From Candidatus Falkowbacteria bacterium (lineage in GTDB: Bacteria; Patescibacteriota; Patescibacteriia; CAIXNZ01): DNA of 64,000 bases. Shown in pieces: positions 1 through 64,000 of this stretch. Where the stretch lies: assembly GCA_963774955.1 (NCBI GenBank), contig CAVZGV010000004.1, positions 67,522 to 131,521 on the forward strand. The letters run 5' to 3'. The notes below the pieces were generated by a model, which worked only from the letters and a program-made list of their open reading frames with translations, was not told the origin of the DNA and ran no database searches. The translations under genes were made by a program, and so were the position numbers. Each line of letters opens with the position of its first letter. Positions within the stretch are counted from its first letter, which is position 1.

Positions 1-155
1 TACTTTTTACGGTCTTTGCAATTTGTCTCAGCTTTATTTCGGCCTATGCTACAAATTTTATCATTCTCAGAGACTACCATATTTTTGAAGCTTTCGGTGC
101 CGCCTGGAATCTCTTTAAAAAAAATATTGTTATTAGCCTAGAACTGGCTTTTACC

Positions 156-764
156 TTGTTTTTTCTAAAACTAGTAAGCCTGATTCTAATTGTTTGCCTG
201 GCTTTATTTTTCGCTATTCCTATCAGTTTGGTTTTTATTATTACCTGGGGCAGCAAAGATCTGATTGGCATTGTGATGAGCATAACCTTAATGCTATTAA
301 CCATAAGCTTTATCTCGATTTTTATAAATGCTATTTTTAATGTATTTTATTTATCCAGCTGGACCATCACTTTTATCAAATTAACTGAAGAGACATTAAT
401 GGGCAAAATCCACGCTTATATCAGAAATTTACCTTCTTCTTTAAATGACTTAGCTAAACGCTGGAATATTAAAATCGACAAAAAAGAAGCCAAAAAAATT
501 GCCGGAAAACTAGCCAAACAAACCGAAGTAGAGGCCAAAGCCTTGGCTCAAAACTTGGCTGCCAAATATAAAAAATATCAGCCGACGGTAAAAAAGCAAG
601 GGAAAATTCTAGCTAAGGAGCTTCAGGCTGCTTACATTAAATATGAACCGCGGTTAAAAAAAGAAGCCACAAAAATTGCGCTTCAAATAAAGAGTGAAAT
701 CAATCCGTCCAAGGTTACCGTAAAATCGACAAAAAACAAAAGTAAAAAAGTAACTAAAAAATAA
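156..764 (+). CDS. membrane protein, N-terminal TM helices plus C-terminal Lys/Ala-rich amphipathic repeats; probably continues upstream of window (frame break near A8 run 116-123)
   Basis: ORF track 202 aa (TTG start); hydrophobic N-terminus; repeated AKxLAxxL-like motifs; upstream partial ORF 1-141 in another frame ends just before it. Confidence 0.4.
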   Translation: MFFLKLVSLILIVCLALFFAIPISLVFIITWGSKDLIGIVMSITLMLLTISFISIFINAIFNVFYLSSWTITFIKLTEETLMGKIHAYIRNLPSSLNDLAKRWNIKIDKKEAKKIAGKLAKQTEVEAKALAQNLAAKYKKYQPTVKKQGKILAKELQAAYIKYEPRLKKEATKIALQIKSEINPSKVTVKSTKNKSKKVTKK

Positions 765-780
765 TCATACTTAATTTCTT

Positions 781-2529
781 ATGGCAGGCATTGATGATGA
801 TCAAAATGTTAAAGGGCTGTCTGATTTAATCAAGGAGAGCAAAAGCAAACAAATTAAACCAGTCATCTCTGAACAAAAAGTCACGGAAAAATTTTCAGAA
901 AAGATGGAAACGATCAAGGTTAAAGAGCTGGAAGAGGTTGCCCAAAACCAAGCTCAGAATTTGGGTTATCCCTACATTAACCTCGTCGGTATCCCTATTA
1001 ACAGCGATACTATTAATTGTATCCCTCAAGAAACGGCTGAGGCACATAAAGTCCTTTGCTTTTTTAAGTCTGACAAAGATATCAGGATTGCTTCACCAGT
1101 ACCCAACAATCCCAACCTAAAAAAAATATTAGAAGATCTGGCCAAGGAAACAATCAGCGGTCACGGAGAAATCTATCTGGTTTCCGAAAATAGTTTCAAT
1201 ACTGCCTTTAAATTTTATGCAAAATTTCCGCCGCCTCGAGAATTTGTGACCGGAGTAAAAATTACCGGAGATGAACTGGACAAGATAAAAAAGGAGATTA
1301 AAAACTTCGGAATTCTAAATGCCAAACTGAATGAAGAGAAGAACATGACTAACATTTTTAAAATGATTTTGGCCGGTGCCATGCAAGCCGGATCTTCTGA
1401 CATCCATATTGAAGCAGAAGAAGAAAAAATTGCTTTAAGATATAGAGTTGACGGTGTTTTACACGTTGTTGCCACGTTAACAAAAAAAATCTGGGAACGG
1501 CTAGATTCCAGATTGAAAAATATTGCCGGTTTAAAAATTAATGTTACTGACAAACCCCAAGACGGCCGTATCACCATCTATCTGTCTAAAAATGAGAAAA
1601 TGGAAGTTCGTGTTTCCACCTTACCTACAGCTTATGGCGAAAGCATTGTCATGCGTTTATTAAAATCAAATATATCAAGCTTGGAATTTGAAGATTTGGG
1701 TGTCCGAGGTAAAGCTTATGAAGACTTAAAACGGCAGGTCGAACGGCCGACCGGGATGATTATAACTACCGGACCAACAGGCTCTGGTAAAACTACGTCT
1801 TTGTATGCTATTTTAAATAAGCTTAATAGTCCGGAAACAAAAATAATTACCCTGGAAGATCCGATTGAATATAAACTGGAAGGTATTGCTCAAAGTCAGA
1901 TTGACCATTCGGCCGGCTATTCATTTGCCGACGGTCTGCGCTCCATTTTGAGGCAAGATCCTGATATCATCATGGTTGGTGAATTGCGTGATATAGAAAC
2001 AGTGGAAGTTGCCATACAGGCAGCCTTAACCGGTCATCAGGTTTTATCAACTTTACATACCAATGACGCTGCCGGCGCCATCCCCCGCTTTTTATCTATG
2101 GGCGCCAAGCCTTTTCTTTTGGCACCAGCCTTAAACGCAGTCATCGGCCAACGTTTAGTCAGAAAAATCCATGATAAATGTAAAATTGAAATGCAATTAG
2201 AACCTGACAAACTGGAACGGGTAAAAAAAGTACTGCTTAATCTGCCGCCGAATTCCGGCTATAACGTTGATCTGAATAATATGAAATTTTATCGTGGCCA
2301 AGGCTGCGATGAATGTAATCATATCGGCCTCAAAGGCAGACTTGGTATTTATGAAATATTTACTTTAAATCCCCAAATTGAAGCGGAAATCCTTTCAGGC
2401 AAAGCCTCCGAATATAAAATTGCTGAATTGGCCCATGACAGCGGCATGATTTCCATGGTTCAGGACGGTATTTTAAAAGCCTTAGATGGCATTACTACTG
2501 TAGATGAAATCTTCAGGGTAATCGAGTAA
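781..2529 (+). CDS. pilB: type IV pilus assembly ATPase PilB / GspE-family secretion ATPase
   Basis: Walker A GPTGSGKTT, Asp box DPDIIMVGELRD, His box LSTLHTNDAAGA, C-terminal CxxC..CxxC zinc motif (GQGCDECNHIGLKGRLGIYE). Confidence 0.85.
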   Translation: MAGIDDDQNVKGLSDLIKESKSKQIKPVISEQKVTEKFSEKMETIKVKELEEVAQNQAQNLGYPYINLVGIPINSDTINCIPQETAEAHKVLCFFKSDKDIRIASPVPNNPNLKKILEDLAKETISGHGEIYLVSENSFNTAFKFYAKFPPPREFVTGVKITGDELDKIKKEIKNFGILNAKLNEEKNMTNIFKMILAGAMQAGSSDIHIEAEEEKIALRYRVDGVLHVVATLTKKIWERLDSRLKNIAGLKINVTDKPQDGRITIYLSKNEKMEVRVSTLPTAYGESIVMRLLKSNISSLEFEDLGVRGKAYEDLKRQVERPTGMIITTGPTGSGKTTSLYAILNKLNSPETKIITLEDPIEYKLEGIAQSQIDHSAGYSFADGLRSILRQDPDIIMVGELRDIETVEVAIQAALTGHQVLSTLHTNDAAGAIPRFLSMGAKPFLLAPALNAVIGQRLVRKIHDKCKIEMQLEPDKLERVKKVLLNLPPNSGYNVDLNNMKFYRGQGCDECNHIGLKGRLGIYEIFTLNPQIEAEILSGKASEYKIAELAHDSGMISMVQDGILKALDGITTVDEIFRVIE

Positions 2530-2618
2530 TAACTGCCTATTTGACAATCTTTTACAATGATGATAAAGTACTTAATCCCGGCAAGGGTAAACATATAAGG
2601 GTCCAAGGAGGGTGTAAA

Positions 2619-2822
2619 ATGACAACTGAAGACAAGAAAACGATTCTGGTCAAAAAAGAAGAAGTCCATGACCGAAGACTCCAAAGAATATTAGACAAAC
2701 ATGAAGGCGAACCATTTATTCCTCTGGGGGACATGATGGTCACTCACCTCGAGTTTGTCAGAGAAAGAGATCGCCAGAATAACCTAGCTCAAGAAGAAGC
2801 TAGTACCGAAAAGGAAAAATAA
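2619..2822 (+). CDS. small hypothetical protein (acidic/basic, about 67 aa)
   Basis: GGAGG RBS 7 nt before ATG at 2619; followed by hairpin terminator. Confidence 0.4.
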   Translation: MTTEDKKTILVKKEEVHDRRLQRILDKHEGEPFIPLGDMMVTHLEFVRERDRQNNLAQEEASTEKEK

Positions 2823-2828
2823 CTAAAA

Positions 2829-2862
2829 CGCCCCGTACCAACTGGTACAGGGCGTTTCTTTG
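2829..2862. terminator. bidirectional rho-independent terminator between convergent genes
   Basis: hairpin cgccccgtacc-aactg-gtacagggcg followed by T-run. Confidence 0.6.
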
Positions 2863-2871
2863 TATTACAGA

Positions 2872-3726
2872 TTATTTTTTGAAATATTCATGAAATTTTG
2901 AGACCTTAACCAGTAAGTCTTTGGCCTTGGCTATTTTAGCCTGTTCGGCCGGAGATTTCAAAAAATCTTCCAAAGCACCTTTCATAGCAAAAAGTTGTCT
3001 TTCAATTTCTAATCTTAGTAAAGTTTTAATTTCCTTTTCCTTGGGACTAAGATCTTTAGCTTCTTTACTAGAAATTATCGCATCAGCCATTTTCTCTATA
3101 CTGCCATTAGCAATATAGACTTCTAGTCTGGGCATTACAATTCCCCGCAAATCATCGGCTTCTAAATATTTAAAGATAGCATCAACGTCAACAACCTTTT
3201 CTGATACTTCCTCATTGCTAAGCGCAAAATTTCCAGCTCTAATGTTATCGACAAAGCTCTGAGCTTTAAATTTAGCAGCATCAGCACTTAAAGCGTTGCC
3301 GACTTGAATAGCTAGTCCAATATTTGTTTCATCGTTAAGAGGTAAACTCAAAACCATATCTGCATTTTCCCGTAATTGATCAAATCTAGATAAAGAAAAA
3401 ACCTGCAAACCGCTGGCTGCTTCAGCAGCCGATCTTTCAAATAACTGCATTACACCTACAGCAGCCATTAGTTTTTCGCGGTACTGAAACATTTTCTGTT
3501 TATAGCGCCTATCTTCTTCATTTGTGACCCAGTCCTGATCTGTTTTTAATTCTTGTAAATCATCACTGGCAATATCTTTTTGGCTATCCAGAGCAGCCTT
3601 TCTCCATTCCGCCTGCAATTGGGCAATGGCCTTGATTCTAGCATCAGAACTTTCAACATCTAAGATACCATTTTTAAACTCCATATCTTCAATTACTCTC
3701 CCTTCAAAATCGCCTTTTTTAGCCAT
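2872..3726 (-). CDS. hypothetical protein (284 aa, alpha-helical, acidic)
   Basis: long ORF, host-like composition; no motif recognised. Confidence 0.5.
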   Translation of the reverse strand: MAKKGDFEGRVIEDMEFKNGILDVESSDARIKAIAQLQAEWRKAALDSQKDIASDDLQELKTDQDWVTNEEDRRYKQKMFQYREKLMAAVGVMQLFERSAAEAASGLQVFSLSRFDQLRENADMVLSLPLNDETNIGLAIQVGNALSADAAKFKAQSFVDNIRAGNFALSNEEVSEKVVDVDAIFKYLEADDLRGIVMPRLEVYIANGSIEKMADAIISSKEAKDLSPKEKEIKTLLRLEIERQLFAMKGALEDFLKSPAEQAKIAKAKDLLVKVSKFHEYFKK

Positions 3727-3782
3727 AGATTTGAAATAAATTATTAGTAATACTTTAATTTTAGCATACTTTAGCTAAAAAG

Positions 3783-4220
3783 TCAAGAGGAAATTTTAAA
3801 TTCTCTGCTATTATCTTTTAGTATAATCTTTAGCCAAACAACCTTTTTAAATGATTTTAAATATTTTTCAATCTTATCAGCCCACTCAATTATCACTATC
3901 GCCTCAGGATTATTCAAATACTCCTCAATCCCCAAATAAAACAATTCCTGCGGATCATCTAAGCGATAGCAATCCACATGGATTAGATTTTGGATTTTAG
4001 ATTTTCGATCTTGGATTTGGTAAACTTTCATCAAAACAAAAGTCGGGCTGGTTACTTTTTCTTTGATCCCAAAAGCTTTGGCCAAATATTGAGTCAAAGT
4101 TGTTTTACCGGCACCCAACTCGCCCTCAAGCGCAATAATCTCTCCACCCTTAAGTGACTTGGCCAGCTTCTTGGCCAGGGCTTGAGTATCTTTTTCGGTT
4201 TTTATAATAATTTTTTTCAT
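3783..4220 (-). CDS. tsaE: tRNA threonylcarbamoyladenosine biosynthesis protein TsaE (YjeE)
   Basis: P-loop GELGAGKTTLTQ, size 145 aa, adjacent to tsaD. Confidence 0.8.
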   Translation of the reverse strand: MKKIIIKTEKDTQALAKKLAKSLKGGEIIALEGELGAGKTTLTQYLAKAFGIKEKVTSPTFVLMKVYQIQDRKSKIQNLIHVDCYRLDDPQELFYLGIEEYLNNPEAIVIIEWADKIEKYLKSFKKVVWLKIILKDNSREFKISS

Positions 4221-4386
4221 AGATTGATGATAAAGATGAGAAAAAAGGGGAAAGAGAGTAAGAAGGGTAAGAAGAGAATTCCCTTATTACTCCTCTTTAC
4301 CCACCTTACGCTTCTTTCCCTTTTTCAAGGCAACCTTATAAAACTTCATAGAACTTTATATAACCTAATATAACCTTATTTTAAAC

Positions 4387-5427
4387 TTACACTTCCAGGT
4401 TCGGATCCACCTTAACATCCCGCCAAGATTCGCTAAAATTCGCTAAACCATCTTTGGCCTGAAAATAAGCTGCTACTGCTACCATTAAAGCATTGTCAGT
4501 AGTCAAATGCAAGTCAGGCTGAAAAAATTTTACTTGTGGTAATTTCGCTTCTACTTGTTCTGCCAATTGACGTCTTAATTCTTTATTAGCCGCCACACCG
4601 CCACCAAGTAATAAAGACTTAACTTCATATTTTTCCGCTGCTTTTAAGGTCTTGGCAACCAAGACATCAATACTAGCCTGCTGAAAAGACGCGCACATTT
4701 TACGAATATTCCCATTGTCTTTGAATTTCTCTTTTGCCCACTCATATTTAACCGCTGTTTTTAAGCCGGAAAAACTAAAATCAAAATCCTTAGTATAAAT
4801 CATTGGGCGCGGTAATTTGAAATATTCAGAGTCAGCGTTGGCCGCATATTTAGAAATTATCGGACCGCCCGGATAACCCAGCCCCATAATTTTAGCGGCT
4901 TTATCAAAAGCTTCGCCAACAGCATCATCACGGGTTGAACCAATGGTTTTAAAATTATTGGGATCTTTAAGTAAAACCAAAGAAGTATGTCCGCCGGAAA
5001 CAACCAGACATAAAGCCGGGTATTCTATTATTTCCAATTCGCCTTGTTCGCCCTTTAAATAATTAGCCAGAATATGCGCTTTAACATGATTAACCGGAAT
5101 CAAAGGTTTATGCCAAACCATGGCTAAAGTCTTGGCGGTTTCTACGCCAACAATTAGAGACGTTATTAATCCCGGACCATAAACTACGGCAATGGCATCA
5201 ATTTTTTCGGGTTTAACTTTTGCTTGTTTCAACGCTTTATCTAAAAGCGGCAACATATTTTCCATGTGCTTGCGAGCCGCCACTTCAGGCACGACTCCGC
5301 CGTATTTTTTATGAATGTTAATTTGTGAGGCCACGAAATTAGCCAAAACTTTAAATTTCCGGTTATTGATTTCCAGGATAGCAACTGCGGTTTCATCGCA
5401 GGAGGTTTCTATTGATAAGATTATCAT
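4387..5427 (-). CDS. tsaD: tRNA N6-adenosine threonylcarbamoyltransferase TsaD (Kae1/Gcp)
   Basis: N-terminus MIILSIETSCDETAVAIL, ASKHA fold motifs, 346 aa. Confidence 0.9.
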   Translation of the reverse strand: MIILSIETSCDETAVAILEINNRKFKVLANFVASQINIHKKYGGVVPEVAARKHMENMLPLLDKALKQAKVKPEKIDAIAVVYGPGLITSLIVGVETAKTLAMVWHKPLIPVNHVKAHILANYLKGEQGELEIIEYPALCLVVSGGHTSLVLLKDPNNFKTIGSTRDDAVGEAFDKAAKIMGLGYPGGPIISKYAANADSEYFKLPRPMIYTKDFDFSFSGLKTAVKYEWAKEKFKDNGNIRKMCASFQQASIDVLVAKTLKAAEKYEVKSLLLGGGVAANKELRRQLAEQVEAKLPQVKFFQPDLHLTTDNALMVAVAAYFQAKDGLANFSESWRDVKVDPNLEV

Positions 5428-5432
5428 AATTG

Positions 5433-6047
5433 TTAATTCTCACTTATTAAATCCGGATAATTAGTATAAATATATCTATAATTCTCTGCGTCGGGAATTT
5501 TGTGCTTCATAGGATTTTCATAAATATAGCGTAAATGTTCGTCAAAATCATTTTCATTGCGGATGTAATGGTCGCGAAATGATTTTTGCCAATGGAATTT
5601 TAGAAAGTAAGTTTGGGCTTGGCCGTATTTGGCAATAAATAGCTTTCGCAATTCAAATAAATATTCGTAATGTTTTTCGATTAATCCCTCATAAATTTGA
5701 TATTTTCCCTGGTTTCGAACCCGAAGGAGCGATTTGCAAATCGCTCCTTCGGGTTCGTGACCGAGGATAAAATTTATGTGGCGGGTATAATGTCTTTTCA
5801 AAAATTGCATTATTTTGGATAAATCCTTTGATTCCATTGGAAAAAACATCAAATGAAAATGGTCTTTCAATATTACAAAGGCAAAAAGATCCATGTTCTT
5901 CATTTTCTTAACCAATCGTAATTCTTCAATAAACAATTTACAAAAAATCTGTTCCTTAAAATATTCAACACGATTATCGGCAACTGAGGTAACAAAATAT
6001 GTCGCGCCTTCAAAATATATTCTTTTTTGTGCCCCCTTGTGTAACAT
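5433..6047 (-). CDS. REP-associated tyrosine transposase (RAYT, IS200-like Y1/HUH transposase) with an internal roughly 50-aa insertion
   Basis: aligns to E. coli RAYT motifs: YFEGATYFVTSV, HUH motif DHFHLMFF, C-terminal SFRDHYIRN..EHLRYIYENPMKHK (catalytic Tyr region). Confidence 0.8.
   Translation of the reverse strand: MLHKGAQKRIYFEGATYFVTSVADNRVEYFKEQIFCKLFIEELRLVKKMKNMDLFAFVILKDHFHLMFFPMESKDLSKIMQFLKRHYTRHINFILGHEPEGAICKSLLRVRNQGKYQIYEGLIEKHYEYLFELRKLFIAKYGQAQTYFLKFHWQKSFRDHYIRNENDFDEHLRYIYENPMKHKIPDAENYRYIYTNYPDLISEN
5716..5757. repeat. perfect 42-bp palindrome inside the RAYT coding sequence
   Basis: CGAACCCGAAGGAGCGATTTGCAAATCGCTCCTTCGGGTTCG equals its own reverse complement; encodes EPEGAICKSLLRVR within an insertion not present in canonical RAYTs. 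Confidence 0.9.
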
Positions 6048-6146
6048 ATAATTATTTTAATTCTACTTAAAAAATCAACAAAAATCAAGGTTTAATATAA
6101 ATAAAAAAACCGCCTCCGAAGAGAACGGTTTTGATGTCAGCAATTA

Positions 6147-6338
6147 CTAGTCAACTGAATTTCTTTCTTCTTTTGTTTGGCCGCACTTGCAGGAAGATGA
6201 AACAACTTCCCAGCCGGCAATTGGACCTCTCTCAGCCTGTTCAACATGGCGTCCAGTTTCTTTCCAATCATGACGATGCGGTTTTTTGTTTTTCTTGCAA
6301 GTCATACTTACTCCTTTATTATTTCCTTGTCGCCCCAT
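6147..6338 (-). CDS. small Cys-containing hypothetical protein (GC-rich block)
   Basis: ORF track 63 aa; 4-nt overlap with upstream ORF; GC about 50%. Confidence 0.3.
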   Translation of the reverse strand: MGRQGNNKGVSMTCKKNKKPHRHDWKETGRHVEQAERGPIAGWEVVSSSCKCGQTKEERNSVD

Positions 6339-6561
6339 TCATTACCTGAAAACGTTCAAGAAGTTCAGCCTCAGTAAATTGCCCTTCATGGGTAATCGCT
6401 TCTTCAATAAACTTAGCCGGGTCGCCTTGTTTCATGGGATTTAGCTGGCAATCATCGCAGACAGAACTGTCAGCCGTGCTATAAAGCTCCATCAGGCATT
6501 TTTCACAGGTTGCCTGGCTCATGCCCATCTCAGTCAATCTTGGATCCTGATCTGGTCTCAT
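6319..6561 (-). CDS. small hypothetical protein with CxxC..CxxC motifs
   Basis: ORF track 80 aa; CEKC...CDDC; translationally coupled overlaps on both sides. Confidence 0.35.
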   Translation of the reverse strand: MRPDQDPRLTEMGMSQATCEKCLMELYSTADSSVCDDCQLNPMKQGDPAKFIEEAITHEGQFTEAELLERFQVMNGATRK

Positions 6562-6966
6562 TTTTTACCTCCCGATAATTCGGAAGATTTGATCATGCCA
6601 CCTTGAGTGTGCGGATTTTTGCAGTGCGGGCAAATCCCAGCCACCCCCTGAAATTCACCCTTGAACTTTTGACCATTGGCTCGAGCAATACGTTCGTAGG
6701 TACCCCGCTCCCAATGGTAATAGCGTGAACCGTCAGGAAATTCCCAATACCAGCAGCATTGTCCGCATTTTTGAATGAACCTTACCTTTTTACCACGGCG
6801 ACGCGCCAGAGTGACTTCTCCTGGAATGTGGCGGGCTCCTCTGGCTAAATCCTCGGCATCAGATTTGGGAAAGCTGGCATTAGTATCGCCATCTTCACCT
6901 TTATCCTTATCCAGAGCATTGGCCAACATTCCAAAACCCGCCAAAAACTCTCGTCTGTCATTTTCC
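6558..6966 (-). CDS. hypothetical zinc-ribbon-like protein
   Basis: AGGAGG RBS before ATG (MENDRREF); CGQCC..CPHC motif; GC-rich relative to flanks. Confidence 0.4.
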
Positions 6967-7150
6967 ATTGTTTCCTCCTGCTTTTCTGTTTTCCATTTTA
7001 TGTCTAATCTAAACATAATCACTATCATAAGTCAAACCTTGACGCCTACTCAATTTTACCCTATAATATAACCATAATCCCTAGCGGGATTTTTAGTTTA
7101 AATAGAAATTCCATAGTTATTAGTTGTTAGTTATAAGTTTTTAGTTAATT

Positions 7151-7243
7151 GCGCCGCCATCGTCTAGTGGTTAGCCTGTCCGCCTCTGGCGGAGACACCA
7201 GGTTTTTCCGCCAAAGGCGGATCCGCCTCCGGCGGACATCCTG
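7151..7243 (+). pseudogene. 5' portion (positions 1-43) of tRNA-Glu interrupted by two REP-like palindromic insertions
   Basis: GCGCCGCCATCGTCTAGTGGTTAG + insert + GACACCAGGTTTT + TCCGCCAAAGGCGGATCCGCCTCCGGCGGA + CATCCTG, compared with intact copy at 7516. Confidence 0.7.
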
Positions 7244-7255
7244 TTTAGAATTAAT

Positions 7256-7510
7256 ATGTATTATTTATATATTTTACTAAGCTTAAAAGATTCAGGTTAT
7301 TATATTGGAATAAGCGATAACCCGGAGAAAAGACTGCTTGAACATAACCAAGGTAAAACAAAATCCATAAAAAGCAGGATCCCATTTGAATTAAAATATA
7401 AAGAGGCATATAGTACTAAAACTGAAGCAAGAAAAAGAGAAATTTTATTAAAGAAAAATTATCAGATTCGCAAGGAATTACTTAATAAAATTGGATTTAA
7501 TCTTAAATAA
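7256..7510 (+). CDS. small GIY-YIG nuclease family protein inserted in the tRNA-Glu locus
   Basis: YYLYILLSLKDSGYYIGISDNPEKRLLEHNQG (GIY-YIG plus R..EHN catalytic motif), 84 aa. Confidence 0.75.
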   Translation: MYYLYILLSLKDSGYYIGISDNPEKRLLEHNQGKTKSIKSRIPFELKYKEAYSTKTEARKREILLKKNYQIRKELLNKIGFNLK

Positions 7511-7515
7511 ACCAC

Positions 7516-7587
7516 GCCGCCATCGTCTAGTGGTTAGGACACCAGGTTTTCATCCTGGTAACAGGGGTTCGATTCCCCTTGGCGGTA
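7516..7587 (+). tRNA. tRNA-Glu (anticodon TTC)
   Basis: manual fold: acceptor GCCGCCA/TGGCGGT, D-arm GTCTAGTGGTTAGGAC, anticodon stem CCAGG/CCTGG with loop TTTTCAT, T-arm AGGGGTTCGATTCCCCT; no encoded CCA. Confidence 0.8.
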
Positions 7588-8056
7588 CTAGAGCAAAAAT
7601 CACTTCTATCGCAGAGGTGTTTTTTGTTATATAAACTGTTTGATAATTTTTATTATTTAAGGTTTTTCCGCCAAAGGCGGACCCGCCTCAGGCGGGCATC
7701 CTGGTAACAGGGGTTCGATTCCCCTTGGCGGTACTAGAGCAAAAATCACTTCTATCACAGAGGTGTTTTTTGTTATATAAACTGTTTGATAATTTTTATT
7801 ATTTAAGGTTTTTCCGCCAAAGGCGGACCCGCCTCAGGCGGGCATCCTGGTAACAGGGGTTCGATTCCCCTTGGCGGTACTAGAGCAAAAATCACTTCTA
7901 TCGCAGAGGTGTTTTTTGTTATATAAACTGTTTGATAATTTTTATTATTTAAGGTTTTTCCGCCAAAGGCGGACCCGCCTCAGGCGGGCATCCTGGTAAC
8001 AGGGGTTCGCCTGCCCGCCGTAGCTTGAGCGAAGGCGGGATTCCCCTTGGCGGTAC
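7588..8056 (+). repeat. tandem repeat, 146-bp unit x about 3.4; each unit is a tRNA-Glu 3' half with a REP-like hairpin doublet in the anticodon loop plus a 73-bp spacer
   Basis: units start 7661, 7807, 7953 with 1-2 substitutions; last unit also has a hairpin insertion in the T-loop (8010-8039). Confidence 0.85.
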
Positions 8057-8092
8057 TGAGAAAAAACTCTGTTCCATTTAGGAAACAGAGTT
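8057..8092. terminator. bidirectional terminator
   Basis: aaaaaactctgtttcc...ggaaacagagttttt hairpin. Confidence 0.6.
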
Positions 8093-8093
8093 T

Positions 8094-8531
8094 TTAGTTT
8101 GAAAAATAGAAGAGGTCAATACAATTATCCAGATCATGGATTAAAACCAGTTTTTTGGCCAATGAAGGATCAATCCATTGAAATCCCTTATGCTCCGTTG
8201 GCTCAATCTTTACTTCTGGGCGTTTATCCAAAAGGCAGAAATAAATATGATAGATAAAATCTACCCCGCAATTTCTGACAAAAATCGTCTGGAAAAATAT
8301 GACTTCAGATAGGGGTATGACCAAGCCTGTTTCTTCAAAAATCTCACGTTGCATCGCCAAATGAGGCGATTGATCAGTAACGTCAACTTTACCAGAGGGC
8401 AATCCCCAGGTATTCCCTGACTTTTTATAGTCCTGTCTTAAAAGCAGCAAAATTTCTCCCTGGTCTTGCAAAAAACAGCCAACTGCTTCAAAAACAGGAT
8501 TAAAATCTGCAGGTTTTTCTTTAAAGATCAA
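8094..8531 (-). CDS. NUDIX hydrolase
   Basis: Nudix box GLPSGKVDVTDQSPHLAMQREIFEETGL. Confidence 0.75.
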   Translation of the reverse strand: MIFKEKPADFNPVFEAVGCFLQDQGEILLLLRQDYKKSGNTWGLPSGKVDVTDQSPHLAMQREIFEETGLVIPLSEVIFFQTIFVRNCGVDFIYHIYFCLLDKRPEVKIEPTEHKGFQWIDPSLAKKLVLIHDLDNCIDLFYFSN

Positions 8532-8661
8532 CTTATCACCTCCTTGTTAATTTCTTTATATTATCACTAAAATAATTGAAAGTCAAAGCCATATCTCTGC
8601 CCAGAGCTTGATTTTTTGTTTGAATTTGTTATACTACTAAATCTAAGCAAGGAGGTTAAAA

Positions 8662-8904
8662 ATGGCTGAAAAACCAAGTCCCAAGTATCCTGAAAAGACT
8701 TTGGTACAATTTAAACACGGACACGATCTTTATATCGGTCAAATAATTAAAAGTGAAATTGTTCAGGCTGGGCATCGGGGCAGAAAAGCAGGCAGTATTC
8801 TTTATCTGGTCCGCATCCTGTCCATAAATCGCCAAAAAACCACTGATTGTCTCCAATCTACCATTGGCGAAGATGAAATTATCAGCCACAAAAAGCCAAC
8901 TTAG
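8662..8904 (+). CDS. small hypothetical protein
   Basis: AAGGAGG RBS; terminator hairpin 8907-8940. Confidence 0.45.
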   Translation: MAEKPSPKYPEKTLVQFKHGHDLYIGQIIKSEIVQAGHRGRKAGSILYLVRILSINRQKTTDCLQSTIGEDEIISHKKPT

Positions 8905-9009
8905 CCAACAAGTTAATTTGAACTTGTTGGCTTTTTTATTTAACAAATCCTTGACAGATCAATTTATTTAGGCTATATTTGAATATCCAAAATCAAAAGG
9001 AGGTTTACA

Positions 9010-9231
9010 ATGAAAATACTGAAAAATAATGTCTTTATCGACATCACCTGCCCTCACTGCACCAGTGAATTGAGGGTTTATGAAAAAGATATAGATGTTA
9101 ACCATCATTTTGGTCACGGCATTTATATCCACATTTACTGCGCGGCTTGCGGAGAAAAAATTCCTTTGACCATCGCACAGCTACGGCCTGAATGGAAGCA
9201 TCTGCTGATCGATCCAAACGACGACGATTAA
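9010..9231 (+). CDS. small zinc-ribbon protein
   Basis: CPHC...CAAC motif; AAAGGAGG RBS; terminator 9237-9276. Confidence 0.45.
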   Translation: MKILKNNVFIDITCPHCTSELRVYEKDIDVNHHFGHGIYIHIYCAACGEKIPLTIAQLRPEWKHLLIDPNDDD

Positions 9232-9423
9232 AAATTTGCCCTGTTCCGTATTACGGAGCGGGGCTTTTTTTATTTCGTCTTACGTTTTACGGCGTTGTTT
9301 GGCGTTACGTTTTACATATTACGCTAAACGATACGGGCCTCGTTACCATTAACCGCCTAACGTTTTACAAAAGATAGACATGCCTACATTTATTGGCAAA
9401 ATAAACGATTTTCGCCATACCCC

Positions 9424-9453
9424 TTGACAACTTTTTGACCCTATGATACATTG
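9424..9453 (+). promoter_or_regulatory. putative sigma70-type promoter for the nrtR-pnuC-nadR operon
   Basis: TTGACA (9425-9430) then 17-nt spacer then TACATT; about 140 nt upstream of nrtR start. Confidence 0.35.
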
Positions 9454-9593
9454 TGTATATAAGACACTAAGAGGTTAATAACCAATATCCAAATTCCAAT
9501 AACCAAAAAATTTGAAGAAATAAAAAACTTCCATGTTGCAACCTCATATAGCCTCATAAAACTTGATAAAACATTATATAACCTATTAAACTT

Positions 9594-10265
9594 ATGAACA
9601 CACATCCAGCCAAACAGAATATCAAAGTCGCGGTAGACAATTGTATTTTTACCATTATTGACAATGAACTTTATGTCTTGCTCATTCAAATGAAAAAAAG
9701 ACCCTATCAGGGCATGTGGGCTTTGCCGGGAGGACTGGTCAACCAAGGTGAAAACCTGGACAAGGCAGCTCTGAGGATCTTAAAGGACGAAACTAATGTC
9801 ACTGATGTTTATCTGGAACAGCTTTATACTTTTGGCAAAACCAAAAGGGATCCTTTAGGTCGGGTTATTTCCATTGCTTACTTTGCTCTTATCCCCTCAG
9901 CCAATCAGCAATTGAAAACTTTGGCCAAATACCAATCAGTCCAATGGTGGAAATATAATGACTTACCCAAACTGGCTTATGATCATAATGAAATTATCAA
10001 ATATGCCAAACAGCGTCTGGAGTGGAAAATTGAGTATACCAATGTTGTCTGGTCACTGTTACCTGAAAAATTCACCTTAAGACAATTACAGCAAGCTTAT
10101 GAAGCTATCTTGGGGAAAGCTATGGATAAACGCAATTTTCAGAAAAAAATCTTTGCCTTAAAATTAATCCAGCCTTTAGGGCAGAAAGCCATGTTTGGCG
10201 CTCATCGTCCAGCTGAACTTTATAGATTTAAAAGCCGCAAGCCCAAAATCGTTCAGATTCTATAA
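9594..10265 (+). CDS. nrtR: NrtR-like Nudix-related transcriptional regulator (N-terminal Nudix, C-terminal wHTH)
   Basis: Nudix box ALPGGLVNQGENLDKAALRILKDETNV; C-terminal FTLRQLQQAYEAILGKAMDKRNFQKK resembles NrtR wHTH; adjacent pnuC-nadR. Confidence 0.6.
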   Translation: MNTHPAKQNIKVAVDNCIFTIIDNELYVLLIQMKKRPYQGMWALPGGLVNQGENLDKAALRILKDETNVTDVYLEQLYTFGKTKRDPLGRVISIAYFALIPSANQQLKTLAKYQSVQWWKYNDLPKLAYDHNEIIKYAKQRLEWKIEYTNVVWSLLPEKFTLRQLQQAYEAILGKAMDKRNFQKKIFALKLIQPLGQKAMFGAHRPAELYRFKSRKPKIVQIL

Positions 10266-10347
10266 CGCTTTTTCTTACTTTTTTTTAACTTGACTTAGTG
10301 TATAAAATACACTTAAATATAAACTAACTAATTTAACCAACAAATCT

Positions 10348-11073
10348 ATGATCAACATTATCTCAAACTTCTTTAACATCAACAACACCTTTTTCACTCT
10401 TTGGGAATATCCCATGAGCTATCTGGAATTCTTCGGCACCTTGCTAAGCCTCCTGTGTGTTTATCTGGTCGCCAAGAAAAATATCTGGTCTTGGCCAATC
10501 GGCATTGTCGCCACCATCTTATTTGGAATACTTTTTTACCAAATTCAGCTCTACTCTGATTTCTTTGAACAAATTTACTTTCTAGTTACGGGCTTTATGG
10601 GCTGGTGGCTCTGGAAAAAGATGTCCAGCCAAAACAAAAAAAATAAGGAGAATATGGACCTTAAATTTAATAGCCCCAAACTAAACTTAATCTTACTGGC
10701 AGTAATTGTTGTCGGCACCGGAGCTCTTGGTTATTTAATGAGCAATATTCATCTTTACTTCCCTGCCTTATTTCCAATCGCCGCCACTTTTGCTTATCTG
10801 GATGCCTTTACCACTGCCATGAGCTTTGTCGCCAATATGTTATTGGTTTATAAGAGAATTGAAAATTGGCTCCTCTGGATCACCGTCGATATCATCGGCA
10901 TCTGGCTCTATTATGTCAAAGGCGTCAGATTCGTTTCCCTGCTTTATGTCATTTTCCTGGTGATAGCAACCAGCGGCTTAATTATCTGGCTCAGAGATTA
11001 TAAAAAAGCTAACAAACTAAATCAAACCTATGAAAAACGGAATTATAATCGGGAAATTTTACCCACTGCATAA
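10348..11073 (+). CDS. pnuC: nicotinamide riboside transporter PnuC
   Basis: strong similarity to E. coli PnuC region (LFGILFYQIQLYSDFF, GWWLWKK); multi-TM; start may be at internal Met 10414. Confidence 0.85.
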   Translation: MINIISNFFNINNTFFTLWEYPMSYLEFFGTLLSLLCVYLVAKKNIWSWPIGIVATILFGILFYQIQLYSDFFEQIYFLVTGFMGWWLWKKMSSQNKKNKENMDLKFNSPKLNLILLAVIVVGTGALGYLMSNIHLYFPALFPIAATFAYLDAFTTAMSFVANMLLVYKRIENWLLWITVDIIGIWLYYVKGVRFVSLLYVIFLVIATSGLIIWLRDYKKANKLNQTYEKRNYNREILPTA

Positions 11074-12064
11074 CGGACATTTAGCCTTAATTAACTTCGG
11101 ACTTAGCCAAGTTGATGAAATGACAGTCATTGTCTGCGATAAAAAAGGTCAACGCATTCCGGCCAAAGTCAGAGCCAATTGGATCAAAGAGCTGGCACCC
11201 AAGGCCAAAGTAATGATTGTTCCGGATATTGGCCAGGATGATGACTCTCAAGCTTGGGCCGATTACACCTTACAATTTCTGGGCTATAAACCTGACTGCG
11301 TCATCACTTCAGAAGCATACGGCAATACCTGGGCAGAATGCTTGAAAACTAAACATATCCTATTTGACCAGGCCAGAAACCTTGTACCTATCTGCGCTAC
11401 TAAAATTCGGGGAAATCCTTTGGCCAGTTGGGAATATTTACCGCCTCCGGTTCGCGCCTATTTTGCCAAAAGAATCTGCGTCATTGGAGCTGAATCAACC
11501 GGCACCACTACCCTGGCCAAAGACTTGGCTAAATATTACCAGACAACCTGGGTACCGGAATACGGACGCTATTATTCTGAAGCAAAACTTAATGCCAAGG
11601 ATAATAACAATTGGCGCACCGAAGAATTTTCCCACATTGCTGAAAAACAAAATCAGGCTGAAGATGCCCTGGCCCAAACCTGCAATAAAATCCTGATCTG
11701 CGATACTGATTCCTTTGCCACAGCGCTCTGGCATGAAAGATATCTGGGTAATTGGTCTGAACAAGTTGAAAAATTATTTTCAGACAGAAAAATTGATTAT
11801 TATCTGGTAACCAACGACGACATCCCCTTTGTTCAGGACGGTACCAGAGACGGCGAACACATCCGTCACCAAATGCAGCTGCGCTTTATCCAAGAACTAA
11901 AAAAAAGAAATAAAAAATTTACTGTTATTTCCGGAAATAAAGAAGAAAGGTTAACTAAAGCCGTTGAAATCTGCAACAAAATATTGGACGAACAGAATTT
12001 ATTTGCAAGTGCATATTTACAAACAAACAACATAACCATTAATAATAACGCTTATGTAAAATGA
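11030..12064 (+). CDS. nadR: NadR-type bifunctional NMN adenylyltransferase / ribosylnicotinamide kinase (no N-terminal HTH)
   Basis: GKFYPLHNGH (H/TxGH nucleotidyltransferase motif as in E. coli NadR); second-domain Walker A GAESTGTTTLAKDLA. Confidence 0.8.
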   Translation: MKNGIIIGKFYPLHNGHLALINFGLSQVDEMTVIVCDKKGQRIPAKVRANWIKELAPKAKVMIVPDIGQDDDSQAWADYTLQFLGYKPDCVITSEAYGNTWAECLKTKHILFDQARNLVPICATKIRGNPLASWEYLPPPVRAYFAKRICVIGAESTGTTTLAKDLAKYYQTTWVPEYGRYYSEAKLNAKDNNNWRTEEFSHIAEKQNQAEDALAQTCNKILICDTDSFATALWHERYLGNWSEQVEKLFSDRKIDYYLVTNDDIPFVQDGTRDGEHIRHQMQLRFIQELKKRNKKFTVISGNKEERLTKAVEICNKILDEQNLFASAYLQTNNITINNNAYVK

Positions 12065-12234
12065 AAATCCTTCTCCCCAGGAGCTGTGATTATGGGACAC
12101 GGCTCCTGTGACAGGAGGATATTATACCTTCGATTATCCAGATTGCTGGCATAAAGAAGGTAAAGGAAAGGTCTTTGAAAAAAAAGTATTGGGCTTCATT
12201 TCAACCAAACCAAACAAAAGGAGGTGGAAGTAAA

Positions 12235-12828
12235 ATGAAAAGAAAAAAGAACTTGCCCAAGCCGGTCAAATCCCAGCTGCGTATTATCGTGATCCGCTAC
12301 CGCAACAAACTCTATTTCCAGTTGGTTAACTTCCTATTCGACAAACTGGAAGCAAGAAATGTCAAGTATTTTTGCGGCAACGGCAAGATTACGGTTTTAC
12401 GTGACAGAAAAACCTTAGCCCGAATGGAATTTCGGGAAATCGAAGATGACCGAACCACAACCGATGGTTTCATTGAGCAATATCCCTGGGTGATCATGAA
12501 GCATGATGATTACTGCTTTTCGCGAGTACTTTTACCCCAATGGTTCAAACCAGGCGATATTTTACTCTTCAACTACACTACGCCGACTGACAAACTTTTT
12601 GCTCATCGGGTTGTGCCCGAAAAAATCACGCCCCAAGACGCAGCTGCCTATATGGTTTGGCCATATGCCTGGAGCATTTGTGCCTCAAAAGTCTACAATA
12701 ATTTAGGCAATCTGCTTTTGGGCAAACGCAAACAAGTGGATTTCAATTCCCTAATAGCAGCGTATACCCAAAAAGCTGTTTATCAGGGCAAAGAATTCCG
12801 AATCATTAACTTTTCCAAACTAGACTAA
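12235..12828 (+). CDS. hypothetical protein; first gene of GC-rich island
   Basis: GGAGG RBS before ATG 12235 (MKRKKNLPKP); GC jump at about 12200. Confidence 0.45.
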   Translation: MKRKKNLPKPVKSQLRIIVIRYRNKLYFQLVNFLFDKLEARNVKYFCGNGKITVLRDRKTLARMEFREIEDDRTTTDGFIEQYPWVIMKHDDYCFSRVLLPQWFKPGDILLFNYTTPTDKLFAHRVVPEKITPQDAAAYMVWPYAWSICASKVYNNLGNLLLGKRKQVDFNSLIAAYTQKAVYQGKEFRIINFSKLD

Positions 12829-12840
12829 AGGAGGACTGTC

Positions 12841-13446
12841 ATGAGAATCGAAGAGTACGCGAAATTGATAAGGACAGGACAGACAACGAAAAATCCTGTC
12901 ACGGGAATCTGCGGCCGAATAATTCGCGGCCAAAAACCGTCAGATTTTACCACCCTGACTGACGATCCTGAAAGAAAGATCGTCATGCTGGTGGATCCTG
13001 ACGGCCTGGCCAAATTGCTCGGCAAAACCGGATACCAAATGCTCATTGAAGTCGGCTACCAGCCGGATTACCTTGAGCATAAGGTCAAAGAAGGCAACCA
13101 ATTCAAACTGGCGGTCTTTCCCGAAGGCGGCGCTGCCCAGCTTGCGACCTGGGACAATGTCTTTGCCATGGTCAGTCAGGTCTATCCTGACATAACCTTC
13201 AGCACCCAGATCAAAAACGGCCTGAAGAAGCAAAGCTTTGACCAGATCGAAAAACAAGCCGGCTTCAAATTTCTTGAAGTGGAAAAAGCCGGAAAAAACG
13301 ATCCCCGCTTCATGACCTACAAGAAATTTAGAAATCCGGCCAGACCCTGGCCGACTTCCGCGCCTTCCTGTACTTCACCATCCATTTGCGTGAACTCTAC
13401 AGCGGCGACGGCTGGACCTATGACGACAAGGGCAATCGCGGAGTGA
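12841..13446 (+). CDS. hypothetical protein; C-terminal about 40 aa look out-of-frame (probable frameshift near 13325-13332 into the frame of the next gene)
   Basis: AGGAGG RBS; tail PARPWPTSAPSCTSPS is low complexity whereas the alternative frame from 13332 gives protein-like TLADFRAFLYFTIHLRELY and stays open to 13572. Confidence 0.35.
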   Translation: MRIEEYAKLIRTGQTTKNPVTGICGRIIRGQKPSDFTTLTDDPERKIVMLVDPDGLAKLLGKTGYQMLIEVGYQPDYLEHKVKEGNQFKLAVFPEGGAAQLATWDNVFAMVSQVYPDITFSTQIKNGLKKQSFDQIEKQAGFKFLEVEKAGKNDPRFMTYKKFRNPARPWPTSAPSCTSPSICVNSTAATAGPMTTRAIAE

Positions 13447-13571
13447 AAGAATACATCATCCCCAATCTGCCCATTGCCGACCTGGGTCCCAGCGAACTGA
13501 TCGACCTGGATATCCAACTGCCAACCGACATCAGCCCTGCCTTAAAAACAGGCAAAGAAAGGAGAACGACT

Positions 13572-14396
13572 ATGAAAAACCTGAAGATCCATATGCTGGT
13601 CATTGACCCGCAAAACGATTTCATGGACATCAATGGCGCCACCCTACCGGTGGCCGGAGCCAAAGATGACATGATCCGACTGGCGGGTCTGATCGACCGC
13701 GTCGGTCCCAAACTCGCGGACATCCATGTCACCATGGATAGCCACAGACTGCTGGACATCGCTCATCCCGCGTGGTGGGTGGACCAGAACCGGAACAACC
13801 CCGCACCCTTCACTATGATCACGGTCGACGACGTGGCCAACCGCATCTGGGTCCCGCGCAATCCCAACTTCTACGACCGCTGTCTGGCCTACGTCAAGGA
13901 ACTGAACCGCAAGGGCAACTACATGCTCTGCATCTGGCCGCCCCACTGCCTCATCGGCACCTGGGGACACAACGTATACCCCGAACTAAATGACGCTTTG
14001 CAGCTCTGGTCCGGCAAGGAATTCGCCATGGTCGACTACGTGACCAAGGGTTCCAACCCCTGGACCGAGCACTACGGCGCCATGGAAGCCGAGGTCCCGG
14101 ATCCTGAAGATCCCGGTACCCAGCTCAACACCAACTTTCTCAACATGCTGGCCGAGGCTGATATCGTCGCCATTGCAGGCGAAGCTCTCAGCCACTGCGT
14201 CAAAGCCACGGTTTCCCAGATCGCCGACAACATCGGCGAAGAGCACATCAAGAAGTTCCAGATCATCACCGATTGCACCAGCCCGGTCGGCGCCGTACCC
14301 AACGGCCCTGATTTCCCGGCCATTGCCCAGCAATGGTTGCTGGACATGCAAAAACGCGGCATGACCCTGGTCAAAGCCGACGACTTCCTGCGCTAA
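13572..14396 (+). CDS. isochorismatase-family cysteine hydrolase, nicotinamidase (PncA)-like
   Basis: MLVIDPQNDF, WPPHC, catalytic Cys context AGEALSHCV; AAAGGAG RBS before ATG 13572; frame is open upstream to 13332. Confidence 0.6.
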   Translation: MKNLKIHMLVIDPQNDFMDINGATLPVAGAKDDMIRLAGLIDRVGPKLADIHVTMDSHRLLDIAHPAWWVDQNRNNPAPFTMITVDDVANRIWVPRNPNFYDRCLAYVKELNRKGNYMLCIWPPHCLIGTWGHNVYPELNDALQLWSGKEFAMVDYVTKGSNPWTEHYGAMEAEVPDPEDPGTQLNTNFLNMLAEADIVAIAGEALSHCVKATVSQIADNIGEEHIKKFQIITDCTSPVGAVPNGPDFPAIAQQWLLDMQKRGMTLVKADDFLR

Positions 14397-14478
14397 ACCG
14401 GCAAACCCTGGGTTACCCCGCGTCGCGAGGTGACCCAGGGTAACCATCAATTTCCTAACCAAAGAAAGGAGAACGACC

Positions 14479-15234
14479 ATGCCACGCCTAATGGACAACG
14501 AAATGCAAGTTTCCAAAATTCCTGGAATGCAGGGATTTGCCTTCTCTGGCGTTCGGACCGAAAATCTCGGTGCCACCGAGTATACTCTGGTCACGATCGC
14601 GGTCGATGTTACCGGCTCGGTTGCCGGCTTTGAAAACGATCTGCGTAATTCGCTGATCGCCGCGGTCGAGGCCTGCAAAAAATCCCCGCGTTCCGATAAC
14701 CTGCTGTTACGGGTGATCATCTTCTCCACCAGCTACAAAAATGGGGTGGAAGAAATCCACGGGTTCAAACCCCTGGGTGAAATCGACCCGCAAGCCTATC
14801 CGCAGTTTCAGCCCGGAGGAGGCACTCCGCTTTTCGATGCCTGCTTCTCTGGCATCGGCGCCACCAACGTCTACGCCAAGAAGCTCATGGCCGACGATTT
14901 TCTGACCAACGGCATTGTCTTCATCATCACTGATGGCGAAGACAACGCTTCCCAGTCCACGCCCGCCATGATCAAGAAGGAAATCACCAAGGCCATCACC
15001 GGAGAAACCATCGAGTCCCTGATCACCGTCCTGATCGGCATCAACGCCAGCTACTGCAACCAAGCGCTGGATGATTTCCGCAATCAAGCGGGCATCAGCC
15101 AGTACATCGATGCCGGCCAGGCAACCAAAGGCAAGCTCGCTAAGCTGGCAGACTTCGTTTCTCAATCGGTTTCCAGTCAGTCCCAGGCTCTGGGTACTGG
15201 CGGACCGAGCCAGAAGATTTCTGCCACGATCTAA
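14479..15234 (+). CDS. vWA-domain protein (TerY-like) of a TerY-P triad
   Basis: MIDAS-like DVTGS, GGTPLFDA, IVFIITDGEDN. Confidence 0.65.
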   Translation: MPRLMDNEMQVSKIPGMQGFAFSGVRTENLGATEYTLVTIAVDVTGSVAGFENDLRNSLIAAVEACKKSPRSDNLLLRVIIFSTSYKNGVEEIHGFKPLGEIDPQAYPQFQPGGGTPLFDACFSGIGATNVYAKKLMADDFLTNGIVFIITDGEDNASQSTPAMIKKEITKAITGETIESLITVLIGINASYCNQALDDFRNQAGISQYIDAGQATKGKLAKLADFVSQSVSSQSQALGTGGPSQKISATI

Positions 15235-15351
15235 CAACCAAGGGAGATAATGGAGCAATCTGTTATCTCCCTATTTTTTCCCCACGTAGCGGGGTGAAAC
15301 CAGAAAGGCCCCGCCTACGCTAAAGCTTCTACGGACAAGGAGGTGAGATTC

Positions 15352-16227
15352 ATGATCCAGTTACAAACCGATCACTACTTCCACATTGGCAAAACGCACT
15401 TAACCAACGGTAAGCCTTGTCAGGATTATGCAATCTCACAGGTTATTAATGACGCAGCTATTGCGATCATCTGTGACGGTTGCTCTTCCGGCGGACAAAC
15501 CGATGTCGGCGCCAGGCTCTTAGGCTTAACCACCCAAGCTGCTTTGCTTAACCACTGGCTGACCAACGGCCAAATCATTCCGGAACCAACCAGCGCTGAA
15601 ATCAGGCTCAATCAAAAAATCAAACTAGCCTCTGCTTGTCAGCTTTTGGGACTGCAACCCAATGACTTGCTGGCCACCTGCGTTTACGCTTATTTCGGGC
15701 CGCAGGCCGGAATTATTCACATCCAGGGAGACGGAGTCGTTGCCCTCAAATTCACTGACCAACATATCCTGATGCACCGATTTGAGTGGCAAGACAATCG
15801 ACCCTATTACCCGGCTTATGCTGAAAGTCGCTTGGCTGATTTCATTGCCGCTCATGGTAATAATCTGCAAGCCTTACGTTTGAAATCCGAAACCTGGCAA
15901 ACCGTCGCGTCTCAACAACAGCTTTTACAGACCAACGACTACACGCTGAGCCAGGGACTGCAAGGCCTGATCATCAACTTGGACCAGACACTGATCAGCC
16001 AAGGGCTGGAATTCATTGCCGTCTTTTCCGACGGCGTCACCCAAATTGACAATGTGAATTGGCAAGACGCGGTGACTGAATTCCTCAGTTTCAAAAATAC
16101 CAAGGGTGAATTTGCCAAGCGCAGAATGATCCGCGGTATTCAGGATATGATCAAGGTTAATAAAGGTCCATTGGATGACATTGCTTACGCGGTAATTCGG
16201 TTGGACCAAAACCAAAAGGAGGTGTGA
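15352..16227 (+). CDS. PP2C-family Ser/Thr phosphatase
   Basis: IAIICDGCSSGGQTDVGARL and AVFSDGVTQ motifs; AAGGAGG RBS before ATG 15352. Confidence 0.55.
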   Translation: MIQLQTDHYFHIGKTHLTNGKPCQDYAISQVINDAAIAIICDGCSSGGQTDVGARLLGLTTQAALLNHWLTNGQIIPEPTSAEIRLNQKIKLASACQLLGLQPNDLLATCVYAYFGPQAGIIHIQGDGVVALKFTDQHILMHRFEWQDNRPYYPAYAESRLADFIAAHGNNLQALRLKSETWQTVASQQQLLQTNDYTLSQGLQGLIINLDQTLISQGLEFIAVFSDGVTQIDNVNWQDAVTEFLSFKNTKGEFAKRRMIRGIQDMIKVNKGPLDDIAYAVIRLDQNQKEV

Positions 16228-16228
16228 G

Positions 16229-17962
16229 ATGCCAACTATGCGTGGCAACATCGAAGTTGTCTTAGCCAACCGCGGAGCATTGACTCTGCGACCGGCGGAT
16301 CACGTTGCCACCGGGGGAGAAGGCTCGATTTATCGGGCTAAAAACACCATCATCAAATTGTATACTGACCCCAGAAAAATGAATCAGGATGGCATGGTTG
16401 AAAAGATCAAACTCTTATCAGCCATTAAGCATCCTTTCATTGTTTCGCCCACGGGGCTGGTAAACAATAATGCTGGTACTCCTGTTGGCTTTTACATGCC
16501 TTTTAGCGAAGGCGAACCCTTGCCCAGAGTTTTTACCAATGACTGGCGCAAACGCGAAAACTTTAATGACCAGCAGGCAAAAACTTTGGTTGACAACATG
16601 CGACAGGCAGTCGAAGTTGCCCACGCCAACCACGCGCTTTTAGTTGATGCCAATGAGATGAACTGGCTAGTATCTTTGGCCAAAGCAAATCAGCCCGAAC
16701 CCAGAATCATTGATGTTGATTCCTGGCAAATTGGACGCTTCCCGGCCAAGGTCATCATGCTGTCCATCCGCGATTGGCTCAATCCAAAATTTACCGAGTC
16801 GAGCGACTGGTTTAGCTGGGGAATTGTCACCTTCCAGGTCTTTAGCGGCATCCATCCTTACAAAGGAACACTGCCAGGCTACAAACCCAATCAACTTGAA
16901 GATCGCATGAAAGCCAAAGCCTCGGTCTTTTCCCAAGGTATTCAGCTGAATAAAGCGGTTCGGGATTTCTCAGTTATTCCCGGGCCCTTGCTCGACTGGT
17001 ATATTGCCGCCTTCCAGAACGGCGAACGGACCAAACCACCGTCACCCTTCGATTCCGGACTGACTCAAGCCAAAGTAGCCAGAGTACTGCATGCAGTTAC
17101 AACCGCAAGCGGCCTGCTGGTTTTCGAAAAACTATTGCAGCCGGTCAACGACCCAGTGATCAGAATCTTTCCTTGCGGCGTGGTCTTGCTGAATTCAGGT
17201 AAGCTGTTTGACTTACAAAAGCAATACCAAATCAGCACGGCCAAAACCAGGGACGTTGAAATCATCAGGATTGATAACGGCTGGCTCAAAGCCGAGATCA
17301 TTAACAAGCGGTTACAATTCAATTTCATCAATGCAACCAGCCTCAACGAAGAACCGCTTAAATTTGATCTGGCTGGTGAGAAGATCTTTCGCTGCGACAA
17401 TCGCTTGTTTGTCATCAATGAGCAAGGCCTGACCGAAGTGATCCTGAAATTCTTTTCCAAGCCGATCCTGGCTCTGGGCAAAACCTGGGGCGTGCTGGCG
17501 AATTCCATTCGCTGGTATGATGGCTTGGGCATCCAAAACACCATGGGTGCGACTTACATCATTGCTCCGTTCAATGACACTGCCTGCGCCGAAATCAGGG
17601 TGCCGGAACTTGATGGCTTAAAACCCATTAGCGCCAAAGCCGGTCAACGTTACATAGTTGTCATTGCTTTAGACAAGCAAGGCAACTACCAAAAAGTTGA
17701 GCTGACTCTGGATCGGGAATATAAAACCTACAAGGTCTGGCAGGAAATTGTTGACAGCCCTGATCTTAATCTGACCATCTTGCCAAAAGGTGTCTGCGCG
17801 ACAATTGTCAAAGACGGAGAGCTGAACATCTTTGTTCCGACCTCAAGCACCCAAAACACGGTCAAAGATAAAAACATCAGCACTGACATGCTTTTATACA
17901 ACTGGGAGAACAAAGTTGTTTATCTGCAAAACGGCGAAATCTGGGGCGTTAAAATGAAATAA
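16229..17962 (+). CDS. Ser/Thr protein kinase-like protein (N-terminal kinase fold, large C-terminal domain)
   Basis: Gly loop ATGGEGSIYRA, Lys in IIKLYTD, catalytic-loop-like HANHALLVDANEMNWLV. Confidence 0.5.
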   Translation: MPTMRGNIEVVLANRGALTLRPADHVATGGEGSIYRAKNTIIKLYTDPRKMNQDGMVEKIKLLSAIKHPFIVSPTGLVNNNAGTPVGFYMPFSEGEPLPRVFTNDWRKRENFNDQQAKTLVDNMRQAVEVAHANHALLVDANEMNWLVSLAKANQPEPRIIDVDSWQIGRFPAKVIMLSIRDWLNPKFTESSDWFSWGIVTFQVFSGIHPYKGTLPGYKPNQLEDRMKAKASVFSQGIQLNKAVRDFSVIPGPLLDWYIAAFQNGERTKPPSPFDSGLTQAKVARVLHAVTTASGLLVFEKLLQPVNDPVIRIFPCGVVLLNSGKLFDLQKQYQISTAKTRDVEIIRIDNGWLKAEIINKRLQFNFINATSLNEEPLKFDLAGEKIFRCDNRLFVINEQGLTEVILKFFSKPILALGKTWGVLANSIRWYDGLGIQNTMGATYIIAPFNDTACAEIRVPELDGLKPISAKAGQRYIVVIALDKQGNYQKVELTLDREYKTYKVWQEIVDSPDLNLTILPKGVCATIVKDGELNIFVPTSSTQNTVKDKNISTDMLLYNWENKVVYLQNGEIWGVKMK

Positions 17963-17975
17963 CGCCCAACGGGGG

Positions 17976-18013
17976 GAGAAATTGTACCACGTTACAATTT
18001 CTCCCCCACTTCT
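17976..18013 (+). terminator. rho-independent terminator after kinase gene
   Basis: ggggagaaattgta...tacaatttctcccc hairpin. Confidence 0.6.
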
Positions 18014-18290
18014 TTCTTCATAAAATTGCGACCAAAAATATTTTGGTCATAATTTTATACTTTAATCTGAGATTAAAGTGAAACTAAGTTCTTTAAAACT
18101 TATACTCAAAACATATTTTACCCCTCCTTGGGGGTTTGGGGGGCCGAACTAAGCGTCGTGATCAAAACCACGAACGAACCATATGCACTAGCGCATTGAG
18201 GCCCCCCAAAACTTTTTGCATACTTTTTTGTTCAAAAAAGTATGAAGCCGAAGGCTTAAAGTTCTCAGAACCTGAAAGGAGGACCTAATC

Positions 18291-18488
18291 ATGGAAACCA
18301 CCAAACACAACCGGGAAGTGGTCCAAAGAGTGGGCGACTTGGTCGTAGACCTGTCTAACGAAGTCGATCCGCTGCCCATGTCTGAACCGGCCAAAGAAGC
18401 CATGGTCATGGTCATGGTTGCCAACTGCCTAAAAAGCCAGGGCAACATTGTTACCTTTTGTCTGCCAACCTTCAAGACTGGCTTATAA
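18291..18488 (+). CDS. small hypothetical protein (65 aa)
   Basis: AAAGGAGG RBS; preceded by AAAGTTCT box; followed by terminator 18557-18603. Confidence 0.45.
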   Translation: METTKHNREVVQRVGDLVVDLSNEVDPLPMSEPAKEAMVMVMVANCLKSQGNIVTFCLPTFKTGL

Positions 18489-18769
18489 CCAAGGCAATCT
18501 GAGACAGACAAAAAACTTAAATTTTCAGCTAATTTAAGCTGAAATGTTTTACTAGCACCATTAGCGGGGAAAGTCGGTTTTCACCCCGGCTTTCCCCCTT
18601 TTTAAAACCTTGACAAATATAACATATTTTGATAAACTAATAAGTCGTCTTTTACCTAATCTTAGACGAGCAATAGAAAATTTTAACTAAATAATTTTGG
18701 TTAAATTTTTCTGGCTTTGACTCAGTCAAAACCACAGTCCTTTAAACCTTAATTTAAGGGAGAAATCCT

Positions 18770-19405
18770 ATGCCAAAACAAATCATTGCCGTCGGCGGTT
18801 CAGCGGCTAATCCGCCTCACTTGGGGCACTTAGCTTTGATCCAAGCCATGTTACAATCAAAAAAATTTTCCAAAGTAATGTGGATCCCTTCCGGGGTGCG
18901 CCCGGACAAGCCTGACTTCATTGATCCGCAACATCGCCTGGCCATGACTGAACTGACACTGCAATCGATTACAGACAAAAGATTCATTTTGAATCCCAGC
19001 GATGTTTATGGCAAAAACATGCCGACCATCAAATGGATGGAGATTCTCAAGGAACAAAATCCCCAAGCGGAAATTGTCTGGTATACAGGCGTTGATTCTG
19101 TTGTGCCGCAAAAAAAATTCGGCGGCCTATGTAAAATTGAAGCGCGCTGGCAACATGGGGAAAAATTAATTAAGAATTTTAAATTCCTAATTATCCCCCG
19201 CGCCGGTTATCCGCAGCCTTCAACTTTCAAAATTCCTCTTGAGGATTATGAAATCCTGGATGTGGAACTGCCTGACATTGCCAGTTCAAAAATTCGAAAA
19301 CTTGTTCAAGGAGGTAACAGCGATTTTGAAAAACTAGTAACGCCTGAAGTTTCCGCCTATATCAAGGTTAACAAACTTTACGGATGGAAAGGAGAAAAAG
19401 CATGA
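18770..19405 (+). CDS. nadD: nicotinate/nicotinamide mononucleotide adenylyltransferase (NadD-like)
   Basis: GGSAANPPHLGHL (HxGH nucleotidyltransferase motif), about 210 aa. Confidence 0.65.
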   Translation: MPKQIIAVGGSAANPPHLGHLALIQAMLQSKKFSKVMWIPSGVRPDKPDFIDPQHRLAMTELTLQSITDKRFILNPSDVYGKNMPTIKWMEILKEQNPQAEIVWYTGVDSVVPQKKFGGLCKIEARWQHGEKLIKNFKFLIIPRAGYPQPSTFKIPLEDYEILDVELPDIASSKIRKLVQGGNSDFEKLVTPEVSAYIKVNKLYGWKGEKA

Positions 19406-20007
19406 GCAAAGCAGTGATCACTATTGGCGAAAGCGACGCCCTGACCATTGTTGACGGGCAAAATGATTTCATCTTGCAGACCGGAACTCTTTATGTGACC
19501 GGAGTGGAAGGTGAAACCGACAACGAGGAAATCATCAAACGAATCCAGGAACTATGGTCAAAATTTTCAACCTGGAGAACCACGACTGAAGATTTCCATC
19601 CCGAGAATCACGTGGAACACACGATTTTTGGTCCCCATTGCATTGAAGACACCGCCGGCCAGGAATATCATCCTGACCTGATGAAAATATATGAGGACGC
19701 TGATCTAAATCTATATAAAGGCGAAAATCCGGACATTATTGCCTATTCAATTGCAACCAGCCCTGATTTTCATGACCACATTTCCGATTTGCGCCAACAT
19801 GGCATCAAGAGAGTCTTTCTTGTCGGCTGGGCTTTCACCCATTGTGTGGGGGAATCGGCCATTGCCTATGCGACCCAAGGGTTTGAAACCTTTGTCTTCC
19901 GCGATCTGTCCCGGAGCGTTCCTCCGCCCTATGGCGATCCGGATGCAATGACCAAAAAGCTGGAACTCTACGGGGTCAAGCTGATCACGTCTGACCAAAT
20001 CGCTTAA
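19402..20007 (+). CDS. pncA: nicotinamidase PncA (isochorismatase family)
   Basis: LTIVDGQNDF, GPHCIEDTAGQEY, catalytic Cys in LVGWAFTHCVGESAI; ATG 19402 overlaps nadD stop. Confidence 0.7.
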   Translation: MSKAVITIGESDALTIVDGQNDFILQTGTLYVTGVEGETDNEEIIKRIQELWSKFSTWRTTTEDFHPENHVEHTIFGPHCIEDTAGQEYHPDLMKIYEDADLNLYKGENPDIIAYSIATSPDFHDHISDLRQHGIKRVFLVGWAFTHCVGESAIAYATQGFETFVFRDLSRSVPPPYGDPDAMTKKLELYGVKLITSDQIA

Positions 20008-20232
20008 ACACTCAGGGTGAGTCCGATTAATTTCGGACTTACCCTTTAGAAAAATGTAACTAACCGCGTTGTCATGGTGAGTCCTTCGACAAAGCTCAGG
20101 ACAAGCATAACGAGTTTATGGTGAGCCAAGCCGAACCAAACCATGACATTACCCCCGCTCATTTGGTTCCATTTTTCTTCTCTCAAACAGGTTGAGAGAG
20201 AAAGTTCTTTCGAAAAACAAAGGAGAAATAAG

Positions 20233-21165
20233 ATGAAGACTCATAACTATCTCTGGCATGCCTTTGGAATGAACGGGAAAATTCTTAATTGGTGGCCTGC
20301 AGAAAAGAGTAAATTTTCAGCGCCACAAGTTGAACTGGACATTTCTGACATTCAATCCCAGCTTTTTGAGAAGGTGGGTGAGTGGGTAGGAGTTAAGGAA
20401 TCTGAAAATCTTGAAGATGAAGAAATGATCACCCAGCATGTGCTTGAAACTTACCAAGCCTGGGGCAAATTCGGACCTTATGGTGATTTAATCCAAATCT
20501 CCTATGATAGAGACCAGCGCAGAGCGCATATCGATTTCATCGGCCGCCTGGCCTTCCCCAAACCAGCCCTGGCTGCTGACCTGCTTCCGATCATTCGTGA
20601 CGCTGCAGGAAATTTGTTCTTCATCGGCATCACCAGAAAAAAAGAGCCTGGAATCGGCAAACCCGCCTTGATCGGCGGACATCTCGACATCAAAGGCTAT
20701 CATCTAGAAACCGCAGCCGAAGCCCTGATTCACGAAGCCAAAGACGAAGTCGGGCTTAAAATTACAGTAATGAAGCAACATGCGCGCGAAATAAAAACCA
20801 AGCCCTATATGCCCAGGATTCCTGTTTCAGTCGGCTTGAAGGGCTATCCCAAACTGCCAAGCGAACTGCTTCTGGTCGGAACTTTTGAAACCTCGGCCGA
20901 AGAAAAGCTGCTGCATCTGGGTACAAGGCGAGTTTCCCAAACCACAGCTTACACCATGATCATCGACATCCGTGATCGAATATTAACTCCAGATGATGTC
21001 GCTAAGCTGTTTTCCGCCGGAGATGATGCAGCCAGCATCTTTGTTCATCAAATCACAAAAAATCACTGGCTATTCGATTTATTCAATCGCGCCATCTATC
21101 ATCATCAAACGATTTATGTGGCAGCACTGTCACAACTCCGCCGAGAGAGCATAATCAACATCTAA
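20233..21165 (+). CDS. hypothetical protein with degenerate Nudix-like box
   Basis: ETAAEALIHEAKDEVGL resembles Ex7REUxEExGU; AAAGGAG RBS. Confidence 0.4.
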   Translation: MKTHNYLWHAFGMNGKILNWWPAEKSKFSAPQVELDISDIQSQLFEKVGEWVGVKESENLEDEEMITQHVLETYQAWGKFGPYGDLIQISYDRDQRRAHIDFIGRLAFPKPALAADLLPIIRDAAGNLFFIGITRKKEPGIGKPALIGGHLDIKGYHLETAAEALIHEAKDEVGLKITVMKQHAREIKTKPYMPRIPVSVGLKGYPKLPSELLLVGTFETSAEEKLLHLGTRRVSQTTAYTMIIDIRDRILTPDDVAKLFSAGDDAASIFVHQITKNHWLFDLFNRAIYHHQTIYVAALSQLRRESIINI

Positions 21166-21342
21166 AACCCAGGGTGATTCATCAAAGTTACAAACTGCGA
21201 TGAATCACCCTTAGAAAAATGCACCCAAACGCTTCTGTCATGGTGAGCATAGTCGAACCATGACGGGACATCCGCTGATTTGGTTCCATTTTTCTTATCT
21301 CAAGTATCTTGAGGTAAAAGTTCTTTACAAAGGAGTACCAAG

Positions 21343-22128
21343 ATGAAAAAAATATTTGTACTGGCTAAAAGAGATGACCAGCCTAAATTTGTCAAAGCCA
21401 AAGAAGAAATTATCGACTGGCTGCGCCAAAAAAACTGTCTGGTTACTGAAACCAAACAAGCTGAACTTATTTTGGTCTTGGGAGGTGACGGCACCATGCT
21501 CAAAGCGATCAGACAACATGGAGTCAAAGGGATTCCGTTTTGTGGTCTGAATTTCGGCCATAAGGGCTTTTTGCTGAACGAATATAAGCGCGGAGTACTA
21601 ACCCAAATCATGAAAAACAAACTGGAGTACATCACCGCGCCTCTTCTGCAGGCCAAACTATTCAACCGCAACGGCCAGGAACTGGGTTTGATTTATGCTT
21701 TCAATGATATCTACCTGGAACGCAGTACCACCAACACCGCCAAACTGCACATCACTGTCGGACAAAAAATCCGCTTTGATCCCCTGATTGCTGATGGTGT
21801 GATTGTTTCCAGCGCAGCGGGCTCTACTAGCTACAACGCCTCAGCCGGCGGCGTAGTTGTGCCGATTGAAACCAACAGTCTGATTTTGACGGGAATTTGT
21901 CCGGCCATTTTCCACCAGTGGAAAAGCAGCCAATTGGCGGCTGACAGCACCATTACCATCACAGCCACGGAACTGGACAAGCGTCCGGTTCGTCTGGTTG
22001 CCGACGGTGAAGAAGTGAAAAACGCAGTCAAGGCTGTCATTTCCTATTCGGACCAAAAAGTCCGGATCGCTTTTGTCACCACCCAGGATTTCCGGAGCAA
22101 AGTTCTTAACCTGCAATTTCCTGAATAA
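21343..22128 (+). CDS. nadK: NAD kinase
   Basis: LVLGGDGTML (GGDG), NDIYLER, 261 aa. Confidence 0.8.
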   Translation: MKKIFVLAKRDDQPKFVKAKEEIIDWLRQKNCLVTETKQAELILVLGGDGTMLKAIRQHGVKGIPFCGLNFGHKGFLLNEYKRGVLTQIMKNKLEYITAPLLQAKLFNRNGQELGLIYAFNDIYLERSTTNTAKLHITVGQKIRFDPLIADGVIVSSAAGSTSYNASAGGVVVPIETNSLILTGICPAIFHQWKSSQLAADSTITITATELDKRPVRLVADGEEVKNAVKAVISYSDQKVRIAFVTTQDFRSKVLNLQFPE

Positions 22129-22140
22129 AGGAGGCTACAA

Positions 22141-23376
22141 ATGGCTATCATCTCTTCCCTGCTGGACACTGACTTTTACAAGTTCACCATGGGTCAACTG
22201 GCTTTTCTCTTTTATCCGGACATCGAGGTGGAATACACCTTCAAGTGTCGGAATAAGAATTTCCGGCTGGCTGACTTTATCAACCAGGATCGGCTCCGCG
22301 AGGAACTGATCGCCACCAGAGCCCTCAAGTTCAAGCACAGCGAGTTGCACTACCTGCGCGGCACCAATGAATATGCGGAACGCATGTTCAGCGAACCCTG
22401 GCTGGAGTTCCTGAAAAAAATGGACATGCCTGAATTTGAACTCCTGTCTGTCCAAGACGGCAACATTGTCTTGAGCTTCCGCGGTAAATGGCCCGAAGCC
22501 ATTTACTGGGAAACTCTGGCCCTGTCCATCATCAATGAGCTTTATTATGAAGCTCTGATGAAAAACATGACTGCTTTCAAAAAAGACGTCATTCTCAGCC
22601 AAGGCAAAATCCGGCTGGACGAAAAGATCAAAATGCTCAAAACCAGACCTGATGTTACTTTCATCGAGTTCGGCACCAGACGCAGATTTTCCCGGGACTG
22701 GCAGGACTATGTGGTTCAGGCTCTCAAGTCTGAACTTAAGCCTAGCCAGTTCCTCGGAACATCCAACACCTACCTGGCCATGAAGCATGACCTGATTCCC
22801 ATGGGCACTTCGGCTCACGAAGTGTACATGGCCTATTCCGGCATTTATCATGGCAGCGACGAGGAAATCCTCGCATCCCACAACAAGTCTCTGCAGGAAT
22901 GGTGGGATCTGTACGGCTTCGGCTTATCCGTTGCCCTGACAGATACTTACGGCTCGGACTTTTTCTTCCGCGACATGACAGAAGAGCAAGCCCGCAAATG
23001 GAAAGGCCTGCGTCAGGATTCCGGCGATCCTATCGTCTTTGGTGAAAAAGCCATCAAGTTCTACGAGAACTATGGCATTGATCCCAAGACCAAGCTGCTC
23101 ATCTTTTCCGATGGCCTGGATATCCAGACGATTTTCAAGATTGCTGATCACTTCAAGGACCTGATCAAGGTGTCCTTTGGCTGGGGCACGAACCTCACCA
23201 ACGACTTAGGCCTCAAGCCTTTGTCCATGGTCATCAAGCTGACCAAATCCAACGGCCATGGCACAGTCAAACTTTCCGACAATCTGGCCAAAGCCATGGG
23301 CTCTGACTATGATGTCGAACGTTTCAAACGCATCTTCGGCCACACCGTGACCGACAGAATTGATACGAAATACTAA
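22141..23376 (+). CDS. pncB: nicotinate phosphoribosyltransferase
   Basis: N-terminal SLLDTDFYKFTMGQ signature of PncB family, 411 aa. Confidence 0.75.
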   Translation: MAIISSLLDTDFYKFTMGQLAFLFYPDIEVEYTFKCRNKNFRLADFINQDRLREELIATRALKFKHSELHYLRGTNEYAERMFSEPWLEFLKKMDMPEFELLSVQDGNIVLSFRGKWPEAIYWETLALSIINELYYEALMKNMTAFKKDVILSQGKIRLDEKIKMLKTRPDVTFIEFGTRRRFSRDWQDYVVQALKSELKPSQFLGTSNTYLAMKHDLIPMGTSAHEVYMAYSGIYHGSDEEILASHNKSLQEWWDLYGFGLSVALTDTYGSDFFFRDMTEEQARKWKGLRQDSGDPIVFGEKAIKFYENYGIDPKTKLLIFSDGLDIQTIFKIADHFKDLIKVSFGWGTNLTNDLGLKPLSMVIKLTKSNGHGTVKLSDNLAKAMGSDYDVERFKRIFGHTVTDRIDTKY

Positions 23377-23424
23377 AAACCTGGCCCTCCGTATTTCATC
23401 AACGTTAGCGAACTTCGGAGGGCC

Positions 23425-23504
23425 CTCTACTCAAATTATTTTTAGGTGAACCAAAATCCAGAATCTATAATCTAGAATCTAGAATCCAAAAAAATAATTT
23501 AGGC
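23425..23504. repeat. intergenic inverted-repeat module, family A copy 1
   Basis: CTACTCAAATTATTTTTAGG ... (AATCTAGA)n ... AAAAAATAATTTAGG; preceded by terminator hairpin 23383-23424. Confidence 0.8.
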
Positions 23505-23542
23505 GGAGAAAGTTCTTTTCAAAAAAACAAAAGGAGAAAATC

Positions 23543-24694
23543 ATGCAAGTAGTTTACGCAGGTGAAAAAATTCCAACCAGCTGGAAAAAATCCATTTTCC
23601 TGGCTGGCCCAACTCCCCGAGACAAAAATGTTGTCTCATGGAGACCTGAAGCTTTGGCCATCTTACAGGCCAAAGGTTATGATGGCGTAATTTTCGCTCC
23701 GGAAAATCGGGACGGTCAGTCCAGACCCAATTATAATGACCAAGTCGAATGGGAAAACGAAGGACTTAACCGCACCGATGTTATTTTGTTCTGGGTACCG
23801 CGGGAACTGAAAACCATGCCCGCCTTTACCACTAATGTGGAATTCGGCGAATGGTTCAAATCCGGCAAAATCGTTTTGGGCTTTCCCCAGGACGCGCCCA
23901 ACATGAGATATCTGGAAAGCAAGGCCAAAGCTTTCAACGTTTCCTGCGCAGATACGCTGGAGGCAACGATTGATCTGGCCTTGAACATGCTCGGCGCCGG
24001 CGCGGATAGAAATAACGGAGAAACCTATGTGCCTTTACACATCTGGCAGACACCGGCTTTCCAAAACTGGTACCAGAATCTCAAAGCAGCCGGTAACCGG
24101 CTGGACTCAGCTCGAGTCGAGTGGGTTTTCCGCGTTGGTCCCAAGAAAAACTTTGTTTTTCTCTGGGTCCTGTATGTTGATGTTTTCATTACCAAGGAAA
24201 ACCGCCACAAAACCAACGAAGTCATTCTGGCTCGCCCGGACATTGCCACCATCCTGATGTACAAACCCGCAAAAATTTTGCTGGAAACTGAGATTGTCCT
24301 GATCCGGGAATTTCGCAGTCCGGTTTCCAACTCTGACGGCTATGTCTGGGAAATCCCCGGCGGTTCATCTTTCAAACCGAAAGAAGATCCCAACAAACTC
24401 GCAGCGCATGAAGCTTTTGAAGAAACCGGGATGGAAATTCTAGCCGAACGTTTCAAAGCAATCGATGCCAGGCAACTCTGCGCCACACTGTCCACTCACA
24501 AGGCTCATCTGTTTGCCGTGGAAGTAACCGATGATGAAATCAATTGGTTACGCCAGCAGCAAGGAGTTGCTCACGGCGTAATCGAAGACACGGAACGCAC
24601 TTACGTGGAAATAAAAACCCTTCAAGAAATTCTGGCTCAGAATCTGGTTGACTGGAGCATACTCGGCATGATCCTCTCAGTCTTAATAAAATAA
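23543..24694 (+). CDS. fusion of nucleoside 2-deoxyribosyltransferase-like domain and NUDIX hydrolase
   Basis: KSIFLAGP Rossmann-like N-terminus; C-terminal Nudix box GGSSFKPKEDPNKLAAHEAFEETGM. Confidence 0.55.
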   Translation: MQVVYAGEKIPTSWKKSIFLAGPTPRDKNVVSWRPEALAILQAKGYDGVIFAPENRDGQSRPNYNDQVEWENEGLNRTDVILFWVPRELKTMPAFTTNVEFGEWFKSGKIVLGFPQDAPNMRYLESKAKAFNVSCADTLEATIDLALNMLGAGADRNNGETYVPLHIWQTPAFQNWYQNLKAAGNRLDSARVEWVFRVGPKKNFVFLWVLYVDVFITKENRHKTNEVILARPDIATILMYKPAKILLETEIVLIREFRSPVSNSDGYVWEIPGGSSFKPKEDPNKLAAHEAFEETGMEILAERFKAIDARQLCATLSTHKAHLFAVEVTDDEINWLRQQQGVAHGVIEDTERTYVEIKTLQEILAQNLVDWSILGMILSVLIK

Positions 24695-24737
24695 ACTCTT
24701 TAGGCCCAGTACCGAGCTTTGCTCTGGTGCTGGGCTA

Positions 24738-24813
24738 TCTACTCAAATTATTTTTGTTAATCAAAATCTAAAATCCATAATCTAGAATCTATTATCTACA
24801 AAAATAATTTAAG
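24738..24813. repeat. intergenic inverted-repeat module, family A copy 2
   Basis: CTACTCAAATTATTTTTG ... AATCTA repeats ... CAAAAATAATTTAAG; terminator hairpin 24703-24735. Confidence 0.8.
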
Positions 24814-24861
24814 TAGGGATAGTTCCTTAAATTTTAAAGAAACACAAAAGGAGAAATAAAG

Positions 24862-25680
24862 ATGACCATGCCGAGAGATTTAATTTTGGTTCGCCACGGA
24901 CAGTCCGAAGGCAACCTGGTAATTATGCAATTGGAAAAGCAAGGACTGCCAGTGCCGGATGAATATTACCGCAAGCACACAGCTCACTGGCGTCTGACCA
25001 GCAAAGGAGTACAGCAGGCGGAAATAGCAGGACAATGGCTGCGGCAGAACTTGGTTACCGAATTTGACCGCTACTATGTTTCTGACTATGTCAGGGCCAA
25101 AGAAACAGCCGCCTTACTCGGGCTGAAACAGGCTTCCTGGGGCATCAACATTTACCTTGGCGAACGCAACTGGGGTATTATGGATCGATATACTGAAGAA
25201 GAAAGAAACAAAATCTTTGAGATTGATTTAGTAACCAAGAAGATCCACCCCTTTTACTGGACCCCGCCCCGCGGCGAATCCATGGTTCAGCTGTGCCTGC
25301 GTCTGGAAAAAGTCCTGGAAACTCTGCATCGCGAATGCGCTGATGGCCGGGTTATTCTAGTCTGTCACGGCGAGGTAATGTGGGGCTTTCGGATCATTCT
25401 GGAAAGAATTCCTCCGGACAAATACGTGAAACTTGATGAATCCAAAAATCCTTTTGACAGGATTCACAACTGCCAAATTCTGCACTACTCGAGAAAAAAT
25501 CCCGGCACTGGTCAGCTTTCTGACCATCTCGACTGGATGAGGTCTCTTTGTCCGACGGATCTGAGTTTATCTGCCAATGCCTGGCAAGAAATTAGCCGAC
25601 CGCGGTTTACCAACGAACAGCTGCTGAAACATGCAGCCAAATTTCCTCGGGTAATCGATAATCAGGAGGAAAAATCATGA
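24862..25680 (+). CDS. histidine phosphatase superfamily (phosphoglycerate mutase-like) protein
   Basis: LILVRHGQSEGN (RHG motif). Confidence 0.7.
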   Translation: MTMPRDLILVRHGQSEGNLVIMQLEKQGLPVPDEYYRKHTAHWRLTSKGVQQAEIAGQWLRQNLVTEFDRYYVSDYVRAKETAALLGLKQASWGINIYLGERNWGIMDRYTEEERNKIFEIDLVTKKIHPFYWTPPRGESMVQLCLRLEKVLETLHRECADGRVILVCHGEVMWGFRIILERIPPDKYVKLDESKNPFDRIHNCQILHYSRKNPGTGQLSDHLDWMRSLCPTDLSLSANAWQEISRPRFTNEQLLKHAAKFPRVIDNQEEKS

Positions 25681-26639
25681 TTGACAAAATCGCTCACGGC
25701 CAGGGCCAGATGAGAGCCCAGTCTTTTTCCATTCAGGTTTCTGACCGGGAAAAATGCAATGCGGGCTGCAAATTTTGCATCTCGCGCACCACGCCCGGAG
25801 ATTCCCAAAGAATTCTGATTCCAAAGATGCAAGAGACAAAACCCAAGCTCTGCGACTTTGACCGCCTTAAAATCGGCCTGAATTATGCCAGAAGTCTGGG
25901 TGCAACTCATGCTATCCTGACTGGCAAGGCTGATCCGCTTCAGGAGCCGACCGAAGAGCTGTGCAAATTGCTTCAGCTCTGCCGGGAATATCTGCCGCTC
26001 GCGGATATGCACACTAATGGATTACTCCTCCATCCTGAATTCAATAGAGGAAATGACCTGACCCAGCTCAAACAAGCGGGTTTAACCATGATCACTATTT
26101 CTCTGGCATCCTTCAACGAGCAGCAGAACTTTGAACTGATGCGCATCAAAAAAAGCGCCGCTGACCTGATTAAACAAGCAGCGGATCTTGGCCTGCTGGT
26201 GCGCTGCTCCCTGGTCGTCAATGCTCAGGGAGTCGCTGATGTGGCAGGCGTGATTGATTATTGCAGACAAGCCGGTGAGCTCGGCGCTCATATGGTCGTG
26301 GTTCGCGAAGTCTGGGTGCCTGAAATCTATGGCGAGCGCAACCTGGGAGTCTACGATTGGAACAAAACCAATAAGATCAACATCAAGCCGATCCAGGACC
26401 ATTTCATTGAAATTTGCCATAAGAAAAATGATTTTGGCCTATGCCAACTTGATCCTTTGCCATGGGGCACTCCGGTCTTTGGCATGGCCGGTGTCTTTAC
26501 CAATCAAGATCACGGGGTAAACATCACCTTTGCCTGTTGTGACGAAGGCACCACCGGTTCGGTCATCAAGTCTATCGTGCACAAACCCAACGGCCACGGT
26601 TACGGTAATTGGGATCATGGTGGTCGTATCCTTTATTAA
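25677..26639 (+). CDS. radical SAM enzyme of unknown specificity
   Basis: CNAGCKFC (Cx3Cx2C); AGGAGG RBS; ATGA overlap with upstream gene. Confidence 0.6.
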   Translation: MIDKIAHGQGQMRAQSFSIQVSDREKCNAGCKFCISRTTPGDSQRILIPKMQETKPKLCDFDRLKIGLNYARSLGATHAILTGKADPLQEPTEELCKLLQLCREYLPLADMHTNGLLLHPEFNRGNDLTQLKQAGLTMITISLASFNEQQNFELMRIKKSAADLIKQAADLGLLVRCSLVVNAQGVADVAGVIDYCRQAGELGAHMVVVREVWVPEIYGERNLGVYDWNKTNKINIKPIQDHFIEICHKKNDFGLCQLDPLPWGTPVFGMAGVFTNQDHGVNITFACCDEGTTGSVIKSIVHKPNGHGYGNWDHGGRILY

Positions 26640-26676
26640 ATTTTTAGGGCGAATCCCGCGACGCAGGATTCGCCCC

Positions 26677-26778
26677 TCTACTCAAATTATTTTTAGGTAA
26701 TCAAAATCTAGAATCTATGCCGCGTAGCGGCATCCCGCTTCGCGGGAAAACCTAAAATCTAACTAAAAATAATTTAGG
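26677..26778. repeat. intergenic inverted-repeat module, family A copy 3 (with extra GC hairpins in the centre)
   Basis: CTACTCAAATTATTTTTAGG ... gccgcgtagcggc / cccgcttcgcggg ... CTAAAAATAATTTAGG. Confidence 0.8.
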
Positions 26779-26851
26779 CGGAGACAGTTCTTTTCAAAAA
26801 CATTTAACCAAGTCGCCGTCGCTAAAGCTATGGCGACTAAAGGAGAAAAAA

Positions 26852-27859
26852 ATGAGCAGAGACAAAGTAAGAGCCATGTTTTTGGGAGTGGCCATCGGCG
26901 ATGCCCTGGGCATGCCAGTGGAAACAAAAAACTTTTTGGAAATCGAAACTGAGCATGGCCGCGTAACAGATTATCTGGATCCCGGTAACCATAAATGGTT
27001 CAAAGGGTTTCAGCGCGGACAATGGACTGATGATACCCAAGCCACCTTGGCTGTGCTCACATCCCTGATTATTCAAGGCAAAATTGACTTGGCTGATATG
27101 GCTCAGAGACAGATAGACACAATGAACGAATGTTCAAAGGGCTGGGGACGCAGCACCAAAAACTCTCTTCGTGCAGTTGAACGCGGGGTTCACTGGCTGA
27201 AATCAGGTAATCCCCAGGGAGCCGGCAATGGCGTGGCCATGAAAATCGCGCCGCTGGCAGCCTATCTGGCCGCTCCCAATACCGATCATGCCATTGCCGA
27301 AAATGTTGCCGAACTGGCACTGATGACCCATCAGACTGACATGGCGGTACTTTCCGGCTTTGTCCAAATGCACGCTTTGTCATATTGCCTCAATTGCGTC
27401 GACGAAAATCGCCCTTTTTCCGCCGAAGGTCTGTTACAGTATGTTCTGCGCTACGGCAAAGCAGTCAAAGTCATGCTGCGCGAAAAAAAATATCAGCTGA
27501 CCTATCTGCAGGAGGATTTCCTCGGCCGCTTTGCCGCAATGATGTGTCTGTTTGATGAATTCAAGCAGATGACACCGGCCAAATTGGCCGAATGTTACGG
27601 CGGCGCTGACTGCTATGTTTACAATTCGCTGCCATTCACCATTGCCATGTTCCTGCGCAATCCGCATTCCATTGAAACTCTTTACGACACGGTCAATGCC
27701 GGCGGCGACACAGATACCAATGGTTCCATGGTCGCTGCTCTGCTCGGCAGCCTTAACGGCACCAAGATTTTCCCAGCGCATCTGATTGACGGCCTGTGGC
27801 AGAAAGACCGGATTCTCCAGGTCGCCAATGACTTCTGCGACCGTTTCCAAATCAAATAA
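26852..27859 (+). CDS. ADP-ribosylglycohydrolase (ARH/DraG family)
   Basis: AIGDALGMPVE and AGGDTDTNGSMVAALLGS signatures. Confidence 0.8.
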   Translation: MSRDKVRAMFLGVAIGDALGMPVETKNFLEIETEHGRVTDYLDPGNHKWFKGFQRGQWTDDTQATLAVLTSLIIQGKIDLADMAQRQIDTMNECSKGWGRSTKNSLRAVERGVHWLKSGNPQGAGNGVAMKIAPLAAYLAAPNTDHAIAENVAELALMTHQTDMAVLSGFVQMHALSYCLNCVDENRPFSAEGLLQYVLRYGKAVKVMLREKKYQLTYLQEDFLGRFAAMMCLFDEFKQMTPAKLAECYGGADCYVYNSLPFTIAMFLRNPHSIETLYDTVNAGGDTDTNGSMVAALLGSLNGTKIFPAHLIDGLWQKDRILQVANDFCDRFQIK

Positions 27860-27900
27860 ACTCCCGAGGCGTGAATTCCTAAATTCAGGAGTTCACGCCT

Positions 27901-27973
27901 CCTAACTCAAATTATTGTTCCGCCCAAAAATCTAAAATCTAGAACCTAAAATCCAACAATAATTTAAGTTAGG
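27901..27973. repeat. intergenic inverted-repeat module, family A copy 4
   Basis: CCTAACTCAAATTATTGTT ... AACAATAATTTAAGTTAGG (19-bp inverted repeat) flanking AATCTA repeats; terminator 27866-27901. Confidence 0.8.
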
Positions 27974-28022
27974 AGGGAAAGTCCCTTAACAATTTTAAAA
28001 AATACCAATAGGAGGTTTTCAG

Positions 28023-28934
28023 ATGAACAAGCAAATCCTGTACTACTGCCCGCAAATGGCTGACCTGGCGCCAAAAATCAAAACGCTTTGTCCTGATCTT
28101 GTTTTGGGAAACATTTCCTGGGACTTTTTCCCTGATGGTTTTCCCAACATCAAAATCAACGACGTCAAAATGGCCAAAAACGCAGACGTTATCTTTCTGG
28201 CCAGTCTGGACAGCCCGGCTGAAATTTTCAATCAGCTGAGCGTAATCTATGCCCTGCCCCGCTACCTGGTAAAATCGCTCAAAGTGATTTTGCCCTTTTA
28301 CCCGACTGGAACCATGGAAAGAATTGAAACTCAAGGTGAGATTGCCACGGCCATGACCTTGGCACGGATGCTGTCAGCAACGCCAATGACGCAAAGTGGC
28401 CCAACACAAATCATCATCTATGACATCCATGCACTCGGAGAACAGTTTTATTTTTCCGATCAGGTGCTAGTCAGACTGGAAACAGTGGCTGATTCTTTGA
28501 TCGAACTTTTTCCCAAAGATGAATACGATCTGGCTTTCCCTGATGACGGCGCTTACAAACGCTTTGCCCGTTATTTCCCGGGTTATCCCGAGATCATCTG
28601 CCAAAAAGTTCGCGATGGTGATAAGCGCATCATTCAGATCAAAGAAGGAAAGCCTCGGGGCAGAAAAATTGTCATGATTGACGATTTGATCATGTCCGGC
28701 GGAACACTTCTCGAATGCGCCCAAAAATTGCTTGAAGCCGGAGCCCTTGAAGTTCTGGCCTATGCCACCCATCCGGTTTTCCCGGTCAACTCCTGGAAAC
28801 GGTTCATAACCAGCGACATTCTTAAAGTCGTGGTGACTGATTCCTGCCCCAAAACCGTGGCCACAATCAAAGGTCAGCCGAAATTTCAGATAATTTCTCT
28901 GGCCGACAAAATCGCCAACATCATAAACGAGTAG
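28023..28934 (+). CDS. prs: ribose-phosphate pyrophosphokinase (PRPP synthetase) family protein with divergent flexible loop
   Basis: DIHALGEQFYF, PRPP motif VMIDDLIMSGGTL, YATHPVF; the loop region PFYPTGTMERIE differs from canonical PYFGYARQDR. Confidence 0.7.
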   Translation: MNKQILYYCPQMADLAPKIKTLCPDLVLGNISWDFFPDGFPNIKINDVKMAKNADVIFLASLDSPAEIFNQLSVIYALPRYLVKSLKVILPFYPTGTMERIETQGEIATAMTLARMLSATPMTQSGPTQIIIYDIHALGEQFYFSDQVLVRLETVADSLIELFPKDEYDLAFPDDGAYKRFARYFPGYPEIICQKVRDGDKRIIQIKEGKPRGRKIVMIDDLIMSGGTLLECAQKLLEAGALEVLAYATHPVFPVNSWKRFITSDILKVVVTDSCPKTVATIKGQPKFQIISLADKIANIINE

Positions 28935-28947
28935 AAAGGAGTTCAAG

Positions 28948-30915
28948 ATGGGACTGATCAAAATTGGCATGGCTAATATCGACACCACTGTCGGTGCCGT
29001 AGCTTCCAACACTGACAAAATCATCGCCTGTCTCGAAAAGATGTGCGCTGAAAAAGTCACTATTGCCTGTTTCCAGGAACAAGTAATTGGCGGTTATCCT
29101 GCCGAAGACTGGATTCAGTGGCCTGATTTCGTCGCCGCTCAACAGCGCGAACTATACAAAATCATTGCCTTGAGCGGAAAACGGAAATTTCCTGCCGTGA
29201 TCACCCTGGGAGTTACCATGAAGGTTGAAAACAACCTCTATAACTGCCAGGCGGTAATTGCTGATGGCATGTTGATCGGTATTGTGCCCAAGGAAAAACT
29301 GCCGACCTATGGAGTGTTCTACGAAGGTCGAACTTTTTCTCCCGGTATCCCTTATGATTACCGACAAATTGCCACCGGAACATTAGTCAACTTCGGCGAC
29401 ATGATTTTTAAGGCTTCTTTCGGCACTTTTGCCGTGGAAGTCTGTGAGGATATTTGGACACCGGACGGCCCCATGAAACGCCGAGCCTACAGCGGGGCCG
29501 AACTGATCATCAATGCTTCTGCATCCCCTTTCCGCGTCGGCGTGGTTAACACCCGGAAGGAAATGCTGGCCACCAGATCGGCTGACAATCAGGCCACCGT
29601 GGTCTATGTCAACCAGTATGGAGGCAATGATTCCCTGGTCTTTGACGGCGGCGGTTACATTTACCAAAATGGCCGCTGCCTGCTGGAAGCACCCCGCTGG
29701 CAATCGGGCATCTCCTACCAAACTGTGGATCTGAATGTGACTGCCACCTGTCGTCAAACAAACACCACCTGGCGGATGGATCAGCAGGAATTTCTCAAAA
29801 CCAACCAGCCGGTACAAACGATTCCGTGCAATTGTAACCGAGTTCTCAATGAGGACTATGAGTATCCCAAACCCGCGAACCAGAACTTCTTCATGCCGGC
29901 AGTGAAACCGAAAATCGACGAACGCGCCGAATATTTCGAAAATCTGATCGAAGCCATGATTACCGGGCTGGACGGTTACTATGCAAAAACCAATGCTTTC
30001 AAGGGCATTGGCATCGCTCTGTCCGGCGGCAAGGATTCCGTACTAACGCTGATGATTGCCTGGCTTTACCGCCAAAAAATTTATCAGAGAGCAAAAGAAG
30101 CAAACAACTACGCCAAAGTCAGCTTTGCTGATTTTATCCGCTGTTTCTCCATGCCGAGCAAGTTCAATTCGGATACAACCAAGAATATTTCCCGCCTGCT
30201 GTGCGAGGAACTTGAGGTCAGCCTGATTGAACTTTCGATTGAAGATGCATTTGAGCGTGAAGTCGCCGCCACAAAAAAAATGCTGGGACTGCCTCAGACA
30301 GCTGAGCTGAAAAAAATCACCCTGCAAAACATTCAGGCCAGAATCCGCGGCCAGCGCATGCTCAATTGGGCCAATGAAACCAATGGTATGTGGTTGCAAA
30401 CCGGCAACATGTCCGAGAAGGCAGTGGGATACACCACAGTCGGCGGAGACATGATGGGAGCTTACTCCCTGATTTCCAATCTGCCCAAGTCTGTCATCAT
30501 TGAACTGATTGACTATCTGACTGAAAGGTATCAGTTTGAAGGGCTGAAGCTGTTGCAACAGACCAAGCCTTCGGCTGAACTGGCACCTGACCAGGAAGAT
30601 GAAAAGGATTTGATGCCCTTCCCGATTTTAGATGCCTGTATGCATCTCTTTGTCGGGGAAAAGATGAATCCCAGTCAGATGCTGAAAGTCCTCAAAAGCA
30701 TGTGGACTGAAGAGGAACTGAGAGCCATGACTCCGGGTTATGCCCCTGACATTCTCAAGGCATGGGTTAACAAATTCATCACTCTGTTCCATCGCTCCAT
30801 TTTCAAATGGGTTCTCACCCCCGAAGGTGTCCATTTGGGAAAGGAAGATCTGGATCGTGAACGAGCCACGCAACTGCCGGTAGTAACATCTACCGAATGG
30901 TTGCCTAAGCTTTAA
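28948..30915 (+). CDS. nadE: glutamine-dependent NAD+ synthetase (CN-hydrolase plus NAD synthase domains)
   Basis: 655 aa; PP-loop SGGKDS in C-terminal domain; N-terminal nitrilase-like domain. Confidence 0.8.
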   Translation: MGLIKIGMANIDTTVGAVASNTDKIIACLEKMCAEKVTIACFQEQVIGGYPAEDWIQWPDFVAAQQRELYKIIALSGKRKFPAVITLGVTMKVENNLYNCQAVIADGMLIGIVPKEKLPTYGVFYEGRTFSPGIPYDYRQIATGTLVNFGDMIFKASFGTFAVEVCEDIWTPDGPMKRRAYSGAELIINASASPFRVGVVNTRKEMLATRSADNQATVVYVNQYGGNDSLVFDGGGYIYQNGRCLLEAPRWQSGISYQTVDLNVTATCRQTNTTWRMDQQEFLKTNQPVQTIPCNCNRVLNEDYEYPKPANQNFFMPAVKPKIDERAEYFENLIEAMITGLDGYYAKTNAFKGIGIALSGGKDSVLTLMIAWLYRQKIYQRAKEANNYAKVSFADFIRCFSMPSKFNSDTTKNISRLLCEELEVSLIELSIEDAFEREVAATKKMLGLPQTAELKKITLQNIQARIRGQRMLNWANETNGMWLQTGNMSEKAVGYTTVGGDMMGAYSLISNLPKSVIIELIDYLTERYQFEGLKLLQQTKPSAELAPDQEDEKDLMPFPILDACMHLFVGEKMNPSQMLKVLKSMWTEEELRAMTPGYAPDILKAWVNKFITLFHRSIFKWVLTPEGVHLGKEDLDRERATQLPVVTSTEWLPKL

Positions 30916-30921
30916 GCTTTA

Positions 30922-30950
30922 AGCCCCCTGCTAAGCGGGGGGCTTTTTTT
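30922..30950 (+). terminator. rho-independent terminator at end of GC-rich island
   Basis: gccccctgctaagcggggggc hairpin + T7 run. Confidence 0.7.
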
Positions 30951-31126
30951 ATACACACCCCCTCTTGCTATATCTTCATATTCTGGTAAAATGTTACATA
31001 TCTAATACAAACAGCGTCTAAGCAGCAGCAAAGCCGGCCAAACCATGGATCGGCTTTTAGTATTGACAATATCTCAATTTTGTGATATGATATGGGATAC
31101 CCTTAATTAATAATTATCCCATATTT

Positions 31127-31639
31127 ATGAAATTATTTATGTTAAATTTGCATAAAACAATTACTAAAATTAGCCAAATAGCAGAAAAAACAGCGCTTTT
31201 AGTGCTAATATTAGCCTTGGTTTGGCAATGCTTTCCCAGGGTTACTTCATTGGCTGCTATTGATACTCAATTGTTAACAACGCCTCCTCAGGAAGTTGTA
31301 GCTTTAGTAGAAAATGCCATGGAATCTCTTGGTGAGCCTAAACGAGTACTCACAGTACCGGTTACGGCCTACAACAGTTTACCGGGCCAGACTGATTCCA
31401 CTCCCTGTATTACTGCTAATGGCTTTAATTTATGTAAAAATGATACTCAAAATGTTATTGCTGCCAATTTCTTGAAATTTGGCACCAAGGTCAGATTTCC
31501 TGATTTTGATCCTGATACTATTTATACTGTTCAGGACAGAATGAATGCCAGATATACATATCGAGCTGACATTTGGATGAAATCATATGCTGATGCCAGA
31601 CAATTTGGCATTAAAAATTTAAAAATGGAAATTTACTAA
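31127..31639 (+). CDS. 3D-domain protein (MltA/YuiC-like double-psi beta-barrel), secreted
   Basis: N-terminal hydrophobic segment; conserved Asp pattern in VTAYN..TPCITANG..TKVRFPD..YTVQDRM. Confidence 0.55.
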   Translation: MKLFMLNLHKTITKISQIAEKTALLVLILALVWQCFPRVTSLAAIDTQLLTTPPQEVVALVENAMESLGEPKRVLTVPVTAYNSLPGQTDSTPCITANGFNLCKNDTQNVIAANFLKFGTKVRFPDFDPDTIYTVQDRMNARYTYRADIWMKSYADARQFGIKNLKMEIY

Positions 31640-31707
31640 AATCTTAGTATTATCACAAAAATTCGACTTATTAACAGTCGAATTTTTGTTTTTATGCTAT
31701 AATAATA

Positions 31708-32244
31708 GTGGGCCTTAAACTACTCCCCCAATACATATGCATCCATATGAAACAGAGTAGCTTTAAGATCTATCTTTTAACCAAAATAGTAAGGAATCAA
31801 AAATTCCAAATTTTGATAATTGCCTTAATTGTGGCAATTTTTTGTTTGCCTCATATTTCTTCATATGCATATTTCCAAATTGATCCTGCCAATTTTGTTC
31901 ATGATGTTCAGCGCTTCCTGGCTGTAAATTTTAAAGAAAAGCCGAGAACGATGCAACTTTATGTCACTGCTTTTTCCAGCACACCAGAAGAAACTGATGA
32001 TACTCCATGTCTAACTGCCAATGGTTATAATTTGTGTAAACATAACAAGGAAAACGTAGTTGCTTGCAATTTTTTGCCATTTGGGACTAAAATTAAATTC
32101 CCGGAGCTTGATCCGGATCAGATCTATACAGTAGTAGATAGAATGCATGAACGCTATAATAGCCGAATAGATATTTGGAAGAAGTCAAAAAGCGCCGCAA
32201 AAACGTTTGGAAAGAAATATTTAACTGTAGAAATTTATAAATAG
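31708..32244 (+). CDS. 3D-domain protein, paralog of preceding gene
   Basis: VTAFSSTPEETDDTPCLTANGYNLCKHNKENVVACNFLPFGTKIKFPELDPDQIYTVVDRMHERY is clearly paralogous to 31127 gene. Confidence 0.55.
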   Translation: MGLKLLPQYICIHMKQSSFKIYLLTKIVRNQKFQILIIALIVAIFCLPHISSYAYFQIDPANFVHDVQRFLAVNFKEKPRTMQLYVTAFSSTPEETDDTPCLTANGYNLCKHNKENVVACNFLPFGTKIKFPELDPDQIYTVVDRMHERYNSRIDIWKKSKSAAKTFGKKYLTVEIYK

Positions 32245-32246
32245 CT

Positions 32247-33017
32247 ATGAATTTATTCGAAAAACTACTGGCTAAAAATTATCAATTCCTTAAAATTCTT
32301 ATAATTATCTTGGTTATTTTTATTATTATCGCAGATGAAACCTTTAATTTTTATTATTTTCGAAAAGCGCCGCTAAATAGTCTGTTTGATGCAATAGTAA
32401 GTTTGAGCTTAACAATTGTTTTAGTAAATTTTGCCTTTTACATTATTAATATCAAACAACGTCAACTAAATGATCAGCTCAACCAATTAGCCGAAGCTTA
32501 CCAATACATTGGCCAAATTAACCGTAAAATAGATGCTTTGCTGGAACTCGATATTTCAACCTTAGACCACTCTAAGAATAATTCCCTTCACGAATCATCG
32601 TCAGTTATTTTCAAACAATTAATCAGCCTGCTCCAGGCCAAAGCCGGACTTTTTTATCTTAAACCCCCAATGCAATTCAAGGTCTATCATGGCGATCATC
32701 TTAATTCTGAAATAAAAAAATCCTTTGATTTATTGGTCAACCATGGGGTAAAAAATTTTAAATACAGCCATGGGACTGAAAACGAACAATTTTTTAAAGA
32801 TTTAGGCATTACTGCTAATATCTTAAAAAAATACACATTATTAATTAAGCCGGTATACATGCATGAAAAAGATGTGGGACATTTGATTTTACTTTTTTCT
32901 AAAAATCAGATTTTAGAAGACAGAGATTTAAATATAATCAGGATTTATTCTTTTTATCTGGCGTTAAATTATACTTTTAAACCCAACCCTTCGTTATATC
33001 AGGACAAACTTGAATAA
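32247..33017 (+). CDS. hypothetical membrane protein
   Basis: ORF track 256 aa, N-terminal TM helices. Confidence 0.45.
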   Translation: MNLFEKLLAKNYQFLKILIIILVIFIIIADETFNFYYFRKAPLNSLFDAIVSLSLTIVLVNFAFYIINIKQRQLNDQLNQLAEAYQYIGQINRKIDALLELDISTLDHSKNNSLHESSSVIFKQLISLLQAKAGLFYLKPPMQFKVYHGDHLNSEIKKSFDLLVNHGVKNFKYSHGTENEQFFKDLGITANILKKYTLLIKPVYMHEKDVGHLILLFSKNQILEDRDLNIIRIYSFYLALNYTFKPNPSLYQDKLE

Positions 33018-33076
33018 ATAGGTATTTACTGCTAAAATACAGGAAACTTACCATTATGGTAGGTTTTTAAATTTAC

Positions 33077-33120
33077 GGCCTGATAGCCAAGTGGTAAGGC
33101 GAGGGTCTGCCGTCCTTCGC
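33077..33120 (+). pseudogene. degenerate 5' fragment copy of tRNA-Cys
   Basis: GGCCTGATAGCCAAGTGGTAAGGCGAGGGTCTGC matches first 34 nt of the intact tRNA downstream (3 substitutions). Confidence 0.65.
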
Positions 33121-33135
33121 AAAATTTATAAACAC

Positions 33136-33207
<72 letters not shown>

Positions 33208-33269
33208 AAATAAATATATTTGCTACGGACGGTAAACAAAATAATTTTTAAGTCCACCGAAGCTTTAAC

Positions 33270-33378
33270 GAACGTGGACAAGACCCTCCTTCAGGAGTTT
33301 TTATCCGCCGAAGCTTTCCTGTTCGCCAAAGCTTTAGCGACGGCGGAAGCGAAGGCGGACGATTCCCACTCAGGCCTA
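33270..33378 (+). pseudogene. GC-rich tRNA-like fragments / repeat insertions downstream of tRNA-Cys
   Basis: gaccctccttcaggag..., ...ggcggacgattcccactcaggcct resemble anticodon-arm and T-arm/acceptor remnants. Confidence 0.4.
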
Positions 33379-33389
33379 ATAAAAATTTT

Positions 33390-33740
33390 ATGATATCTGA
33401 AATTGCTCAGGCTAAAATTGCCAAATTTGTTAAAAAAATATTACCCTCTATCTCCATTATTCAGAATGATGGCTTTTCTTTGGCTGAGATTGAATCCAAA
33501 GTCAAGCTGATTTTGATGGCAAATTATGATGAAAATCAGCCGGAAAAATTTAAAGATGGCTTAGAATTTATTGCCTGGATTTTTAATTTTATTTTGGAAA
33601 ATGAATATAAACTTCCAGCTAAAAGAGCTGAAGATTTAACAGTTGAATTTTTGGCGGCCATAAATCAGGAGCTTAAAAAGCCCGCCCCGACCGAAGCTAG
33701 TTCTGAAGTTAAAATACTGCCATTTACTATAAGGAAATAA
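33390..33740 (+). CDS. hypothetical protein
   Basis: ORF track 116 aa. Confidence 0.4.
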   Translation: MISEIAQAKIAKFVKKILPSISIIQNDGFSLAEIESKVKLILMANYDENQPEKFKDGLEFIAWIFNFILENEYKLPAKRAEDLTVEFLAAINQELKKPAPTEASSEVKILPFTIRK

Positions 33741-33752
33741 TTTTTTAAAACT

Positions 33753-34355
33753 ATGGCGGCTAAATTCAATTGTACCCACAAAGGAGCATTTTTAATATGC
33801 TTTTTTTTATTATTAACTTCTTGTGCGCCTAAACAGTCAATTAATACCGCCCAACCGTTACCACCTAAAATTGGCGGCCAAGACTGTCAACAGGATACAG
33901 ATTGTTTTTCCGGGGTCTGTAATTTTATCAAACAAAACATTGGCCAATGCATGGTAGCTCAATGTTCTACCAGCGAACAGGCCATCGGCATTAATGGACA
34001 GACAACCTTTTACTGCGATCACAATAACCATTGGCAAAAAGTTAAACAATTTGGTGAAACCTGCAATTACGACTATGAATGTGTTAATATCACCTGCAAA
34101 GATACTCCTAGCTGTCATCCGGGCGATTTCAAATATTATTGCCAGGAGCATGAATGCGTTGGCGAACAACAGGCTGATCCTTGCCGCCAACAAGGACTTA
34201 CCAGGATCATCCAGAAAGATGAATATTTTGATAAGGAACAATGTATTGAAACTTTTGCTCAACGTGAAATCCAAACAATCTGCGCTCCCTGCGGTGACGG
34301 TATCTGTGATCCTGAAATCGAATTTAAATGTAATTGTCCGAATGACTGTAAATAA
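33753..34355 (+). CDS. Cys-rich lipoprotein
   Basis: lipobox LLTSC; many CxxxC/CxC repeats. Confidence 0.5.
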   Translation: MAAKFNCTHKGAFLICFFLLLTSCAPKQSINTAQPLPPKIGGQDCQQDTDCFSGVCNFIKQNIGQCMVAQCSTSEQAIGINGQTTFYCDHNNHWQKVKQFGETCNYDYECVNITCKDTPSCHPGDFKYYCQEHECVGEQQADPCRQQGLTRIIQKDEYFDKEQCIETFAQREIQTICAPCGDGICDPEIEFKCNCPNDCK

Positions 34356-34376
34356 TAAGAATTAATTATAAATTTT

Positions 34377-34601
34377 ATGATTGCCAAAATTATTTTTATT
34401 CAATTTTTAGGTCTGCCCTTAATTGTCTGGGGCGGCATGTTTACTTTTTTATGTTTGATTGTTACTGCTTTAATTGCTTATCTTACCGTCAAAAACATAA
34501 AGCCCATGCCGGTAAAATGGCATGTGCACATGGCCTGGCTGACCATAATCTTAGGACTAATTCATGGCTTAGTAGCAATTTTAGCTTTTTTAGGAATTTA
34601 A
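34377..34601 (+). CDS. small membrane protein (2 TM)
   Basis: ORF track 74 aa hydrophobic. Confidence 0.4.
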   Translation: MIAKIIFIQFLGLPLIVWGGMFTFLCLIVTALIAYLTVKNIKPMPVKWHVHMAWLTIILGLIHGLVAILAFLGI

Positions 34602-34843
34602 ACCAACTTTAATACAGTTCAATCAAAAACGGGAAGCTTTTAGCCGCCCGTTTTTATTTAGCTCTTGATACTTAAATGGGTTTTTGCATTAACACCACTA
34701 TAAACCACTGTGGCGGTTCTTTTTTTGGGCTAAAAATGGTAGAATACAAATACTAGATAACGAATATACAAATTCTCTACAAATTAATACAAAGGACACT
34801 CTTTAATTAAATTTGTAATAATTTGTCACAATATTTGTAACTT

Positions 34844-37621
34844 ATGTCTAAAACAAAATCCAAATTCATACTTATTGACGGCAACGCCCTGGTCCACCGC
34901 GCTTTTCATGCTTTGCCGCCCTTAGCCACTAAAGACGGAGAACTGGTTAATGCTGTCTATGGTTTTTTATTAATATTTTTTAAAGCCATTAAAGAAATTA
35001 AACCGGAATACGTGGCCGTGACTTTTGATAAAGCCAAAAAAACCTTTCGTCATGAAATGTATACTGAATATAAAGCCACCAGAGTCAAAGCGCCCCAAGA
35101 ACTTTATGATCAGATTCCCCGCATTAAAGAACTGGTTAAGCTTTTAAATGTCCCTGTTTATGAACTGGACGGTTATGAGGCTGATGATGTCATTGGCACT
35201 ATTTGTCATTTGAAAACCGTTGATCGGCCCGATATTGAAACTATGATTGTTACGGGTGATTTGGATACTTTACAGTTGGTTGATGACAATACCAAGGTCT
35301 ACGCCCTTAAACGCGGCTTATCTGATACTATTATTTATGATGACAAAGCAGTCCAGGGACGTTTTGACGGCTTAAATCCCGATCAAATGGTTGATTACAA
35401 GTCTTTAAAGGGTGATCCGTCTGATAACATTCCCGGGGTTAAAGGTATTGGCGAAAAAACCGCCATAAACTTACTAAAACAATTTAAATCTCTGGATAAT
35501 CTTTACAAAAATATTGACAGTAAAAAAATCTCCGAATCAGTTCGGGAAAAATTAATTGAGCATAAAGATGAAGCTTTTATGAGTTACCGGTTGGCAACGA
35601 TTGTAATAGACGCCCCGGTTAAGTTTGAACTTAATGACGCCAAAATTAAAGACTACAATAAACAACCAATCATCGACATTTTACAAAAATATCAGTTTGC
35701 CAGCCTATTAAACAAATTACCTGAATTTGGCAACAATCAATCATTAACCGAAACCGACTCAACTCAAAGTCAACAATTACCTGAGCAGAAACAAACAAGC
35801 AACCATAATTATCAAATAATAAAAACGGAAAAAGAACTTGATTCATTTATAAAATTACTGGGCGAACAAAAAATTTTTGCTTTTGACTCTGAAACCACCG
35901 GACTTGATCCTTTTAATCTGCAAATTTTGGGTTTAAGTTTTGCCTGGAAAAATGACGAAGCTTATTATGTTCCCATTGCGGAGATTAACGGCGAGGGTTT
36001 ATTTGAAGAAATTAAACTTAAAACCAACTGGCTGGACAAACTCAAACCAATTCTGGAAAATCCTAAAATTGCTAAATTCGGCCATAATGTTAAATATGAC
36101 GCTGAAGTCTTACTTAATTATCAAATTAAGGTAACCCCTCTGGTTTTTGACCCCATGGTTGCTGATTATGTTCTCAATCCCGGCACCCGCTCTCACGGCC
36201 TGGATAATCTGTCCTTTACTGAATTTGGCTATCAAAAAACCAGCTTTACCCAGCTGACTACTTTGGAAAATAAAAAAAAGATTCCTATTACCCAGGTTCC
36301 TTTGGCTAAGCTAGGCACGTATTCCTGCGAAGACGCTGACTTTACCTGGCGATTATATAAGCTACTTAGTAAAAAACTGGCTGCTGAAAATTTACTCAAA
36401 TTATTTGAAGAGATTGAAATGCCTTTGGTGCCTGTTTTAATTGCCATGGAACAAAATGGCATTAAAATTGATCTGAATTTCCTTAAAACCTTTTCCGTCA
36501 AATTAACTAAACAAATAGAAACAATTTCCGAGAAAATATATAAAATAGCCGGACAGGAATTTAATATTTCTTCTCCCCTGCAATTAAAAGAAATTCTTTT
36601 TGAAAAACTGCAGATTTCTACTCATGGCATTGGCCGGACTAAAACAGGATTTTCCACGGCCGCTGATGAACTGGAAAAATTGCGCGGCCGCCACGAAATA
36701 ATTGATTTTATTTCCGAATATCGAGAACTGACTAAACTTTTATCAACTTATCTTGATGCCCTGCCAAAACTAGTTAACAAAAAAACCGGACGGGTTCATA
36801 CCAGTTTCAACCAGACCATCACTGCAACCGGCCGCTTATCATCCTCCAATCCCAATCTGCAAAATATCCCCATTAAAACAGAAATCGGTCGTGAAGTCCG
36901 CAAGGCTTTTATTGCTGAAAAAGGCTTTAAGCTGGTTTCAGCTGATTATTCTCAGATTGAATTGCGCATTGTCGCCTCTATTGCCGAAGATCAGAACATG
37001 ATCACTGCCTTTAAAAATGACCAGGACATTCATACTATTACTGCGGCTAAAATTAACAATGTCCAGCCAGAAGAAGTAACCAAGGATATGCGCCGGGCAG
37101 CCAAAGAAGTAAATTTCGGCATTATGTATGGCATGGGCGCTAATGGTCTCTCAGCCAGAACCGGTATTTCCAGAGACGAAGCCAAAGATTTTATTGAGAA
37201 ATATTTCGAGGCCTTTCCTAATATGAAAAAATATATTCAGGCAACTAAAGATTTTGTTAAAGACAACGGTTATGTAGAGACACTATTTGGCCGTAAACGT
37301 TATTTACCTGACATCCATTCCGGCGTGCTCAATATTGCCGCAGGGGCCGAGCGCATGGCCGTCAATATGCCTATCCAGGGTACTGCTGCTGACCTGATCA
37401 AACTGGCCATGATAAAAATCCATGACCTCTTGCCAGATGTTTCATCAGGTGCTAAGATGATCCTTCAGGTTCATGATGAACTGGTTTTTGAAGTCCCGGA
37501 AAAAGATGTTAAAAAAGTCAGTGACTTTGTTAAAAAAGAAATGGAGGATATTTATAAATTCAAATGCCCCATCAAAGTTGAAGTAGAAAGTGGAGAAAAT
37601 TGGGGCCATATGTCAGCCTAA
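34844..37621 (+). CDS. polA: DNA polymerase I
   Basis: 5'-3' exo N-terminus, 3'-5' exo domain, motif A DYSQIELRIVA, motif B RRAAKEVNFGIMYG, motif C QVHDELVFE. Confidence 0.9.
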   Translation: MSKTKSKFILIDGNALVHRAFHALPPLATKDGELVNAVYGFLLIFFKAIKEIKPEYVAVTFDKAKKTFRHEMYTEYKATRVKAPQELYDQIPRIKELVKLLNVPVYELDGYEADDVIGTICHLKTVDRPDIETMIVTGDLDTLQLVDDNTKVYALKRGLSDTIIYDDKAVQGRFDGLNPDQMVDYKSLKGDPSDNIPGVKGIGEKTAINLLKQFKSLDNLYKNIDSKKISESVREKLIEHKDEAFMSYRLATIVIDAPVKFELNDAKIKDYNKQPIIDILQKYQFASLLNKLPEFGNNQSLTETDSTQSQQLPEQKQTSNHNYQIIKTEKELDSFIKLLGEQKIFAFDSETTGLDPFNLQILGLSFAWKNDEAYYVPIAEINGEGLFEEIKLKTNWLDKLKPILENPKIAKFGHNVKYDAEVLLNYQIKVTPLVFDPMVADYVLNPGTRSHGLDNLSFTEFGYQKTSFTQLTTLENKKKIPITQVPLAKLGTYSCEDADFTWRLYKLLSKKLAAENLLKLFEEIEMPLVPVLIAMEQNGIKIDLNFLKTFSVKLTKQIETISEKIYKIAGQEFNISSPLQLKEILFEKLQISTHGIGRTKTGFSTAADELEKLRGRHEIIDFISEYRELTKLLSTYLDALPKLVNKKTGRVHTSFNQTITATGRLSSSNPNLQNIPIKTEIGREVRKAFIAEKGFKLVSADYSQIELRIVASIAEDQNMITAFKNDQDIHTITAAKINNVQPEEVTKDMRRAAKEVNFGIMYGMGANGLSARTGISRDEAKDFIEKYFEAFPNMKKYIQATKDFVKDNGYVETLFGRKRYLPDIHSGVLNIAAGAERMAVNMPIQGTAADLIKLAMIKIHDLLPDVSSGAKMILQVHDELVFEVPEKDVKKVSDFVKKEMEDIYKFKCPIKVEVESGENWGHMSA

Positions 37622-37645
37622 CTTCAAACAAAAGGAGGTGCCCGT

Positions 37646-38059
37646 GTGCAAGCTTATCGCAGCAAAGGCAAGATTGACCAGGAATGGCAGGAATTTTTAG
37701 ACAAAACCAATGGTTCTCTAAGAATCAGCTGGCATTGTCTGGAAAGAGTCGCTCTCAGGTTTCCGGATATGCTGGAACTGACTCAAAATGAATTTCTGTC
37801 CCTGGTCAGAGAAGGCAAACCCATTTACATTTTTCACACTCCGACAAAACATAGCCGGGGAATTATCCTGAGAAATGGGATATTGGGCTTTGCTGTCAGT
37901 TTTAATACCGGCAAGGTAATGACTACATTCAAGTACAAACCAGGTCGAATTAAAAAGTTAAGTCTTAACCCCAAAGGGGGCATGACCAGGAAAAAAACCG
38001 GCTATCACCGGCCCAGCGCCAAAATCCAGGCGCGTCAGGAAATTGAACAAGACTTCTAA
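37646..38059 (+). CDS. hypothetical protein (GTG start), GC-rich
   Basis: AAGGAGG RBS 7 nt before GTG. Confidence 0.4.
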   Translation: MQAYRSKGKIDQEWQEFLDKTNGSLRISWHCLERVALRFPDMLELTQNEFLSLVREGKPIYIFHTPTKHSRGIILRNGILGFAVSFNTGKVMTTFKYKPGRIKKLSLNPKGGMTRKKTGYHRPSAKIQARQEIEQDF

Positions 38060-38216
38060 GCGCTTGATCGTAACAACGACTAAGCGCTTTTTAAAAACAC
38101 GGATTTATTTCACGGATAACACTGATCAATATCTTAATCTATCCATGTAATCAGTGAAATAAATCCGTGGTTTAAAAAAGCCGGCCACCCGAAGGTGCCG
38201 GCGTTGTAAGCTGCGA

Positions 38217-39357
38217 TCATTTAGCATTATGCCTTAAATAAGTATCAAGTAAAAGCGGCCCTGAATTTTGGAAATCACCATCACTGGTGAAAGTTATTCC
38301 ACCTTGATTGGGATAGTAACGACCTTTCTCTTTCCAATAATCATGAGGGCCAAGCCAAAGACCGTACCCAAAGGTTGCGTTACTTGAACTCCAGCCGCAC
38401 TCAAAGTGTCGCTGTTCCAGACTTTCCGGAAAAAGTGACAGCTGCAAACTTCTTCCCGGGGAAAGATGGGAAAAGCGAGCCATATCTGCAAAATTACCAG
38501 GCTGGCCATTCCCCAAAGAATTTTTCCAATGATAGACTGGAATTGGGATTGTCCAAAGAGCCAGGGACTCTTGTTCTTCCCGGCTAAATTGCTTCAGTAC
38601 ATCTTTGCTTGGAGTGGTCGTAACAAAAAGAAAATTTGTACCTGCATACTGGCCATGATACCCCACGTCATACGTATAATAGGGAAATGATGGATTGCCA
38701 ATAGGTTTTAGCAACTGCAGCTTCTCGCTGTAAGGCCTTTGAATTTCTTCCAGCACGTAGTTAATCACTTTAGCCATGAGTGACCAATCGGGTCCGCCAT
38801 CCCTTTCAATGTGCTCCTTTAAGGCCCTTTCAAACAAATCCGTTAATTCTTTGGGCACATCGTCGAATTGTCGATTGCTCTGCCCTGAGAATTTGAAGCC
38901 TTCATTCCATTGCTCCAGCCACCTTAGCGGAGCAAATTTTTCATAAACTTCAGGGGCATATTCAGCTTTCCAGCGAGAGCCTGCCTGGTACATCAGGAAG
39001 CGTAGCAATAGCAGCGTCGTTTCTGCTTCAGGCATAACAAAGGTTAGAGTTATCAAAGCTGAAATCGGATCTTCTTCTCCTGGCAGCATCAGGCCGCTTC
39101 TTAAAGAGTGCTCAAGAGCTTCCAGGGCATTACCCATGCCGTCGCGCTTAAGCCTGGCAACAAGATTTCCCATAATCCGCCAATCACTAGCTTGTGCATC
39201 CCATTGTTTGCAAAAAGAACTGGGAGATTCTGCGCACATAGCTAGTTTAAGCGGGTCAGGAAGACTTTGTTCTCGTAGACGCTTAAAAGCCTGATTGCCT
39301 GCGAGCTCTGTTAAAAGAACTTCATACTGCTGTTCTTCGGGCAATTGTTTAGTCATT
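38217..39357 (-). CDS. hypothetical protein (about 380 aa), GC-rich block
   Basis: ORF track (ORF 38217..39395; start taken at MTKQLPEE); no motif recognised. Confidence 0.45.
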
Positions 39358-39637
39358 TTTTTCTCCTTTTGTTGACCAAACCATCCGAAGCGCATACTCC
39401 TGAGAGCATACTTGCCGTCTGATAAAAACTTTTTATCAGTAAATTTATCCTGGGATAAATTTTGCCTAAAAGGCAGGCGTAGATAAAATCAAATTATCAA
39501 TTGGTTTCAAATCTGTCAAGCCAATAACTTCAGATTTTACCGACAGAAAAATTAATCAGTGTTATCTATAAGATAATTCGTAGTGTTAAAAAAGCCGTCC
39601 CTGGCGGAACGGCTGTGAATAAAACCAGTTAACTTAC

Positions 39638-39994
39638 TTAAAGTTCTAGCGAATACATGATGTTGATTTCCTGATCCAGAGTCAGACTCCTGCCTTCTGA
39701 CCAGCGGCAAAGATATTTCCAGTTACCATCTATCTTTTTCAGGATGGCAATACAGAATCCGTTGGTAAAAGGCAGGTAAACATCCTGGGCTTCGATTTCA
39801 ATCAGTAGTAAATAGGGAGTCTGGGTGAAAAACCAGTAGTCTTGCTCCACCATTTCCCTAACCATGGCTTGGGTTTCCTTAGAAAGTTCCCGAAACCACT
39901 TGGATTGCCAGATATTTTGATGACGCAGTTCAAGCTTGCGCCATTCATCTGACTCAAGATATCGCCCTTCTTTGGCTTGTTTCAATGCTGGCAT
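39638..39994 (-). CDS. hypothetical protein (118 aa), GC-rich block
   Basis: AAAGGAGAA RBS; terminator 39587-39616. Confidence 0.45.
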   Translation of the reverse strand: MPALKQAKEGRYLESDEWRKLELRHQNIWQSKWFRELSKETQAMVREMVEQDYWFFTQTPYLLLIEIEAQDVYLPFTNGFCIAILKKIDGNWKYLCRWSEGRSLTLDQEINIMYSLEL

Positions 39995-40021
39995 CTGAAT
40001 TCTCCTTTTGAAAAATATTCC

Positions 40022-40281
40022 TCAGGCTAAATAGCCGCTTTGTTTATGCCAGGTACCTTTGACCCAAATGGTCAGCGGTCCTTTATTGGTCACATCATCA
40101 GCCAAGGCCGGACGATGTTGTTCCAGCAGGCTCAAGGCCTGGGCTTTAATTTGTTCATCGTTTGCCCACGTTTCCATAAGCATCCAGAAAAAAACACAGA
40201 CAAACAAATCTATGGCCATTCTGGTATCCTTAACCACGGAGGGAAAGCGATCTCTTAGATTTTCTTTGTTTGCAAACATTA
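40022..40281 (-). CDS. hypothetical small protein (86 aa), GC-rich block
   Basis: AAAAAGGAGGAAG RBS before ATG (MFANKEN). Confidence 0.4.
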
Positions 40282-40313
40282 CTTCCTCCTTTTTCAATGT
40301 ATGAAAATTAATT

Positions 40314-40395
40314 TTGGTGCGCGAGACCGGAATCGCCCGCCAGAGGGCGGGTCCGCCTTCGGCGGAACCCCTCTGCTAGTATTTTCCCGCGCACA
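40314..40395. repeat. composite REP-like palindromic element (nested hairpins)
   Basis: outer inverted repeat GTGCGCG/CGCGCAC; inner CGCCCGCCAGAGGGCGGG and TCCGCCTTCGGCGGA. Confidence 0.7.
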
Positions 40396-40528
40396 CAAAA
40401 TAATATAGCCTCCAAGCTATTCACCTATATTAACATAGATTAAAGCTTTTGTCAAGACTTACATAATTCGTGCGTTATGTTAAAATAGTCATATAATCTT
40501 TATTGAACTATTCTACTATTTGTCATAA

Positions 40529-40624
40529 GAAAAAGCCTCCTCTGTGTCATGGTGAGCTCAGTCGAACCATACACCGACGGCGCCACCCGTTCGACTATGC
40601 TCAGGGTGACAGAGGAGGCTTTTT
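40529..40624. repeat. family B imperfect palindromic element (GTCATGGTGAGC type)
   Basis: AAAAAGCCTCCTCTGT ... GTCATGGTGAGCTCAGTCGAACC ... ACAGAGGAGGCTTTTT. Confidence 0.7.
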
Positions 40625-40644
40625 CTCTTTAACCCAATTACCCA

Positions 40645-41616
40645 ATGATCATCTTCCTCTACGGCGAAGACACCTACCGTTCCAGCCAAAAACTTAACCA
40701 AATCAAGGACAAATTCATCAAAGAAGTTGATTCTTCGGGTATGAATTTAATTACTCTAAACGGCGCTAAACTTAAATTTGAAGAATTCAACCATCAGGTA
40801 AAGGCCTCCCCTTTTTTAGCCCGTAAACGGATGATTATTATAAAAAATTTAATTTCAGATAACAAATCCAAGGAAATTCAGAAAGAAATTGTAGACTTAT
40901 TAAATACTGAATGGAAAAATCCCCAGGAAGATAATATTCTAATTTTCTGGGAAGCAGTTGATCATTCCAAGACTAAAAGTAAAAATGCACTTTGGGACAG
41001 ATTGGGTAAAGAAAAATTTGCTGAAGAATTTAAGCCTTTAAAACCAATACAAATTAATTCCTGGATAGAAAAGGAAATTATTAAGCGCAAGGCCAAAATT
41101 GAAAAATCAGCCGTGACCCTCTTAGCGGCCATGGTGGGCAATGATCTGTGGCAAATGTCCAGTGAAATTGAAAAACTGATTAATTATTGCCAAGAACGTC
41201 CAATCAATACTACGGATATAGAAAACATAGTTAAGGCAAAGTTTGATGATAATATTTTTAACTTAGTTGATGCTTTAGGCAATAATAATAAAAAACTGGC
41301 TTTAAAGCTAATGGCTGATCAGTTTAGCCTGGAATCTGATGAAATGTATTTACTCTCTATGCTGATTCGACAATTTCGTATTTTGCTTTTAACTAAGGAA
41401 TTAAGTGAAATTAATCCCCGTCTTGGCAAAGAAAAAGTCGCTCAGGAGTTAAGCCTCCACCCTTTTGTTGCCCAAAAAGCCTTATGGCAAATAAAAAATT
41501 TTACTTTGGATAAATTGAAACAAATATATCGAATGCTCTTGGATATTGATTTTAGAATTAAAACCAGCAATCAGAAACCAAGGCTGCTTTTTGATCTATT
41601 TATCGCCCAAATTTAA
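40645..41616 (+). CDS. holA: DNA polymerase III delta subunit
   Basis: N-terminus MIIFLYGEDTYRSSQKL typical of HolA; 323 aa. Confidence 0.7.
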   Translation: MIIFLYGEDTYRSSQKLNQIKDKFIKEVDSSGMNLITLNGAKLKFEEFNHQVKASPFLARKRMIIIKNLISDNKSKEIQKEIVDLLNTEWKNPQEDNILIFWEAVDHSKTKSKNALWDRLGKEKFAEEFKPLKPIQINSWIEKEIIKRKAKIEKSAVTLLAAMVGNDLWQMSSEIEKLINYCQERPINTTDIENIVKAKFDDNIFNLVDALGNNNKKLALKLMADQFSLESDEMYLLSMLIRQFRILLLTKELSEINPRLGKEKVAQELSLHPFVAQKALWQIKNFTLDKLKQIYRMLLDIDFRIKTSNQKPRLLFDLFIAQI

Positions 41617-41639
41617 AAGAGGCTCAGAGAGCCTCTTTT
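41615..41639. terminator. bidirectional terminator
   Basis: aaaagaggctc-agag-agcctctttt. Confidence 0.7.
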
Positions 41640-41962
41640 GTATGTTTTTCCCAGTCATCAGGGCTTACCGGCTTAGGTAAAAAGATGACATTGTGGGGAA
41701 TATCCGCCTGATCTAGACCGCCGCCAGAAGTAATGATTACTTTTAGCTGAGGAAATTTTTCCCTGACCTTAGCAATCAATTCTAGACCATTCATACCAGA
41801 CATTTGAAAATCAGTAATCATCATCTCTATCACCTGTGCTTGCAAACATACCAGGGCCTGCTGACCGTTTTCAGCTTCGATAACTTCGTGTCCCAACCGC
41901 TTTAAACTTTTTACCACCGCTTTTCTTACATTATAATCATCATCTACTACTAAAATACGCAT
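41624..41962 (-). CDS. single-domain response regulator (CheY-like receiver)
   Basis: LVVDDD, phospho-acceptor Asp in MMITDFQMSGMNG, T in IITSGG, K in FLPKP. Confidence 0.8.
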   Translation of the reverse strand: MRILVVDDDYNVRKAVVKSLKRLGHEVIEAENGQQALVCLQAQVIEMMITDFQMSGMNGLELIAKVREKFPQLKVIITSGGGLDQADIPHNVIFLPKPVSPDDWEKHTKEAL

Positions 41963-42073
41963 ACTTCTCTCCTTTTGGGTAAAAAAAATATGTCCCCTGA
42001 TTGAGACATTGTAGATTATAGCATATAAATGACAAAATAAAAAGAACTCCGTTGTCCGGAGCTCTTTTTTATA

Positions 42074-42391
42074 TTATTTTTTTTCAATTTTCTGTTCAAC
42101 TTTTTTTTCAATCTTCTTTTCTGCCTGTCCACCTTTTCGGTAATAGCTCATTAACCTTGAAAGTTTTCTGGCAGCGGTATTTTTCTTCATGATATTCTTT
42201 TGCGCAGCTTTATCTAAACCTTTTTGTGCCTGTTTAATCATGGGATCAATTTTGTCTTTGGCTTCCTTTTTATCAATAGCCTGACGCACTTTTTTCATTA
42301 AGGTTTTTAAATCTTCACGCACTTTCATATTACGCTCAGCATGACGCTGGGTTTGTCTCAAGGCTTTCTTTGATTGCTGTTTAATTGGCAT
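42074..42391 (-). CDS. rpsT: 30S ribosomal protein S20
   Basis: KKALRQ..R..RN N-terminus and LDKAAQKNIMKKNTAARKLSRL matching the S20 conserved region. Confidence 0.8.
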   Translation of the reverse strand: MPIKQQSKKALRQTQRHAERNMKVREDLKTLMKKVRQAIDKKEAKDKIDPMIKQAQKGLDKAAQKNIMKKNTAARKLSRLMSYYRKGGQAEKKIEKKVEQKIEKK

Positions 42392-42500
42392 ATTTTGATA
42401 AAATAAAGATTTAATTTATAAAATTAAGAGCTCAGTGGCAACAAAGCTCTTAGCTAAAATACTACCAAACTTCTATATTTATGTCAAGTTATCCGAATCC

Positions 42501-43565
42501 TTATACTTGGGGCTTATCTAATTCCAAGGGTTCTATCTCCCCTTCCATTCCGGTAATTTTAACAACATCCTTATCAATTTTCTTAAACTCTTTATAAGCG
42601 CTATTATACATACCAACAGTTGTGCCCAGATTATTACCCAGTTTTTGCAAATATGAATCATAAGCCAGCAAATGTTTTTGTAATTGCTCCACTCTTTCTC
42701 TGATTTGCTGAGCCGATTTTTCAATTTGCACAGCCTTTAGCCCCTGCAAAACCGTCTGCAAATAGGCCAAAAACGAAGTCGGTGAAACAATAATCACATG
42801 CTTTTCCTTCATGGCATATTCAATTAAATCCCGGGTATTAACTTTTACTGCACCGACCTGATTGATTAATAAATCATAATAGATTGCTTCGGCCGGAATA
42901 AACATAAACGCAAATTCCATGGTTTTTTCTGCAGGTCTGATGTATTTTGAAGTTTCATCAATGCGATTTTTCAAATCTTGTTTAAATAATTTTTCCAATT
43001 TTTCTTTTTCAGCGCTGTTTTTTTCTTCAACTATTTTATTATAATTTTCCAGGGAAAACTTAGAATCTACAGGTATTATTCTATCATTGACAAAAATTAC
43101 TGCGTCAACAATTTCTCCATCCTTAAATTTATATTGCATTTGAAAAGTATGCGGTGGTAAAACATTCTTTAATAATGTCTCCAAAAAATATTCACCTAAA
43201 ATACCGCGCTGCTTGGGATTGGTTAAAATATTTTCCAAACTTTGAAGTTGTTCAGCAAAACCAATTACTTGCTTATTGGTTTCATCCAATTTGGTTAATT
43301 TTTCTGTTACATCCTGAACAATCTTAGCTGTCTGGCCAAACTGTTGCTGCATGGACTTATGAGTATTATTCAACCCGTCACTGATTGTTTTACTATTTAT
43401 ATTTAAGCCTTCACTCAGGACTTTGCTTAATTCATTAAGTTGATTTTGCAGCATTAAAAGTGATTGGTCGTCTTTTTTAGGCTGAGAACTTTTTGACAAA
43501 AAAATAAGTACGGCAGCAAAGCCGGCAATTACAAGAACAATTAAGATAATTGAGGTTAAATCCAT
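42501..43565 (-). CDS. rmuC: RmuC-like DNA recombination protein (N-terminal TM, coiled coil)
   Basis: architecture and size; no strict motif checked. Confidence 0.5.
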   Translation of the reverse strand: MDLTSIILIVLVIAGFAAVLIFLSKSSQPKKDDQSLLMLQNQLNELSKVLSEGLNINSKTISDGLNNTHKSMQQQFGQTAKIVQDVTEKLTKLDETNKQVIGFAEQLQSLENILTNPKQRGILGEYFLETLLKNVLPPHTFQMQYKFKDGEIVDAVIFVNDRIIPVDSKFSLENYNKIVEEKNSAEKEKLEKLFKQDLKNRIDETSKYIRPAEKTMEFAFMFIPAEAIYYDLLINQVGAVKVNTRDLIEYAMKEKHVIIVSPTSFLAYLQTVLQGLKAVQIEKSAQQIRERVEQLQKHLLAYDSYLQKLGNNLGTTVGMYNSAYKEFKKIDKDVVKITGMEGEIEPLELDKPQV

Positions 43566-44105
43566 AAAAATATATTTTAATTATAGCCTAATTGTATCAA
43601 TCTGTATCTAAATATGCAACCAACTTGACTAAGCATTACATTACTAATAATATATAGTTAAATCTGGCTAAAGAGGTCATTTCCCAAAAGAAGAATCAAC
43701 AGCGAAATCAATTCTTCTAGTGGGTATGCCGATCGCGACCAACCACTCCCCCGTGGTTCCCTTGCCAAGTCTTTAGCCAGACCGGGGAAGCCATTTTGGC
43801 TTCCCCTATTTTATTTCGAGGAATCATTCTATTGCTCAGCTCAAAATTTAATGTTAAAATCATATAAAGATACATAATTATACTTTTAGATGAAATTTTG
43901 TATGTCCAAAACATAAAATTACCAAAACCATTGATTATTTTATTTATAGCGACACCTATTTTTGACTAAAACTATTTATTATTTCAATAATTTGCATTAT
44001 TCATATATAAATGTTTCACGTGAAACATTTTTAAATTAAGGCTAATTATAGTAAAATTCTAACAATAGTCCCCTATTTGATTATAATCAAAATAAGGATT
44101 AATAC

Positions 44106-44177
44106 GTCCCTGTAGTTCAACGGATAGAACGAGAGACTCCTAAGCTCTAGATGGAGGTTCAATTCCTCCCGGGGACA
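44106..44177 (+). tRNA. tRNA-Arg (anticodon CCT)
   Basis: manual fold: acceptor GTCCCTG/CGGGGAC (U-G wobble), anticodon loop CTCCTAA, T-arm GGAGGTTCAATTCCTCC. Confidence 0.75.
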
Positions 44178-44185
44178 TAAGTTTC

Positions 44186-44215
44186 TCCGCCAAAGGCGGA
44201 TCCGCCTCCGGCGGA
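44186..44215. repeat. REP-like hairpin doublet inserted directly after tRNA-Arg with 16-bp flanking direct repeat
   Basis: TCCGCCAAAGGCGGATCCGCCTCCGGCGGA; flanks ctcccggggacataag at 44166-44181 and 44221-44236. Confidence 0.85.
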
Positions 44216-44236
44216 AATTTCTCCCGGGGACATAAG

Positions 44237-44330
44237 CCTATATAAGAGCCTTTAGCTCATCTGGCCTTAGTCGGCCGTAGCTCGGAGAGCAAAGGCCGAT
44301 AGAGTGCTTCCATGGCGTGTTTGCCCGCCG
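44237..44330 (+). pseudogene. degenerate 5' copy of tRNA-Ala with GC hairpin insertion
   Basis: agagcctttagctcatctgg + insertion + tagagtgcttccatggcgtg, compared with intact tRNA-Ala. Confidence 0.55.
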
Positions 44331-44359
44331 AAATTATGCTGTATTAAAATTGAAATAAT

Positions 44360-44432
44360 GGGCTCTTAGCTCATCTGGTAGAGCGCTTCCATGGCATGGA
44401 AGAGGTAAGGGGTTCGATCCCCCTAGAGTCCA
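44360..44432 (+). tRNA. tRNA-Ala (anticodon GGC)
   Basis: manual fold: acceptor GGGCTCT/AGAGTCC with G3:U70 Ala identity pair; anticodon loop ATGGCAT; T-arm AGGGGTTCGATCCCCCT. Confidence 0.8.
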
Positions 44433-44451
44433 CAAATACTATTTGCGTAGG

Positions 44452-44490
44452 TGGGGCATGGAAGAGGTGAGTGGTTCGAGTCCTGTAGGG
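44452..44490 (+). pseudogene. degenerate 3'-half copy of tRNA-Ala
   Basis: gcatggaagaggtgagtggttcgagtcctgtagggtcta versus gcatggaagaggtaaggggttcgatccccctagagtcca. Confidence 0.55.
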
Positions 44491-44807
44491 TCTACTCCTA
44501 CGCTCTACGGAGCTTCGGAGTGCACTGCACTCCATAATTATATAAATAATGGCTATTTAGCTCCCGTCTTCGCCTTTACCTATTAGCAAAGGGAAGTATA
44601 TATACTGAAATTACTTAAGCTTCGGTGGGCAGGCCTACCTTCGCCTATAGATATTTCTAAATGGGAGGTATATTCCTGAATAACTCGGGCTACGGTAGGC
44701 ACGCAGCTAAAAAGGAGGCGAAATTTGTGGAGGCTAACCAGCTACGGTGGGCATTGGCCCACACAAAACTTTTTACATTAAACTTTTGACTTTTAACTTA
44801 TTGAAAT

Positions 44808-45884
44808 ATGTCATTATCCATCGGCATTGTTGGTCTGCCAAATGTAGGCAAATCAACCATATTCAATGCCTTAACCCAACAAAAAGTAGATGCGGCCAAT
44901 TATCCCTTTTGTACGATTAATCCAAACGTGGGCTGTGTTAAGGTACCTGATCAAAGACTTGATAAACTTAGTGAAATGTCCAAGTCAGAAAAGATCATTT
45001 ATTCAACCATTGAATTTATAGATATTGCCGGTTTAGTCAGGGGAGCGAGTAAAGGTGAAGGTTTAGGCAACAAGTTTTTGACTAACATTAGGGAATGTAA
45101 TGCTATTTGCCATATTTTACGACACTTTGTTAATGATAACATAACCCACGTTGAGAATAGAATTTCAGCTAGGGATGACCTGGAAATTATTAATATGGAG
45201 CTAATGTTAGCTGATTTGGATCAGGTTAATGCCAAAATCAAAGCTATTAAAAGTGATAATGCCTTTAAAGAACTATTTCAGCTTTTAGAAAAGATTAAGC
45301 TGGGATTGGATAACAATACCTTAATAATAGATCTGAATTTAACTCCAGAGGAATTTGCCTTAATCCGTGAATACAATTTTTTATCAGCTAAGCCTTGTAT
45401 CTATGTTTTTAATATTTCGGAGGCAGACCTAAATAAAAGTAAAGAGCAAATTTTGTCAGAAGCAAATTTACAATTAGATCCGGAAAAGGTTATCTTAGTT
45501 TGCGCTAAAATGGAAGAAGAACTGATTCAACTTTCAGAACAAGAAGCTTTAGACTATTTAAAAGATTTTCAGGTTGAACAAACAGGCTTACAAAAAATGA
45601 TAATTGCCGGATACAAACTTGTAAATTATATTTCCATGTTAACCACCGGACCAAAGGAAACTAGGTCCTGGCAAATTATTAAAGGCTCAAAGGCGCCCCA
45701 GGCAGCAGGGAAGATTCATACTGATTTTGAAAAAGGTTTTGCCAGAGTGGAAGTCATTGAATGGCAAAAACTGCTGGACTGCGGCGGCTGGTCTCAAGCT
45801 AGAGATAAAGGTTTAATCAGGATGGAAGGGAAGGAGTATGAAGTTAAGGACGGTGATGTAGTCATCTTTCATTTCAATAATTAA
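44808..45884 (+). CDS. ychF: ribosome-binding ATPase YchF (Obg family GTPase)
   Basis: G1 GLPNVGKST, TGS C-terminal domain; terminator 45886-45918. Confidence 0.9.
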   Translation: MSLSIGIVGLPNVGKSTIFNALTQQKVDAANYPFCTINPNVGCVKVPDQRLDKLSEMSKSEKIIYSTIEFIDIAGLVRGASKGEGLGNKFLTNIRECNAICHILRHFVNDNITHVENRISARDDLEIINMELMLADLDQVNAKIKAIKSDNAFKELFQLLEKIKLGLDNNTLIIDLNLTPEEFALIREYNFLSAKPCIYVFNISEADLNKSKEQILSEANLQLDPEKVILVCAKMEEELIQLSEQEALDYLKDFQVEQTGLQKMIIAGYKLVNYISMLTTGPKETRSWQIIKGSKAPQAAGKIHTDFEKGFARVEVIEWQKLLDCGGWSQARDKGLIRMEGKEYEVKDGDVVIFHFNN

Positions 45885-45960
45885 AAGAACCGTTCCACGA
45901 GGTGGAACGGTTTTATATATAAAAGCACTTTATAAGACTTGCTCGGGTCTGTTACGGGAA

Positions 45961-46395
45961 TCACTCCAGCATCTTGGCTAACACAGCATCAAAGTCCATG
46001 CTGGCAAGAACACACATAGTTTTAATGGATTTTTTAAATCCATTAAATCTATTTGCATCATTAACCAACTCTTCTCGGTCGTAACGGTCAACCGTTACTC
46101 TTCCGAAAGTTGTGTTAACGAAGTGTGCTTGTCCAACTTTGACATCATGGATTAGCTGAATCCATTTTGTCAAAAATTCTGCTGCTGCTGACTGGATATC
46201 CGCATCAACCTGCACAACTGTTCCCTGGTCAACCATTTCGATTAACCGTCGAGGGTCGTGCATTCCTATTTTATATAGGAAATTATTGATGGGAGCATCC
46301 CAGTCAAATGCCCAATGATGCCCTTCATTTACAGCCAGTTTTCTGGCTTCGTTTGTCAGAGAACCAGTAAGCGCGGAAAGATTGAATATCGTCAT
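45961..46395 (-). CDS. hypothetical protein, GC-rich block
   Basis: ORF track 144 aa; AAAGAACTT promoter-like box upstream. Confidence 0.4.
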   Translation of the reverse strand: MTIFNLSALTGSLTNEARKLAVNEGHHWAFDWDAPINNFLYKIGMHDPRRLIEMVDQGTVVQVDADIQSAAAEFLTKWIQLIHDVKVGQAHFVNTTFGRVTVDRYDREELVNDANRFNGFKKSIKTMCVLASMDFDAVLAKMLE

Positions 46396-46604
46396 GGTAA
46401 GACTCCTAATCTACTTATAAAGCGCCGAGATAGGCGCGGCTAGGGGTAAAAATAAGTAACAACATTATTTAATGATTTTATTATTAAATTTTTTATAAAG
46501 AACTTACCTATATTTCAATCTTTAAGTAATTGACTTAAAGGCTGAATGTAGGAGGGGAGTAAAACATTGTTTTACTCCCGCAAATTGCTGACAATGACCG
46601 CTTG

Positions 46605-47036
46605 TCAGACGCCCCGAGGCTTCCTCGGAGTATGACGTCGCCAAACACTGTTACAAATATGGCGACGATGCCAGTATTGGGGATCTGGCTTATAGGGATG
46701 ATCTCCGTAGATCTGAATACCTTTTCGAGGTCCGATTACGACTTCGAAGTCGAATCCCTCGAAATTACCTACGAGACGATCTCCCGGTTTATTTAGCCCA
46801 GCCCGCTCTAATTCCTCTCTGGCCCAGGCTTTTCTTCTAATAAAGAACTCGATTTTATTATCATCATAATATTTGCTTCTGGGTATCACGCATTCCTTTG
46901 GGATAGATTTATTCTCCAGAGGGAGAAGCTTCTCTATCGGAATGTCAATACTCACAAGCCCGCGTCTCGGTCCTACGAAGTAACGATCTTTAGTTTTATC
47001 TTTGCCTTTCATTACTTTTCCCCTTTCCGCAATCAA
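46605..47036 (-). CDS. hypothetical basic protein, GC-rich block (start more likely at 47015, MKGKDK)
   Basis: AAAGGGGAAAG RBS before internal ATG. Confidence 0.4.
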   Translation of the reverse strand: MIAERGKVMKGKDKTKDRYFVGPRRGLVSIDIPIEKLLPLENKSIPKECVIPRSKYYDDNKIEFFIRRKAWAREELERAGLNKPGDRLVGNFEGFDFEVVIGPRKGIQIYGDHPYKPDPQYWHRRHICNSVWRRHTPRKPRGV

Positions 47037-47138
47037 GCGGTGTTGGTGATTAATCTTTAAAGAACTTTGACCTATGTTTCAATCTTTCTCTTCTTTGTTT
47101 TTAACTTAGAAGAGCAGGACTAAAGTTAGGAGGCAATG

Positions 47139-47267
47139 TTATTCAAGTTTGACCTCGATAACATTGCCGTTTGGCAGAATGTAGGCTCGGATGAGCCCGT
47201 CCTCGAAGCGACCTTCGAGATACGGGACGCCCAGGGCCGCCATGATGCCGATAAGTTTCATAATCAT
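47139..47267 (-). CDS. small protein (42 aa)
   Basis: AAGGAGGAAAAAAAG RBS before ATGATTATG; the longer ORF-track version overlaps the next gene in another frame. Confidence 0.35.
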   Translation of the reverse strand: MIMKLIGIMAALGVPYLEGRFEDGLIRAYILPNGNVIEVKLE

Positions 47268-47325
47268 CTTTTTTTCCTCCTTGTCCGCCTTTGGCGAACG
47301 GGTTGAGGGTGGATGTTTCAGTGGA

Positions 47326-47571
47326 TTAGTAAGAGGAGGGGGACTCCACTTCCCAGCTCGGCAACAGCTGTTTGAGCTGTTCGACGCTGTATGGCCCAAA
47401 GCCATAGGAAGTGCCGAAAATGCGATTGCTGTCCAAATCAGCCAGACCGCCACCAGCCACCGAACTTTCCGGCACACCGGTTCTTTCAGCGATTTCCGCG
47501 TGAAAGTCGCGGGTGTAGTGCCGATCGCCGAAAATCACCTGACCACCGGAAACGATGAACTTAACGGTCAT
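47326..47571 (-). CDS. hypothetical small protein (81 aa), Gly-rich
   Basis: AAGGAG RBS before ATG. Confidence 0.4.
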   Translation of the reverse strand: MTVKFIVSGGQVIFGDRHYTRDFHAEIAERTGVPESSVAGGGLADLDSNRIFGTSYGFGPYSVEQLKQLLPSWEVESPSSY

Positions 47572-47837
47572 GATTATCTCCTTTTTTCTGAATAAGTGTG
47601 ATTATGTATCTTTAAAGAACTAGTTGTTTATCTTCACAGGATTGAGTAAGCTCTTATCGCTCTCTCAGCCTGATTAAGCAGTATAGCATATATTTCCAAT
47701 CTTGTCAAGACTTATTGGACAATATTTATGTATTTAAAATTCTTTGGACAAACCCATTAAATAAGGGCTTGTATTTATTATTGGAATGTGCTATAATTGG
47801 AAGTGTCCAATAAATACTACAACTTTTCTTAACCCTT

Positions 47838-48581
47838 ATGCAAGACCAAATTAACATTCTCAAACAATTAGGCCTTAATGAAAACGAAGCTAAGTTCTAC
47901 TTGGCTGCTTTGGAATTGGGACCGACTACAATACTTAAATTATCAAAAAAAACCGGCCTGCAAAGGAGCTCTATCTATGAATTTATGGATAATTTGCTAG
48001 AAAAAGGGGTTATTGAGACTGTAATTTCAGGCAAAAGAAAGCTCTATAAAGGCGCTGAACCTGAAAAACTTAAACATTTATTAAAACGGCAAGAGGAATT
48101 ATTGGATTCCATTATCCCTGAACTTTCAGCCTTAATGAATAAAGGAATCCAGCGACCTAAAATTATGCTTTTTGAGGGCACAGAAGGCATAAAAAGAGTA
48201 TATGAGGATTTATTGGATCAACCTGAAGGTTCTGAGTTTGTCGCCTTTACTAGCGTAGAAGATATTATGAGTGTTATATCCGAATCATATAAAGCCAGCT
48301 TTTTAAACCGCAGAACCAAAAGGAATATTTCCGTCAAAGTAATATTAAAAACAGATAAATTTTCTAAAGAATATATAGCAGACAATAAAAAAGAGATAAG
48401 AGAAACTAAAGCTGTTAGCAAAAAAGATTTTCCATTATCCAATGAAATTAATATTTATCAGAATAAGGTGGGTGTATTATCATTTGGAGATGAAAAAATA
48501 GGAGTAATCATTGAATCACCCCAGATAGCCAATTCCATGCGGGCTATTTTTAATTTATTATGGGCCAATTTAAAAAGTTAA
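47838..48581 (+). CDS. TrmB-family transcriptional regulator (N-terminal wHTH)
   Basis: ILKQLGLNENEAKFYLAALELGPTTILKLSKKTGLQRSSIYEFMDNLLEKG. Confidence 0.6.
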   Translation: MQDQINILKQLGLNENEAKFYLAALELGPTTILKLSKKTGLQRSSIYEFMDNLLEKGVIETVISGKRKLYKGAEPEKLKHLLKRQEELLDSIIPELSALMNKGIQRPKIMLFEGTEGIKRVYEDLLDQPEGSEFVAFTSVEDIMSVISESYKASFLNRRTKRNISVKVILKTDKFSKEYIADNKKEIRETKAVSKKDFPLSNEINIYQNKVGVLSFGDEKIGVIIESPQIANSMRAIFNLLWANLKS

Positions 48582-48608
48582 CATCCGTTTAAATTTTAAA
48601 TTAGAAAA

Positions 48609-48642
48609 GCCTCCCGCATGTTTGCGGGAGGCTTTTGGTTTA
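48609..48642. terminator. bidirectional terminator
   Basis: aaaagcctcccgcaaacatgcgggaggctttt. Confidence 0.7.
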
Positions 48643-49848
48643 GCCTTGAATCCTGATGCCATCACTCGGTCTGGCGCAAAAGGACATAGGCATGATTTCA
48701 CTGATTTCAGCTTCAATTGGACTTAGAGAGTCCAATATGCATTTCTGCTTCAGTTCTGCGGGTTTCAAGGTTGTGATATCAACCGCATGAAATTTACTGA
48801 GCTTTTTCTTAATTTCGTACAAATAAGTACGAAAGTCGCCCAAAAGTCCAAGGGCTGAGTTGAACTTTTTATCTTCGGGACCACGCAGGATTTCCATGAT
48901 TTTGTACAGCAAAGCTGCAACTTCCTGCGTAAAATCTTCTGTGGCTGTCGGTACAAAATTAAGGCCTGCCAAGGCCTTGAGGATGCCGATGGCTGTAAAC
49001 TCAATGTTTTGCTTGCCGATCCCACTGATGTGAGTTTTGCCATCAACTACCACGACACTGACAGAAACTTCTTTAACCGGTTCCTGAACAGGCTCTTCAA
49101 CAAGATCAACAAGCTCATAAATTTCACCCTCAAGATCCGCCTCATAGTCCTTAATCAGATTAAGTAAATGAGGTTTGGTCTTGAAGCGTGGCAAGGTTTT
49201 CTTGATCAAAGTTGTGAGCTCGTCAACGTTTGTTTTGATACCTGACTCCGGCAGATATTTTACTATCAGCCGGTTCAAATCTTCAGCAAAGACCCAGCGT
49301 TGTCTGTCACGCAAGGAGACTGATTCCGGGAAACGCCGACTGGGCAGCATGGCCAACTTAATCAATGAACGGAGCAAGTCTTCACGTTCAATCTTTTCCA
49401 GTTCTTCGACGGGGATATCTGGCTTAAACTGGTCCGTGGAAATTTCTTCATTGCAATCAAGAAAATTCCTTAAATGGCGAAATGACTCCAGACTGTTTTG
49501 GTCATACCACATCACATCAGCGGCAATTTGGCCATAGCTGACTGTCGGGTGATCAGGATCGGTGAAAAATTCATATAAAATCTTCTCCAGATCTTCCCAC
49601 ATATCAATGGGCGCCCGACTTTGGTATAGGGCATAGGCCATCAGTTTCCAGCCTTCATTAAAAATGGAGGCGGCTAAGGCCCGATGTTCCTCACCATGTG
49701 TAGCACTAAGCCTGGCATTTTCAATGAATTCTGACCACAGGATTCCATGATTTAGGTCCACGAAAAACCGTTGCAGAAATTCACGAAAAAGAATCAGGCT
49801 ATATTCCTTTTCAATAGCATTCTTATCATCAAAAACCTGCATATTCAT
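48640..49848 (-). CDS. hypothetical protein (402 aa)
   Basis: long ORF, intermediate GC. Confidence 0.45.
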   Translation of the reverse strand: MNMQVFDDKNAIEKEYSLILFREFLQRFFVDLNHGILWSEFIENARLSATHGEEHRALAASIFNEGWKLMAYALYQSRAPIDMWEDLEKILYEFFTDPDHPTVSYGQIAADVMWYDQNSLESFRHLRNFLDCNEEISTDQFKPDIPVEELEKIEREDLLRSLIKLAMLPSRRFPESVSLRDRQRWVFAEDLNRLIVKYLPESGIKTNVDELTTLIKKTLPRFKTKPHLLNLIKDYEADLEGEIYELVDLVEEPVQEPVKEVSVSVVVVDGKTHISGIGKQNIEFTAIGILKALAGLNFVPTATEDFTQEVAALLYKIMEILRGPEDKKFNSALGLLGDFRTYLYEIKKKLSKFHAVDITTLKPAELKQKCILDSLSPIEAEISEIMPMSFCARPSDGIRIQG

Positions 49849-50511
49849 ATTTGGCTCCTTTCTTAGATAAAATGTACAGAATAATACCTAAACACAATGT
49901 TTTGGGATTAATTAGTATATCATATTTTACCGATTTGTCAAGTCAATAACATTGACACAAAGTTTTCCCCAGTAGATACTTTTATATTATACATTAGCCT
50001 GCTAAACTATAATTAAAGGGGGAAATTGGTTCCTCCTAACTAAAAACCGAGGAGGTAAGTCTTGAGAAATGGCCATTTGCGTTCGCGGGCTCGAATGTAT
50101 CAGAACATGAAGTATGCGGCATCAAAGCGACAGCAAAAAGGGAACCATCTCAAAACAAGGAGGTTTTAGAAACCGAGAAACCAAAACAAGGGGGTATTTA
50201 ATGAAAAAGATCGGATGCCAACCCCGAAAGATTCTCAACGTTCAAAACAGAAATTGCCCGGTAGGGTAAAGGAGGTGATCCAATCTAGGGGCGATCCCCC
50301 CATTGGGCCTATAGATATCTAAAAAATATCTATGGTTACCTGATGTCCAATAGAAAGGATGTACCACCTATTTTTCCGCTCAATCATAAAAGCCGTCCCG
50401 TACGCGGGGCGGCTTTTTCTTGACTTTATTCAATATTATTGTTAATTTTGACTCAGATTTACATGTGCTCTTTTGCATCATACATTTGGACTTTTCCAAA
50501 GGAGGAAAAAA

Positions 50512-51216
50512 ATGAAAAAGAATCTTGGCGTTGCAGGTTTGATCATGGCGTTGCTGATATTTTTCACTAGCACTGCCATGGCCCAGGAACAAGCCAATCC
50601 GGCAAAATTTGGCTTCAAAGTCAATATTGGCTTCGCGGTTGAAGCCTATTATCTAATGATGGATATTCCCAACGAAGTGCTGACAGTGCCTGCCAATCCG
50701 GCTGACAGCTCCACAGGTTCTACCAGCACTGAATTACCTTCAAGTATTAATTATGCCGTTAAGCTAAATCTGAGGGCATATTTCTTCGGCACTGAGGATA
50801 TTCAGCTTTACGGCGGAGTTGACTTTGGCATCAGCCCCGTAGTGACAGGTTATCGCCAGGGAATCTATGCCACTGAACTTTCTAACTACGGTGGCGAATC
50901 ATATGCCTATAGTCAGCTGATTCCGTCCAATTACTCAATTGCGCCTGTACTGGGGCTCCAATATTACCTGCTTGTCTTTGAGGTAAGCTTCCCCAATACA
51001 AGTTTTACCTTGGAGACAGGTAATGATCGCTGGGGCAGTTGGGAAAAAGTCAACAGCTTTGAATGGCAAGGCTTTGGCCAAAGGTATATGCTGGGCTTTA
51101 ATGTTTTGGATGATTTTCAACTCGGCCTTTACTATGAGCATTATCAGCCTGACTTTGACGGTCAGCAGTCGGACTTCAACATCATTGGTCTGAGACTAGC
51201 CTACTATTTTCTATAA
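50512..51216 (+). CDS. secreted beta-rich protein (signal peptide, porin-like alternating pattern)
   Basis: signal peptide MKKNLGVAGLIMALLIFFTSTAMA; flanked on both sides by identical hairpins aaaagccgtcccgtacgcggggcggcttttt (50388-50418, 51222-51252). Confidence 0.5.
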   Translation: MKKNLGVAGLIMALLIFFTSTAMAQEQANPAKFGFKVNIGFAVEAYYLMMDIPNEVLTVPANPADSSTGSTSTELPSSINYAVKLNLRAYFFGTEDIQLYGGVDFGISPVVTGYRQGIYATELSNYGGESYAYSQLIPSNYSIAPVLGLQYYLLVFEVSFPNTSFTLETGNDRWGSWEKVNSFEWQGFGQRYMLGFNVLDDFQLGLYYEHYQPDFDGQQSDFNIIGLRLAYYFL

Positions 51217-51464
51217 ATTTAAAAGCCGTCCCGTACGCGGGGCGGCTTTTTCTATTTATTTGGAAAATGTTTTTACAAACGTCCTACAGATTCCCTTGAA
51301 GTAATCAGTGCAGTCTTCTTCAGGTACCAGCTGATAAAGACGACTCCATTTTTCTTTCGGAGAAGCAGGGGAGAGCATAACCAGATAAATCTGGCCCAGC
51401 GCTTACTGAGCGATTTTAAAATTCTGTGGCAACTTTATATAGCCTAATATAACTTCATATAACT

Positions 51465-52538
51465 TTATACAACCTTTTCAAATATAATAATTGAACGCCA
51501 GACAAATTGTTTTTCCCTAAAGTATAAAAGATCTTCTTGATTTGTTGGCTGAAAGCCCAACTTTTCAATTTGCGTTAAAATTTCAATTTTACTTTGATGA
51601 TTTCTGAGATTATAAATCGGGAAAACCATAACCACTTTACCGCCCTTGACCAAGACTTTACTGAATTGCACAAAAGCCTCTAAATATAAGGACTCCAGTA
51701 TTTGAACAGTATTTTCAATCTGTTCCCGACTTTCATTGCCTCTGACCGGCGGCCCCAAAAACGGTTCGGTTACAATCGCCTCAATTGAATTAGCCTTAAA
51801 TTTTAAACTCAAATCCTTAACATCCAACTTCATTACTTTAGACTTTTCCGCCGAAGGCGGATCCGCCTCTGGCGGAAGACTTTCTACTTTAGACTTATTT
51901 AAAAGCCAGTCCAAATTTTTCTTTGTATCCTCAATCGCCCTGTCACTGTTATCCGTTCCAATTAAATTTCTATAACCCAAAACAATCGCTTCCTGCAAAA
52001 TCGTGCCTGAACCGCAAAACGGATCCAGAATCACAGCTTCAGGTTTAACCTGCGCCAAATTAATCATCATGCGCGCCAGTTTTGGCGGCAACATGCCGGA
52101 AACCTGATCCCGGCCAGGGCGGCTAAAATCACGACTGCCAAATTCTTCAAAAGCCTGCACAGCCAAGGTCTGGCCCATGGTAACGATTCCCTGATCAATA
52201 AAAAAACAAAGTTCAGCTCCGTTTTTAAGTAATTTATTCTTGGCTACAATAACTGAAGATAATTCCGGTTCTTTGGCCACCACATAACGGGAACTGATAT
52301 TTTTTTCATCGCGTAAAATTGATTTGATTTCCATGGCAATGGCAGTCATCTTTTTTTGAATAGCCTGAATATTCATCTTTGGTGATAGGGGATAGAAGCT
52401 AAAGCCAAAATAAAACTTGGCTTGTTCAAATTTAACCAGCTTAAAGAAATTATCCTGAAATTCATCAAGGTCCCCCATAGTCGCCAAAATCTTGCCGATC
52501 TTAACTGTCCCGCCCAAACGGCTGTTTAGCCAATTCAA
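51465..52538 (-). CDS. class I SAM-dependent RNA methyltransferase (THUMP-type; UPF0020/RlmL/Trm11-like) carrying an in-frame REP insertion
   Basis: DPFCGSGTILQEA motif I and TEPF motif IV; N-terminal part appears split off into ORF 52501..52719. Confidence 0.6.
   Translation of the reverse strand: MNWLNSRLGGTVKIGKILATMGDLDEFQDNFFKLVKFEQAKFYFGFSFYPLSPKMNIQAIQKKMTAIAMEIKSILRDEKNISSRYVVAKEPELSSVIVAKNKLLKNGAELCFFIDQGIVTMGQTLAVQAFEEFGSRDFSRPGRDQVSGMLPPKLARMMINLAQVKPEAVILDPFCGSGTILQEAIVLGYRNLIGTDNSDRAIEDTKKNLDWLLNKSKVESLPPEADPPSAEKSKVMKLDVKDLSLKFKANSIEAIVTEPFLGPPVRGNESREQIENTVQILESLYLEAFVQFSKVLVKGGKVVMVFPIYNLRNHQSKIEILTQIEKLGFQPTNQEDLLYFREKQFVWRSIIIFEKVV
51847..51875. repeat. REP-like hairpin doublet inserted in frame within methyltransferase CDS
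   Basis: TCCGCCGAAGGCGGATCCGCCTCTGGCGGA flanked by imperfect 12-bp direct repeat tactttag(g)actt; encodes ESLPPEADPPSAEKS between duplicated KSKV. Confidence 0.85.
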
Positions 52539-52719
52539 TATCCAGCTCGTTCTCTGTTTCTAAAACCAAAATCCTATCATAAAACTTTATGACTTTATAA
52601 CTTATAGCTTTCGAAGCCAAGACTGCTTCGATTTCGGCTTTGGATAATATGGGGTTTTTTCCAAGAATGAAAAAATATTGCATATTGTTTATTTCTAACT
52701 TCCAAATATCAAGCATCAA
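52501..52719 (-). pseudogene. N-terminal fragment of the methyltransferase gene separated by a frame break
   Basis: ORF overlaps 51465..52538 by 38 nt in a different frame. Confidence 0.4.
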
Positions 52720-52823
52720 ATCTCAAATAAATTACAGTGATCAAATTACAAATTACAAACATTTGTTATTTATTATTTGAAATTTGAGATTTATTTGCAA
52801 TTTGGACTTTGTTATTTGTTCTT

Positions 52824-53636
52824 TTATAGTGGGCTCTTAATGTTTTTTAAAGCTAAATTGGTCAGATGAGTATAAATTTGCGTTGTTCTGATATTAGCAT
52901 GGCCAAGCAGTTCCTGTACATAGCGAACATCCACGCCGTTTTCCAGCAGGTGAGTGGCAAAGCTATGGCGCAGGGAATGAAAAGTGGCATCATTTTTTAT
53001 CCCAACTTTTTCTTTTGCTCGTTCAAAAATAATCTGCGCTGTTCGTTCAGTCAGATGGCCACCGCGTTCGCTGGTGATTAAATAATCATCGGCTTGTTTC
53101 CCGGCCATGAACTGTGTTATCTGATCTTTCAATTTATCAGGAATAATGGTAATTCTATCTTTTTGGCCCTTGGCCTGGCGGATATTTAATTGCAAGCCAG
53201 GCAAATCAATATCTTTTATTTTCAATCTGATAATCTCTGAAACCCGCAAACCGGCGCCGTAAGTTAAGGCAATCATCAGGCGATGTTTAGGATTGGCTAT
53301 TGATTCAATAATTTTGGCGATATCTTCCCTTGAAAGTATAACCGGCAAACGCTTGGGTTTTTTGGAATATTTGAGATTCAGTTTAAAAGGGACTTTGACG
53401 ATATTTTCGTAAAAAAATTTAATGGCATTGAGGTAAACATTTATGGTCTGCCCGGCCAAACCCGCGTCTTTTTTCTTGATTAAATATTCCTTAACCTTAA
53501 ATTCATCATATTTATCATAATTTTCGCCAAGATAGGCAAAATAATCCTTCAGGCACCCCAAATAACTATCAACCGTCTGCGGACTGTAATTTCTGTACTT
53601 TAATTCAATTTTTACCTTATCCAAATATTCTTGCAT
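52824..53636 (-). CDS. tyrosine site-specific recombinase (XerC/XerD / phage integrase family)
   Basis: box I ..GLRVSE.., box II HSLRHSFATHLLENGVDVRYVQELLGHANIRTTQIYTHL. Confidence 0.8.
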   Translation of the reverse strand: MQEYLDKVKIELKYRNYSPQTVDSYLGCLKDYFAYLGENYDKYDEFKVKEYLIKKKDAGLAGQTINVYLNAIKFFYENIVKVPFKLNLKYSKKPKRLPVILSREDIAKIIESIANPKHRLMIALTYGAGLRVSEIIRLKIKDIDLPGLQLNIRQAKGQKDRITIIPDKLKDQITQFMAGKQADDYLITSERGGHLTERTAQIIFERAKEKVGIKNDATFHSLRHSFATHLLENGVDVRYVQELLGHANIRTTQIYTHLTNLALKNIKSPL

Positions 53637-53829
53637 TAAGGGGTTTTTTATAATAAGATTAAAGTAATTAAATTATATCATACAACTCGTTTCTGTCGCC
53701 AAATCGCGCATCAAAAACGAAATGTATGCGCATAGAAACGAGTTATATGAAATATGCTTTTCTTTTTTCGGCTATAACCCGAATCGGGTAAAAATCTTTC
53801 AATTTAATTCCTTCGACTATTTCTAATTT

Positions 53830-54555
53830 ATGTTAGAAAATTTTGAATCAAAAGCTCCTGATTATCAGGTAGAACATCTTCCAGACTCCGATATTGTATT
53901 AAATATGAACTATGGTGGGTTCGATGACCAGGCGCATCTATTAGAAACACTTAGGGGATCGGGTAGTATTGATGACAAAATTGATCAGTTTAAAAAAAAG
54001 CGTGAGGAAGACAGCAAGCTACAGTATTTTATTAAACAGAAAAAATATACAGCCAAAGCAATATCTGAAGGTATCGCCAAGCGACAAGGATTTGAAAGCG
54101 CCGCAGAGATTGGTTTACGTAGTGTGCTTAATGAAATACTTTTATCGAAGAGAATAAAAGAAATTATTGCAACGGACGAGGCTCAGGAGATTGTCAGAAA
54201 GCACGGTTTTGGGGGGCTTCGCTTTGTCATGCCAATTGCCGGTGTTATCGCAAGGGATGGCAGAAAATTCTTAGTTTACAAGAACATTAAGTCTAAAGAA
54301 GTTTATGAATTCGAATCAGAGGGTTCATTCGATCTTAATTACGGGTTACCAACTGAAGTTAGGGATGATATTGAAAGCAAACTAAGGAACTTATACTCCA
54401 TAGCTGCAGAATTAGACAAAGTGTTTTTTGATAACGGGATCCATGCCAACGATATTAGAGATAATCAATTTATGTTGACCAAACAAGGTGACAAGTACCT
54501 TTTAAATTTGATCGATGTAGAGGCTTATCGAAAACGAACTCGGTCGGTCGAATAA
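53830..54555 (+). CDS. hypothetical protein
   Basis: ORF track 241 aa. Confidence 0.4.
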   Translation: MLENFESKAPDYQVEHLPDSDIVLNMNYGGFDDQAHLLETLRGSGSIDDKIDQFKKKREEDSKLQYFIKQKKYTAKAISEGIAKRQGFESAAEIGLRSVLNEILLSKRIKEIIATDEAQEIVRKHGFGGLRFVMPIAGVIARDGRKFLVYKNIKSKEVYEFESEGSFDLNYGLPTEVRDDIESKLRNLYSIAAELDKVFFDNGIHANDIRDNQFMLTKQGDKYLLNLIDVEAYRKRTRSVE

Positions 54556-54705
54556 TTAATTATTCATGAGAAATGTTGGATTCCAGATCGCTAAGAGAAG
54601 TAAATTTGAAAGATTTTTTACCCGCATCCCGTTGCGGCGGGAAAAAAGAAAAGAATACATCGCTTGTGATATAATTTATTTACCAAATATTTAACCAATA
54701 TAACG

Positions 54706-56136
54706 ATGAAATCACCAGAACAAGGGCTTAACCCGGAAGGTAAATCTATTGAGGTAGAGAAAACGGAAGTGCTCCGTAATGAGTATAAAAACCTAATGGG
54801 TGACTACCAAAGACTATACAGGGAAATAATAAAACTTGAACGGAAACATCCACTAGAACGTCGAGATGAGGCTGTTCAGTGGGAGATATTGGAAATTGAT
54901 AAGGAGCGCAATCAAATACATCAAAAACTTAATAGAATTGCTGAGCAAGTAGGCAGGACAAAAGAAGATGTTATCGTTGACATGGTCAGGTGGCAAAAAA
55001 GTTTAAAAGAATTTGGATTGCCAGAATTTTCGGTCTTGGATAGTGGTGATATGATAGAATCATTTGGGTCAACGTATTTTAACATTGCACTCCAACTTGA
55101 TCGGCCACAGTTCCATGAAAAAAGGGAAACTGTGTTGGGCGAGCCATTTTTGAAAGGATCTGAAGATGAAGAAAAACACTCTAAACCAGTAATCGCTGAT
55201 GATGAGTTATTGATTGTCTTTTCAATAAATACTATATTACCAAAATTTGGATATCCTAGAGGATATGGCATGCTGGAAGAAAAAAAACCGTTCGATTATG
55301 ACGAAAGAATAGCTAGGGCAAAGAATTTGGCTAAAAAAACGAATGGAAAATTTTTTATTAATACACAAGGCAGTCATCACGAATCAGATGCAAACGTCAT
55401 GGGAGTTGTTATCCCTAAAAAAAACTTAGAAAAAGTGGCTGGGGTCATTCGCAATGATCCAGAAAAGTTTAGGTTAGGAGAACAGTTTTATACAGACTCA
55501 ACGCTACAAGAATTAAGAACGAAGAAAAAGGAAGAGGATATACAACGAGAGAAAGAACTTCAGGAAGATGAAAAGCTATGGAGAAAAGACTTTAATAAGG
55601 AGTATCCACACTTTGCGGAACAATGTAATGAAATCGAGAGTAGTTTCGGTTCTCTATCTCTGTGGGTAGACAACCTACGAGCAATTACTGATAATCCCAG
55701 CACAAAAAGTGTATTACAAAATTACGAGGAATTGCGCAAAAAATATAGAAATCTAAAAACAGCTATAGATGAATACCGATCGGGTCGAAAATCTTGGTAT
55801 AATCTTGCCTTGGACGAAGGAAATCCACCCGCAAATTATTTTAGTGCAAACATCCGTGAGATGGAGTGGATGCTCGCAGAATTATCCAAAGATAAAGAGA
55901 TAGAATTGCTACAAGAAAAAGCAAAACGTCTTAAAGATTGGCGAACTAAGGCTGAGTTTAAAAACTTGGCAAGTAAGTTCTCTGTAAAGAAAGGCGACAT
56001 CATGACAGCTTTAAATAAGCTACAAAAATCGCATCCTGAATGGACTGACAACCGATTAGAACCAAATGGTGATATAGTCAATGTCTATTCACCTGAATTT
56101 TTTGACGCATTAATCAAACAATTGGAAACCAAATGA
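54706..56136 (+). CDS. hypothetical coiled-coil protein (Lys/Glu-rich)
   Basis: ORF track 476 aa. Confidence 0.4.
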   Translation: MKSPEQGLNPEGKSIEVEKTEVLRNEYKNLMGDYQRLYREIIKLERKHPLERRDEAVQWEILEIDKERNQIHQKLNRIAEQVGRTKEDVIVDMVRWQKSLKEFGLPEFSVLDSGDMIESFGSTYFNIALQLDRPQFHEKRETVLGEPFLKGSEDEEKHSKPVIADDELLIVFSINTILPKFGYPRGYGMLEEKKPFDYDERIARAKNLAKKTNGKFFINTQGSHHESDANVMGVVIPKKNLEKVAGVIRNDPEKFRLGEQFYTDSTLQELRTKKKEEDIQREKELQEDEKLWRKDFNKEYPHFAEQCNEIESSFGSLSLWVDNLRAITDNPSTKSVLQNYEELRKKYRNLKTAIDEYRSGRKSWYNLALDEGNPPANYFSANIREMEWMLAELSKDKEIELLQEKAKRLKDWRTKAEFKNLASKFSVKKGDIMTALNKLQKSHPEWTDNRLEPNGDIVNVYSPEFFDALIKQLETK

Positions 56137-56542
56137 TTGAAGTGAATTTGTTTTCTGCTAAAGAGAAATAAGGAGTTGGCGGGCCGCAATTCACCCCCTT
56201 TACTTCCCCCTCTTGCGCCCCCACCCAACATTAAAAAAAATAAATTGACCTTGCGGAAAAATTATTTTCTTTCAGAGAATAAAAAGAAAAGCATACATCA
56301 TCTAACACAGTATATCTGGCTACGCTTTTAAATAATTAACCAATTAAAAACAGAAAAGTAAACGCAACGCTCCGCCCATATTGTTCGTCTTAAGATAATC
56401 AAGATATACTATAAAATAACTAATTCAAAACGAACAACATCAGATATACTGAAACGTTAGACGAAATAAATTATTCTTATTTTTAATTTTTGTTAATCGA
56501 TTTGACTTCATCTTCTTAATCTTATATAATCTTATATAGCTA

Positions 56543-57619
56543 ATGTATAAGATTATTTTTATGGCTAAAAATAGACTAAGCACAAGAATAGAAAACATCC
56601 CATCTGAAATTTGGTTAAAAATTAACCAAATTGAGACATTAAATGGACAATGGATTTCGGGGGCGAAATTAGATCCCCAAGTATTAGGTCGACTCAAACG
56701 ATCTGTTTTGATTACCTCAACCGGCGCTTCCACCCGCATCGAAGGCGCAATGTTGTCTGACGAAGATATTGAAAAGATGATGCGAGGACTTTCTGTTCAA
56801 AAATTTACGGATCGAGATGTGCAGGAAGTAAAAGGCTATTATGAGCTTTTGAATAATGTATTTGATTCATGGAAACATACCAAATTCAATGAAAGCACAA
56901 TCAAGCATTTTCACAAAGAACTCTTAAAATATACTGAAAAAGACGAAAAACATCGTGGTGAATACAAAAAACAGGAAAACAAAGTCCACATGATCAACGA
57001 AGCAGGTGAATCTGTTGGCGTGCTTTTTGACACCACGCCCGCTTATCTCACCCCGAAAGAAATGCAGGAGCTAACGGAATGGACGAACGATGCATTGGAA
57101 AATAAAAAATATCATCCGCTACTGACGATCGGCAATTTTTTAGTTGAATTTTTGAATATCCACCCATTTGTTGATGGCAATGGCAGAATTTCACGTGTTC
57201 TTACGAATTTATTGTTGCTCAAAAACGGTTATGAATACATGCCGTATGTTTCGCATGAGAAATTGGTAGAGGATAACAAACCGGAATATTACATTGCGCT
57301 TCGCCGAAGTCAAAAAACGGTTAAAAAAGAAAACGAAAATATTACACCTTGGCTAAATTTCTTTTTAGATATCCTTCTGGAACAGTCAAAACGAGCGGTG
57401 GAATTGCTGTCAAAAGAGAATATTGAGAAACTCCTTTCGCCCAAACAACTGGCTGTTTGGCAGTTTTTAAATACTGTAAATGAAGCCTCTCCAGCAGAAA
57501 TTTCCAAAACAACAAAAGTCGCAAGGCCAACTATCAATCAGGCGGTTGATAAATTATTACGGCTGAAAAAAATTGAACGCATTGGATTAGGAAGAGCCAC
57601 AAGATATAGAAAGATATGA
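56543..57619 (+). CDS. fic: Fic/DOC family protein with C-terminal wHTH
   Basis: Fic motif HPFVDGNGRISR. Confidence 0.85.
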   Translation: MYKIIFMAKNRLSTRIENIPSEIWLKINQIETLNGQWISGAKLDPQVLGRLKRSVLITSTGASTRIEGAMLSDEDIEKMMRGLSVQKFTDRDVQEVKGYYELLNNVFDSWKHTKFNESTIKHFHKELLKYTEKDEKHRGEYKKQENKVHMINEAGESVGVLFDTTPAYLTPKEMQELTEWTNDALENKKYHPLLTIGNFLVEFLNIHPFVDGNGRISRVLTNLLLLKNGYEYMPYVSHEKLVEDNKPEYYIALRRSQKTVKKENENITPWLNFFLDILLEQSKRAVELLSKENIEKLLSPKQLAVWQFLNTVNEASPAEISKTTKVARPTINQAVDKLLRLKKIERIGLGRATRYRKI

Positions 57620-57891
57620 ACAAACCGACTTGGCAGGGTCGCAATTCATTGCTTTTATTCCCCTCTTGCGCCACCGCCAAATGGAATCAAAATTCGCCTT
57701 TAAATAATCGAAGAAAAATTGAAAAATGAAAATAATTTAAATCCGATAACAGCGTGTATGCAGTTCGGGCTTTCCCCGAAAGCCTTCTCCCATATTGCTA
57801 AAGCAACATCGCATACACGCGAACGTTAAGTGAAATATTTGGGCTGCTAAATTAAAACAACCGATTTCTTTTTTTAAAGAGTAAACAAAGT

Positions 57892-58716
57892 ATGCAAAGT
57901 AAAAATGATAATACATTATTCAAGGGAGCAGCTTGGTATTACGCAAATTTTAGACGTGGATATCCAGAATCTTTTTATAATCACTTAATAAAAGTTTTCA
58001 AACTTGATAAATCGTCAAGGGCACTAGATTTAGGAACTGGCACAGGTCAAATCGCAATTCCTTTATCAAAGATAGTCAAAGAAGTCGTCGCTGTTGATCC
58101 TGACGAGGAAATGCTAAACGAGGGTAATACTATCGCTAAATTAAAAGGAGTTTCAAATATTATTTGGACAAAATCACGAGCCGAGGATATATCAAATAAA
58201 TTAGGTCATTTTGATATAACGACAATGGGAGCTTCCTTTCATTGGATGGAACAAGATAAGGTACTGGAAAAAATTTACGACCTTACAAATGACCACGGAG
58301 GGGTTGTTCTAGTTTCAAATACCTCATCAATTCATAGGAATAAGGGTAATGATGCATGGAAAGAGGTTGTTTTAGCGACAATTGAAAAGTATCTTGGAAA
58401 GCAACGTAAAGCTGGTAAAGGATATTTTAAGGAACCAAATGATAGATTTGAAGATATTCTAGAGCGCTCAAAGTTTAAGGTGCTAAAAACTTTTAATGAT
58501 AGATACACTCAAGAATGGAATATTGACACTATCATTGGATTTTTATACTCGACCTCCTTTGCATCCAAACGATTCTTTGGTGACAATATTGAGAATTTTG
58601 AAAATGAATTACGTTCAAATTTGTTAAAGTTAAATAAAACCGGTAAATTTACTGAAACAGCAGTTCTAGAAGCATTACTCGGACAAAAAAACAAAAGAAA
58701 TTTGAAAATTTTTTAA
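57892..58716 (+). CDS. class I SAM-dependent methyltransferase
   Basis: motif I LDLGTGTGQIAIPLS. Confidence 0.65.
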   Translation: MQSKNDNTLFKGAAWYYANFRRGYPESFYNHLIKVFKLDKSSRALDLGTGTGQIAIPLSKIVKEVVAVDPDEEMLNEGNTIAKLKGVSNIIWTKSRAEDISNKLGHFDITTMGASFHWMEQDKVLEKIYDLTNDHGGVVLVSNTSSIHRNKGNDAWKEVVLATIEKYLGKQRKAGKGYFKEPNDRFEDILERSKFKVLKTFNDRYTQEWNIDTIIGFLYSTSFASKRFFGDNIENFENELRSNLLKLNKTGKFTETAVLEALLGQKNKRNLKIF

Positions 58717-58876
58717 AACAATCCGCCTTTGGCGGAAAAAGAAAAGGAATACATCAGCTAATACGGCGTATCTGGCTACGGCTTTTTTCAAAAACCTTCG
58801 CCCAAATAGCTGTGCAACTACAGATATGCCGAAACGTTCAGTAAAAACTAAAGGAGTTGTTCACGAGCGACTCCTC

Positions 58877-58922
58877 TTGACAGAAATAGTCAAATTGCTA
58901 TAATTGTAATACAATGTATTAC
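58877..58922 (+). promoter_or_regulatory. sigma70-like promoter plus palindromic operator for the toxin-antitoxin operon
   Basis: TTGACA (58877-58882), 16-nt spacer, TATAAT (58899-58904); palindrome GTAATACAATGTATTAC 58906-58922. Confidence 0.6.
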
Positions 58923-58937
58923 AATTAATTTATCTCT

Positions 58938-59153
58938 ATGAGACAAGTAATTAACATCTCTTTGCCTCAACAAACAGTCCAGGAAGTTAAATCTGCCGTT
59001 AAAAGAGGCAATTATCTTAGCGTTAGTGAATTTTTTCGTGATCTATTAAGAGACTGGCAGTCTGGTAATCTTCTTAAAGAATTAAACCAAAGCAGAGAAG
59101 AAATCAAAGCCGGCAAGGGCAAAACTTTAAAATCCTTAAAGGATTTGAGTTGA
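58938..59153 (+). CDS. type II antitoxin (ParD/RHH-like)
   Basis: 71 aa, immediately upstream of RelE/ParE toxin. Confidence 0.55.
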   Translation: MRQVINISLPQQTVQEVKSAVKRGNYLSVSEFFRDLLRDWQSGNLLKELNQSREEIKAGKGKTLKSLKDLS

Positions 59154-59159
59154 TCTTTT

Positions 59160-59417
59160 ATGGACATAGTTTATTCCTCAAAATTTGCCCGTGAATACAG
59201 GAAATTGCCTAAGAATGTTAAGATAAAGGCAGAAGAGCACGAAACAATATTCAGACAAAATCCTCATGATCCGAAATTAAACACGCACAAACTTCATGGC
59301 AGACTTATAGAATTCTGGTCTTTTTCAATCGGTAATAAATACCGGATTATTTTTGAATTTGGCAACGACAATATAATCTACTTTCATTCAGTAGGTAATC
59401 ATAATATTTACCAATAA
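59160..59417 (+). CDS. RelE/ParE-family type II toxin
   Basis: 85 aa; SKFAREYRKLPKNVK...KLHG...WSFSIGNKYRIIF pattern typical of RelE/ParE. Confidence 0.65.
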   Translation: MDIVYSSKFAREYRKLPKNVKIKAEEHETIFRQNPHDPKLNTHKLHGRLIEFWSFSIGNKYRIIFEFGNDNIIYFHSVGNHNIYQ

Positions 59418-59662
59418 ACAAACTTCGCATACGCCGAAACGTTAGCTGACATTTTGGGCAGTGAGCGCAATTCAAATCAATTTATTTTTATGGAGATAAT
59501 TACCGCAAATAATTAATTCATTTGGCTACGCCCAAATTTTATCTTTTTTGGGCTATCTGCATACCCCATTGCGTTATTCTAACAAACGTGATATTATTAG
59601 AATAAGATGGTTAATTATTCTAACCGTTAGAACAACAAACCCCCTTATTCTAATCAGTAAAT

Positions 59663-60763
59663 ATGCCAATAAAACCCTATATTTTGCCTAAATTACCAGT
59701 AAAAATTGATTACGACCAACTTATCGGGAAGATTATCAAAGCGCACAGGGCTATTGCTAGCCTTGATTCTTTGCTTGGCGCCCTGCCCAACCCTGCCTTG
59801 CTTGGCAGAACCATGCAAACCAAAGAAGCGGTTGAGAGTTCCAAAATAGAAGGCACCCAGGCTACTATCAATGAGGTCCTGGAATATGAAGCAGTAGGAG
59901 TAAAAAAAGAGGCTACAATAAACCAAAAAGATATTAATGAGGTAATAAATTACCGTCAAGCTTTGGATTTGGGAGTAAAGAGCCTGGAAACATTGCCACT
60001 TTCTGAAAATCTAATCAAAAAACTACATGCTACTTTGCTCAAATCAGGCCGTGGAGCCAATAAAGCTCCCGGTGAATTTAGGAAAGTTCAAGTTTATATC
60101 GGCAAGCCTGGAGCTAGCATTGCTGATGCATCGTATGTCCCACCTGCTGCCAATGAAATAATTCCTTTGTTTAGCAACCTGGAAAAATATTTAAATTCCA
60201 ATGAAGAAAAAGATAAATTGGTGCAAATAGCCATCGCTCATTATCAGTTTGAAGCGATTCATCCATTTCTTGACGGAAACGGTCGAGTGGGCAGATTAGT
60301 AATCTCGCTATTTTTATATGAAAAAAAATTATTATCTCATCCTTTTTTATATTTGAGTGAATTTTTCGAAGAACATCGCCAATATTATTATGAATTATTA
60401 CGTGGCGTAAGCGAAAAACAAGACTGGATAAGTTGGATCCAATTTTTTCTCGAAGCTTTGGCTACCCAAGCCCAAAAAGCCGAATTAACAGGTAAAGAAA
60501 TTCTTAAACTTCATGCCGGCTATAAAGAAAAAATTACAGAAATTAAATCAATTTACGCTATCAACTTATTAGATGCCATTTTTGTTCGCCCAATTTTTAC
60601 CACTGCCAGCTTGCGGAAATACGTTAAAATGAAAAACACCCAGACATTCTTCAGCCTGATTGCCAAATTTGTTGATGTAGGAATTCTGAAAGAAGCCAAT
60701 CCCGAAAAAAAACGCAATAAAATTTACGTTTTTCCTGAATTGATAAAATTGTTAAACAAGTAA
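59663..60763 (+). CDS. fic: Fic/DOC family protein (paralog of 56543 gene)
   Basis: Fic motif HPFLDGNGRVGR. Confidence 0.85.
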   Translation: MPIKPYILPKLPVKIDYDQLIGKIIKAHRAIASLDSLLGALPNPALLGRTMQTKEAVESSKIEGTQATINEVLEYEAVGVKKEATINQKDINEVINYRQALDLGVKSLETLPLSENLIKKLHATLLKSGRGANKAPGEFRKVQVYIGKPGASIADASYVPPAANEIIPLFSNLEKYLNSNEEKDKLVQIAIAHYQFEAIHPFLDGNGRVGRLVISLFLYEKKLLSHPFLYLSEFFEEHRQYYYELLRGVSEKQDWISWIQFFLEALATQAQKAELTGKEILKLHAGYKEKITEIKSIYAINLLDAIFVRPIFTTASLRKYVKMKNTQTFFSLIAKFVDVGILKEANPEKKRNKIYVFPELIKLLNK

Positions 60764-60848
60764 CGTGGCTCTTAAGACAGTCACGGGGTTTATTAGCCGA
60801 AGTATTATCCTTTATCTCGGGAGGTGAAGAACTTTTTAAAACTATACA

Positions 60849-61409
60849 ATGAAAATTAATAAAATATTTTTCTTAACCGGCGTCAATGGGGTAGGCAAAT
60901 CCACCATAATTCTTCATTTGAAGTCTATTCTGCCTGAGAATAAATTTGTGATTTATGATTTTGACGCGCGAGGCGTTCCGGCAAATGCTGACCGCGCGTG
61001 GAGAATTTCCGAAACTAAGCATTGGCTTAGTCAAGGCAATCTGAATTCAAAAAATGGAAAAAGCACGATCATTTGCGGCTTTATTAAACCAAGCGATCTT
61101 GGGACTTACAATTTAATTAATCGTGAATCATCCGAAATCATGCTAATTCTGTTATCTGCCAAACCGGAAATAATCCGCCAACGGCTAATAACCAGATACA
61201 CCGTAAACGGAGTTTTTGACGAATCGCAAATGGTAATAGGCAAAACAATTGACGAATTCATTGAAGGCAATGTTTGGTTCTCAGAACAAATAAAGAAAGA
61301 ATTCGCGAACAATAACTTGCCGATAATTGATACTTCCGATTTAACACCACCGGAGGTAGCGCAAGAATCTGCGAAAATTATTATAGAAAAATCTGCTAAA
61401 AAAAATTAA
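60849..61409 (+). CDS. P-loop NTPase (small-molecule kinase-like)
   Basis: Walker A LTGVNGVGKSTI. Confidence 0.5.
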   Translation: MKINKIFFLTGVNGVGKSTIILHLKSILPENKFVIYDFDARGVPANADRAWRISETKHWLSQGNLNSKNGKSTIICGFIKPSDLGTYNLINRESSEIMLILLSAKPEIIRQRLITRYTVNGVFDESQMVIGKTIDEFIEGNVWFSEQIKKEFANNNLPIIDTSDLTPPEVAQESAKIIIEKSAKKN

Positions 61410-61466
61410 TTTTTCAATGAAACCTAAATATTTTCAATTCAACTGCCGGGAAACAAAAAACTTGAT

Positions 61467-61931
61467 TTGCGTCAGGCTAATGCAGTTTTAAAATATAAAC
61501 CTGACATAATAATTTTAGAATATCCCAATAACAATAAAACTCCAAATATGGAGTTAAATAACTATGCCGCGCTGAAAAAGCCTCAAAAACTGGTGGAAGA
61601 TAGACTGAAAAAATTACCTAGTAGCATTCTTAAAATTCATCCCTGGGCCAAAGCAGATACTGTAATGTGGCAAAATATAGTAAACTTATGGGGAAAAGGG
61701 CATCAAGTTTTAATCTACAAAGTTGACGCGCCCAGTGAACTGACCAAAGAATTGCTATTCAAATGGCCAGCACCTTATCCGAAAATAATGAGAGACTGGC
61801 GCTGGTGGGTGCAAATCTATTTGCGCGAAAGAATAATGACCGATAATATTAAATGGATATTTAAAAATTACAAAGTTAAAAAAAACCGACTACGCTCATC
61901 TTTTTACAAAGTTTTCACTGGAATCATATAA
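61467..61931 (+). CDS. hypothetical protein; possible N-terminal frame break at A6 run (61455-61460)
   Basis: TTG start in ORF track; overlapping ATG ORF 61417-61490 in another frame. Confidence 0.35.
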   Translation: MRQANAVLKYKPDIIILEYPNNNKTPNMELNNYAALKKPQKLVEDRLKKLPSSILKIHPWAKADTVMWQNIVNLWGKGHQVLIYKVDAPSELTKELLFKWPAPYPKIMRDWRWWVQIYLRERIMTDNIKWIFKNYKVKKNRLRSSFYKVFTGII

Positions 61932-62095
61932 AATTTTTGCTTAAAAATCCGAGCAAGGCCCAAATCTGGAAGTATTATTTTGGAAAATTTCCAGAAGTCA
62001 ACCGATCCAATATAGCTTTAAAAATAAGAAATTTTAACAAGGTCTTTTATAAATACTGGAGAAAATACTCCGATTTTAATTCTTAATATGAAAAA

Positions 62096-62566
62096 ATGAA
62101 AAAAACATTTTTAATTTTCAGCGCCTGTTTTGTTTTGATTTTATCAGGCTGTCAAAATATTTCCGTTAACAGCCTTGAAAACAACAAAAACACCAATAAT
62201 GAACCGGCTGCAGGCCTGGCTAATCCGGCTTCTGCCAATTGTATTGCCAAAGGAGGCAAATTGGAAATGAGAAAAAACAAACTGGGAGAATACGGAGTCT
62301 GCTTATTTGAAGACAATCGCCAGTGTGAAGAATGGGCGCTTTTCCGCGGTCAATGTCCTGAAGGCGGAGTAAAAATTACCGACAATGCAAATGCTGCGGA
62401 AGTTTATTGCGTTATCACCGGCGGACAGGTTGTCAGTTTGGAAAAAGATACCCTTTTATGTAAGAGAATTGACGGTACATTATGCACTATCCAGGCAAAT
62501 TTTGACGGCGAATGCCCTGACCCCAATGATCCAAATCCAAACGCAGGTAATGTGGAAGCTCAATAA
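62096..62566 (+). CDS. DUF333-type lipoprotein (putative hemolysin family)
   Basis: lipobox LSGC; two repeats of NPAS.NC..GG...G.C....C.EWA-like motif. Confidence 0.6.
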   Translation: MKKTFLIFSACFVLILSGCQNISVNSLENNKNTNNEPAAGLANPASANCIAKGGKLEMRKNKLGEYGVCLFEDNRQCEEWALFRGQCPEGGVKITDNANAAEVYCVITGGQVVSLEKDTLLCKRIDGTLCTIQANFDGECPDPNDPNPNAGNVEAQ

Positions 62567-62590
62567 AAAGGCCTAATTACCTTAATTTTT

Positions 62591-63835
62591 ATGGAGATAA
62601 TTAACGTAAATAATTTAAGCAAAAAATATTTTGACTATTTAGAGCTGGAACATATTGATGTTGTCAGTCAGATTTTAAGTGAAGTTAAAAAAGACGGGGA
62701 TAAGGCTATTCAAAAATATACCAAAAAATTTGATAATTTGGCTTTAAAAGACTTTAAACTTTCCAAAGAACAAATTAAAAATGCCTACAAGCAAGTTAAT
62801 CCGAGGGATATCCAAATGCTTAAAAAGGCTGCCGCCAACATTAAATCTTTTGCCAGAAAACAGCTGGAAACTTTTAAGAATTTTGAAATTACCAAAAACG
62901 GGGTCACCTTGGGACAAACCATCGTGCCTATAGAAAAAGTAGGGTGTTATGTTCCTGGAGGAAGATATCCATTACCATCCTCTGCTTTAATGACTGTTAT
63001 TCCCGCCAAAGTAGCGGAGGTAAAGGAAATAATTGTCTGTTCACCGAAAATACACCCTTTAACGATTGTGGCTGCTGATCTGGCTGGTGCCCACAAAATC
63101 TTTAACATCGGCGGGGTTCAGGCTATTGGCGCTCTGGCTTATGGAACAAAATCAGTGCCCACAGTCAATAAAATTGTAGGGCCTGGAAATAAATATATTG
63201 CTGCAGCAAAAAAACAAGTCTACGGAATTGTTGGCATAGATTTTATTGCTGGGCCGAGCGAAGTTCTCATAATCGCTGATGAATCGGGGAATCCCGCCTT
63301 TATCGCCGCTGATTTATTGGCGCAAGCTGAGCACGATCCTCAGGCCAGATGTGATTTATTGACCACATCAAAAAAAATCGCTCAAGAAGTAAATCAAGAA
63401 ATAGAAATTCAACTTGCTAAGTTATCAACCAAAGAAACTGCCAAAATTGCCTTGAAGAATGGTAAAATTGTTATCATTAAAACCTTGGCTCAGGCCGTTG
63501 AAATTTCCAATAAACGAGCGCCGGAGCATTTAGAATTACAAATTAAAAACCCCAAAGCTCTGATGCCTAAACTGATTAATTATGGCTCGTTATTTATTGG
63601 AAATTATTCTGCCGAAGTCTTTGGAGACTATTGCAGCGGCACTAATCACACCTTACCGACAAATGGCGCTTCTCATTATACTGGCGGATTATCTGTCAAA
63701 GAATATATTAAAATTTTAACCTACCAAAAAATGAACAGAAAAAGTTGTATTAATTTAGGGAAAATTGCTTCCAGGCTAGCAGATCTTGAGGGACTAAAAG
63801 CTCATAAAAATGCTGCAGATATCAGATTAAAATAA
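62591..63835 (+). CDS. hisD: histidinol dehydrogenase
   Basis: [35 protein letters not shown] and APEHLELQ motifs. Confidence 0.8.
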
Positions 63836-63841
63836 TAATTT

Positions 63842-64000
63842 ATGGATTTTATAAACTTTCCGTCTCAATATAAAAACGCCGTCTTAAATCAAACAAAAAA
63901 TACTACTATACGCGTAAAAAATGAAATAGGGAAGTACAAGACAGGGCATACATATGTAGCGCAATCTTATGCCGGCACTGATTGGGGCCAAAAAATTAAA
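63842..64000 (+). CDS. partial ORF at window end
   Basis: ATG 63842, open to end of window. Confidence 0.3.
   Translation, partial: MDFINFPSQYKNAVLNQTKNTTIRVKNEIGKYKTGHTYVAQSYAGTDWGQKIK

Follow-up and report, generated by a model that had tools for sequence, protein, structure and literature searches.

The window, as we call the whole 64,000-nt stretch of DNA analyzed here, encodes on its minus strand a 204-aa protein that a preliminary description had taken for a REP-associated tyrosine transposase (RAYT). This assignment holds. The ORF scores 95.3 bits against the NCBIfam model NF047646 ("REP-associated tyrosine transposase", cut-off 80) and matches Pfam Y1_Tnp with E=1.5e-7. It combines the HUH motif and the C-terminal catalytic tyrosine of the Y1 HUH fold, and neither the HUH motif (H63, H65) nor the C-terminal residues Y174, N178, K181 and H182 vary in 17 homologues. 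All 41 detectable homologues with a named source are named Parcubacteria or Patescibacteria. The RAYT gene contains a palindrome of its own (Table 1), the core of which recurs as one copy per locus in six distinct orthologue loci (L123 being a repeat of L122), framed by outer arms that differ. In the related locus L124, a second copy of this palindrome lies 40 nt upstream of the RAYT start.

The window also contains a family of GC-rich hairpins of the form TCCGCC-N3-GGCGGA (TCCGCCNNNGGCGGA), which had previously been located correctly to within 1 nt. A search of the window with the pattern TCCGCC.{3}GGCGGA returned 12 copies, compared with 0.00 expected from 100 shuffles; they start at positions 7179, 7207, 7222, 7667, 7813, 7959, 40352, 44186, 44201, 51847, 51862 and 58722. 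If variants with CCCGCC..GGCGGG stems are added, the total rises to at least 15 hairpins. A double hairpin consists of two neighboring hairpins whose stems measure 6 bp and whose loops measure 3-5 nt, and each doublet as a whole is a near-perfect 30-bp palindrome centered on GGATCC. This near-palindromic nature had been overlooked, as had the GIY-YIG gene adjoining the doublet at 7207 and the location of the copies in tRNA-derived sequence or in an ORF. Rfam recognizes four tRNAs in the window and nothing else.

At 7153-7588, a 5′ copy of tRNA-Glu that is split by a doublet is followed by a gene for a GIY-YIG nuclease and then by an intact tRNA-Glu, which begins 5 nt past the stop codon of the nuclease gene. 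A σ70-like promoter lies ahead of the entire unit of 5′ fragment, GIY-YIG gene and tRNA-Glu. Relative to the intact tRNA-Glu, the doublet at 7207 accounts for exactly 30 additional nucleotides without any duplication, and it is identical in L124. Other loci with a tRNA-Glu cassette also have a double hairpin at this site between positions 35 and 36. The 19-mer in the D-loop is missing from the otherwise identical fragment of L124, a filled/empty pair that likewise shows no target duplication. Folding of the 5′ fragment is uninformative, as its three like-stemmed hairpins cross-pair.

Two syntenic relatives allow a comparison of this site. L124 (TsaD 85% identical) contains the cassette with the same promoter and the same displaced 5′ copy of tRNA-Glu. 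In L208 (TsaD 87% identical), the equivalent promoter heads a plain tRNA-Glu, with no fragment, hairpin or GIY-YIG gene. This is the presence/absence polymorphism at a single site that characterizes homing endonuclease genes, the window and L124 being filled and L208 empty. Recent transfer was considered on the basis of the similarities between the window and L124 (GIY-YIG 96%, RAYT 54%) and set aside, since a TsaD identity of 85% indicates that the genomes are simply close relatives. The 146-nt tandem array that follows the cassette in the window is missing from both L124 and L208. Each of its units comprises the 3′ half of tRNA-Glu, a trailer with a terminator or terminator-like site and, again between positions 35 and 36, the double hairpin (7667-7696, 7813-7842 and 7959-7988); the final 3′ half ends at about 8057.

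Further hairpins of the window lie at 40336, 44186, 51847 and 58722 (Table 1). The tRNA-like 3′ fragment at ~40318-40395 ends with an encoded CCA. The double hairpin at 44186 is located 8 nt past a tRNA-Arg(CCU) gene (44106-44177), and the 21 nt that follow it are a copy of the T-loop-to-trailer segment of this tRNA. In the neighboring tRNA-Ala cluster, the D-loop of the 5′ copy carries a different hairpin. We rejected tRNA introns as an explanation for the window, because all hairpin-bearing tRNA pieces are partial copies beside an intact tRNA. The insertion at 51847 adds the peptide PPEADPPSAE to a Trm11-like protein. Exactly these 10 residues are missing from six of eight aligned Trm11 homologues (P0086 keeps seven residues there), and the comparison reveals no target duplication. 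A KSKV..KSKV repeat in this methyltransferase was discarded as a candidate duplication, as it is native sequence. For the single hairpin at 58722, an alignment of the regions at 56230 and 58675 yielded no clean empty site.

Table 1. Features of the window relevant to the RAYT gene, the GIY-YIG cassette and the hairpin insertions (strand ".", none assigned).
Feature	Coordinates	Strand	Evidence or remark
RAYT-family (Y1 HUH) gene, 204 aa	5433..6047	-	NCBIfam NF047646, Pfam Y1_Tnp, invariant HUH/Tyr motifs
Perfect 42-bp palindrome within the RAYT ORF	5716..5757	.	Encodes conserved peptide EGAIxxSLLR
σ70-like promoter TTGACG-17-TATAAT	7039..7067	+	11/12 consensus positions matched
Displaced 5′ copy of tRNA-Glu (positions 1-42) with two hairpin insertions inside	7153..7243	+	Comparison with intact tRNA 7516-7588
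19-nt single-hairpin insertion (CCTG + TCCGCCTCTGGCGGA) in D-loop of 5′ fragment	7175..7193	+	L124 fragment empty
30-nt double hairpin between anticodon nucleotides 35 and 36 of 5′ fragment	7207..7236	+	Comparison with intact tRNA
Gene for 84-aa stand-alone GIY-YIG nuclease, UPF0213/Slx1-like	7256..7510	+	Pfam GIY-YIG core PF01541, 3.4e-15
Intact tRNA-Glu(UUC)	7516..7588	+	ARAGORN; Rfam tRNA 67.2 bits
Tandem array, 146-nt period	7551..8057	+	TRF: 3.1 copies, 99% identity; repeat families D1, D2, D4
30-nt insertion of second hairpin type in T-loop of last 3′ half	8010..8039	+	CCTG + CCCGCC..GGCGGG
Double hairpin at T-loop position of tRNA-like 3′ fragment	40336..40366	.	Fragment on minus strand
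Double hairpin (44186-44215) with 21-nt tRNA segment copy (44216-44236)	44186..44236	+	Repeat family D11
tRNA-Ala 5′ copy, intact tRNA-Ala (44360-44433), tRNA-Ala-like 3′ fragment	44247..44500	+	Repeat family D13
Double hairpin, in frame, in Trm11-like methyltransferase gene (51465-52538, minus strand)	51847..51876	.	ORF reads through
Single hairpin 6 nt past stop codon of methyltransferase-like ORF	58722..58736	.	

In the GIY-YIG protein of the cassette, the residues Y5, Y16, G18, R26, H30, N31 and E62 show no variation. Profile searches identify the UPF0213 proteins 1zg2 and 1ywl as its closest solved structures, followed by SLX1, a structure-specific nuclease. No DNA-binding domain is recognizable within the 84 amino acids, and a comparison with PHROGs gave no match. 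Of 512 confirmed metagenomic relatives, 80 were kept for locus analysis. A tRNA gene lies on the same strand and within 250 nt in 67 of these 80 loci, usually beginning 1-100 nt past the stop codon, and most of the 67 contain a doublet-interrupted 5′ copy of the adjoining tRNA. In 44 of the 80 loci, a perfect GC-rich 6+6-bp double hairpin lies no more than 160 nt ahead of the start codon. The density of double hairpins in this slot is 85 times that elsewhere in the same loci, and 1.29 Mb of shuffled sequence contained none.

From these loci, a common layout emerges: positions 1 to k of a tRNA, the double hairpin, 5-12 more tRNA nucleotides, a short A/T-rich linker, the GIY-YIG ORF and the intact tRNA. 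The cassette sits within the tRNA's own transcription unit, and the slot keeps its distance of 5-12 nt from the fragment end in different tRNAs, be it in the D-loop, the anticodon loop or the T-loop. Three MAGs, L064 (Omnitrophota), L035 (Eubacteriales) and L041 (unclassified), share this architecture and have the same CCGCC-type hairpin.

The stem sequences in this slot vary between loci yet remain complementary in the hairpins compared. In a set of 23 hairpins from 23 GIY-YIG loci, all but one of which occupy the homologous slot, 9 of the 12 stem pairs are changed on both sides. These hairpins were chosen for perfect stems; their 100% stem pairing is therefore circular, and only the stem diversity at a homologous site counts. 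Support that does not depend on this choice comes from the 85-fold enrichment in the slot and from the lack of double hairpins in shuffled sequence. The two loops also tend to be complementary, with columns 7-24 and 9-22 pairing in 20 of the 23 sequences. The double hairpin could also be read at the RNA level, as a structured 5′-UTR module of the GIY-YIG mRNA that confers stability or serves as a processing or insulating signal in the tRNA transcript, with the solo copies as by-products. The hairpin is always found 5′ of the ORF within the transcript of the tRNA promoter, its stems stay complementary as the sequence changes (with the reservation that perfect stems were selected), and no Shine-Dalgarno sequence was seen in the A/T-rich linker ahead of the ATG. 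We nevertheless consider such a role very improbable: complementary loops turn the whole 30-mer into a DNA palindrome, which two RNA hairpins would not need, and mobility of the DNA is needed to account for the hundreds of solo copies that ORFs, spacers and rRNA contain in different phyla.

These solo copies are widespread. We found the identical 30-mer at 120 or more loci in at least 10 phyla, including CPR, Omnitrophota, PVC phyla and Chloroflexota, with only 3 viral matches. Since the carriers are MAGs or SAGs throughout, we considered an artefact of assembly or sequencing. Its probability is negligible: the copies come from independent projects and, to judge by the contig names, from different assemblers and a single-cell genome, in-frame copies reside in conserved genes whose homologues are without them, and one copy is common to syntenic relatives from different samples.

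Solo double hairpins occupy spacers and ORFs as well as loops of tRNAs and a 5S rRNA gene. About 14 of 132 copies lie in tRNA-derived sequence, an enrichment of at least 10-fold, and about a third (42 of 132) lie in long ORFs. The reading frames of the latter are distributed 35:4:3, with 35 of 42 copies encoding S-A-x-G-G-S-A-x-G-G. The element is flanked symmetrically by TTY on the left and RAA on the right, and its insertion sites resemble TTN/NAA. Entry of the double hairpin adds exactly 30 bp without target duplication, and the three available filled/empty comparisons (tRNA-Glu 35/36, the D-loop 19-mer and the 10 aa of Trm11) are all free of one. An adjacent 7-nt repeat accompanies only 3 of 126 copies, which, together with these three pairs, does not agree with a DDE/MITE-type element generating direct repeats of fixed length. 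Longer flank repeats were also rejected as target-site duplications and represent heptamer arrays or duplications of tRNA fragments instead. Likewise, the copies are not intrinsic terminators, as on either strand the sequence ahead of a copy is rich in T and the sequence behind it is rich in A.

Because they occur together with a RAYT, the doublets had initially been interpreted as its REP/REPIN family. They do resemble the REP/REPIN-RAYT systems of E. coli and Pseudomonas (PMC3116915, PMC3479197), with which they share short, multi-copy GC-rich palindromes, a single-copy Y1 HUH gene in the genome and the lack of target duplication. According to this explanation, the RAYT, or Y1 HUH enzymes in general, would excise and insert the doublets as single-stranded DNA, and the link to GIY-YIG would be incidental. 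The RAYT of the window has intact catalytic motifs and lies 1.1 kb from the hairpins, and an element made of two hairpins resembles a left and a right end in minimal form. Proteins of the COG1943 type are common in several of the hairpin-carrying phyla. Moreover, insertion without target duplication, as in IS200/IS605-type transposition, fits HUH chemistry and therefore leaves room for a RAYT-type mobilizer.

Against this stands the distribution of the hairpins. They do not flank the RAYT in any of seven contexts (the window, L121, L122/L123, L124, L208, L209 and L210), and ~101 kb around five RAYT orthologues contain no hairpin of the TCCGCC family; in L124, the sole family member near the RAYT is the one in its GIY-YIG cassette. 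With a RAYT HMM, a single weak match was obtained among 120 hairpin loci and a single marginal one among 80 GIY-YIG loci. In classical systems, each RAYT/REP pair is specific to a lineage, whereas the hairpin is identical across phyla, far beyond the Parcubacteria and Patescibacteria to which the named RAYT homologues belong. Its frequent position within genes differs from that of extragenic REPs, and its flanks are symmetric and lack a one-sided GTAG or CGTC tetranucleotide. Finally, the RAYT has a different palindrome of its own. For these reasons, and because of the association of the hairpins with GIY-YIG genes, the view that they are the REPs of this RAYT is not supported, and we regard mobilization by Y1 HUH enzymes as improbable. 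The RAYT is probably just a neighbor of the cassette, and a plausible but unsupported RAYT/REP annotation is thereby corrected.

On balance, we favor the view that the doublets are 30-bp palindromic insertions that belong with the tRNA-resident GIY-YIG cassette and not with the neighboring RAYT. The association could also be passive, in which case the displaced tRNA halves would be nothing more than neutral landing sites. A related explanation, which we judge unlikely though clearly less so than a role of the RAYT, is an independent selfish palindrome spread by a host process (replication slippage, template switching or repair) or by an unidentified one. It would prefer loop-forming sites with a T-rich/A-rich junction and accumulate in non-essential tRNA copies, including the leftovers of GIY-YIG cassettes. 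This would agree with the fact that about 115 of the 120 genome loci with solo copies have no GIY-YIG gene inside the 8 kb examined, with the tRNA-fragment arrays that carry the hairpin without a GIY-YIG gene (window 7551-8057 and 44186-44236; L105; L010) and with the occurrence of several hairpin types at one locus. However, it accounts neither for the recurrence of a perfect double hairpin at one and the same slot of 44 of 80 cassettes with different tRNAs nor for the complementary, locus-variable stems found there.

If the doublets belong with the cassette, its spread could be envisaged in three steps, listed by decreasing support. First, the cassette would spread by homing-like repair of a break in a tRNA gene; it would supply a replacement 5′ half, so that the tRNA stays intact while the resident 5′ half is displaced. 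Second, the nuclease would be structure-specific and recognize hairpin or cruciform DNA formed by tRNA arms and the double hairpin. Third, solo hairpins might arise at breaks made by the nuclease, either as 30-mers copied from the cassette via microhomology of 2-4 nt or by ligation of the excised palindrome. Genic copies would survive in frame by yielding a harmless Ser/Ala/Gly linker. The homing step does not account for the protection of the rebuilt intact tRNA, which should remain cuttable. We know of no strand-transfer activity of GIY-YIG nucleases that would account for the insertion of solo copies.

As a more far-reaching and still tentative proposal, both elements may constitute a two-part mobile system that is widespread in uncultured bacteria: an autonomous cassette of ~350 bp with a bare Slx1-like GIY-YIG nuclease, and a non-autonomous 30-bp double-hairpin palindrome. 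The cassette would enter tRNA genes by homing and restore them in the process. The palindrome, recognized by the nuclease as a DNA structure, would become dispersed to loops of tRNAs, to rRNA and, in frame, to protein-coding genes. By analogy, such a system would be the GIY-YIG counterpart of the RAYT/REPIN relationship.

Several known elements share parts of this picture. Free-standing GIY-YIG homing endonucleases of the SegB type in phage T4 (PMC2330249) are also encoded among or beside tRNA genes, and their presence varies between related genomes. In contrast to SegB, the cassette protein is a bare catalytic domain without a DNA-binding domain and is cellular instead of phage-borne, and the cassette duplicates the 5′ half of a tRNA and has a conserved double hairpin. 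Stand-alone Slx1-like/UPF0213 proteins (1zg2, 1ywl) belong to the same family by profile search and have the same minimal domain form, but a survey of these proteins in prokaryotes did not report any linkage of their genes with tRNA genes or hairpins (PMC1564403). Integrative elements that target and restore tRNA genes similarly leave a partial duplicate next to an intact tRNA, whereas the cassette supplies the 5′ instead of the 3′ part, lacks an integrase and measures only ~350 bp. Rickettsia palindromic elements and the GC clusters or double-hairpin elements of mitochondria (Allomyces, yeasts) are GC-rich palindromes in AT-rich genomes; they insert into protein-coding and RNA genes, are tolerated in frame and can have a double-hairpin geometry. 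The Rickettsia elements are 100-150 bp long as opposed to 30 bp, and unlike both groups, the bacterial double hairpin is spread across phyla and linked to a specific nuclease cassette. A literature search of incomplete coverage, and hence weak evidence of novelty, found no description of the hairpin or of the GIY-YIG/tRNA cassette.

If our proposal is correct, many UPF0213/stand-alone Slx1-like proteins, a large family without known function, would be selfish elements residing in tRNA genes. It would also explain the recurrent tRNA-gene fragments and the 10-residue S-A-x-G-G-S-A-x-G-G protein insertions in CPR, Omnitrophota, PVC and other uncultured bacteria, both of which can mislead tRNA and gene annotation, and it would offer a tractable example of how a palindrome of such small size can move without duplicating its target.

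Other hairpin types occur alongside the TCCGCC family. The insertion at 8010 consists of CCTG and a CCCGCC..GGCGGG hairpin whose loop contains GTAGC; the same CTGCCTGC..GCAGGCAGG palindrome is found in L196, where it was not assigned to a tRNA arm. The cassette fragments of L127, L149, L177 and L182 also carry CCTG-tagged hairpins in their D-loops. Hairpin type and GIY-YIG similarity are not strictly matched, which speaks against the favored view, and in L183 a CCGCC-type solo copy lies beside a cassette of the TCACCC type.

The GC-rich hairpins of this DNA are associated with a cassette in which a small GIY-YIG nuclease gene stands between a broken and an intact copy of a tRNA. The preliminary description had listed hairpin positions, and because these are correct, its observation of a GC-rich hairpin family is confirmed. 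The window contains TCCGCCNNNGGCGGA 12 times (0.00 expected), and the total rises to at least 15 hairpins once looser stem variants are admitted. Except for the single hairpin at 58722, they lie in tRNA-derived sequence or in the interior of an ORF. Across the insertion site of the doublet (two adjacent hairpins, together 30 bp), the intact tRNA-Glu reads AGGTTTT/CATCCTG. In each unit of the tandem array that follows, the tRNA-Glu 3′ half is accompanied by a terminator-bearing trailer and by a doublet, which again sits at 35/36.

Location of the cassette components, doublets and RAYT palindrome in the window (35/36, anticodon positions on either side of the insertion)
Feature	Position	Context
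Near-consensus promoter	7039-7067	Upstream of the entire cassette unit
tRNA-Glu(UUC) 5′ copy, positions 1-42	7153-7243	
Single-hairpin insert, 19 nt	7175-7193	D-loop of the tRNA-Glu 5′ copy
Doublet, 30 nt	7207-7236	Exactly at 35/36 of the tRNA-Glu 5′ copy
GIY-YIG ORF, 84 aa	7256-7510	Starts 19 nt after the doublet; Pfam 3.4e-15
Intact tRNA-Glu	7516-7588	5 nt beyond the GIY-YIG stop codon
Tandem array, 146-nt units	7551-8009	3.1 copies, 99% identity
Different hairpin, 30 nt	8010-8039	T-loop of the array's final tRNA 3′ half
Doublet	40336	tRNA-like 3′ fragment on the minus strand, at its T-loop position
Doublet	44186	After tRNA-Arg, followed by a 21-nt copy of the tRNA-Arg 3′ end
Doublet	51847	Interior of a 357-aa ORF (Trm11-like methyltransferase)
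Intragenic RAYT palindrome	5716-5757	Also in the RAYT genes of loci L121, L122, L124, L208, L209 and L210

On the minus strand at 40318-40480, a TTGACA-type promoter apparently drives a tRNA-like 3′ fragment (acceptor stem and encoded CCA) with a double hairpin, directly upstream of a 91-aa ORF (40022-40297) without a Pfam match. At 44247-44500, a tRNA-Ala has on one side a 5′ copy carrying a hairpin and on the other a 3′ copy that has diverged; the GIY-YIG gene is absent, and the region may be a cassette remnant. A second hairpin family, frequently with a 5′ CCTG tag (CCTGCC..GGCAGG, or stems around a GTAGC-containing loop), occupies displaced tRNA fragments, in their D- or T-loops, both in the window (8010-8039, 44266-44300) and at loci L127, L149, L177, L182 and L199; L196 has this hairpin too, at a position not assigned to a tRNA arm.

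Presence of the cassette is polymorphic among relatives. Two loci, L124 and L208, are syntenic with the window around RAYT-TsaD and about equally close to it in kinship (TsaD identity of 85% and 87%, respectively). L124 carries the cassette with an identical doublet at 35/36, without the D-loop insert and without the 3′ array. In L208, a matching promoter and spacer run directly into a plain tRNA-Glu, and the tRNA fragment, the hairpin and the GIY-YIG gene are all missing from this site. The 5′ fragment of the window therefore sits where the 5′ end of the resident tRNA was. The DNA added in the window comprises the hairpin together with the linker, the ORF, a short leader and new tRNA positions 1-42.

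The association recurs in other organisms. A phmmer search with the GIY-YIG protein of the window identified relatives in five of the 120 hairpin loci among the matches listed, and at three of them the gene directly abuts the hairpin. These three repeat the cassette architecture at tRNA-Ser (L041), tRNA-Val (L064) and tRNA-Ser (L035), the last with the hairpin at 35/36 as in the window. A metagenome scan with a GIY-YIG alignment confirmed 512 relatives, 80 of which were kept for analysis. At 67 of these 80 loci, a same-strand tRNA is located within 250 nt of the GIY-YIG gene, nearly always right after the stop codon; tRNA-Glu predominates, the other partners being Gln, Ser, Asn, Asp, Arg, Pro, Ala, Ile, His, Gly and Cys. 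The ORF is typically preceded by a 5′ copy of the partner tRNA, broken 5-12 nt before its end by two adjacent hairpins, at 35/36 in Glu, in the D-loop in Gln, in the T-loop in Asp and in the D-loop or at 35/36 in Ser. A perfect GC-rich double hairpin with 6+6-bp stems is present within 160 nt upstream of the GIY-YIG ATG in 44 of the 80 loci. Double-hairpin density upstream of the ATG is 85 times that elsewhere in the same loci, and a shuffled version of 1.29 Mb of sequence contained no perfect double hairpin. Among solved structures, those nearest to the nuclease belong to the UPF0213 proteins 1zg2 and 1ywl, with SLX1 next. At L149, L150, L105 and L010, 2-3 tandem hairpin-bearing tRNA 5′ fragments precede one intact tRNA, which suggests successive insertions into a regenerated tRNA.

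The hairpin inserts precisely and without target duplication, as three comparisons of filled with empty sites demonstrate. Relative to the neighboring intact tRNA-Glu, the doublet adds exactly 30 nt to the 5′ fragment, and the L124 fragment equals that of the window minus the 19-nt D-loop insert. The Trm11-like methyltransferase contains exactly ten added residues (PPEADPPSAE) compared with six of eight aligned homologues, and the insert interrupts a Leu codon (CT/A). A KSKV..KSKV repeat in this protein was ruled out as a target duplication, being native sequence. P0086, a homologue encoded on the contig of L124, has a 7-residue extra stretch (PKAEA..IR) at the same site, which may be a decayed older insertion. 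For 126 copies among the matches listed, the flanks of the doublet are symmetric (–2, T in 86%; –1, T or C; +2, A in 76%), and adjoining direct repeats are rare (3/126). The N-terminal ~49 residues of the methyltransferase (MQYFFILGKNPILSKAEIEAVL...) lie in another frame than the remainder (52501-52719 vs 51465-52538, minus strand), suggesting a frameshift, a sequencing error or a pseudogene.

Stem sequences vary by locus, both in the first hairpin (for example TCCGCC, TCGCCC, TCACCC, TCCCGC, TCAACC, TCCGGC) and in the second (for example TCCGCC, CCACCC, CCACGC, CCAGCC). The 6+6 bp stems, the zero spacing and the equal loops (3/3, 4/4 or 5/5) are constant in cassette hairpins. Of the 12 stem pairs, 9 are altered on both sides; because the hairpins were selected for perfect stems, their 100% pairing is circular, and the evidential weight of the comparison is the variety of stems at the homologous slot. 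Among 23 aligned cassette-associated hairpins, purines tend to predominate in the first loop and pyrimidines in the second. The loops are often exact complements, and therefore the 30-mer is itself a palindrome centered on GGATCC.

The doublets had been taken for the REP/REPIN family of a REP-associated tyrosine transposase (RAYT) encoded in the window. The gene was assigned correctly: the 204-aa minus-strand ORF at 5433-6047 matches NCBIfam NF047646 "REP-associated tyrosine transposase" in two stretches (95.3 bits, curated cut-off 80) and Pfam Y1_Tnp (E=1.5e-7), and 17 aligned homologues all share the HUH histidines H63 and H65 and the C-terminal Y174/N178/K181/H182. The link to the doublets does not hold. 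Hairpins flank the RAYT gene in 0 of 7 contexts (window, L121, L122/L123, L124, L208, L209, L210), and no hairpin copy was found in the ~101 kb surrounding five orthologues. The RAYT HMM gave a single weak match in the 120 hairpin loci among the matches listed and a single marginal one in the 80 GIY-YIG loci. Every one of the 41 detectable homologues with a source name is labelled Parcubacteria or Patescibacteria, whereas the hairpin is spread over many phyla. A Y1/RAYT enzyme may mobilize the hairpins, and the insertion chemistry is compatible with this, but neither position nor distribution provides evidence for it. The RAYT ORFs hold a different, perfect palindrome of 28-44 bp with the core GAAGRAGCGATT-N4-AATCGCTYCTTC, whose translation is the conserved peptide EGAIxxSLLR and whose outer arms vary between orthologues; L124 contains an extra copy (9921-9962), which ends 40 nt before its RAYT gene begins. 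This intragenic palindrome may be RAYT's own cognate or regulatory hairpin.

An exact-pattern scan for the doublet, with one genome per species, returned at least 120 loci. The taxonomic spread is wide: apart from one SAG, all carriers among the matches listed are MAGs, and they comprise members of many CPR lineages, Omnitrophota, Kiritimatiellae, Planctomycetota, Verrucomicrobiota, Lentisphaerae, Ignavibacteria, Chloroflexota, Firestonebacteria, a Desulfotomaculaceae MAG and MAGs labelled Gammaproteobacteria. Among viral contigs, numbering 2.9 million, only 3 contain the pattern. In-frame genic copies are tolerated. Among the matches listed, 42 of 132 copies lie inside ORFs reaching at least 60 aa to either side, 35 of these 42 in the S-A-x-G-G-S-A-x-G-G frame, and ~14 of 132 lie in tRNA-derived sequence. 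At L095 (2919), the double hairpin is read as SASGGSAFGG within the Gly/Phe-rich part of a DnaJ-like ORF; at L118 (~2509), it lies within a 5S rRNA gene, after ...CGGAAGTT. The main rival explanation is that the palindrome spreads on its own and merely gathers in disposable tRNA copies. In the mechanism we propose, the cassette would spread when a break in a tRNA gene is repaired in a homing-like manner, with the replacement 5′ half carried along. The domain-only, Slx1-like nuclease would read DNA structure, not sequence, and solo hairpins would originate at breaks that it cuts; this last step is the weakest. GIY-YIG enzymes are hydrolases.

The closest known systems are RAYT/REPIN systems, phage-encoded free-standing GIY-YIG endonucleases located in tRNA clusters (SegB, for example), the palindromic elements of Rickettsia, and mitochondrial GC-cluster and double-hairpin elements. 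Neither the hairpin nor the cassette was found described in a survey of the GIY-YIG superfamily (PMC1564403), in a paper on group I introns in the tRNAs of Patescibacteria (PMC13011429) or by full-text literature searches, which, with incomplete search coverage, is weak evidence of novelty.

Promoter-proximal spacers of the window contain tandem heptamer repeats (7114-7147, 23420-23540, 24732-24856, 26671-26800, 27896-27953). In other phyla, the double hairpin is often located in the middle of a heptamer array, at times with arrays inverted on its two sides (L075, L098, L047, L079, L081, L046). A/T-rich arrays with 10-bp periodicity (AACCTTATAT-like) are placed at gene ends or between genes (4332-4380, 9542-9588, 51431-51489; L124, ~8140-8210). 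The block at 12000-31000 has a higher G+C content (0.43-0.54 vs ~0.35-0.40 over most of the remaining window) and encodes NAD salvage enzymes (NAPRTase, NAD synthase), a protein kinase, a radical-SAM protein and a nucleoside deoxyribosyltransferase-like protein. Possibly, the block was acquired as an island; relatives of its genes are present in L124 and L208.

Follow-up and report, generated by a model that had tools for sequence, protein, structure and literature searches.

Why should a transposase gene carry a long and perfect DNA palindrome, in frame and within its coding sequence, and what keeps such a palindrome perfect? The question is raised by positions 5716-5757 of the window (the whole stretch of DNA analyzed here, 64,000 nucleotides in length), where a 42-bp inverted repeat is embedded in an open reading frame for a RAYT-type enzyme. 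A first-pass annotation of this DNA suggested either the recent insertion of a hairpin element into the gene, possibly inactivating the transposase, or a cis-acting site such as a cruciform or an attenuator.

The palindrome and its host gene

The palindrome, CGAACCCGAAGGAGCGATTTGCAAATCGCTCCTTCGGGTTCG, was examined by sequence, arm search, inverted-repeat search and folding. It is an exact 21+21 inverted repeat with zero loop, belongs to neither strand in particular, and is the longest perfect inverted repeat in the 64-kb window. By our own arithmetic from base composition, a perfect palindrome of 21 pairs is expected by chance about 1e-8 to 1e-7 times per 64 kb, which bears out the annotation's view that a chance origin is unlikely. 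The inner 28 bp (5723-5750, likewise unstranded), GAAGGAGCGATTTGCAAATCGCTCCTTC, form a conserved core that, as judged by alignment and pair counts, is common to homologues and extragenic copies, and the outer 7 bp per side (5716-5722 and 5751-5757) are a symmetric extension specific to the window lineage. Weaker complementarity continues beyond the perfect repeat, extending the arms to 37 nt at 84%. The 82-nt stretch 5696-5777 folds with -29.6 kcal/mol as ssDNA (z = -10.3) and with -45.7 kcal/mol as RNA (z = -9.7), the latter as a 19-bp stem with a 4-nt loop. Further copies of the 21-nt arm, for which the annotation had proposed to look, are absent from the rest of the 64-kb window at up to three mismatches (0 matches in 100 shuffles of the sequence), and no second match to GAAGRNG-N6-24-CNYCTTC accompanies the 5716-5757 element in the window.

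Other candidate explanations were tried and rejected. No T-tract or terminator-like site was found between 5300 and 6250 on either strand, and the flanks are without T runs, which rules out an intrinsic terminator or attenuator; of the annotation's proposals, a cis-acting site as such is still the best functional guess. No Rfam 15 family comes near its gathering score, the matches being generic long-hairpin ones (plant miRNA precursor models) at 26-30 bits against 144-211, which excludes a known RNA family. A phage association was discarded since the 28-mer pattern has no match in a viral contig collection, and an assembly artifact since the palindrome is in frame, conserved and covarying across independent assemblies.

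The host gene (5433-6047, reverse strand) is intact and encodes a protein of 204 residues. By sequence and predicted fold, both of which were tested with positive outcome, the product is a RAYT/TnpAREP-type protein, that is, a Y1/HUH tyrosine transposase. It matches Pfam Y1_Tnp with 32 bits (cut-off 23) and the NCBIfam model NF047646, REP_Tyr_transpos, with 95.3 bits (cut-off 80), and scores 16.5 against a cut-off of 55 with the IS200 model. The HUH motif H63-F64-H65 (5853-5861, reverse strand) and Tyr174 (5526-5528, reverse strand), the latter in the sequence HLRYIYENP, are invariant in the protein alignment (A1), and Tyr174 aligns with the tyrosine of HVDYIYINP in E. coli TnpAREP, which we take to be the catalytic one. 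The AF2 model has a mean pLDDT of 89.4, and its best fold match in the PDB is 4ER8_A, TnpAREP bound to a REP hairpin (E = 1.1e-7, target-normalized TM 0.66). An intact reading frame, the presence of both catalytic motifs and a confidently modeled fold speak against the suggestion that the element inactivates the transposase. Related proteins are numerous: when a library of 1.84 billion proteins was searched, about 147 clusters (50% identity) of this RAYT subfamily scored E <= 1e-30.

A profile built from 29 homologues aligned with E. coli TnpAREP (4ER8) at E = 3.8e-13 over residues 7-89 and 149-192, and residues 90-148 fall between TnpAREP residues 86 and 90. Because the profile aligns just these two parts, residues 90-148 have no counterpart in TnpAREP, as the annotation had remarked of the segment with respect to canonical RAYTs. 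As defined by profile alignment, AF2 and translation, these 59 residues (5604-5780, reverse strand) form a subfamily-specific insertion between helix alphaC and strand beta4, which consists of a palindrome-encoded linker (residues 97-111, reading (H)EPEGAICKSLLRV(R)) and an extra long helix (117-141). Residues 101-120 have a pLDDT of about 68-72, as against more than 90 elsewhere; if the N-terminal tail is set aside, this region scores lowest in the model. Insertions between alphaC and beta4 have been described near the REP-recognition region, only as short ones and in other subclasses (Quentin et al. 2018, PMC6006769); because such insertions lie near that region, the insertion domain of the present subfamily may contact DNA.

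Conservation and covariation across homologues

Seventy-nine loci were gathered from GTDB species genomes by protein similarity only. Sixty of them carry a palindrome at the equal gene position, about 290-400 nt into the ORF, with its centre in the same codon phase in nearly all homologues. The total length of these palindromes ranges from 24 to 70 bp, and 44 of the 60 are perfect over arms of at least 14 bp. About 65 loci have a match that covers the site, and 60 of these keep at least 12 of the 14 inner pairs there, at protein identities down to 30-40%. Among the carriers are Parcubacteria, other Patescibacteria, Peregrinibacteria, Cloacimonadota, Spirochaetota and Margulisiibacteriota, as well as MAGs labeled Planctomycetota and Gammaproteobacteria.

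The neighborhood of the gene gives a synteny anchor, as established from ORFs and locus comparison: tsaD (4387-5427, reverse strand) starts 5 nt past the RAYT stop codon. The order RAYT-tsaD-tsaE is kept in two Parcubacteria MAGs, L002 (tsaD 87% identical to that of the window) and L020 (70%), and is conserved across three Parcubacteria genomes. Because the gene is syntenic with its orthologues, the RAYT is vertically inherited and not insertion-sequence-like, and no IS ends were found at the locus. The window holds one RAYT copy. Some other MAGs hold 3-4 RAYT paralogues each, so that single-copy, housekeeping-like inheritance does not apply to the whole subfamily.

Comparison of individual palindromes shows how they diverge. 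The L002 palindrome is perfect over 44 bp and differs from the 21 pairs of the window in 6, all of them compensated on both sides; that of L020 is perfect over 36 bp, with 2 fully compensated pair differences relative to the same 21 pairs. In L001, L139 and L183, the nearest relatives, the 28-bp core is that of the window and the arms are only 14-15 bp long. On the right, the flank CGGGTTCG, which encodes 'RVR', is in the window lineage now the complement of the conserved left flank, CGAACCCG, so that the arms grew in place. The annotation had allowed for relatives that contain the same segment without palindromic DNA; what the relatives keep is the palindromic DNA itself.

Covariation was quantified on a gap-free alignment of the 60 sequences centered on the palindrome (A2), in which column i pairs with column 65-i. 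Within the inner 14 pairs, about 99% of the cells show Watson-Crick pairing, and G:U (G:T) pairs are almost absent. The head, GAAGGCG/CGCCTTC, is nearly constant: its tetranucleotide GAAG occurs in about 55 of the 60 copies, paired with CTTC within the stem (columns 19-22 with 43-46), and a GTAG head is found in a few copies (L063, and extra copies in L020, L030 and L048), a minority reading GTAGGCG. The seven pairs inward of the head, including the centre, take 3-5 pair types each with essentially no unpaired cells. Columns 26:39, for example, are AU in 34 sequences, CG in 22 and GC in 4, with none unpaired, and the central pair 32:33 is GC in 32, CG in 19, AU in 7, UA in 1 and UG in 1; the central pairs are Watson-Crick in 59-60 of the 60 copies, leaving no loop. 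The covariation score is 0.415, as compared with 0.173 for shuffled alignments (0 of 500 shuffles reach the observed value) and 0.12-0.15 with slid partners. Since compensatory change is pervasive and G:U pairs are nearly absent, the constraint acts on DNA pairing, the same on both strands, and not on an RNA stem or a peptide.

The encoded peptide is recognizable as E-G/E-A-I-x-x-S-L-L-R in all close homologues of alignment A1, and its central residue pairs (CK, YK, GQ, RE and HE) are exactly those that ATT-nnn-nAA-TCG palindromes allow. As read from these sequences, the peptide follows the DNA, not the reverse, and the covariation counts contradict a purely protein-level feature. Two loci, L050 and L062, have lost the internal palindrome and keep the insertion domain and the flanking copies, which makes the internal copy dispensable for the protein and rules out that it is essential for it.

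Palindromes of this kind also have a practical consequence, in that metagenome contigs, and the genes called on them, are interrupted where the palindrome is predicted to lie. Contigs often end at the palindrome (L049, L057, L059 and L068-L070), and the L082 contig is a fold-back over its whole length, both being assembler effects; many cluster representatives of the subfamily end near residue 100, the palindrome site.

Dispersed copies and possible roles of the internal copy

Many loci (among them L011, L013, L015, L016, L031, L033, L034, L039, L046, L050, L052 and L053) have extra palindrome copies beside the gene, 50-130 nt ahead of its start codon, a short way past its end, or in both places. 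A scan of the loci for perfect palindromes showed the flanking copies to be the genome-specific palindrome that is also found inside the gene. In the protein-similarity loci, internal and flanking 28-bp cores were identical in 11 of 21 comparisons and differed by one compensated pair in 4 more, as against about 5% identity between internal cores of different loci; the internal core usually equals the core of the copies flanking the gene in the same genome. This match to locus-specific copies argues for ongoing exchange with an active repeat family and not for isolation. In the window itself, and within 3 kb on either side of the gene in the nearest relatives, the intragenic copy is the only one, so that a master copy feeding a REP population is not visible in the window lineage.

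Metagenome contigs were scanned with the exact pattern GAAGGMGCGATTNNNNAATCGCKCCTTC, which gave 127 occurrences in 104 stretches, 20 of them inside RAYT homologues and 107 outside. The unconstrained centre of the pattern is self-complementary in 116 of the 127, where 1 in 16 would be expected by chance. In one sample (Ga0051987), about 10 contigs have one copy each. Some copies are intergenic, and several are flanked by A and T tracts in the manner of bidirectional terminators. Others lie in frame in ComEC (at two different sites), GuaA (GMP synthase), UvrC, an RluD-like pseudouridine synthase and a PGA_cap gene, usually reading ..EGAI(R/G)(E/Q)SRL.., and the Pfam domains of all these genes are intact. 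Nested copies, one palindrome centered in another, occur in L082 and L099. Both arms change symmetrically in extragenic copies too, and arms have grown in situ in the RAYT gene and in ComEC. Because copies flank genes and scatter in metagenomes, the element is best described as a dispersed REP-like repeat, and the RAYT gene contains a conserved member of this repeat family.

Based on these sequence comparisons, we consider it rather probable that a distinct RAYT subfamily has its REP-equivalent in this palindrome, one copy of which became fixed in frame in the transposase gene and has been kept palindromic since. The element class would comprise zero-loop, GAAG-headed palindromes, most of them perfect, in which variable, symmetric extensions surround a 28-bp core, and the fixation of one in-frame copy would date to the ancestor of the subfamily. 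By analogy with characterized REP/RAYT pairs, the encoded Y1/HUH enzyme probably recognizes the element as an ssDNA hairpin, which, the palindrome being perfect, folds identically on either strand; the internal copy would then be a cis-site in the enzyme's own gene. As a protected seed or master, this copy could keep enzyme and substrate co-inherited and co-evolving, and/or it could serve self-limitation of expression, while the translated product of the palindrome would be merely a tolerated surface linker. Arm perfection and in-situ growth may result from arm-to-arm templated copying of the quasipalindrome type, i.e., template switching, as suggested by arms that change symmetrically, extragenically as well, and grow in place; this is the least certain step. 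Several observations run against this account: GAAG, base-paired within the stem, stands in place of the canonical GTAG tag, the loops of characterized REPs are lacking, no other copies surround the gene in the window or its nearest relatives, and L050 and L062 do without the internal palindrome. The central 4 nt, moreover, are self-complementary too, beyond what hairpin stability explains.

A serious alternative holds that the internal copy is a neutral passenger, i.e., an ancient in-frame REP insertion with no cis function that persists since its deletion would damage the linker, and whose perfection stems from replication-associated template switching and gene conversion. The palindrome-encoded residues are indeed a low-confidence linker in the AF2 model, the element is also found in frame in unrelated genes of housekeeping function, for which a RAYT cis function is not expected, symmetric change extends to extragenic copies, in-situ arm growth is seen in ComEC as in the RAYT gene, and the gene survives in L050 and L062 although their internal copy is lost, so retention of the palindrome could be neutral, combined with mechanical homogenization. 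Pure passenger status fits less well with near-universal retention at the same site (60 of about 65 loci) across phylum-level divergence, with the persistence of the copy in lineages that have no nearby copies as conversion donors, and with the match between the internal core and locus-specific flanking copies, and we regard it as unlikely, at a level that still demands attention. A regulatory hairpin in the mRNA, which would attenuate translation, offer an RNase III-type cleavage site, or stabilize or destabilize the RAYT-tsaD transcript, has in its favor the very stable RNA fold of 5696-5777 and the position of the gene 5 nt upstream of tsaD on the same strand, where a structure could affect the operon. 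REPs are also known to influence mRNA decay and translation in E. coli. However, RNA stems tolerate the G:U pairs that are almost absent from these strictly Watson-Crick arms, the central 4 nt that would form the loop are self-complementary, and the same cores turn up in untranslated sequence to either side of genes and, in any frame, within other genes; the lack of a terminator-like site or T-tract in 5300-6250 and of an Rfam family near its gathering score points the same way, and we judge such a role improbable.

The two remaining readings seem to us scarcely credible. The first, a recent hairpin-element insertion that disrupted or inactivated the RAYT, could draw on an element class whose members move or are dispersed and can insert into genes in frame, and on the outer 7 bp per arm found in the window lineage only. 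The annotation was right that a hairpin-type repeat lies in frame in the gene, but its being recent is at odds with 60 homologues from several phyla, and syntenic orthologues, that share site and codon position; nor does disruption agree with the intact ORF, conserved catalytic residues and confident fold, or with the 147 clusters of the subfamily. The other explanation is that conservation of the peptide EGAIxxSLLR is what matters and that the DNA palindrome of the window is incidental. The peptide motif can be followed throughout A1, but its residues vary only in combinations that preserve the DNA palindrome, the 28-bp core is conserved as well where flanks are non-coding and where other genes read it in a different frame, and the region has nearly the lowest pLDDT of the model.

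The proposal of an in-frame REP-equivalent can be carried further, and more tentatively. Enzyme and substrate might be fused in one DNA, with the coding sequence of the RAYT gene holding the master copy: the enzyme would act on the internal site, seed the flanking and dispersed copies and keep them matched, and possibly nick or limit its own gene, and the symmetric, loop-free palindromes would be regenerated arm-from-arm by processing and not merely selected for pairing. We think this extension doubtful as a whole. If true, it would make the locus the smallest self-contained REP/RAYT unit, and one that reduced CPR genomes keep even when they have almost no other copies.

These observations bear on how REPs and RAYTs stay matched and on what RAYTs do for their hosts, as a physical coupling of enzyme and substrate could explain REP-RAYT co-evolution. 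The locus is also a natural experiment, in which, in several phyla, one stretch of 28-42 bp is under constraint as DNA structure and as protein at once, and it supplies a ready cognate candidate substrate for biochemistry on an uncharacterized RAYT subfamily. REP/RAYT biology is extended to CPR/Patescibacteria, Cloacimonadota and Spirochaetota, housekeeping proteins such as ComEC, GuaA and UvrC are seen to be decorated in frame by the elements, and for palindrome mutagenesis it is relevant that loop-free, perfect palindromes grow in situ and change alike in both arms.

Relation to known systems

In the full-text literature (the subscription-only part lying outside the search), including Quentin 2018, Bertels 2017, Corneloup 2021 and PMC3733652, we found no description of a REP conserved inside a RAYT ORF. 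The closest parallels are the REP/RAYT 'REPtrons', namely TnpAREP-REP of E. coli (4ER8) and the group 3 systems of S. maltophilia and Marinomonas (PMC8266576, PMC5581495, PMC6006769). Like them, the present system has a RAYT-type Y1/HUH protein, encoded by a vertically inherited gene that is syntenic with its orthologues and, in many relatives, bracketed by short, G+C-rich, genome-specific palindromes; a RAYT gene bracketed by REPs is the REPtron arrangement (PMC8266576), and the head GAAGGCG/GAAGGAGCG resembles that of GTAG-headed REPs. It differs in that one copy lies inside the ORF, in frame and conserved across phyla, in that the protein has the 59-residue alphaC-beta4 insertion, in its hosts, which are mainly Patescibacteria/CPR, Cloacimonadota and Spirochaetota, and in that the window shows no flanking or dispersed copies. 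The elements differ as well. Classical REPs have a GTAG (or CGTC) tag outside the stem, an unpaired loop of 2-20 nt and often an imperfect stem, and characterized REPs have loops and some need bulges (PMC8266576), whereas the tag here is GAAG, base-paired inside the stem, and the palindromes are loop-free and mostly perfect, so that REP and inverse REP are the same sequence.

Short palindromes tolerated in frame within genes, adding 10-30 residues, are known as intragenic REPs and Rickettsia palindromic elements (RPE) (Di Nocera et al. 2013, PMC3733652). There, as here, a palindromic repeat lies in frame without disrupting the gene, the RAYT ORF being intact, and the hosts include genes for DNA repair and pseudouridine synthases, represented here by UvrC and the RluD-like gene. 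Those insertions are, however, sporadic, species-specific and located in unrelated genes, while the present one is ancient and covarying and lies in the cognate transposase. HUH-type initiators can have their cis-sites within their own genes, as with the phiX174 origin in gene A and the pT181 origin in repC. By analogy, the internal palindrome may likewise be the site of a tyrosine nuclease or initiator within its own coding sequence, constrained both as DNA and as protein; those are phage and plasmid origins with demonstrated nicking, whereas ours is a dispersed repeat in a chromosomal gene.

The subterminal hairpins of IS200/IS605 elements (PDB 2VJV, 2XM3) are recognized as ssDNA by TnpA, a protein of related fold. 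Unlike the palindrome described here, which sits within a syntenic gene, those hairpins are imperfect and are found outside the gene, at the ends of the element, where they define a mobile IS. Quasipalindrome template-switch mutation, which follows the Ripley model and has been studied in E. coli, is a mutational process of a general kind rather than a genetic element. It would explain the mutations copied from arm to arm, the mostly perfect arms and their extension into the flanks.

Intragenic palindromes in RAYT and housekeeping genes

The 28-bp palindrome class is also present in frame within housekeeping genes on metagenome contigs (given as locus:position, L086:1621, L100:4874, L128:5621, L161:2640, L116:5029, L129:7259 and L151:424). 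The host genes encode ComEC (with the palindrome at either of two positions), GMP synthase, UvrC, an RluD-like pseudouridine synthase and a PGA_cap protein, and the Pfam domains are intact in all of these palindrome-bearing genes. Orthologous ComEC insertions differ in arm length, with arms of 21 bp in L100 and 15 bp in L128.

At homologous RAYT loci, contigs and gene calls often stop at or beside the intragenic palindrome (L049, L057, L059, L068, L069 and L070), which points to breakage at these perfect palindromes during assembly. For many RAYT-subfamily cluster representatives in a library of 1.84 billion proteins, the protein matches end at approximately residue 100. In the protein alignment of RAYT homologues (A1), variable in-frame insertions of 20–35 residues directly follow the palindrome-encoded segment (columns 147–177) in sequences P0010, P0013, P0014, P0017, P0019, P0022, P0025, P0029 and P0030. 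In P0029 the motif is present twice (AIRESLFRL ... AINQSLLRS), and the site therefore seems liable to expand.

A double-hairpin repeat and the tRNA-Glu region

Besides the RAYT palindrome, the window contains a second, different dispersed repeat. It is a double hairpin of the form CCGCC-NNN-GGCGGATCCGCC-NNN-GGCGG, which occurs in seven places (7208–7235, 7668–7695, 7814–7841, 7960–7987, 40346–40365, 44187–44214 and 51848–51875) against an expectation of none by chance. Most copies directly follow a tRNA gene or a fragment of one, such as tRNA-Arg at 44106–44177. Two copies contain GAAGGCGG, which is reminiscent of the head of the RAYT-family palindromes. Elsewhere in the window, a long, imperfect, A+T-rich inverted repeat spans 38086–38181, with 41-nt arms that are 85% complementary and a 14-nt spacer.

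An intact tRNA-Glu gene is located at 7516–7588, and a tandem repeat that begins within its 3' part (7551–8009; 146-bp unit, 3.1 copies, 99% identical) has each unit closed by the double-hairpin repeat. Upstream, a 5' fragment resembling tRNA-Glu (about 7152–7200, beginning GCGCCGCCATCGTCTAGTGGTTAG) is separated from the intact gene by a small ORF of 84 residues (7256–7510) that, from its sequence alone, appears GIY-YIG-like. The 7152–7510 segment has the appearance of a tRNA gene that was duplicated or received an insertion of the homing-endonuclease type.

Palindrome variants and relation to classical REPs

Nested palindromes, in which one copy is centred within another to give perfect palindromes of 66–70 bp, were observed at L099:4937, L052:826 and L149:164, and in L082, where the whole contig (1316 bp) is a perfect fold-back about the palindrome; the L082 fold-back is probably an assembler artefact.

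Near or within some RAYT genes of the subfamily lie perfect palindromes with a GTAG head, for example GTAGGCGCAACGACGTCGTTGCGCCTAC (L020:4843–4870, L030:4807–4834, L048:1497–1522 and L063:3279–3308), and these copies link the GAAG palindrome family with the classical GTAG-tagged REPs. The intragenic palindromes of L024, L026 and L027, which come from different assemblies, have one identical stem mismatch in common (GACATT..AATATC) that may represent a conserved irregularity comparable to the bulges of group 2 REPs.

Follow-up and report, generated by a model that had tools for sequence, protein, structure and literature searches.

In fungal mitochondria, free-standing GIY-YIG or LAGLIDADG open reading frames of the Allomyces atp6 type contain a copied end of their host gene, and the resident end is left behind as a pseudogene. 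SegB is a protein of roughly 220 aa that includes a DNA-binding part. In phages T4 and T6 it acts as a free-standing GIY-YIG homing endonuclease encoded in a tRNA gene cluster, which cuts within tRNA genes at a T-loop motif, promotes the inheritance of its own region, and drives the recombination-dependent tandem amplification of the segment comprising segB and a tRNA gene (PMC2330249; PMC13096335). In archaea, a tRNA gene disrupted by a mobile element is represented by Caldiarchaeum tRNA-Thr (PMC3293823). The tRNA-Glu locus presented here, located in a stretch of 64,000 nucleotides from Candidatus Falkowbacteria bacterium (the window), shares features with each of these systems. Full-text literature searching turned up no account of bacterial tRNA genes that contain GIY-YIG cassettes. 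The locus looks like the product of an undescribed selfish element that overwrites tRNA genes and recurs at many of them in dozens of uncultured bacteria.

The features of the locus are collected in Table 1. A first-pass annotation, made from the sequence of the window, had proposed four parts in order, i.e., a 5' copy of tRNA-Glu, a GIY-YIG gene, an intact tRNA-Glu(TTC) and tandem pseudo-tRNA units, and both this order and the intact tRNA were borne out. The 5' copy is indeed interrupted by two hairpin inserts, although it comprises 42 nt rather than 43 and starts at 7153 rather than 7151. Its three pieces (7153-7174, 7194-7206 and 7237-7243) correspond to tRNA-Glu positions 1-22, 23-35 and 36-42, and all are 100% identical to the intact tRNA-Glu of the window. 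The putative promoter now lies 5' of the entire locus and is probably the original promoter of tRNA-Glu. The intact tRNA-Glu begins 5 nt past the GIY-YIG stop codon, and the first 146-bp unit follows directly on its 5' part (7516-7550). The terminal 3' half, probably the original resident one, is followed by a terminator that differs from the one inside each 146-bp unit. The additional inserts have counterparts elsewhere: the relatives L017 and L050 have a hairpin doublet at the same D-arm site (22/23) as the 19-nt insert of the window, and T-loop inserts in terminal 3' halves also occur in L003, L009, L019 and L091, as well as in the tRNA-Cys locus of the window.

Table 1. Coordinates of the tRNA-Glu locus and of the neighbouring transposase gene (positions of the window)
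Feature	Position	Strand	Basis or comment
REP-associated tyrosine transposase (RAYT-like) gene	5433..6047	-	NCBIfam NF047646, 95.3 bits (cutoff 80); Pfam Y1_Tnp
Sigma-70-like promoter TTGACG-17-TATAAT	7039..7067	+	11/12 consensus matches; same leader in relative L002; predicted function
Short hairpin and T run	7076-7091		After the promoter
Displaced tRNA-Glu 5' part, positions 1-42	7153..7243	+	Homologous 5' copies precede GIY-YIG in all relatives
19-nt insert, CCTG + hairpin TCCGCCTCTGGCGGA	7175..7193	+	Between tRNA positions 22 and 23 (D loop/stem)
30-nt hairpin doublet H, TCCGCCAAAGGCGGA + TCCGCCTCCGGCGGA	7207..7236	+	Between anticodon positions 35 and 36
84-aa GIY-YIG nuclease gene	7256..7510	+	Pfam, fold, catalytic residues
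Intact tRNA-Glu(TTC)	7516..7588	+	ARAGORN; 67.2 bits with the Rfam tRNA model
Three 146-bp units	7551..7988 (7551-7696, 7697-7842, 7843-7988)	+	Direct comparison
Terminal tRNA-Glu 3' half (36-73)	7989..8056	+	3' flank different from that of the units
29-nt T-loop hairpin insert, CCTGCCCGCCGTAGCTTGAGCGAAGGCGG	8010-8038		Inside the terminal 3' half
Terminator-like hairpin and T run	8067..8095	+	3' of the terminal half; read from sequence

The tandem array also agrees with the first-pass description, as it consists of three exact copies, with one SNP at 7757 as the sole difference, and a terminal 3' half carrying the T-loop insert; TRF detected a repeat of period 146 spanning 7551-8009, with 3.1 copies that match at 99%. 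Each unit is composed of tRNA positions 36-73 (38 nt), a 71-nt spacer that holds a terminator-like hairpin, the heptanucleotide AGGTTTT (positions 29-35) and the 30-nt doublet H (copies at 7667-7696, 7813-7842 and 7959-7988). The units are not called as functional tRNAs, as the first-pass annotation expected: ARAGORN reports none, and the Infernal score of 26.2 bits is below the gathering score of 29. Even this score arises because the hairpin arm TCCGCCA happens to equal the acceptor strand of the lineage. The tRNA-like fold, in which Infernal pairs the hairpin arm with the acceptor 3' strand, was rejected because, in relatives whose acceptor stem differs, the hairpin sequence does not change along with it. 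Comparable 3' units were found in the relatives L003, L030, L033 (in tandem, with units of 126 bp) and L036, and similar arrays are present in independent assemblies (L033; L003/L004/L005/L008; L014 vs L015). The number of units is polymorphic within populations (L014 vs L015; L003 vs L006/L007). The array is best read as a product of recombinational amplification, and its units are a second, ORF-less component located across the same split point from the GIY-YIG cassette.

The 84-aa ORF, already assigned to GIY-YIG nucleases in the first pass, matches Pfam GIY-YIG PF01541 (E=3.4e-15) and no other domain. It contains the two Tyr motifs and the conserved Arg, His/Tyr, Glu and Asn by which the family is recognised, and residues Y5, Y16, G18, R26, H30, N31 and E62 are invariant in an alignment of 15 sequences. 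Profile comparison with PDB gave 1ywl (2e-13), 1zg2 (4e-12) and SLX1 (2e-5 to 1e-3). The AlphaFold2 model (pLDDT 92.5) has UPF0213 and Slx1 as its best folds, and Foldseek placed 1zg2 first, then Slx1 (TM 0.64-0.68), then, with weaker scores, I-TevI and UvrC. The protein belongs to the stand-alone, minimal UPF0213/Slx1-like branch and is closer to it than to the I-TevI or UvrC branches. To our knowledge, all characterised GIY-YIG homing endonucleases have a DNA-binding module; Pfam and the AlphaFold2 model reveal no DNA-binding or specificity module in the 84-aa protein, only the catalytic domain. Searches of PADLOC, PHROGs and NCBIfam gave zero matches, so the protein is not a member of a catalogued defence or phage family. 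Viral contigs contained neither relatives of the protein nor the tRNA-Glu and doublet pattern, and the lack of such relatives does not support a phage vector. No identical protein is on record according to an exact-protein look-up, and the window contains one GIY-YIG gene of this kind only, while the family of small stand-alone GIY-YIG proteins comprises about 4,400 clusters at 50% identity.

The architecture of the locus is fixed among the closest relatives, which represent about 20 species-level CPR lineages and some other phyla. In every relative with DNA (L001-L019 and the tRNA-Glu loci among L020-L036), tRNA-Glu positions 1-35, two 15-nt hairpins, positions 36-42, the GIY-YIG gene and an intact tRNA-Glu follow each other, with variants that concern the hairpins (doublet or triplet) and the end of the 5' copy (at position 42 or up to 53). 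The GIY-YIG proteins of L001-L019 are 58-85% identical to that of the window, and the partial tRNA copy in relatives matches the tRNA of their own genome.

Related loci were searched for with 6 closer GIY-YIG sequences, and the association with tRNA genes was counted over 71 loci of GTDB species representatives. As a rule, small GIY-YIG genes lie next to tRNA genes, a pattern that the first-pass annotation had raised: a same-strand tRNA abuts the GIY-YIG gene in 47 of the 71 loci, an antisense one in 0. The same-strand tRNA starts -25 to +104 nt from the stop codon in 37/71 loci and ends 1-119 nt ahead of the start codon in 10/71, and a partial copy of the abutting tRNA lies across the ORF in 34 of the 47. 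Both orders, [5' part]-GIY-[tRNA] and [tRNA]-GIY-[3' part], are seen. The occupied genes encode tRNAs for Glu, Gln, Ala, Ser, Asp, Asn, Pro and Arg, the non-Glu ones in more distant relatives, and the hosts include CPR classes, Verrucomicrobiota, Balneolaceae, Pirellulales and Brocadiaceae. Rescanning with Rfam of 18 GIY-YIG loci without an ARAGORN tRNA nearby placed one ORF inside a 23S rRNA gene and ascribed one case to a tRNA lost at the contig end, and Rfam found nothing at the remaining loci.

The presence of the cassette is patchy. Among 14 metagenomic loci that share an identical 51-nt tRNA-Glu core, the cassette is present in 2, and the other 12 consist simply of a promoter and the tRNA gene. 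The promoter lies directly 5' of the tRNA in the naive alleles, and the intact tRNA of occupied loci has exactly the naive-locus sequence. The GIY-YIG proteins of deep lineages are far more similar than their housekeeping neighbour TsaD (77% vs 53% and 75% vs 49% identity). The occurrence of both naive and occupied loci and the decoupling of GIY-YIG identity from TsaD correspond to the sporadic presence of a free-standing homing endonuclease gene.

The direction of events is indicated by the alleles of the tRNA pieces. In L030 and L036, the 5' copy pairs with the 3' unit and both differ from the intact tRNA between them: the flanking pairs are GCCGCCA/TGGCGGT and GGCGCCG/CGGCGCT, respectively, against GGCCTCA/TGAGGCT and GGCCCCG/CGGGGCT in the intact genes. 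The tRNA-Cys locus of the window has the same pattern, its flanking halves being mutually paired and unlike the intact gene. The finding of such halves in two genomes and at tRNA-Cys implies that a cassette with a replacement tRNA split the resident gene. At the tRNA-Glu locus of the window, all pieces (5' copy, intact gene and 3' units) represent one allele, and local duplication alone could have built this locus. The case for insertion rests on the other genomes and the tRNA-Cys locus, not on the tRNA-Glu locus of the window. The nested pattern at tRNA-Cys and tRNA-Ala of the window occurs without any GIY-YIG gene; there the nuclease would act in trans or would have been lost.

Matches to the CCGCC..GGCGG hairpin pattern number 19 in the window against 0.45 expected, hence this feature is not due to chance. 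The doublets are nearly restricted to tRNA pseudo-copies, and in every tRNA-Glu lineage the doublet is located at 35|36, whereas its sequence varies between lineages. Across lineages, 156/156 stem cells are paired, none of them as G-U, and compensatory changes were found in 7 of 12 pairs. The constant position and the co-varying stems indicate that the doublet belongs to the system and is no incidental REP hit. RNA folding of the doublet of the window gives alternative long-range pairings because both hairpins have the same stem, and the predicted two-hairpin structure is based on the covariation seen between lineages. At Gln and Ala loci, the partial copy has a hairpin in place of its entire anticodon arm.

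The first-pass annotation had named these hairpins REP-like, and a RAYT-like gene is indeed present 1.1 kb upstream of the locus and is a possible mobiliser of the hairpins. However, the label is not established: the several hundred nt around the RAYT gene contain no H-type hairpin, and the doublets have no GTAG head. GTAG occurs only in the longer hairpins (8010-8038 and 44271-44299), in the loop. The RAYT ORF itself contains a 74-nt palindrome, and no RAYT was seen at the loci of relatives.

We consider it probable that the tRNA-Glu gene was invaded at 35|36 by a selfish, homing-type cassette with a minimal Slx1/UPF0213-like GIY-YIG nuclease as its only protein. The core of the first-pass proposal, i.e., integration of a GIY-YIG element with maintenance of a working tRNA and later tandem amplification, holds because the architecture is conserved, 12/14 same-core loci are empty and the flanking halves are an older allele elsewhere, but the cassette would supply the 5' part, or the whole tRNA, and not the 3' part as had been thought. 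By bringing in tRNA sequence, it would rebuild an intact gene right after the nuclease ORF, with the resident 5' part and the resident terminal 3' half persisting as dead flanks and the 30-nt doublet marking every copy of the split point. These dead flanks would have acquired further hairpin inserts in the D and T loops, and the ORF-less 146-bp units, the 3' companion, would have been amplified recently via unequal or break-induced recombination.

The comparative evidence makes the homing role that the first-pass annotation had suggested for the GIY-YIG protein likely. The nuclease would break the DNA of the tRNA gene at or near a cloverleaf loop, and the break would be repaired from an occupied copy, the tRNA halves flanking the cassette serving as portable homology arms that would allow its entry into the same tRNA gene of unrelated genomes. 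The ORF, co-oriented with the tRNA, may be expressed from the tRNA promoter and then released by tRNA processing, and repeated breaks could lead to tandem copy-number changes. Since the naive sequence is kept in occupied loci, a homing enzyme that simply recognised sequence would go on cutting the locus in which it resides. A basis for self-immunity was not found: hairpins break up the displaced copies at 35|36 and in the T loop, whereas the intact tRNA is identical to the naive one. A broader formulation, which we offer tentatively and hold to be somewhat doubtful, is a class of mobile elements of roughly 0.35 kb, made of the 84-aa nuclease, the doublet and tRNA sequence, which split tRNA genes in the anticodon, use the halves as portable arms and move between genomes and phyla. 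The nuclease of such elements may recognise DNA structure (a cloverleaf or cruciform extruded from tRNA genes or from the hairpins) and not sequence. Through such elements, tRNA genes could become fragmented in bacteria, and tRNA alleles could be steadily replaced in the tiny genomes of CPR.

The constant placement of the ORF could also be read at the RNA level. The transcribed 5' copy, with stable hairpins obstructing its anticodon loop or taking its place, would mimic a tRNA while resisting cleavage and would control the nuclease as a decoy, antitoxin or leader. The nuclease might be an anticodon nuclease, the whole forming an addiction module like type III toxin-antitoxin systems, whose RNA antitoxins are repeated. 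This would suit an ORF that is always co-oriented with and abutting the tRNA, hairpins positioned exactly at the anticodon-nuclease cut site or replacing the anticodon arm in Gln and Ala loci, and compensatory changes that maintain hairpin structure, and it would make the self-immunity problem of the homing model disappear. Nevertheless, an RNA constraint would normally allow the G-U pairs that are absent from the 156 hairpin cells, the older flanking allele and the patchy presence are left unexplained, and the tandem units, which are missing in most lineages, occupy the downstream and not the upstream side. Moreover, we know of no GIY-YIG enzyme that is an RNase, and we regard this possibility as unlikely.

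Neutral decay appears quite unlikely. REP-like hairpins, mobilised by the nearby RAYT on single-stranded DNA, would have entered the loops of redundant tRNA copies, slippage would have produced the duplications, and the GIY-YIG protein would be an ordinary repair nuclease that is merely adjacent. The RAYT gene could explain the hairpins independently, doublets with short flanking duplications occur elsewhere in the window (after tRNA-Arg and in frame within a methyltransferase gene), inserts occupy all three cloverleaf loops, as expected from the targeting of single-stranded DNA, and the single tRNA-Glu allele of the window fits as well. Against this, the architecture recurs in lineages without RAYT at the locus, the hairpins keep position and structure while differing in sequence, the RAYT gene is not flanked by them, and GIY-YIG relatives are placed alike at many tRNA genes across phyla. 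Naive alleles and flanking halves of an allele different from the intact gene also speak for invasion by a cassette rather than for decay.

Since tRNA genes are classic integration sites, the partial copies might be attL/attR remnants of the insertion or excision of an island or prophage at tRNA-Glu, and a large serine recombinase just 3' of tRNA-Glu in L002 and the difference between L009 and L010 downstream of the tRNA point in this direction. Integrases, however, duplicate the 3' part of a tRNA and not a 5' copy ahead of a small ORF. With no tyrosine or serine recombinase between 4.4 and 11 kb of the window, a serine recombinase in L002 only, units of merely 146 bp and a pattern tied to GIY-YIG over 47 loci, scars of this kind are very unlikely.

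Castelle et al., in 2018, reportedly mention small tRNA introns in CPR. [quoted passage not shown] The copies are, however, truncated, one without a 3' half and the others without a 5' half, they fail the tRNA scans described above, and an uninterrupted gene is always present, which makes this explanation highly improbable. A group I intron itself was rejected, as Rfam Intron_gpI had no match at E<=10 and the space beside the ORF is too small for a ribozyme core. An assembly artefact from mis-joined or collapsed repeats is hardly credible: the contigs of many relatives do end in or just past the repeats (L006, L007, L010-L013), but many assemblies and samples independent of one another show this architecture, among them long contigs and a complete genome record (CP011209, L025), a single SNP distinguishes the units, and the junctions are nucleotide-precise.

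Invasion by a homing-type cassette would give a biological role to small stand-alone GIY-YIG (UPF0213/Slx1-like) proteins without known function, and would show selfish DNA overwriting even the single-copy tRNA genes of minimal genomes. It would explain the tRNA fragments and hairpin-laden pseudo-tRNAs that confuse CPR genome annotation. It would also offer a concrete bacterial example in which the long-standing idea that tRNA genes are broken at the anticodon loop by mobile elements can be tested; within this phylum, group I introns have recently been proven at the same loop. For enzymology, a protein of 84 aa that locates tRNA genes, or small hairpins, although it has no DNA-binding domain would merit attention as such.

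Compared with the known systems, the locus resembles SegB in the features of the latter, i.e., a GIY-YIG gene among tRNA genes, cutting in tRNA genes and tandem amplification. SegB is phage-borne and has no split tRNA gene or hairpin-bearing partial copies, whereas the protein of the window is an 84-aa bare Slx1/UPF0213 domain encoded chromosomally in CPR and other bacteria, with no relatives in viral contigs. The ORFs of the Allomyces atp6 type likewise travel with a piece of the target gene that restores it and leave a dead fragment adjoining, but their targets are organellar protein-coding genes, hairpins are lacking and the endonucleases are larger. Prophages, islands and tycheposons share with the cassette the insertion into a tRNA gene, the rebuilt gene and the direct repeats at the borders. 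These elements use tyrosine or serine recombinases, are kilobases long and carry the tRNA 3' part; the cassette of about 0.35 kb has no recombinase, supplies the 5' part or the whole tRNA and splits the gene inside the anticodon. REP/RAYT and Rickettsia-type palindromic elements are similar in being short GC-rich palindromes dispersed in an AT-rich genome, sometimes in frame in genes, with a RAYT present, but the doublets of the window have no GTAG head, do not flank the RAYT gene and, across lineages, co-occur with GIY-YIG rather than with RAYT.

The group I introns at 35/36 of Patescibacteria tRNA genes share the phylum and the insertion point (10.1101/2025.07.03.662931; PMC13011429). They are ribozymes that splice themselves out of sole-copy genes, and a few are accompanied by HNH endonucleases, whereas the locus of the window has no ribozyme and its function is kept by a duplicated DNA copy and not by splicing. 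Caldiarchaeum tRNA-Thr and split tRNA genes offer the likeness of a 5' tRNA fragment upstream of a mobile element beside a functional gene. The Caldiarchaeum case comes from an archaeon, encodes a recombinase and has BHB introns that a dedicated enzyme removes, and the comparison bears on the origin of tRNA genes in pieces.

The first-pass annotation had described the tRNA-Glu locus (7039-8095) accurately, its coordinates being off only by a base or two on the left side. Behind the promoter, the hairpin and T run are kept in a relative (L002), a similar one is present in a naive allele (L094, a plain promoter-tRNA gene), and this element possibly serves the tRNA-Glu transcript as an attenuator-like leader. 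The motif of the inserted hairpins is matched 19 times in the window against 0.45 expected, far above chance.

Features of the tRNA-Glu locus and of related sites in the window
Feature	Position	Strand	Remarks
Sigma-70-like promoter	7039-7067	+	strong; opens the locus
Hairpin and T run (AATCCCTAGCGGGATTTTT)	7076-7091	+	directly after promoter, ~60 nt before 5' tRNA copy
5' copy of tRNA-Glu	7153-7243	+	tRNA positions 1-22, 23-35, 36-42, each identical to intact gene
Inserts in 5' copy		+	19-nt hairpin at 22/23; 30-nt doublet (two 15-nt hairpins) at 35/36
GIY-YIG ORF	7256-7510	+	84 aa
Intact tRNA-Glu(TTC)	7516-7588	+	begins five bases past the ORF
Three exact 146-nt units	from position 36 of intact tRNA onward	+	differ by a single SNP; each is tRNA 36-73, 71-nt spacer with terminator-like hairpin, AGGTTTT (= 29-35), doublet
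Final 3' half of tRNA-Glu	7989-8056	+	29-nt hairpin insert in T loop, different 3' flank, own terminator
RAYT gene	5433-6047	minus	74-nt near-perfect palindrome 5700-5773 within reading frame
Intact tRNA-Cys	33136-33207		GGCCAGA/TCTGGCC
Old tRNA-Cys halves	33077-33110; 33280-33378		positions 1-35, GGCCTGA...; ...TCAGGCC
tRNA-Cys inserts	33252-33279; 33300-33360		28-nt hairpin at 35/36 junction; ~60-nt insert in T loop
tRNA-Arg	44106-44177		then same doublet 44186-44215, then duplicated tRNA-Arg T-loop/3' end 44216-44237
tRNA-Ala	44360-44433		5' copy before (~44246-44320, 35-nt D-loop hairpin insert); diverged 3' half after (44455-44500)
Doublet in TIGR01177/Trm14-like methyltransferase gene	51847-51876 (ORF 51465-52538)	minus	in frame, encodes PPEADPPSAE

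At both junctions the same 14 nt of tRNA (AGGTTTT, CATCCTG) surround a doublet; the left and right doublets differ from each other at three positions of the second hairpin. We read this as a resident tRNA-Glu split between positions 35 and 36, inside the anticodon. Left of the split would lie the old 5' part, decayed further via the D-loop insert, then a doublet, positions 36-42, GIY-YIG and a fresh 5' part; to the right, three copies of a fresh 3' part, spacer with terminator, positions 29-35 and doublet. The last piece would be the old 3' half, decayed further via the T-loop insert, with its own flank and terminator retained. The functional gene would thus be built entirely from cassette-side sequence.

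Relatives of the window's GIY-YIG protein carry the annotations Candidatus Parcubacteria, Falkowbacteria and Patescibacteria, which places the window in a CPR bacterium with a G+C content near 37%. Encoding contigs were obtained for nine homologs, 58-85% identical to this protein. An intact tRNA-Glu follows the GIY-YIG gene by 4-27 nt in all these loci except L001, in which another interrupted 5' copy separates the two. Upstream stands a 5' copy of the genome's own tRNA-Glu up to position 35, a doublet or triplet, then positions 36-42 (to 47 or 53 in two lineages). The partial copy tracks the host's own tRNA, as in the acceptor GGCCCCG of L003 and the D loop AGCCCGGTCA of L009, and the insertion point is 35/36 in every case, with TTC or CTC anticodon alike. 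The tandem amplification proposed in the first-pass annotation stands: the near identity of the window's three units points to a probably recent event, and unit number varies within natural populations, with one [5' copy-GIY] unit in L015 against two in L014, tandem units in L006/L007 versus L003, and at least three 3' units of 126 bp in L033. Separately, an inverted T-arm copy (GGGGAATCGAA) occurs downstream of the intact tRNA-Glu in L009 (2880-3030), L091/L093 and L014 (~3220-3240); beyond it, L009 and L091/L093 have an insert of 100-130 nt and then the tRNA 3' end, in a larger palindromic structure. In L019, a Saccharibacteria contig, the tRNA-Glu 3' remnant is closely followed by another small GIY-YIG gene (652-900), of more divergent sequence.

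The hairpin structure is constant across lineages although its sequence changes, doublet stems including TCCGCC/GGCGGA, TCAGCC/GGCTGA, TCACCC/GGGTGA, TCCCGC/GCGGGA, TCCTCC/GGAGGA and TCCGGC/GCCGGA. Among 13 distinct doublets, chosen as clean 30-nt copies (those of L025 and L036 are slightly imperfect), 156/156 cells were paired, with compensatory double changes in 7 of 12 pairs and one-sided changes in none; no shuffle matched these covariation values. G-T/G-U pairs were wholly absent from the same 156 cells, which would be easier to reconcile with a constraint at the level of DNA, or of both strands, than with one on RNA only.

The occupation of tRNA-Glu genes is patchy. An identical 51-nt tRNA-Glu core was found in 14 metagenomic loci, 12 of them naive promoter-tRNA genes free of GIY-YIG and fragments, two of which have the window's acceptor stem; the remaining two are occupied, by a GIY-YIG gene only 45% identical and with yet another co-varying doublet. 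Judged against the neighbouring housekeeping gene TsaD, GIY-YIG appears decoupled from its host (window versus L003, TsaD 53% and GIY-YIG 77% identical; versus L009, 49% and 75%). In two further loci the 5' copy and 3' unit form a matching acceptor stem, GCCGCCA/TGGCGGT in L030 and GGCGCCG/CGGCGCT in L036, while the intact tRNA between them has GGCCTCA/TGAGGCT and GGCCCCG/CGGGGCT, respectively. As the flanks pair with each other and the intact tRNA is another allele, the flanks are halves of an older resident gene, which on these sequences appears to have been split at 35/36 by a cassette bringing a complete tRNA. The earlier interpretation of the locus is thus partly supported and considerably extended: patchiness, host decoupling and the older flanking allele favour its integration into a tRNA gene, while its view of the hairpins as REP-like fares worse.

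The first-pass annotation had also raised the question of whether small GIY-YIG genes systematically adjoin tRNA genes, and they do: in a family scan with one genome per GTDB species, 47 of 71 loci (34-85% identity) abut a same-strand tRNA. These 71 span many CPR classes as well as Verrucomicrobiota, Balneolaceae, Pirellulales, Brocadiaceae and others. The tRNA starts -25 to +104 nt from the stop codon in 37/71, the ORF running into it in 17 of these, and ends 1-119 nt before the start codon in 10/71; an antisense tRNA beside GIY-YIG was seen in 0/71. A partial copy of the same tRNA lies across the ORF in 34 of the 47 tRNA-adjacent loci. The arrangement takes two forms, [5' part]-GIY-[intact tRNA] at Glu, Gln, Ala, Ser and Asp genes and its mirror image, [intact tRNA]-GIY-[3' part], at Pro, Asp, Arg and Asn genes; in each, the partial copy carries a small GC hairpin at its inner end. 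At the Gln and Ala loci the hairpin stands in place of the whole anticodon arm, and a second hairpin family, TCCCGAT-GNNC-ATCGGGA, is common to loci of different phyla. In three tRNA-Gln/tRNA-Ala cassettes (L048, L071, L065) the GIY-YIG frame extends 10-25 nt into the tRNA gene, with its stop codon inside the D arm (e.g., ...GVAKW* over GCCAAGTGGTAA). The family occupies rRNA genes too, since one homolog, 49% identical (match 2001-2204), is embedded in a 23S rRNA gene in a MAG of the Patescibacteria (L053, 1-2760).

Elsewhere in the window, the intact tRNA-Cys is nested between the halves of an older allele, whose acceptor strands pair with each other and not with the intact gene; there is no GIY-YIG gene there. 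The tRNA-Ala locus resembles it, with a compensatory 5:68 difference between old halves and intact gene. A tRNA-like 3' fragment (TGGTGCGCGAGACCGGAATCG...) at 40316-40390 on the minus strand carries a doublet (40336-40366) inside its T loop and received no ARAGORN or Rfam call. The region ~12000-31000 has a G+C content of 43-54% versus ~37% elsewhere in the window and encodes NAD-salvage/ADP-ribose functions (NAPRTase, NAD synthase, ADP-ribosylglycohydrolase, a nucleoside deoxyribosyltransferase-like protein). A PP2C phosphatase and a kinase are encoded there too, and the region, which stops ~2 kb short of tRNA-Cys, is possibly an island gained from elsewhere. Another kind of hairpin doublet is located at 26718-26747.

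Hairpin inserts in dead copies occupy all three cloverleaf loops (D 22/23, anticodon 35/36, T 55-57), as might be expected if the events took place on DNA that is single-stranded and folded, or extruded. The hairpins may serve as the structure that the nuclease recognises, or could block re-cutting or recombination at spare site copies. They could also be independent REP-like elements moved by the product of the RAYT (REP-associated tyrosine transposase) gene. The doublet in the methyltransferase gene is flanked by a short target duplication (KSKVES/KSKVMK) and so appears able to move on its own; it recalls the palindromic elements inside Rickettsia genes. The RAYT link is nevertheless weak, because hairpins of this type are absent from the flanks of the window's RAYT gene, no RAYT was seen in the relatives' loci, and doublets are almost confined to tRNA pseudo-copies in ~450 kb of fetched DNA; the REP-like label of the first-pass annotation is accordingly tentative at best, as is any assignment to a REP/RAYT system.

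The protein is a member of the GIY-YIG superfamily, of its Slx1/UPF0213 branch, and consists of a bare domain with all catalytic residues conserved. Nearest by sequence are the UPF0213 structural-genomics proteins 1ywl and 1zg2, then SLX1; the AlphaFold2 model is confident (pLDDT 92.5), with UPF0213 and Slx1 as best structural matches (TM 0.64-0.68) and I-TevI and UvrC weaker. No match was found in NCBIfam, PADLOC or PHROGs, and the wider family comprises 4,402 clusters at 50% identity (E<=1e-3). Prokaryotic Slx1-like proteins were described as the minimal stand-alone form in a 2006 phylogenomic study of the superfamily (PMC1564403).

We consider it fairly probable that the locus is a homing-type cassette, which takes up the earlier proposal that the GIY-YIG protein may be the homing or integration nuclease. 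In such a cycle, the nuclease would break tRNA-gene DNA and an occupied copy would serve as repair template; the flanking tRNA halves would provide homology on both sides, other similarity between donor and recipient not being needed. The tRNA promoter would express the ORF, which normal tRNA processing would separate from the tRNA. The main objection is self-immunity, because occupied loci keep an intact tRNA with the very sequence of naive genes. Secondly, an 84-aa domain has no obvious means to read a long site, and it lacks the DNA-binding module that is a defining feature of characterised homing endonucleases; the Slx1-like fold of the model suggests recognition of DNA structure instead.

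An integrase element and a group I intron were rejected as the identity of the cassette. Like tRNA-targeting integrative elements, the cassette rebuilds the tRNA, and the gene is split at the same 35/36 site at which tRNA-Asn and tRNA-Asp of Patescibacteria were recently shown to carry self-splicing group I introns; that work concerns HNH endonucleases, not GIY-YIG, and leaves tRNA-Glu unmentioned (10.1101/2025.07.03.662931; PMC13011429). A full-text literature search of incomplete coverage returned no description of the GIY-YIG/tRNA arrangement, so an earlier one may exist. What has been found is genuine and recurrent: an apparently undescribed variant of a selfish nuclease element, one that overwrites tRNA genes. 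The cassette works like a free-standing homing endonuclease gene carrying part of its target, nearest to SegB and to those fungal mitochondrial GIY-YIG ORFs that duplicate a gene end. SegB, a phage GIY-YIG nuclease, is a direct precedent: it makes its cut within tRNA genes, at a motif of the T loop, and drives recombination-dependent, ladder-like amplification of a segment that includes the SegB gene along with a tRNA gene (PMC13096335).
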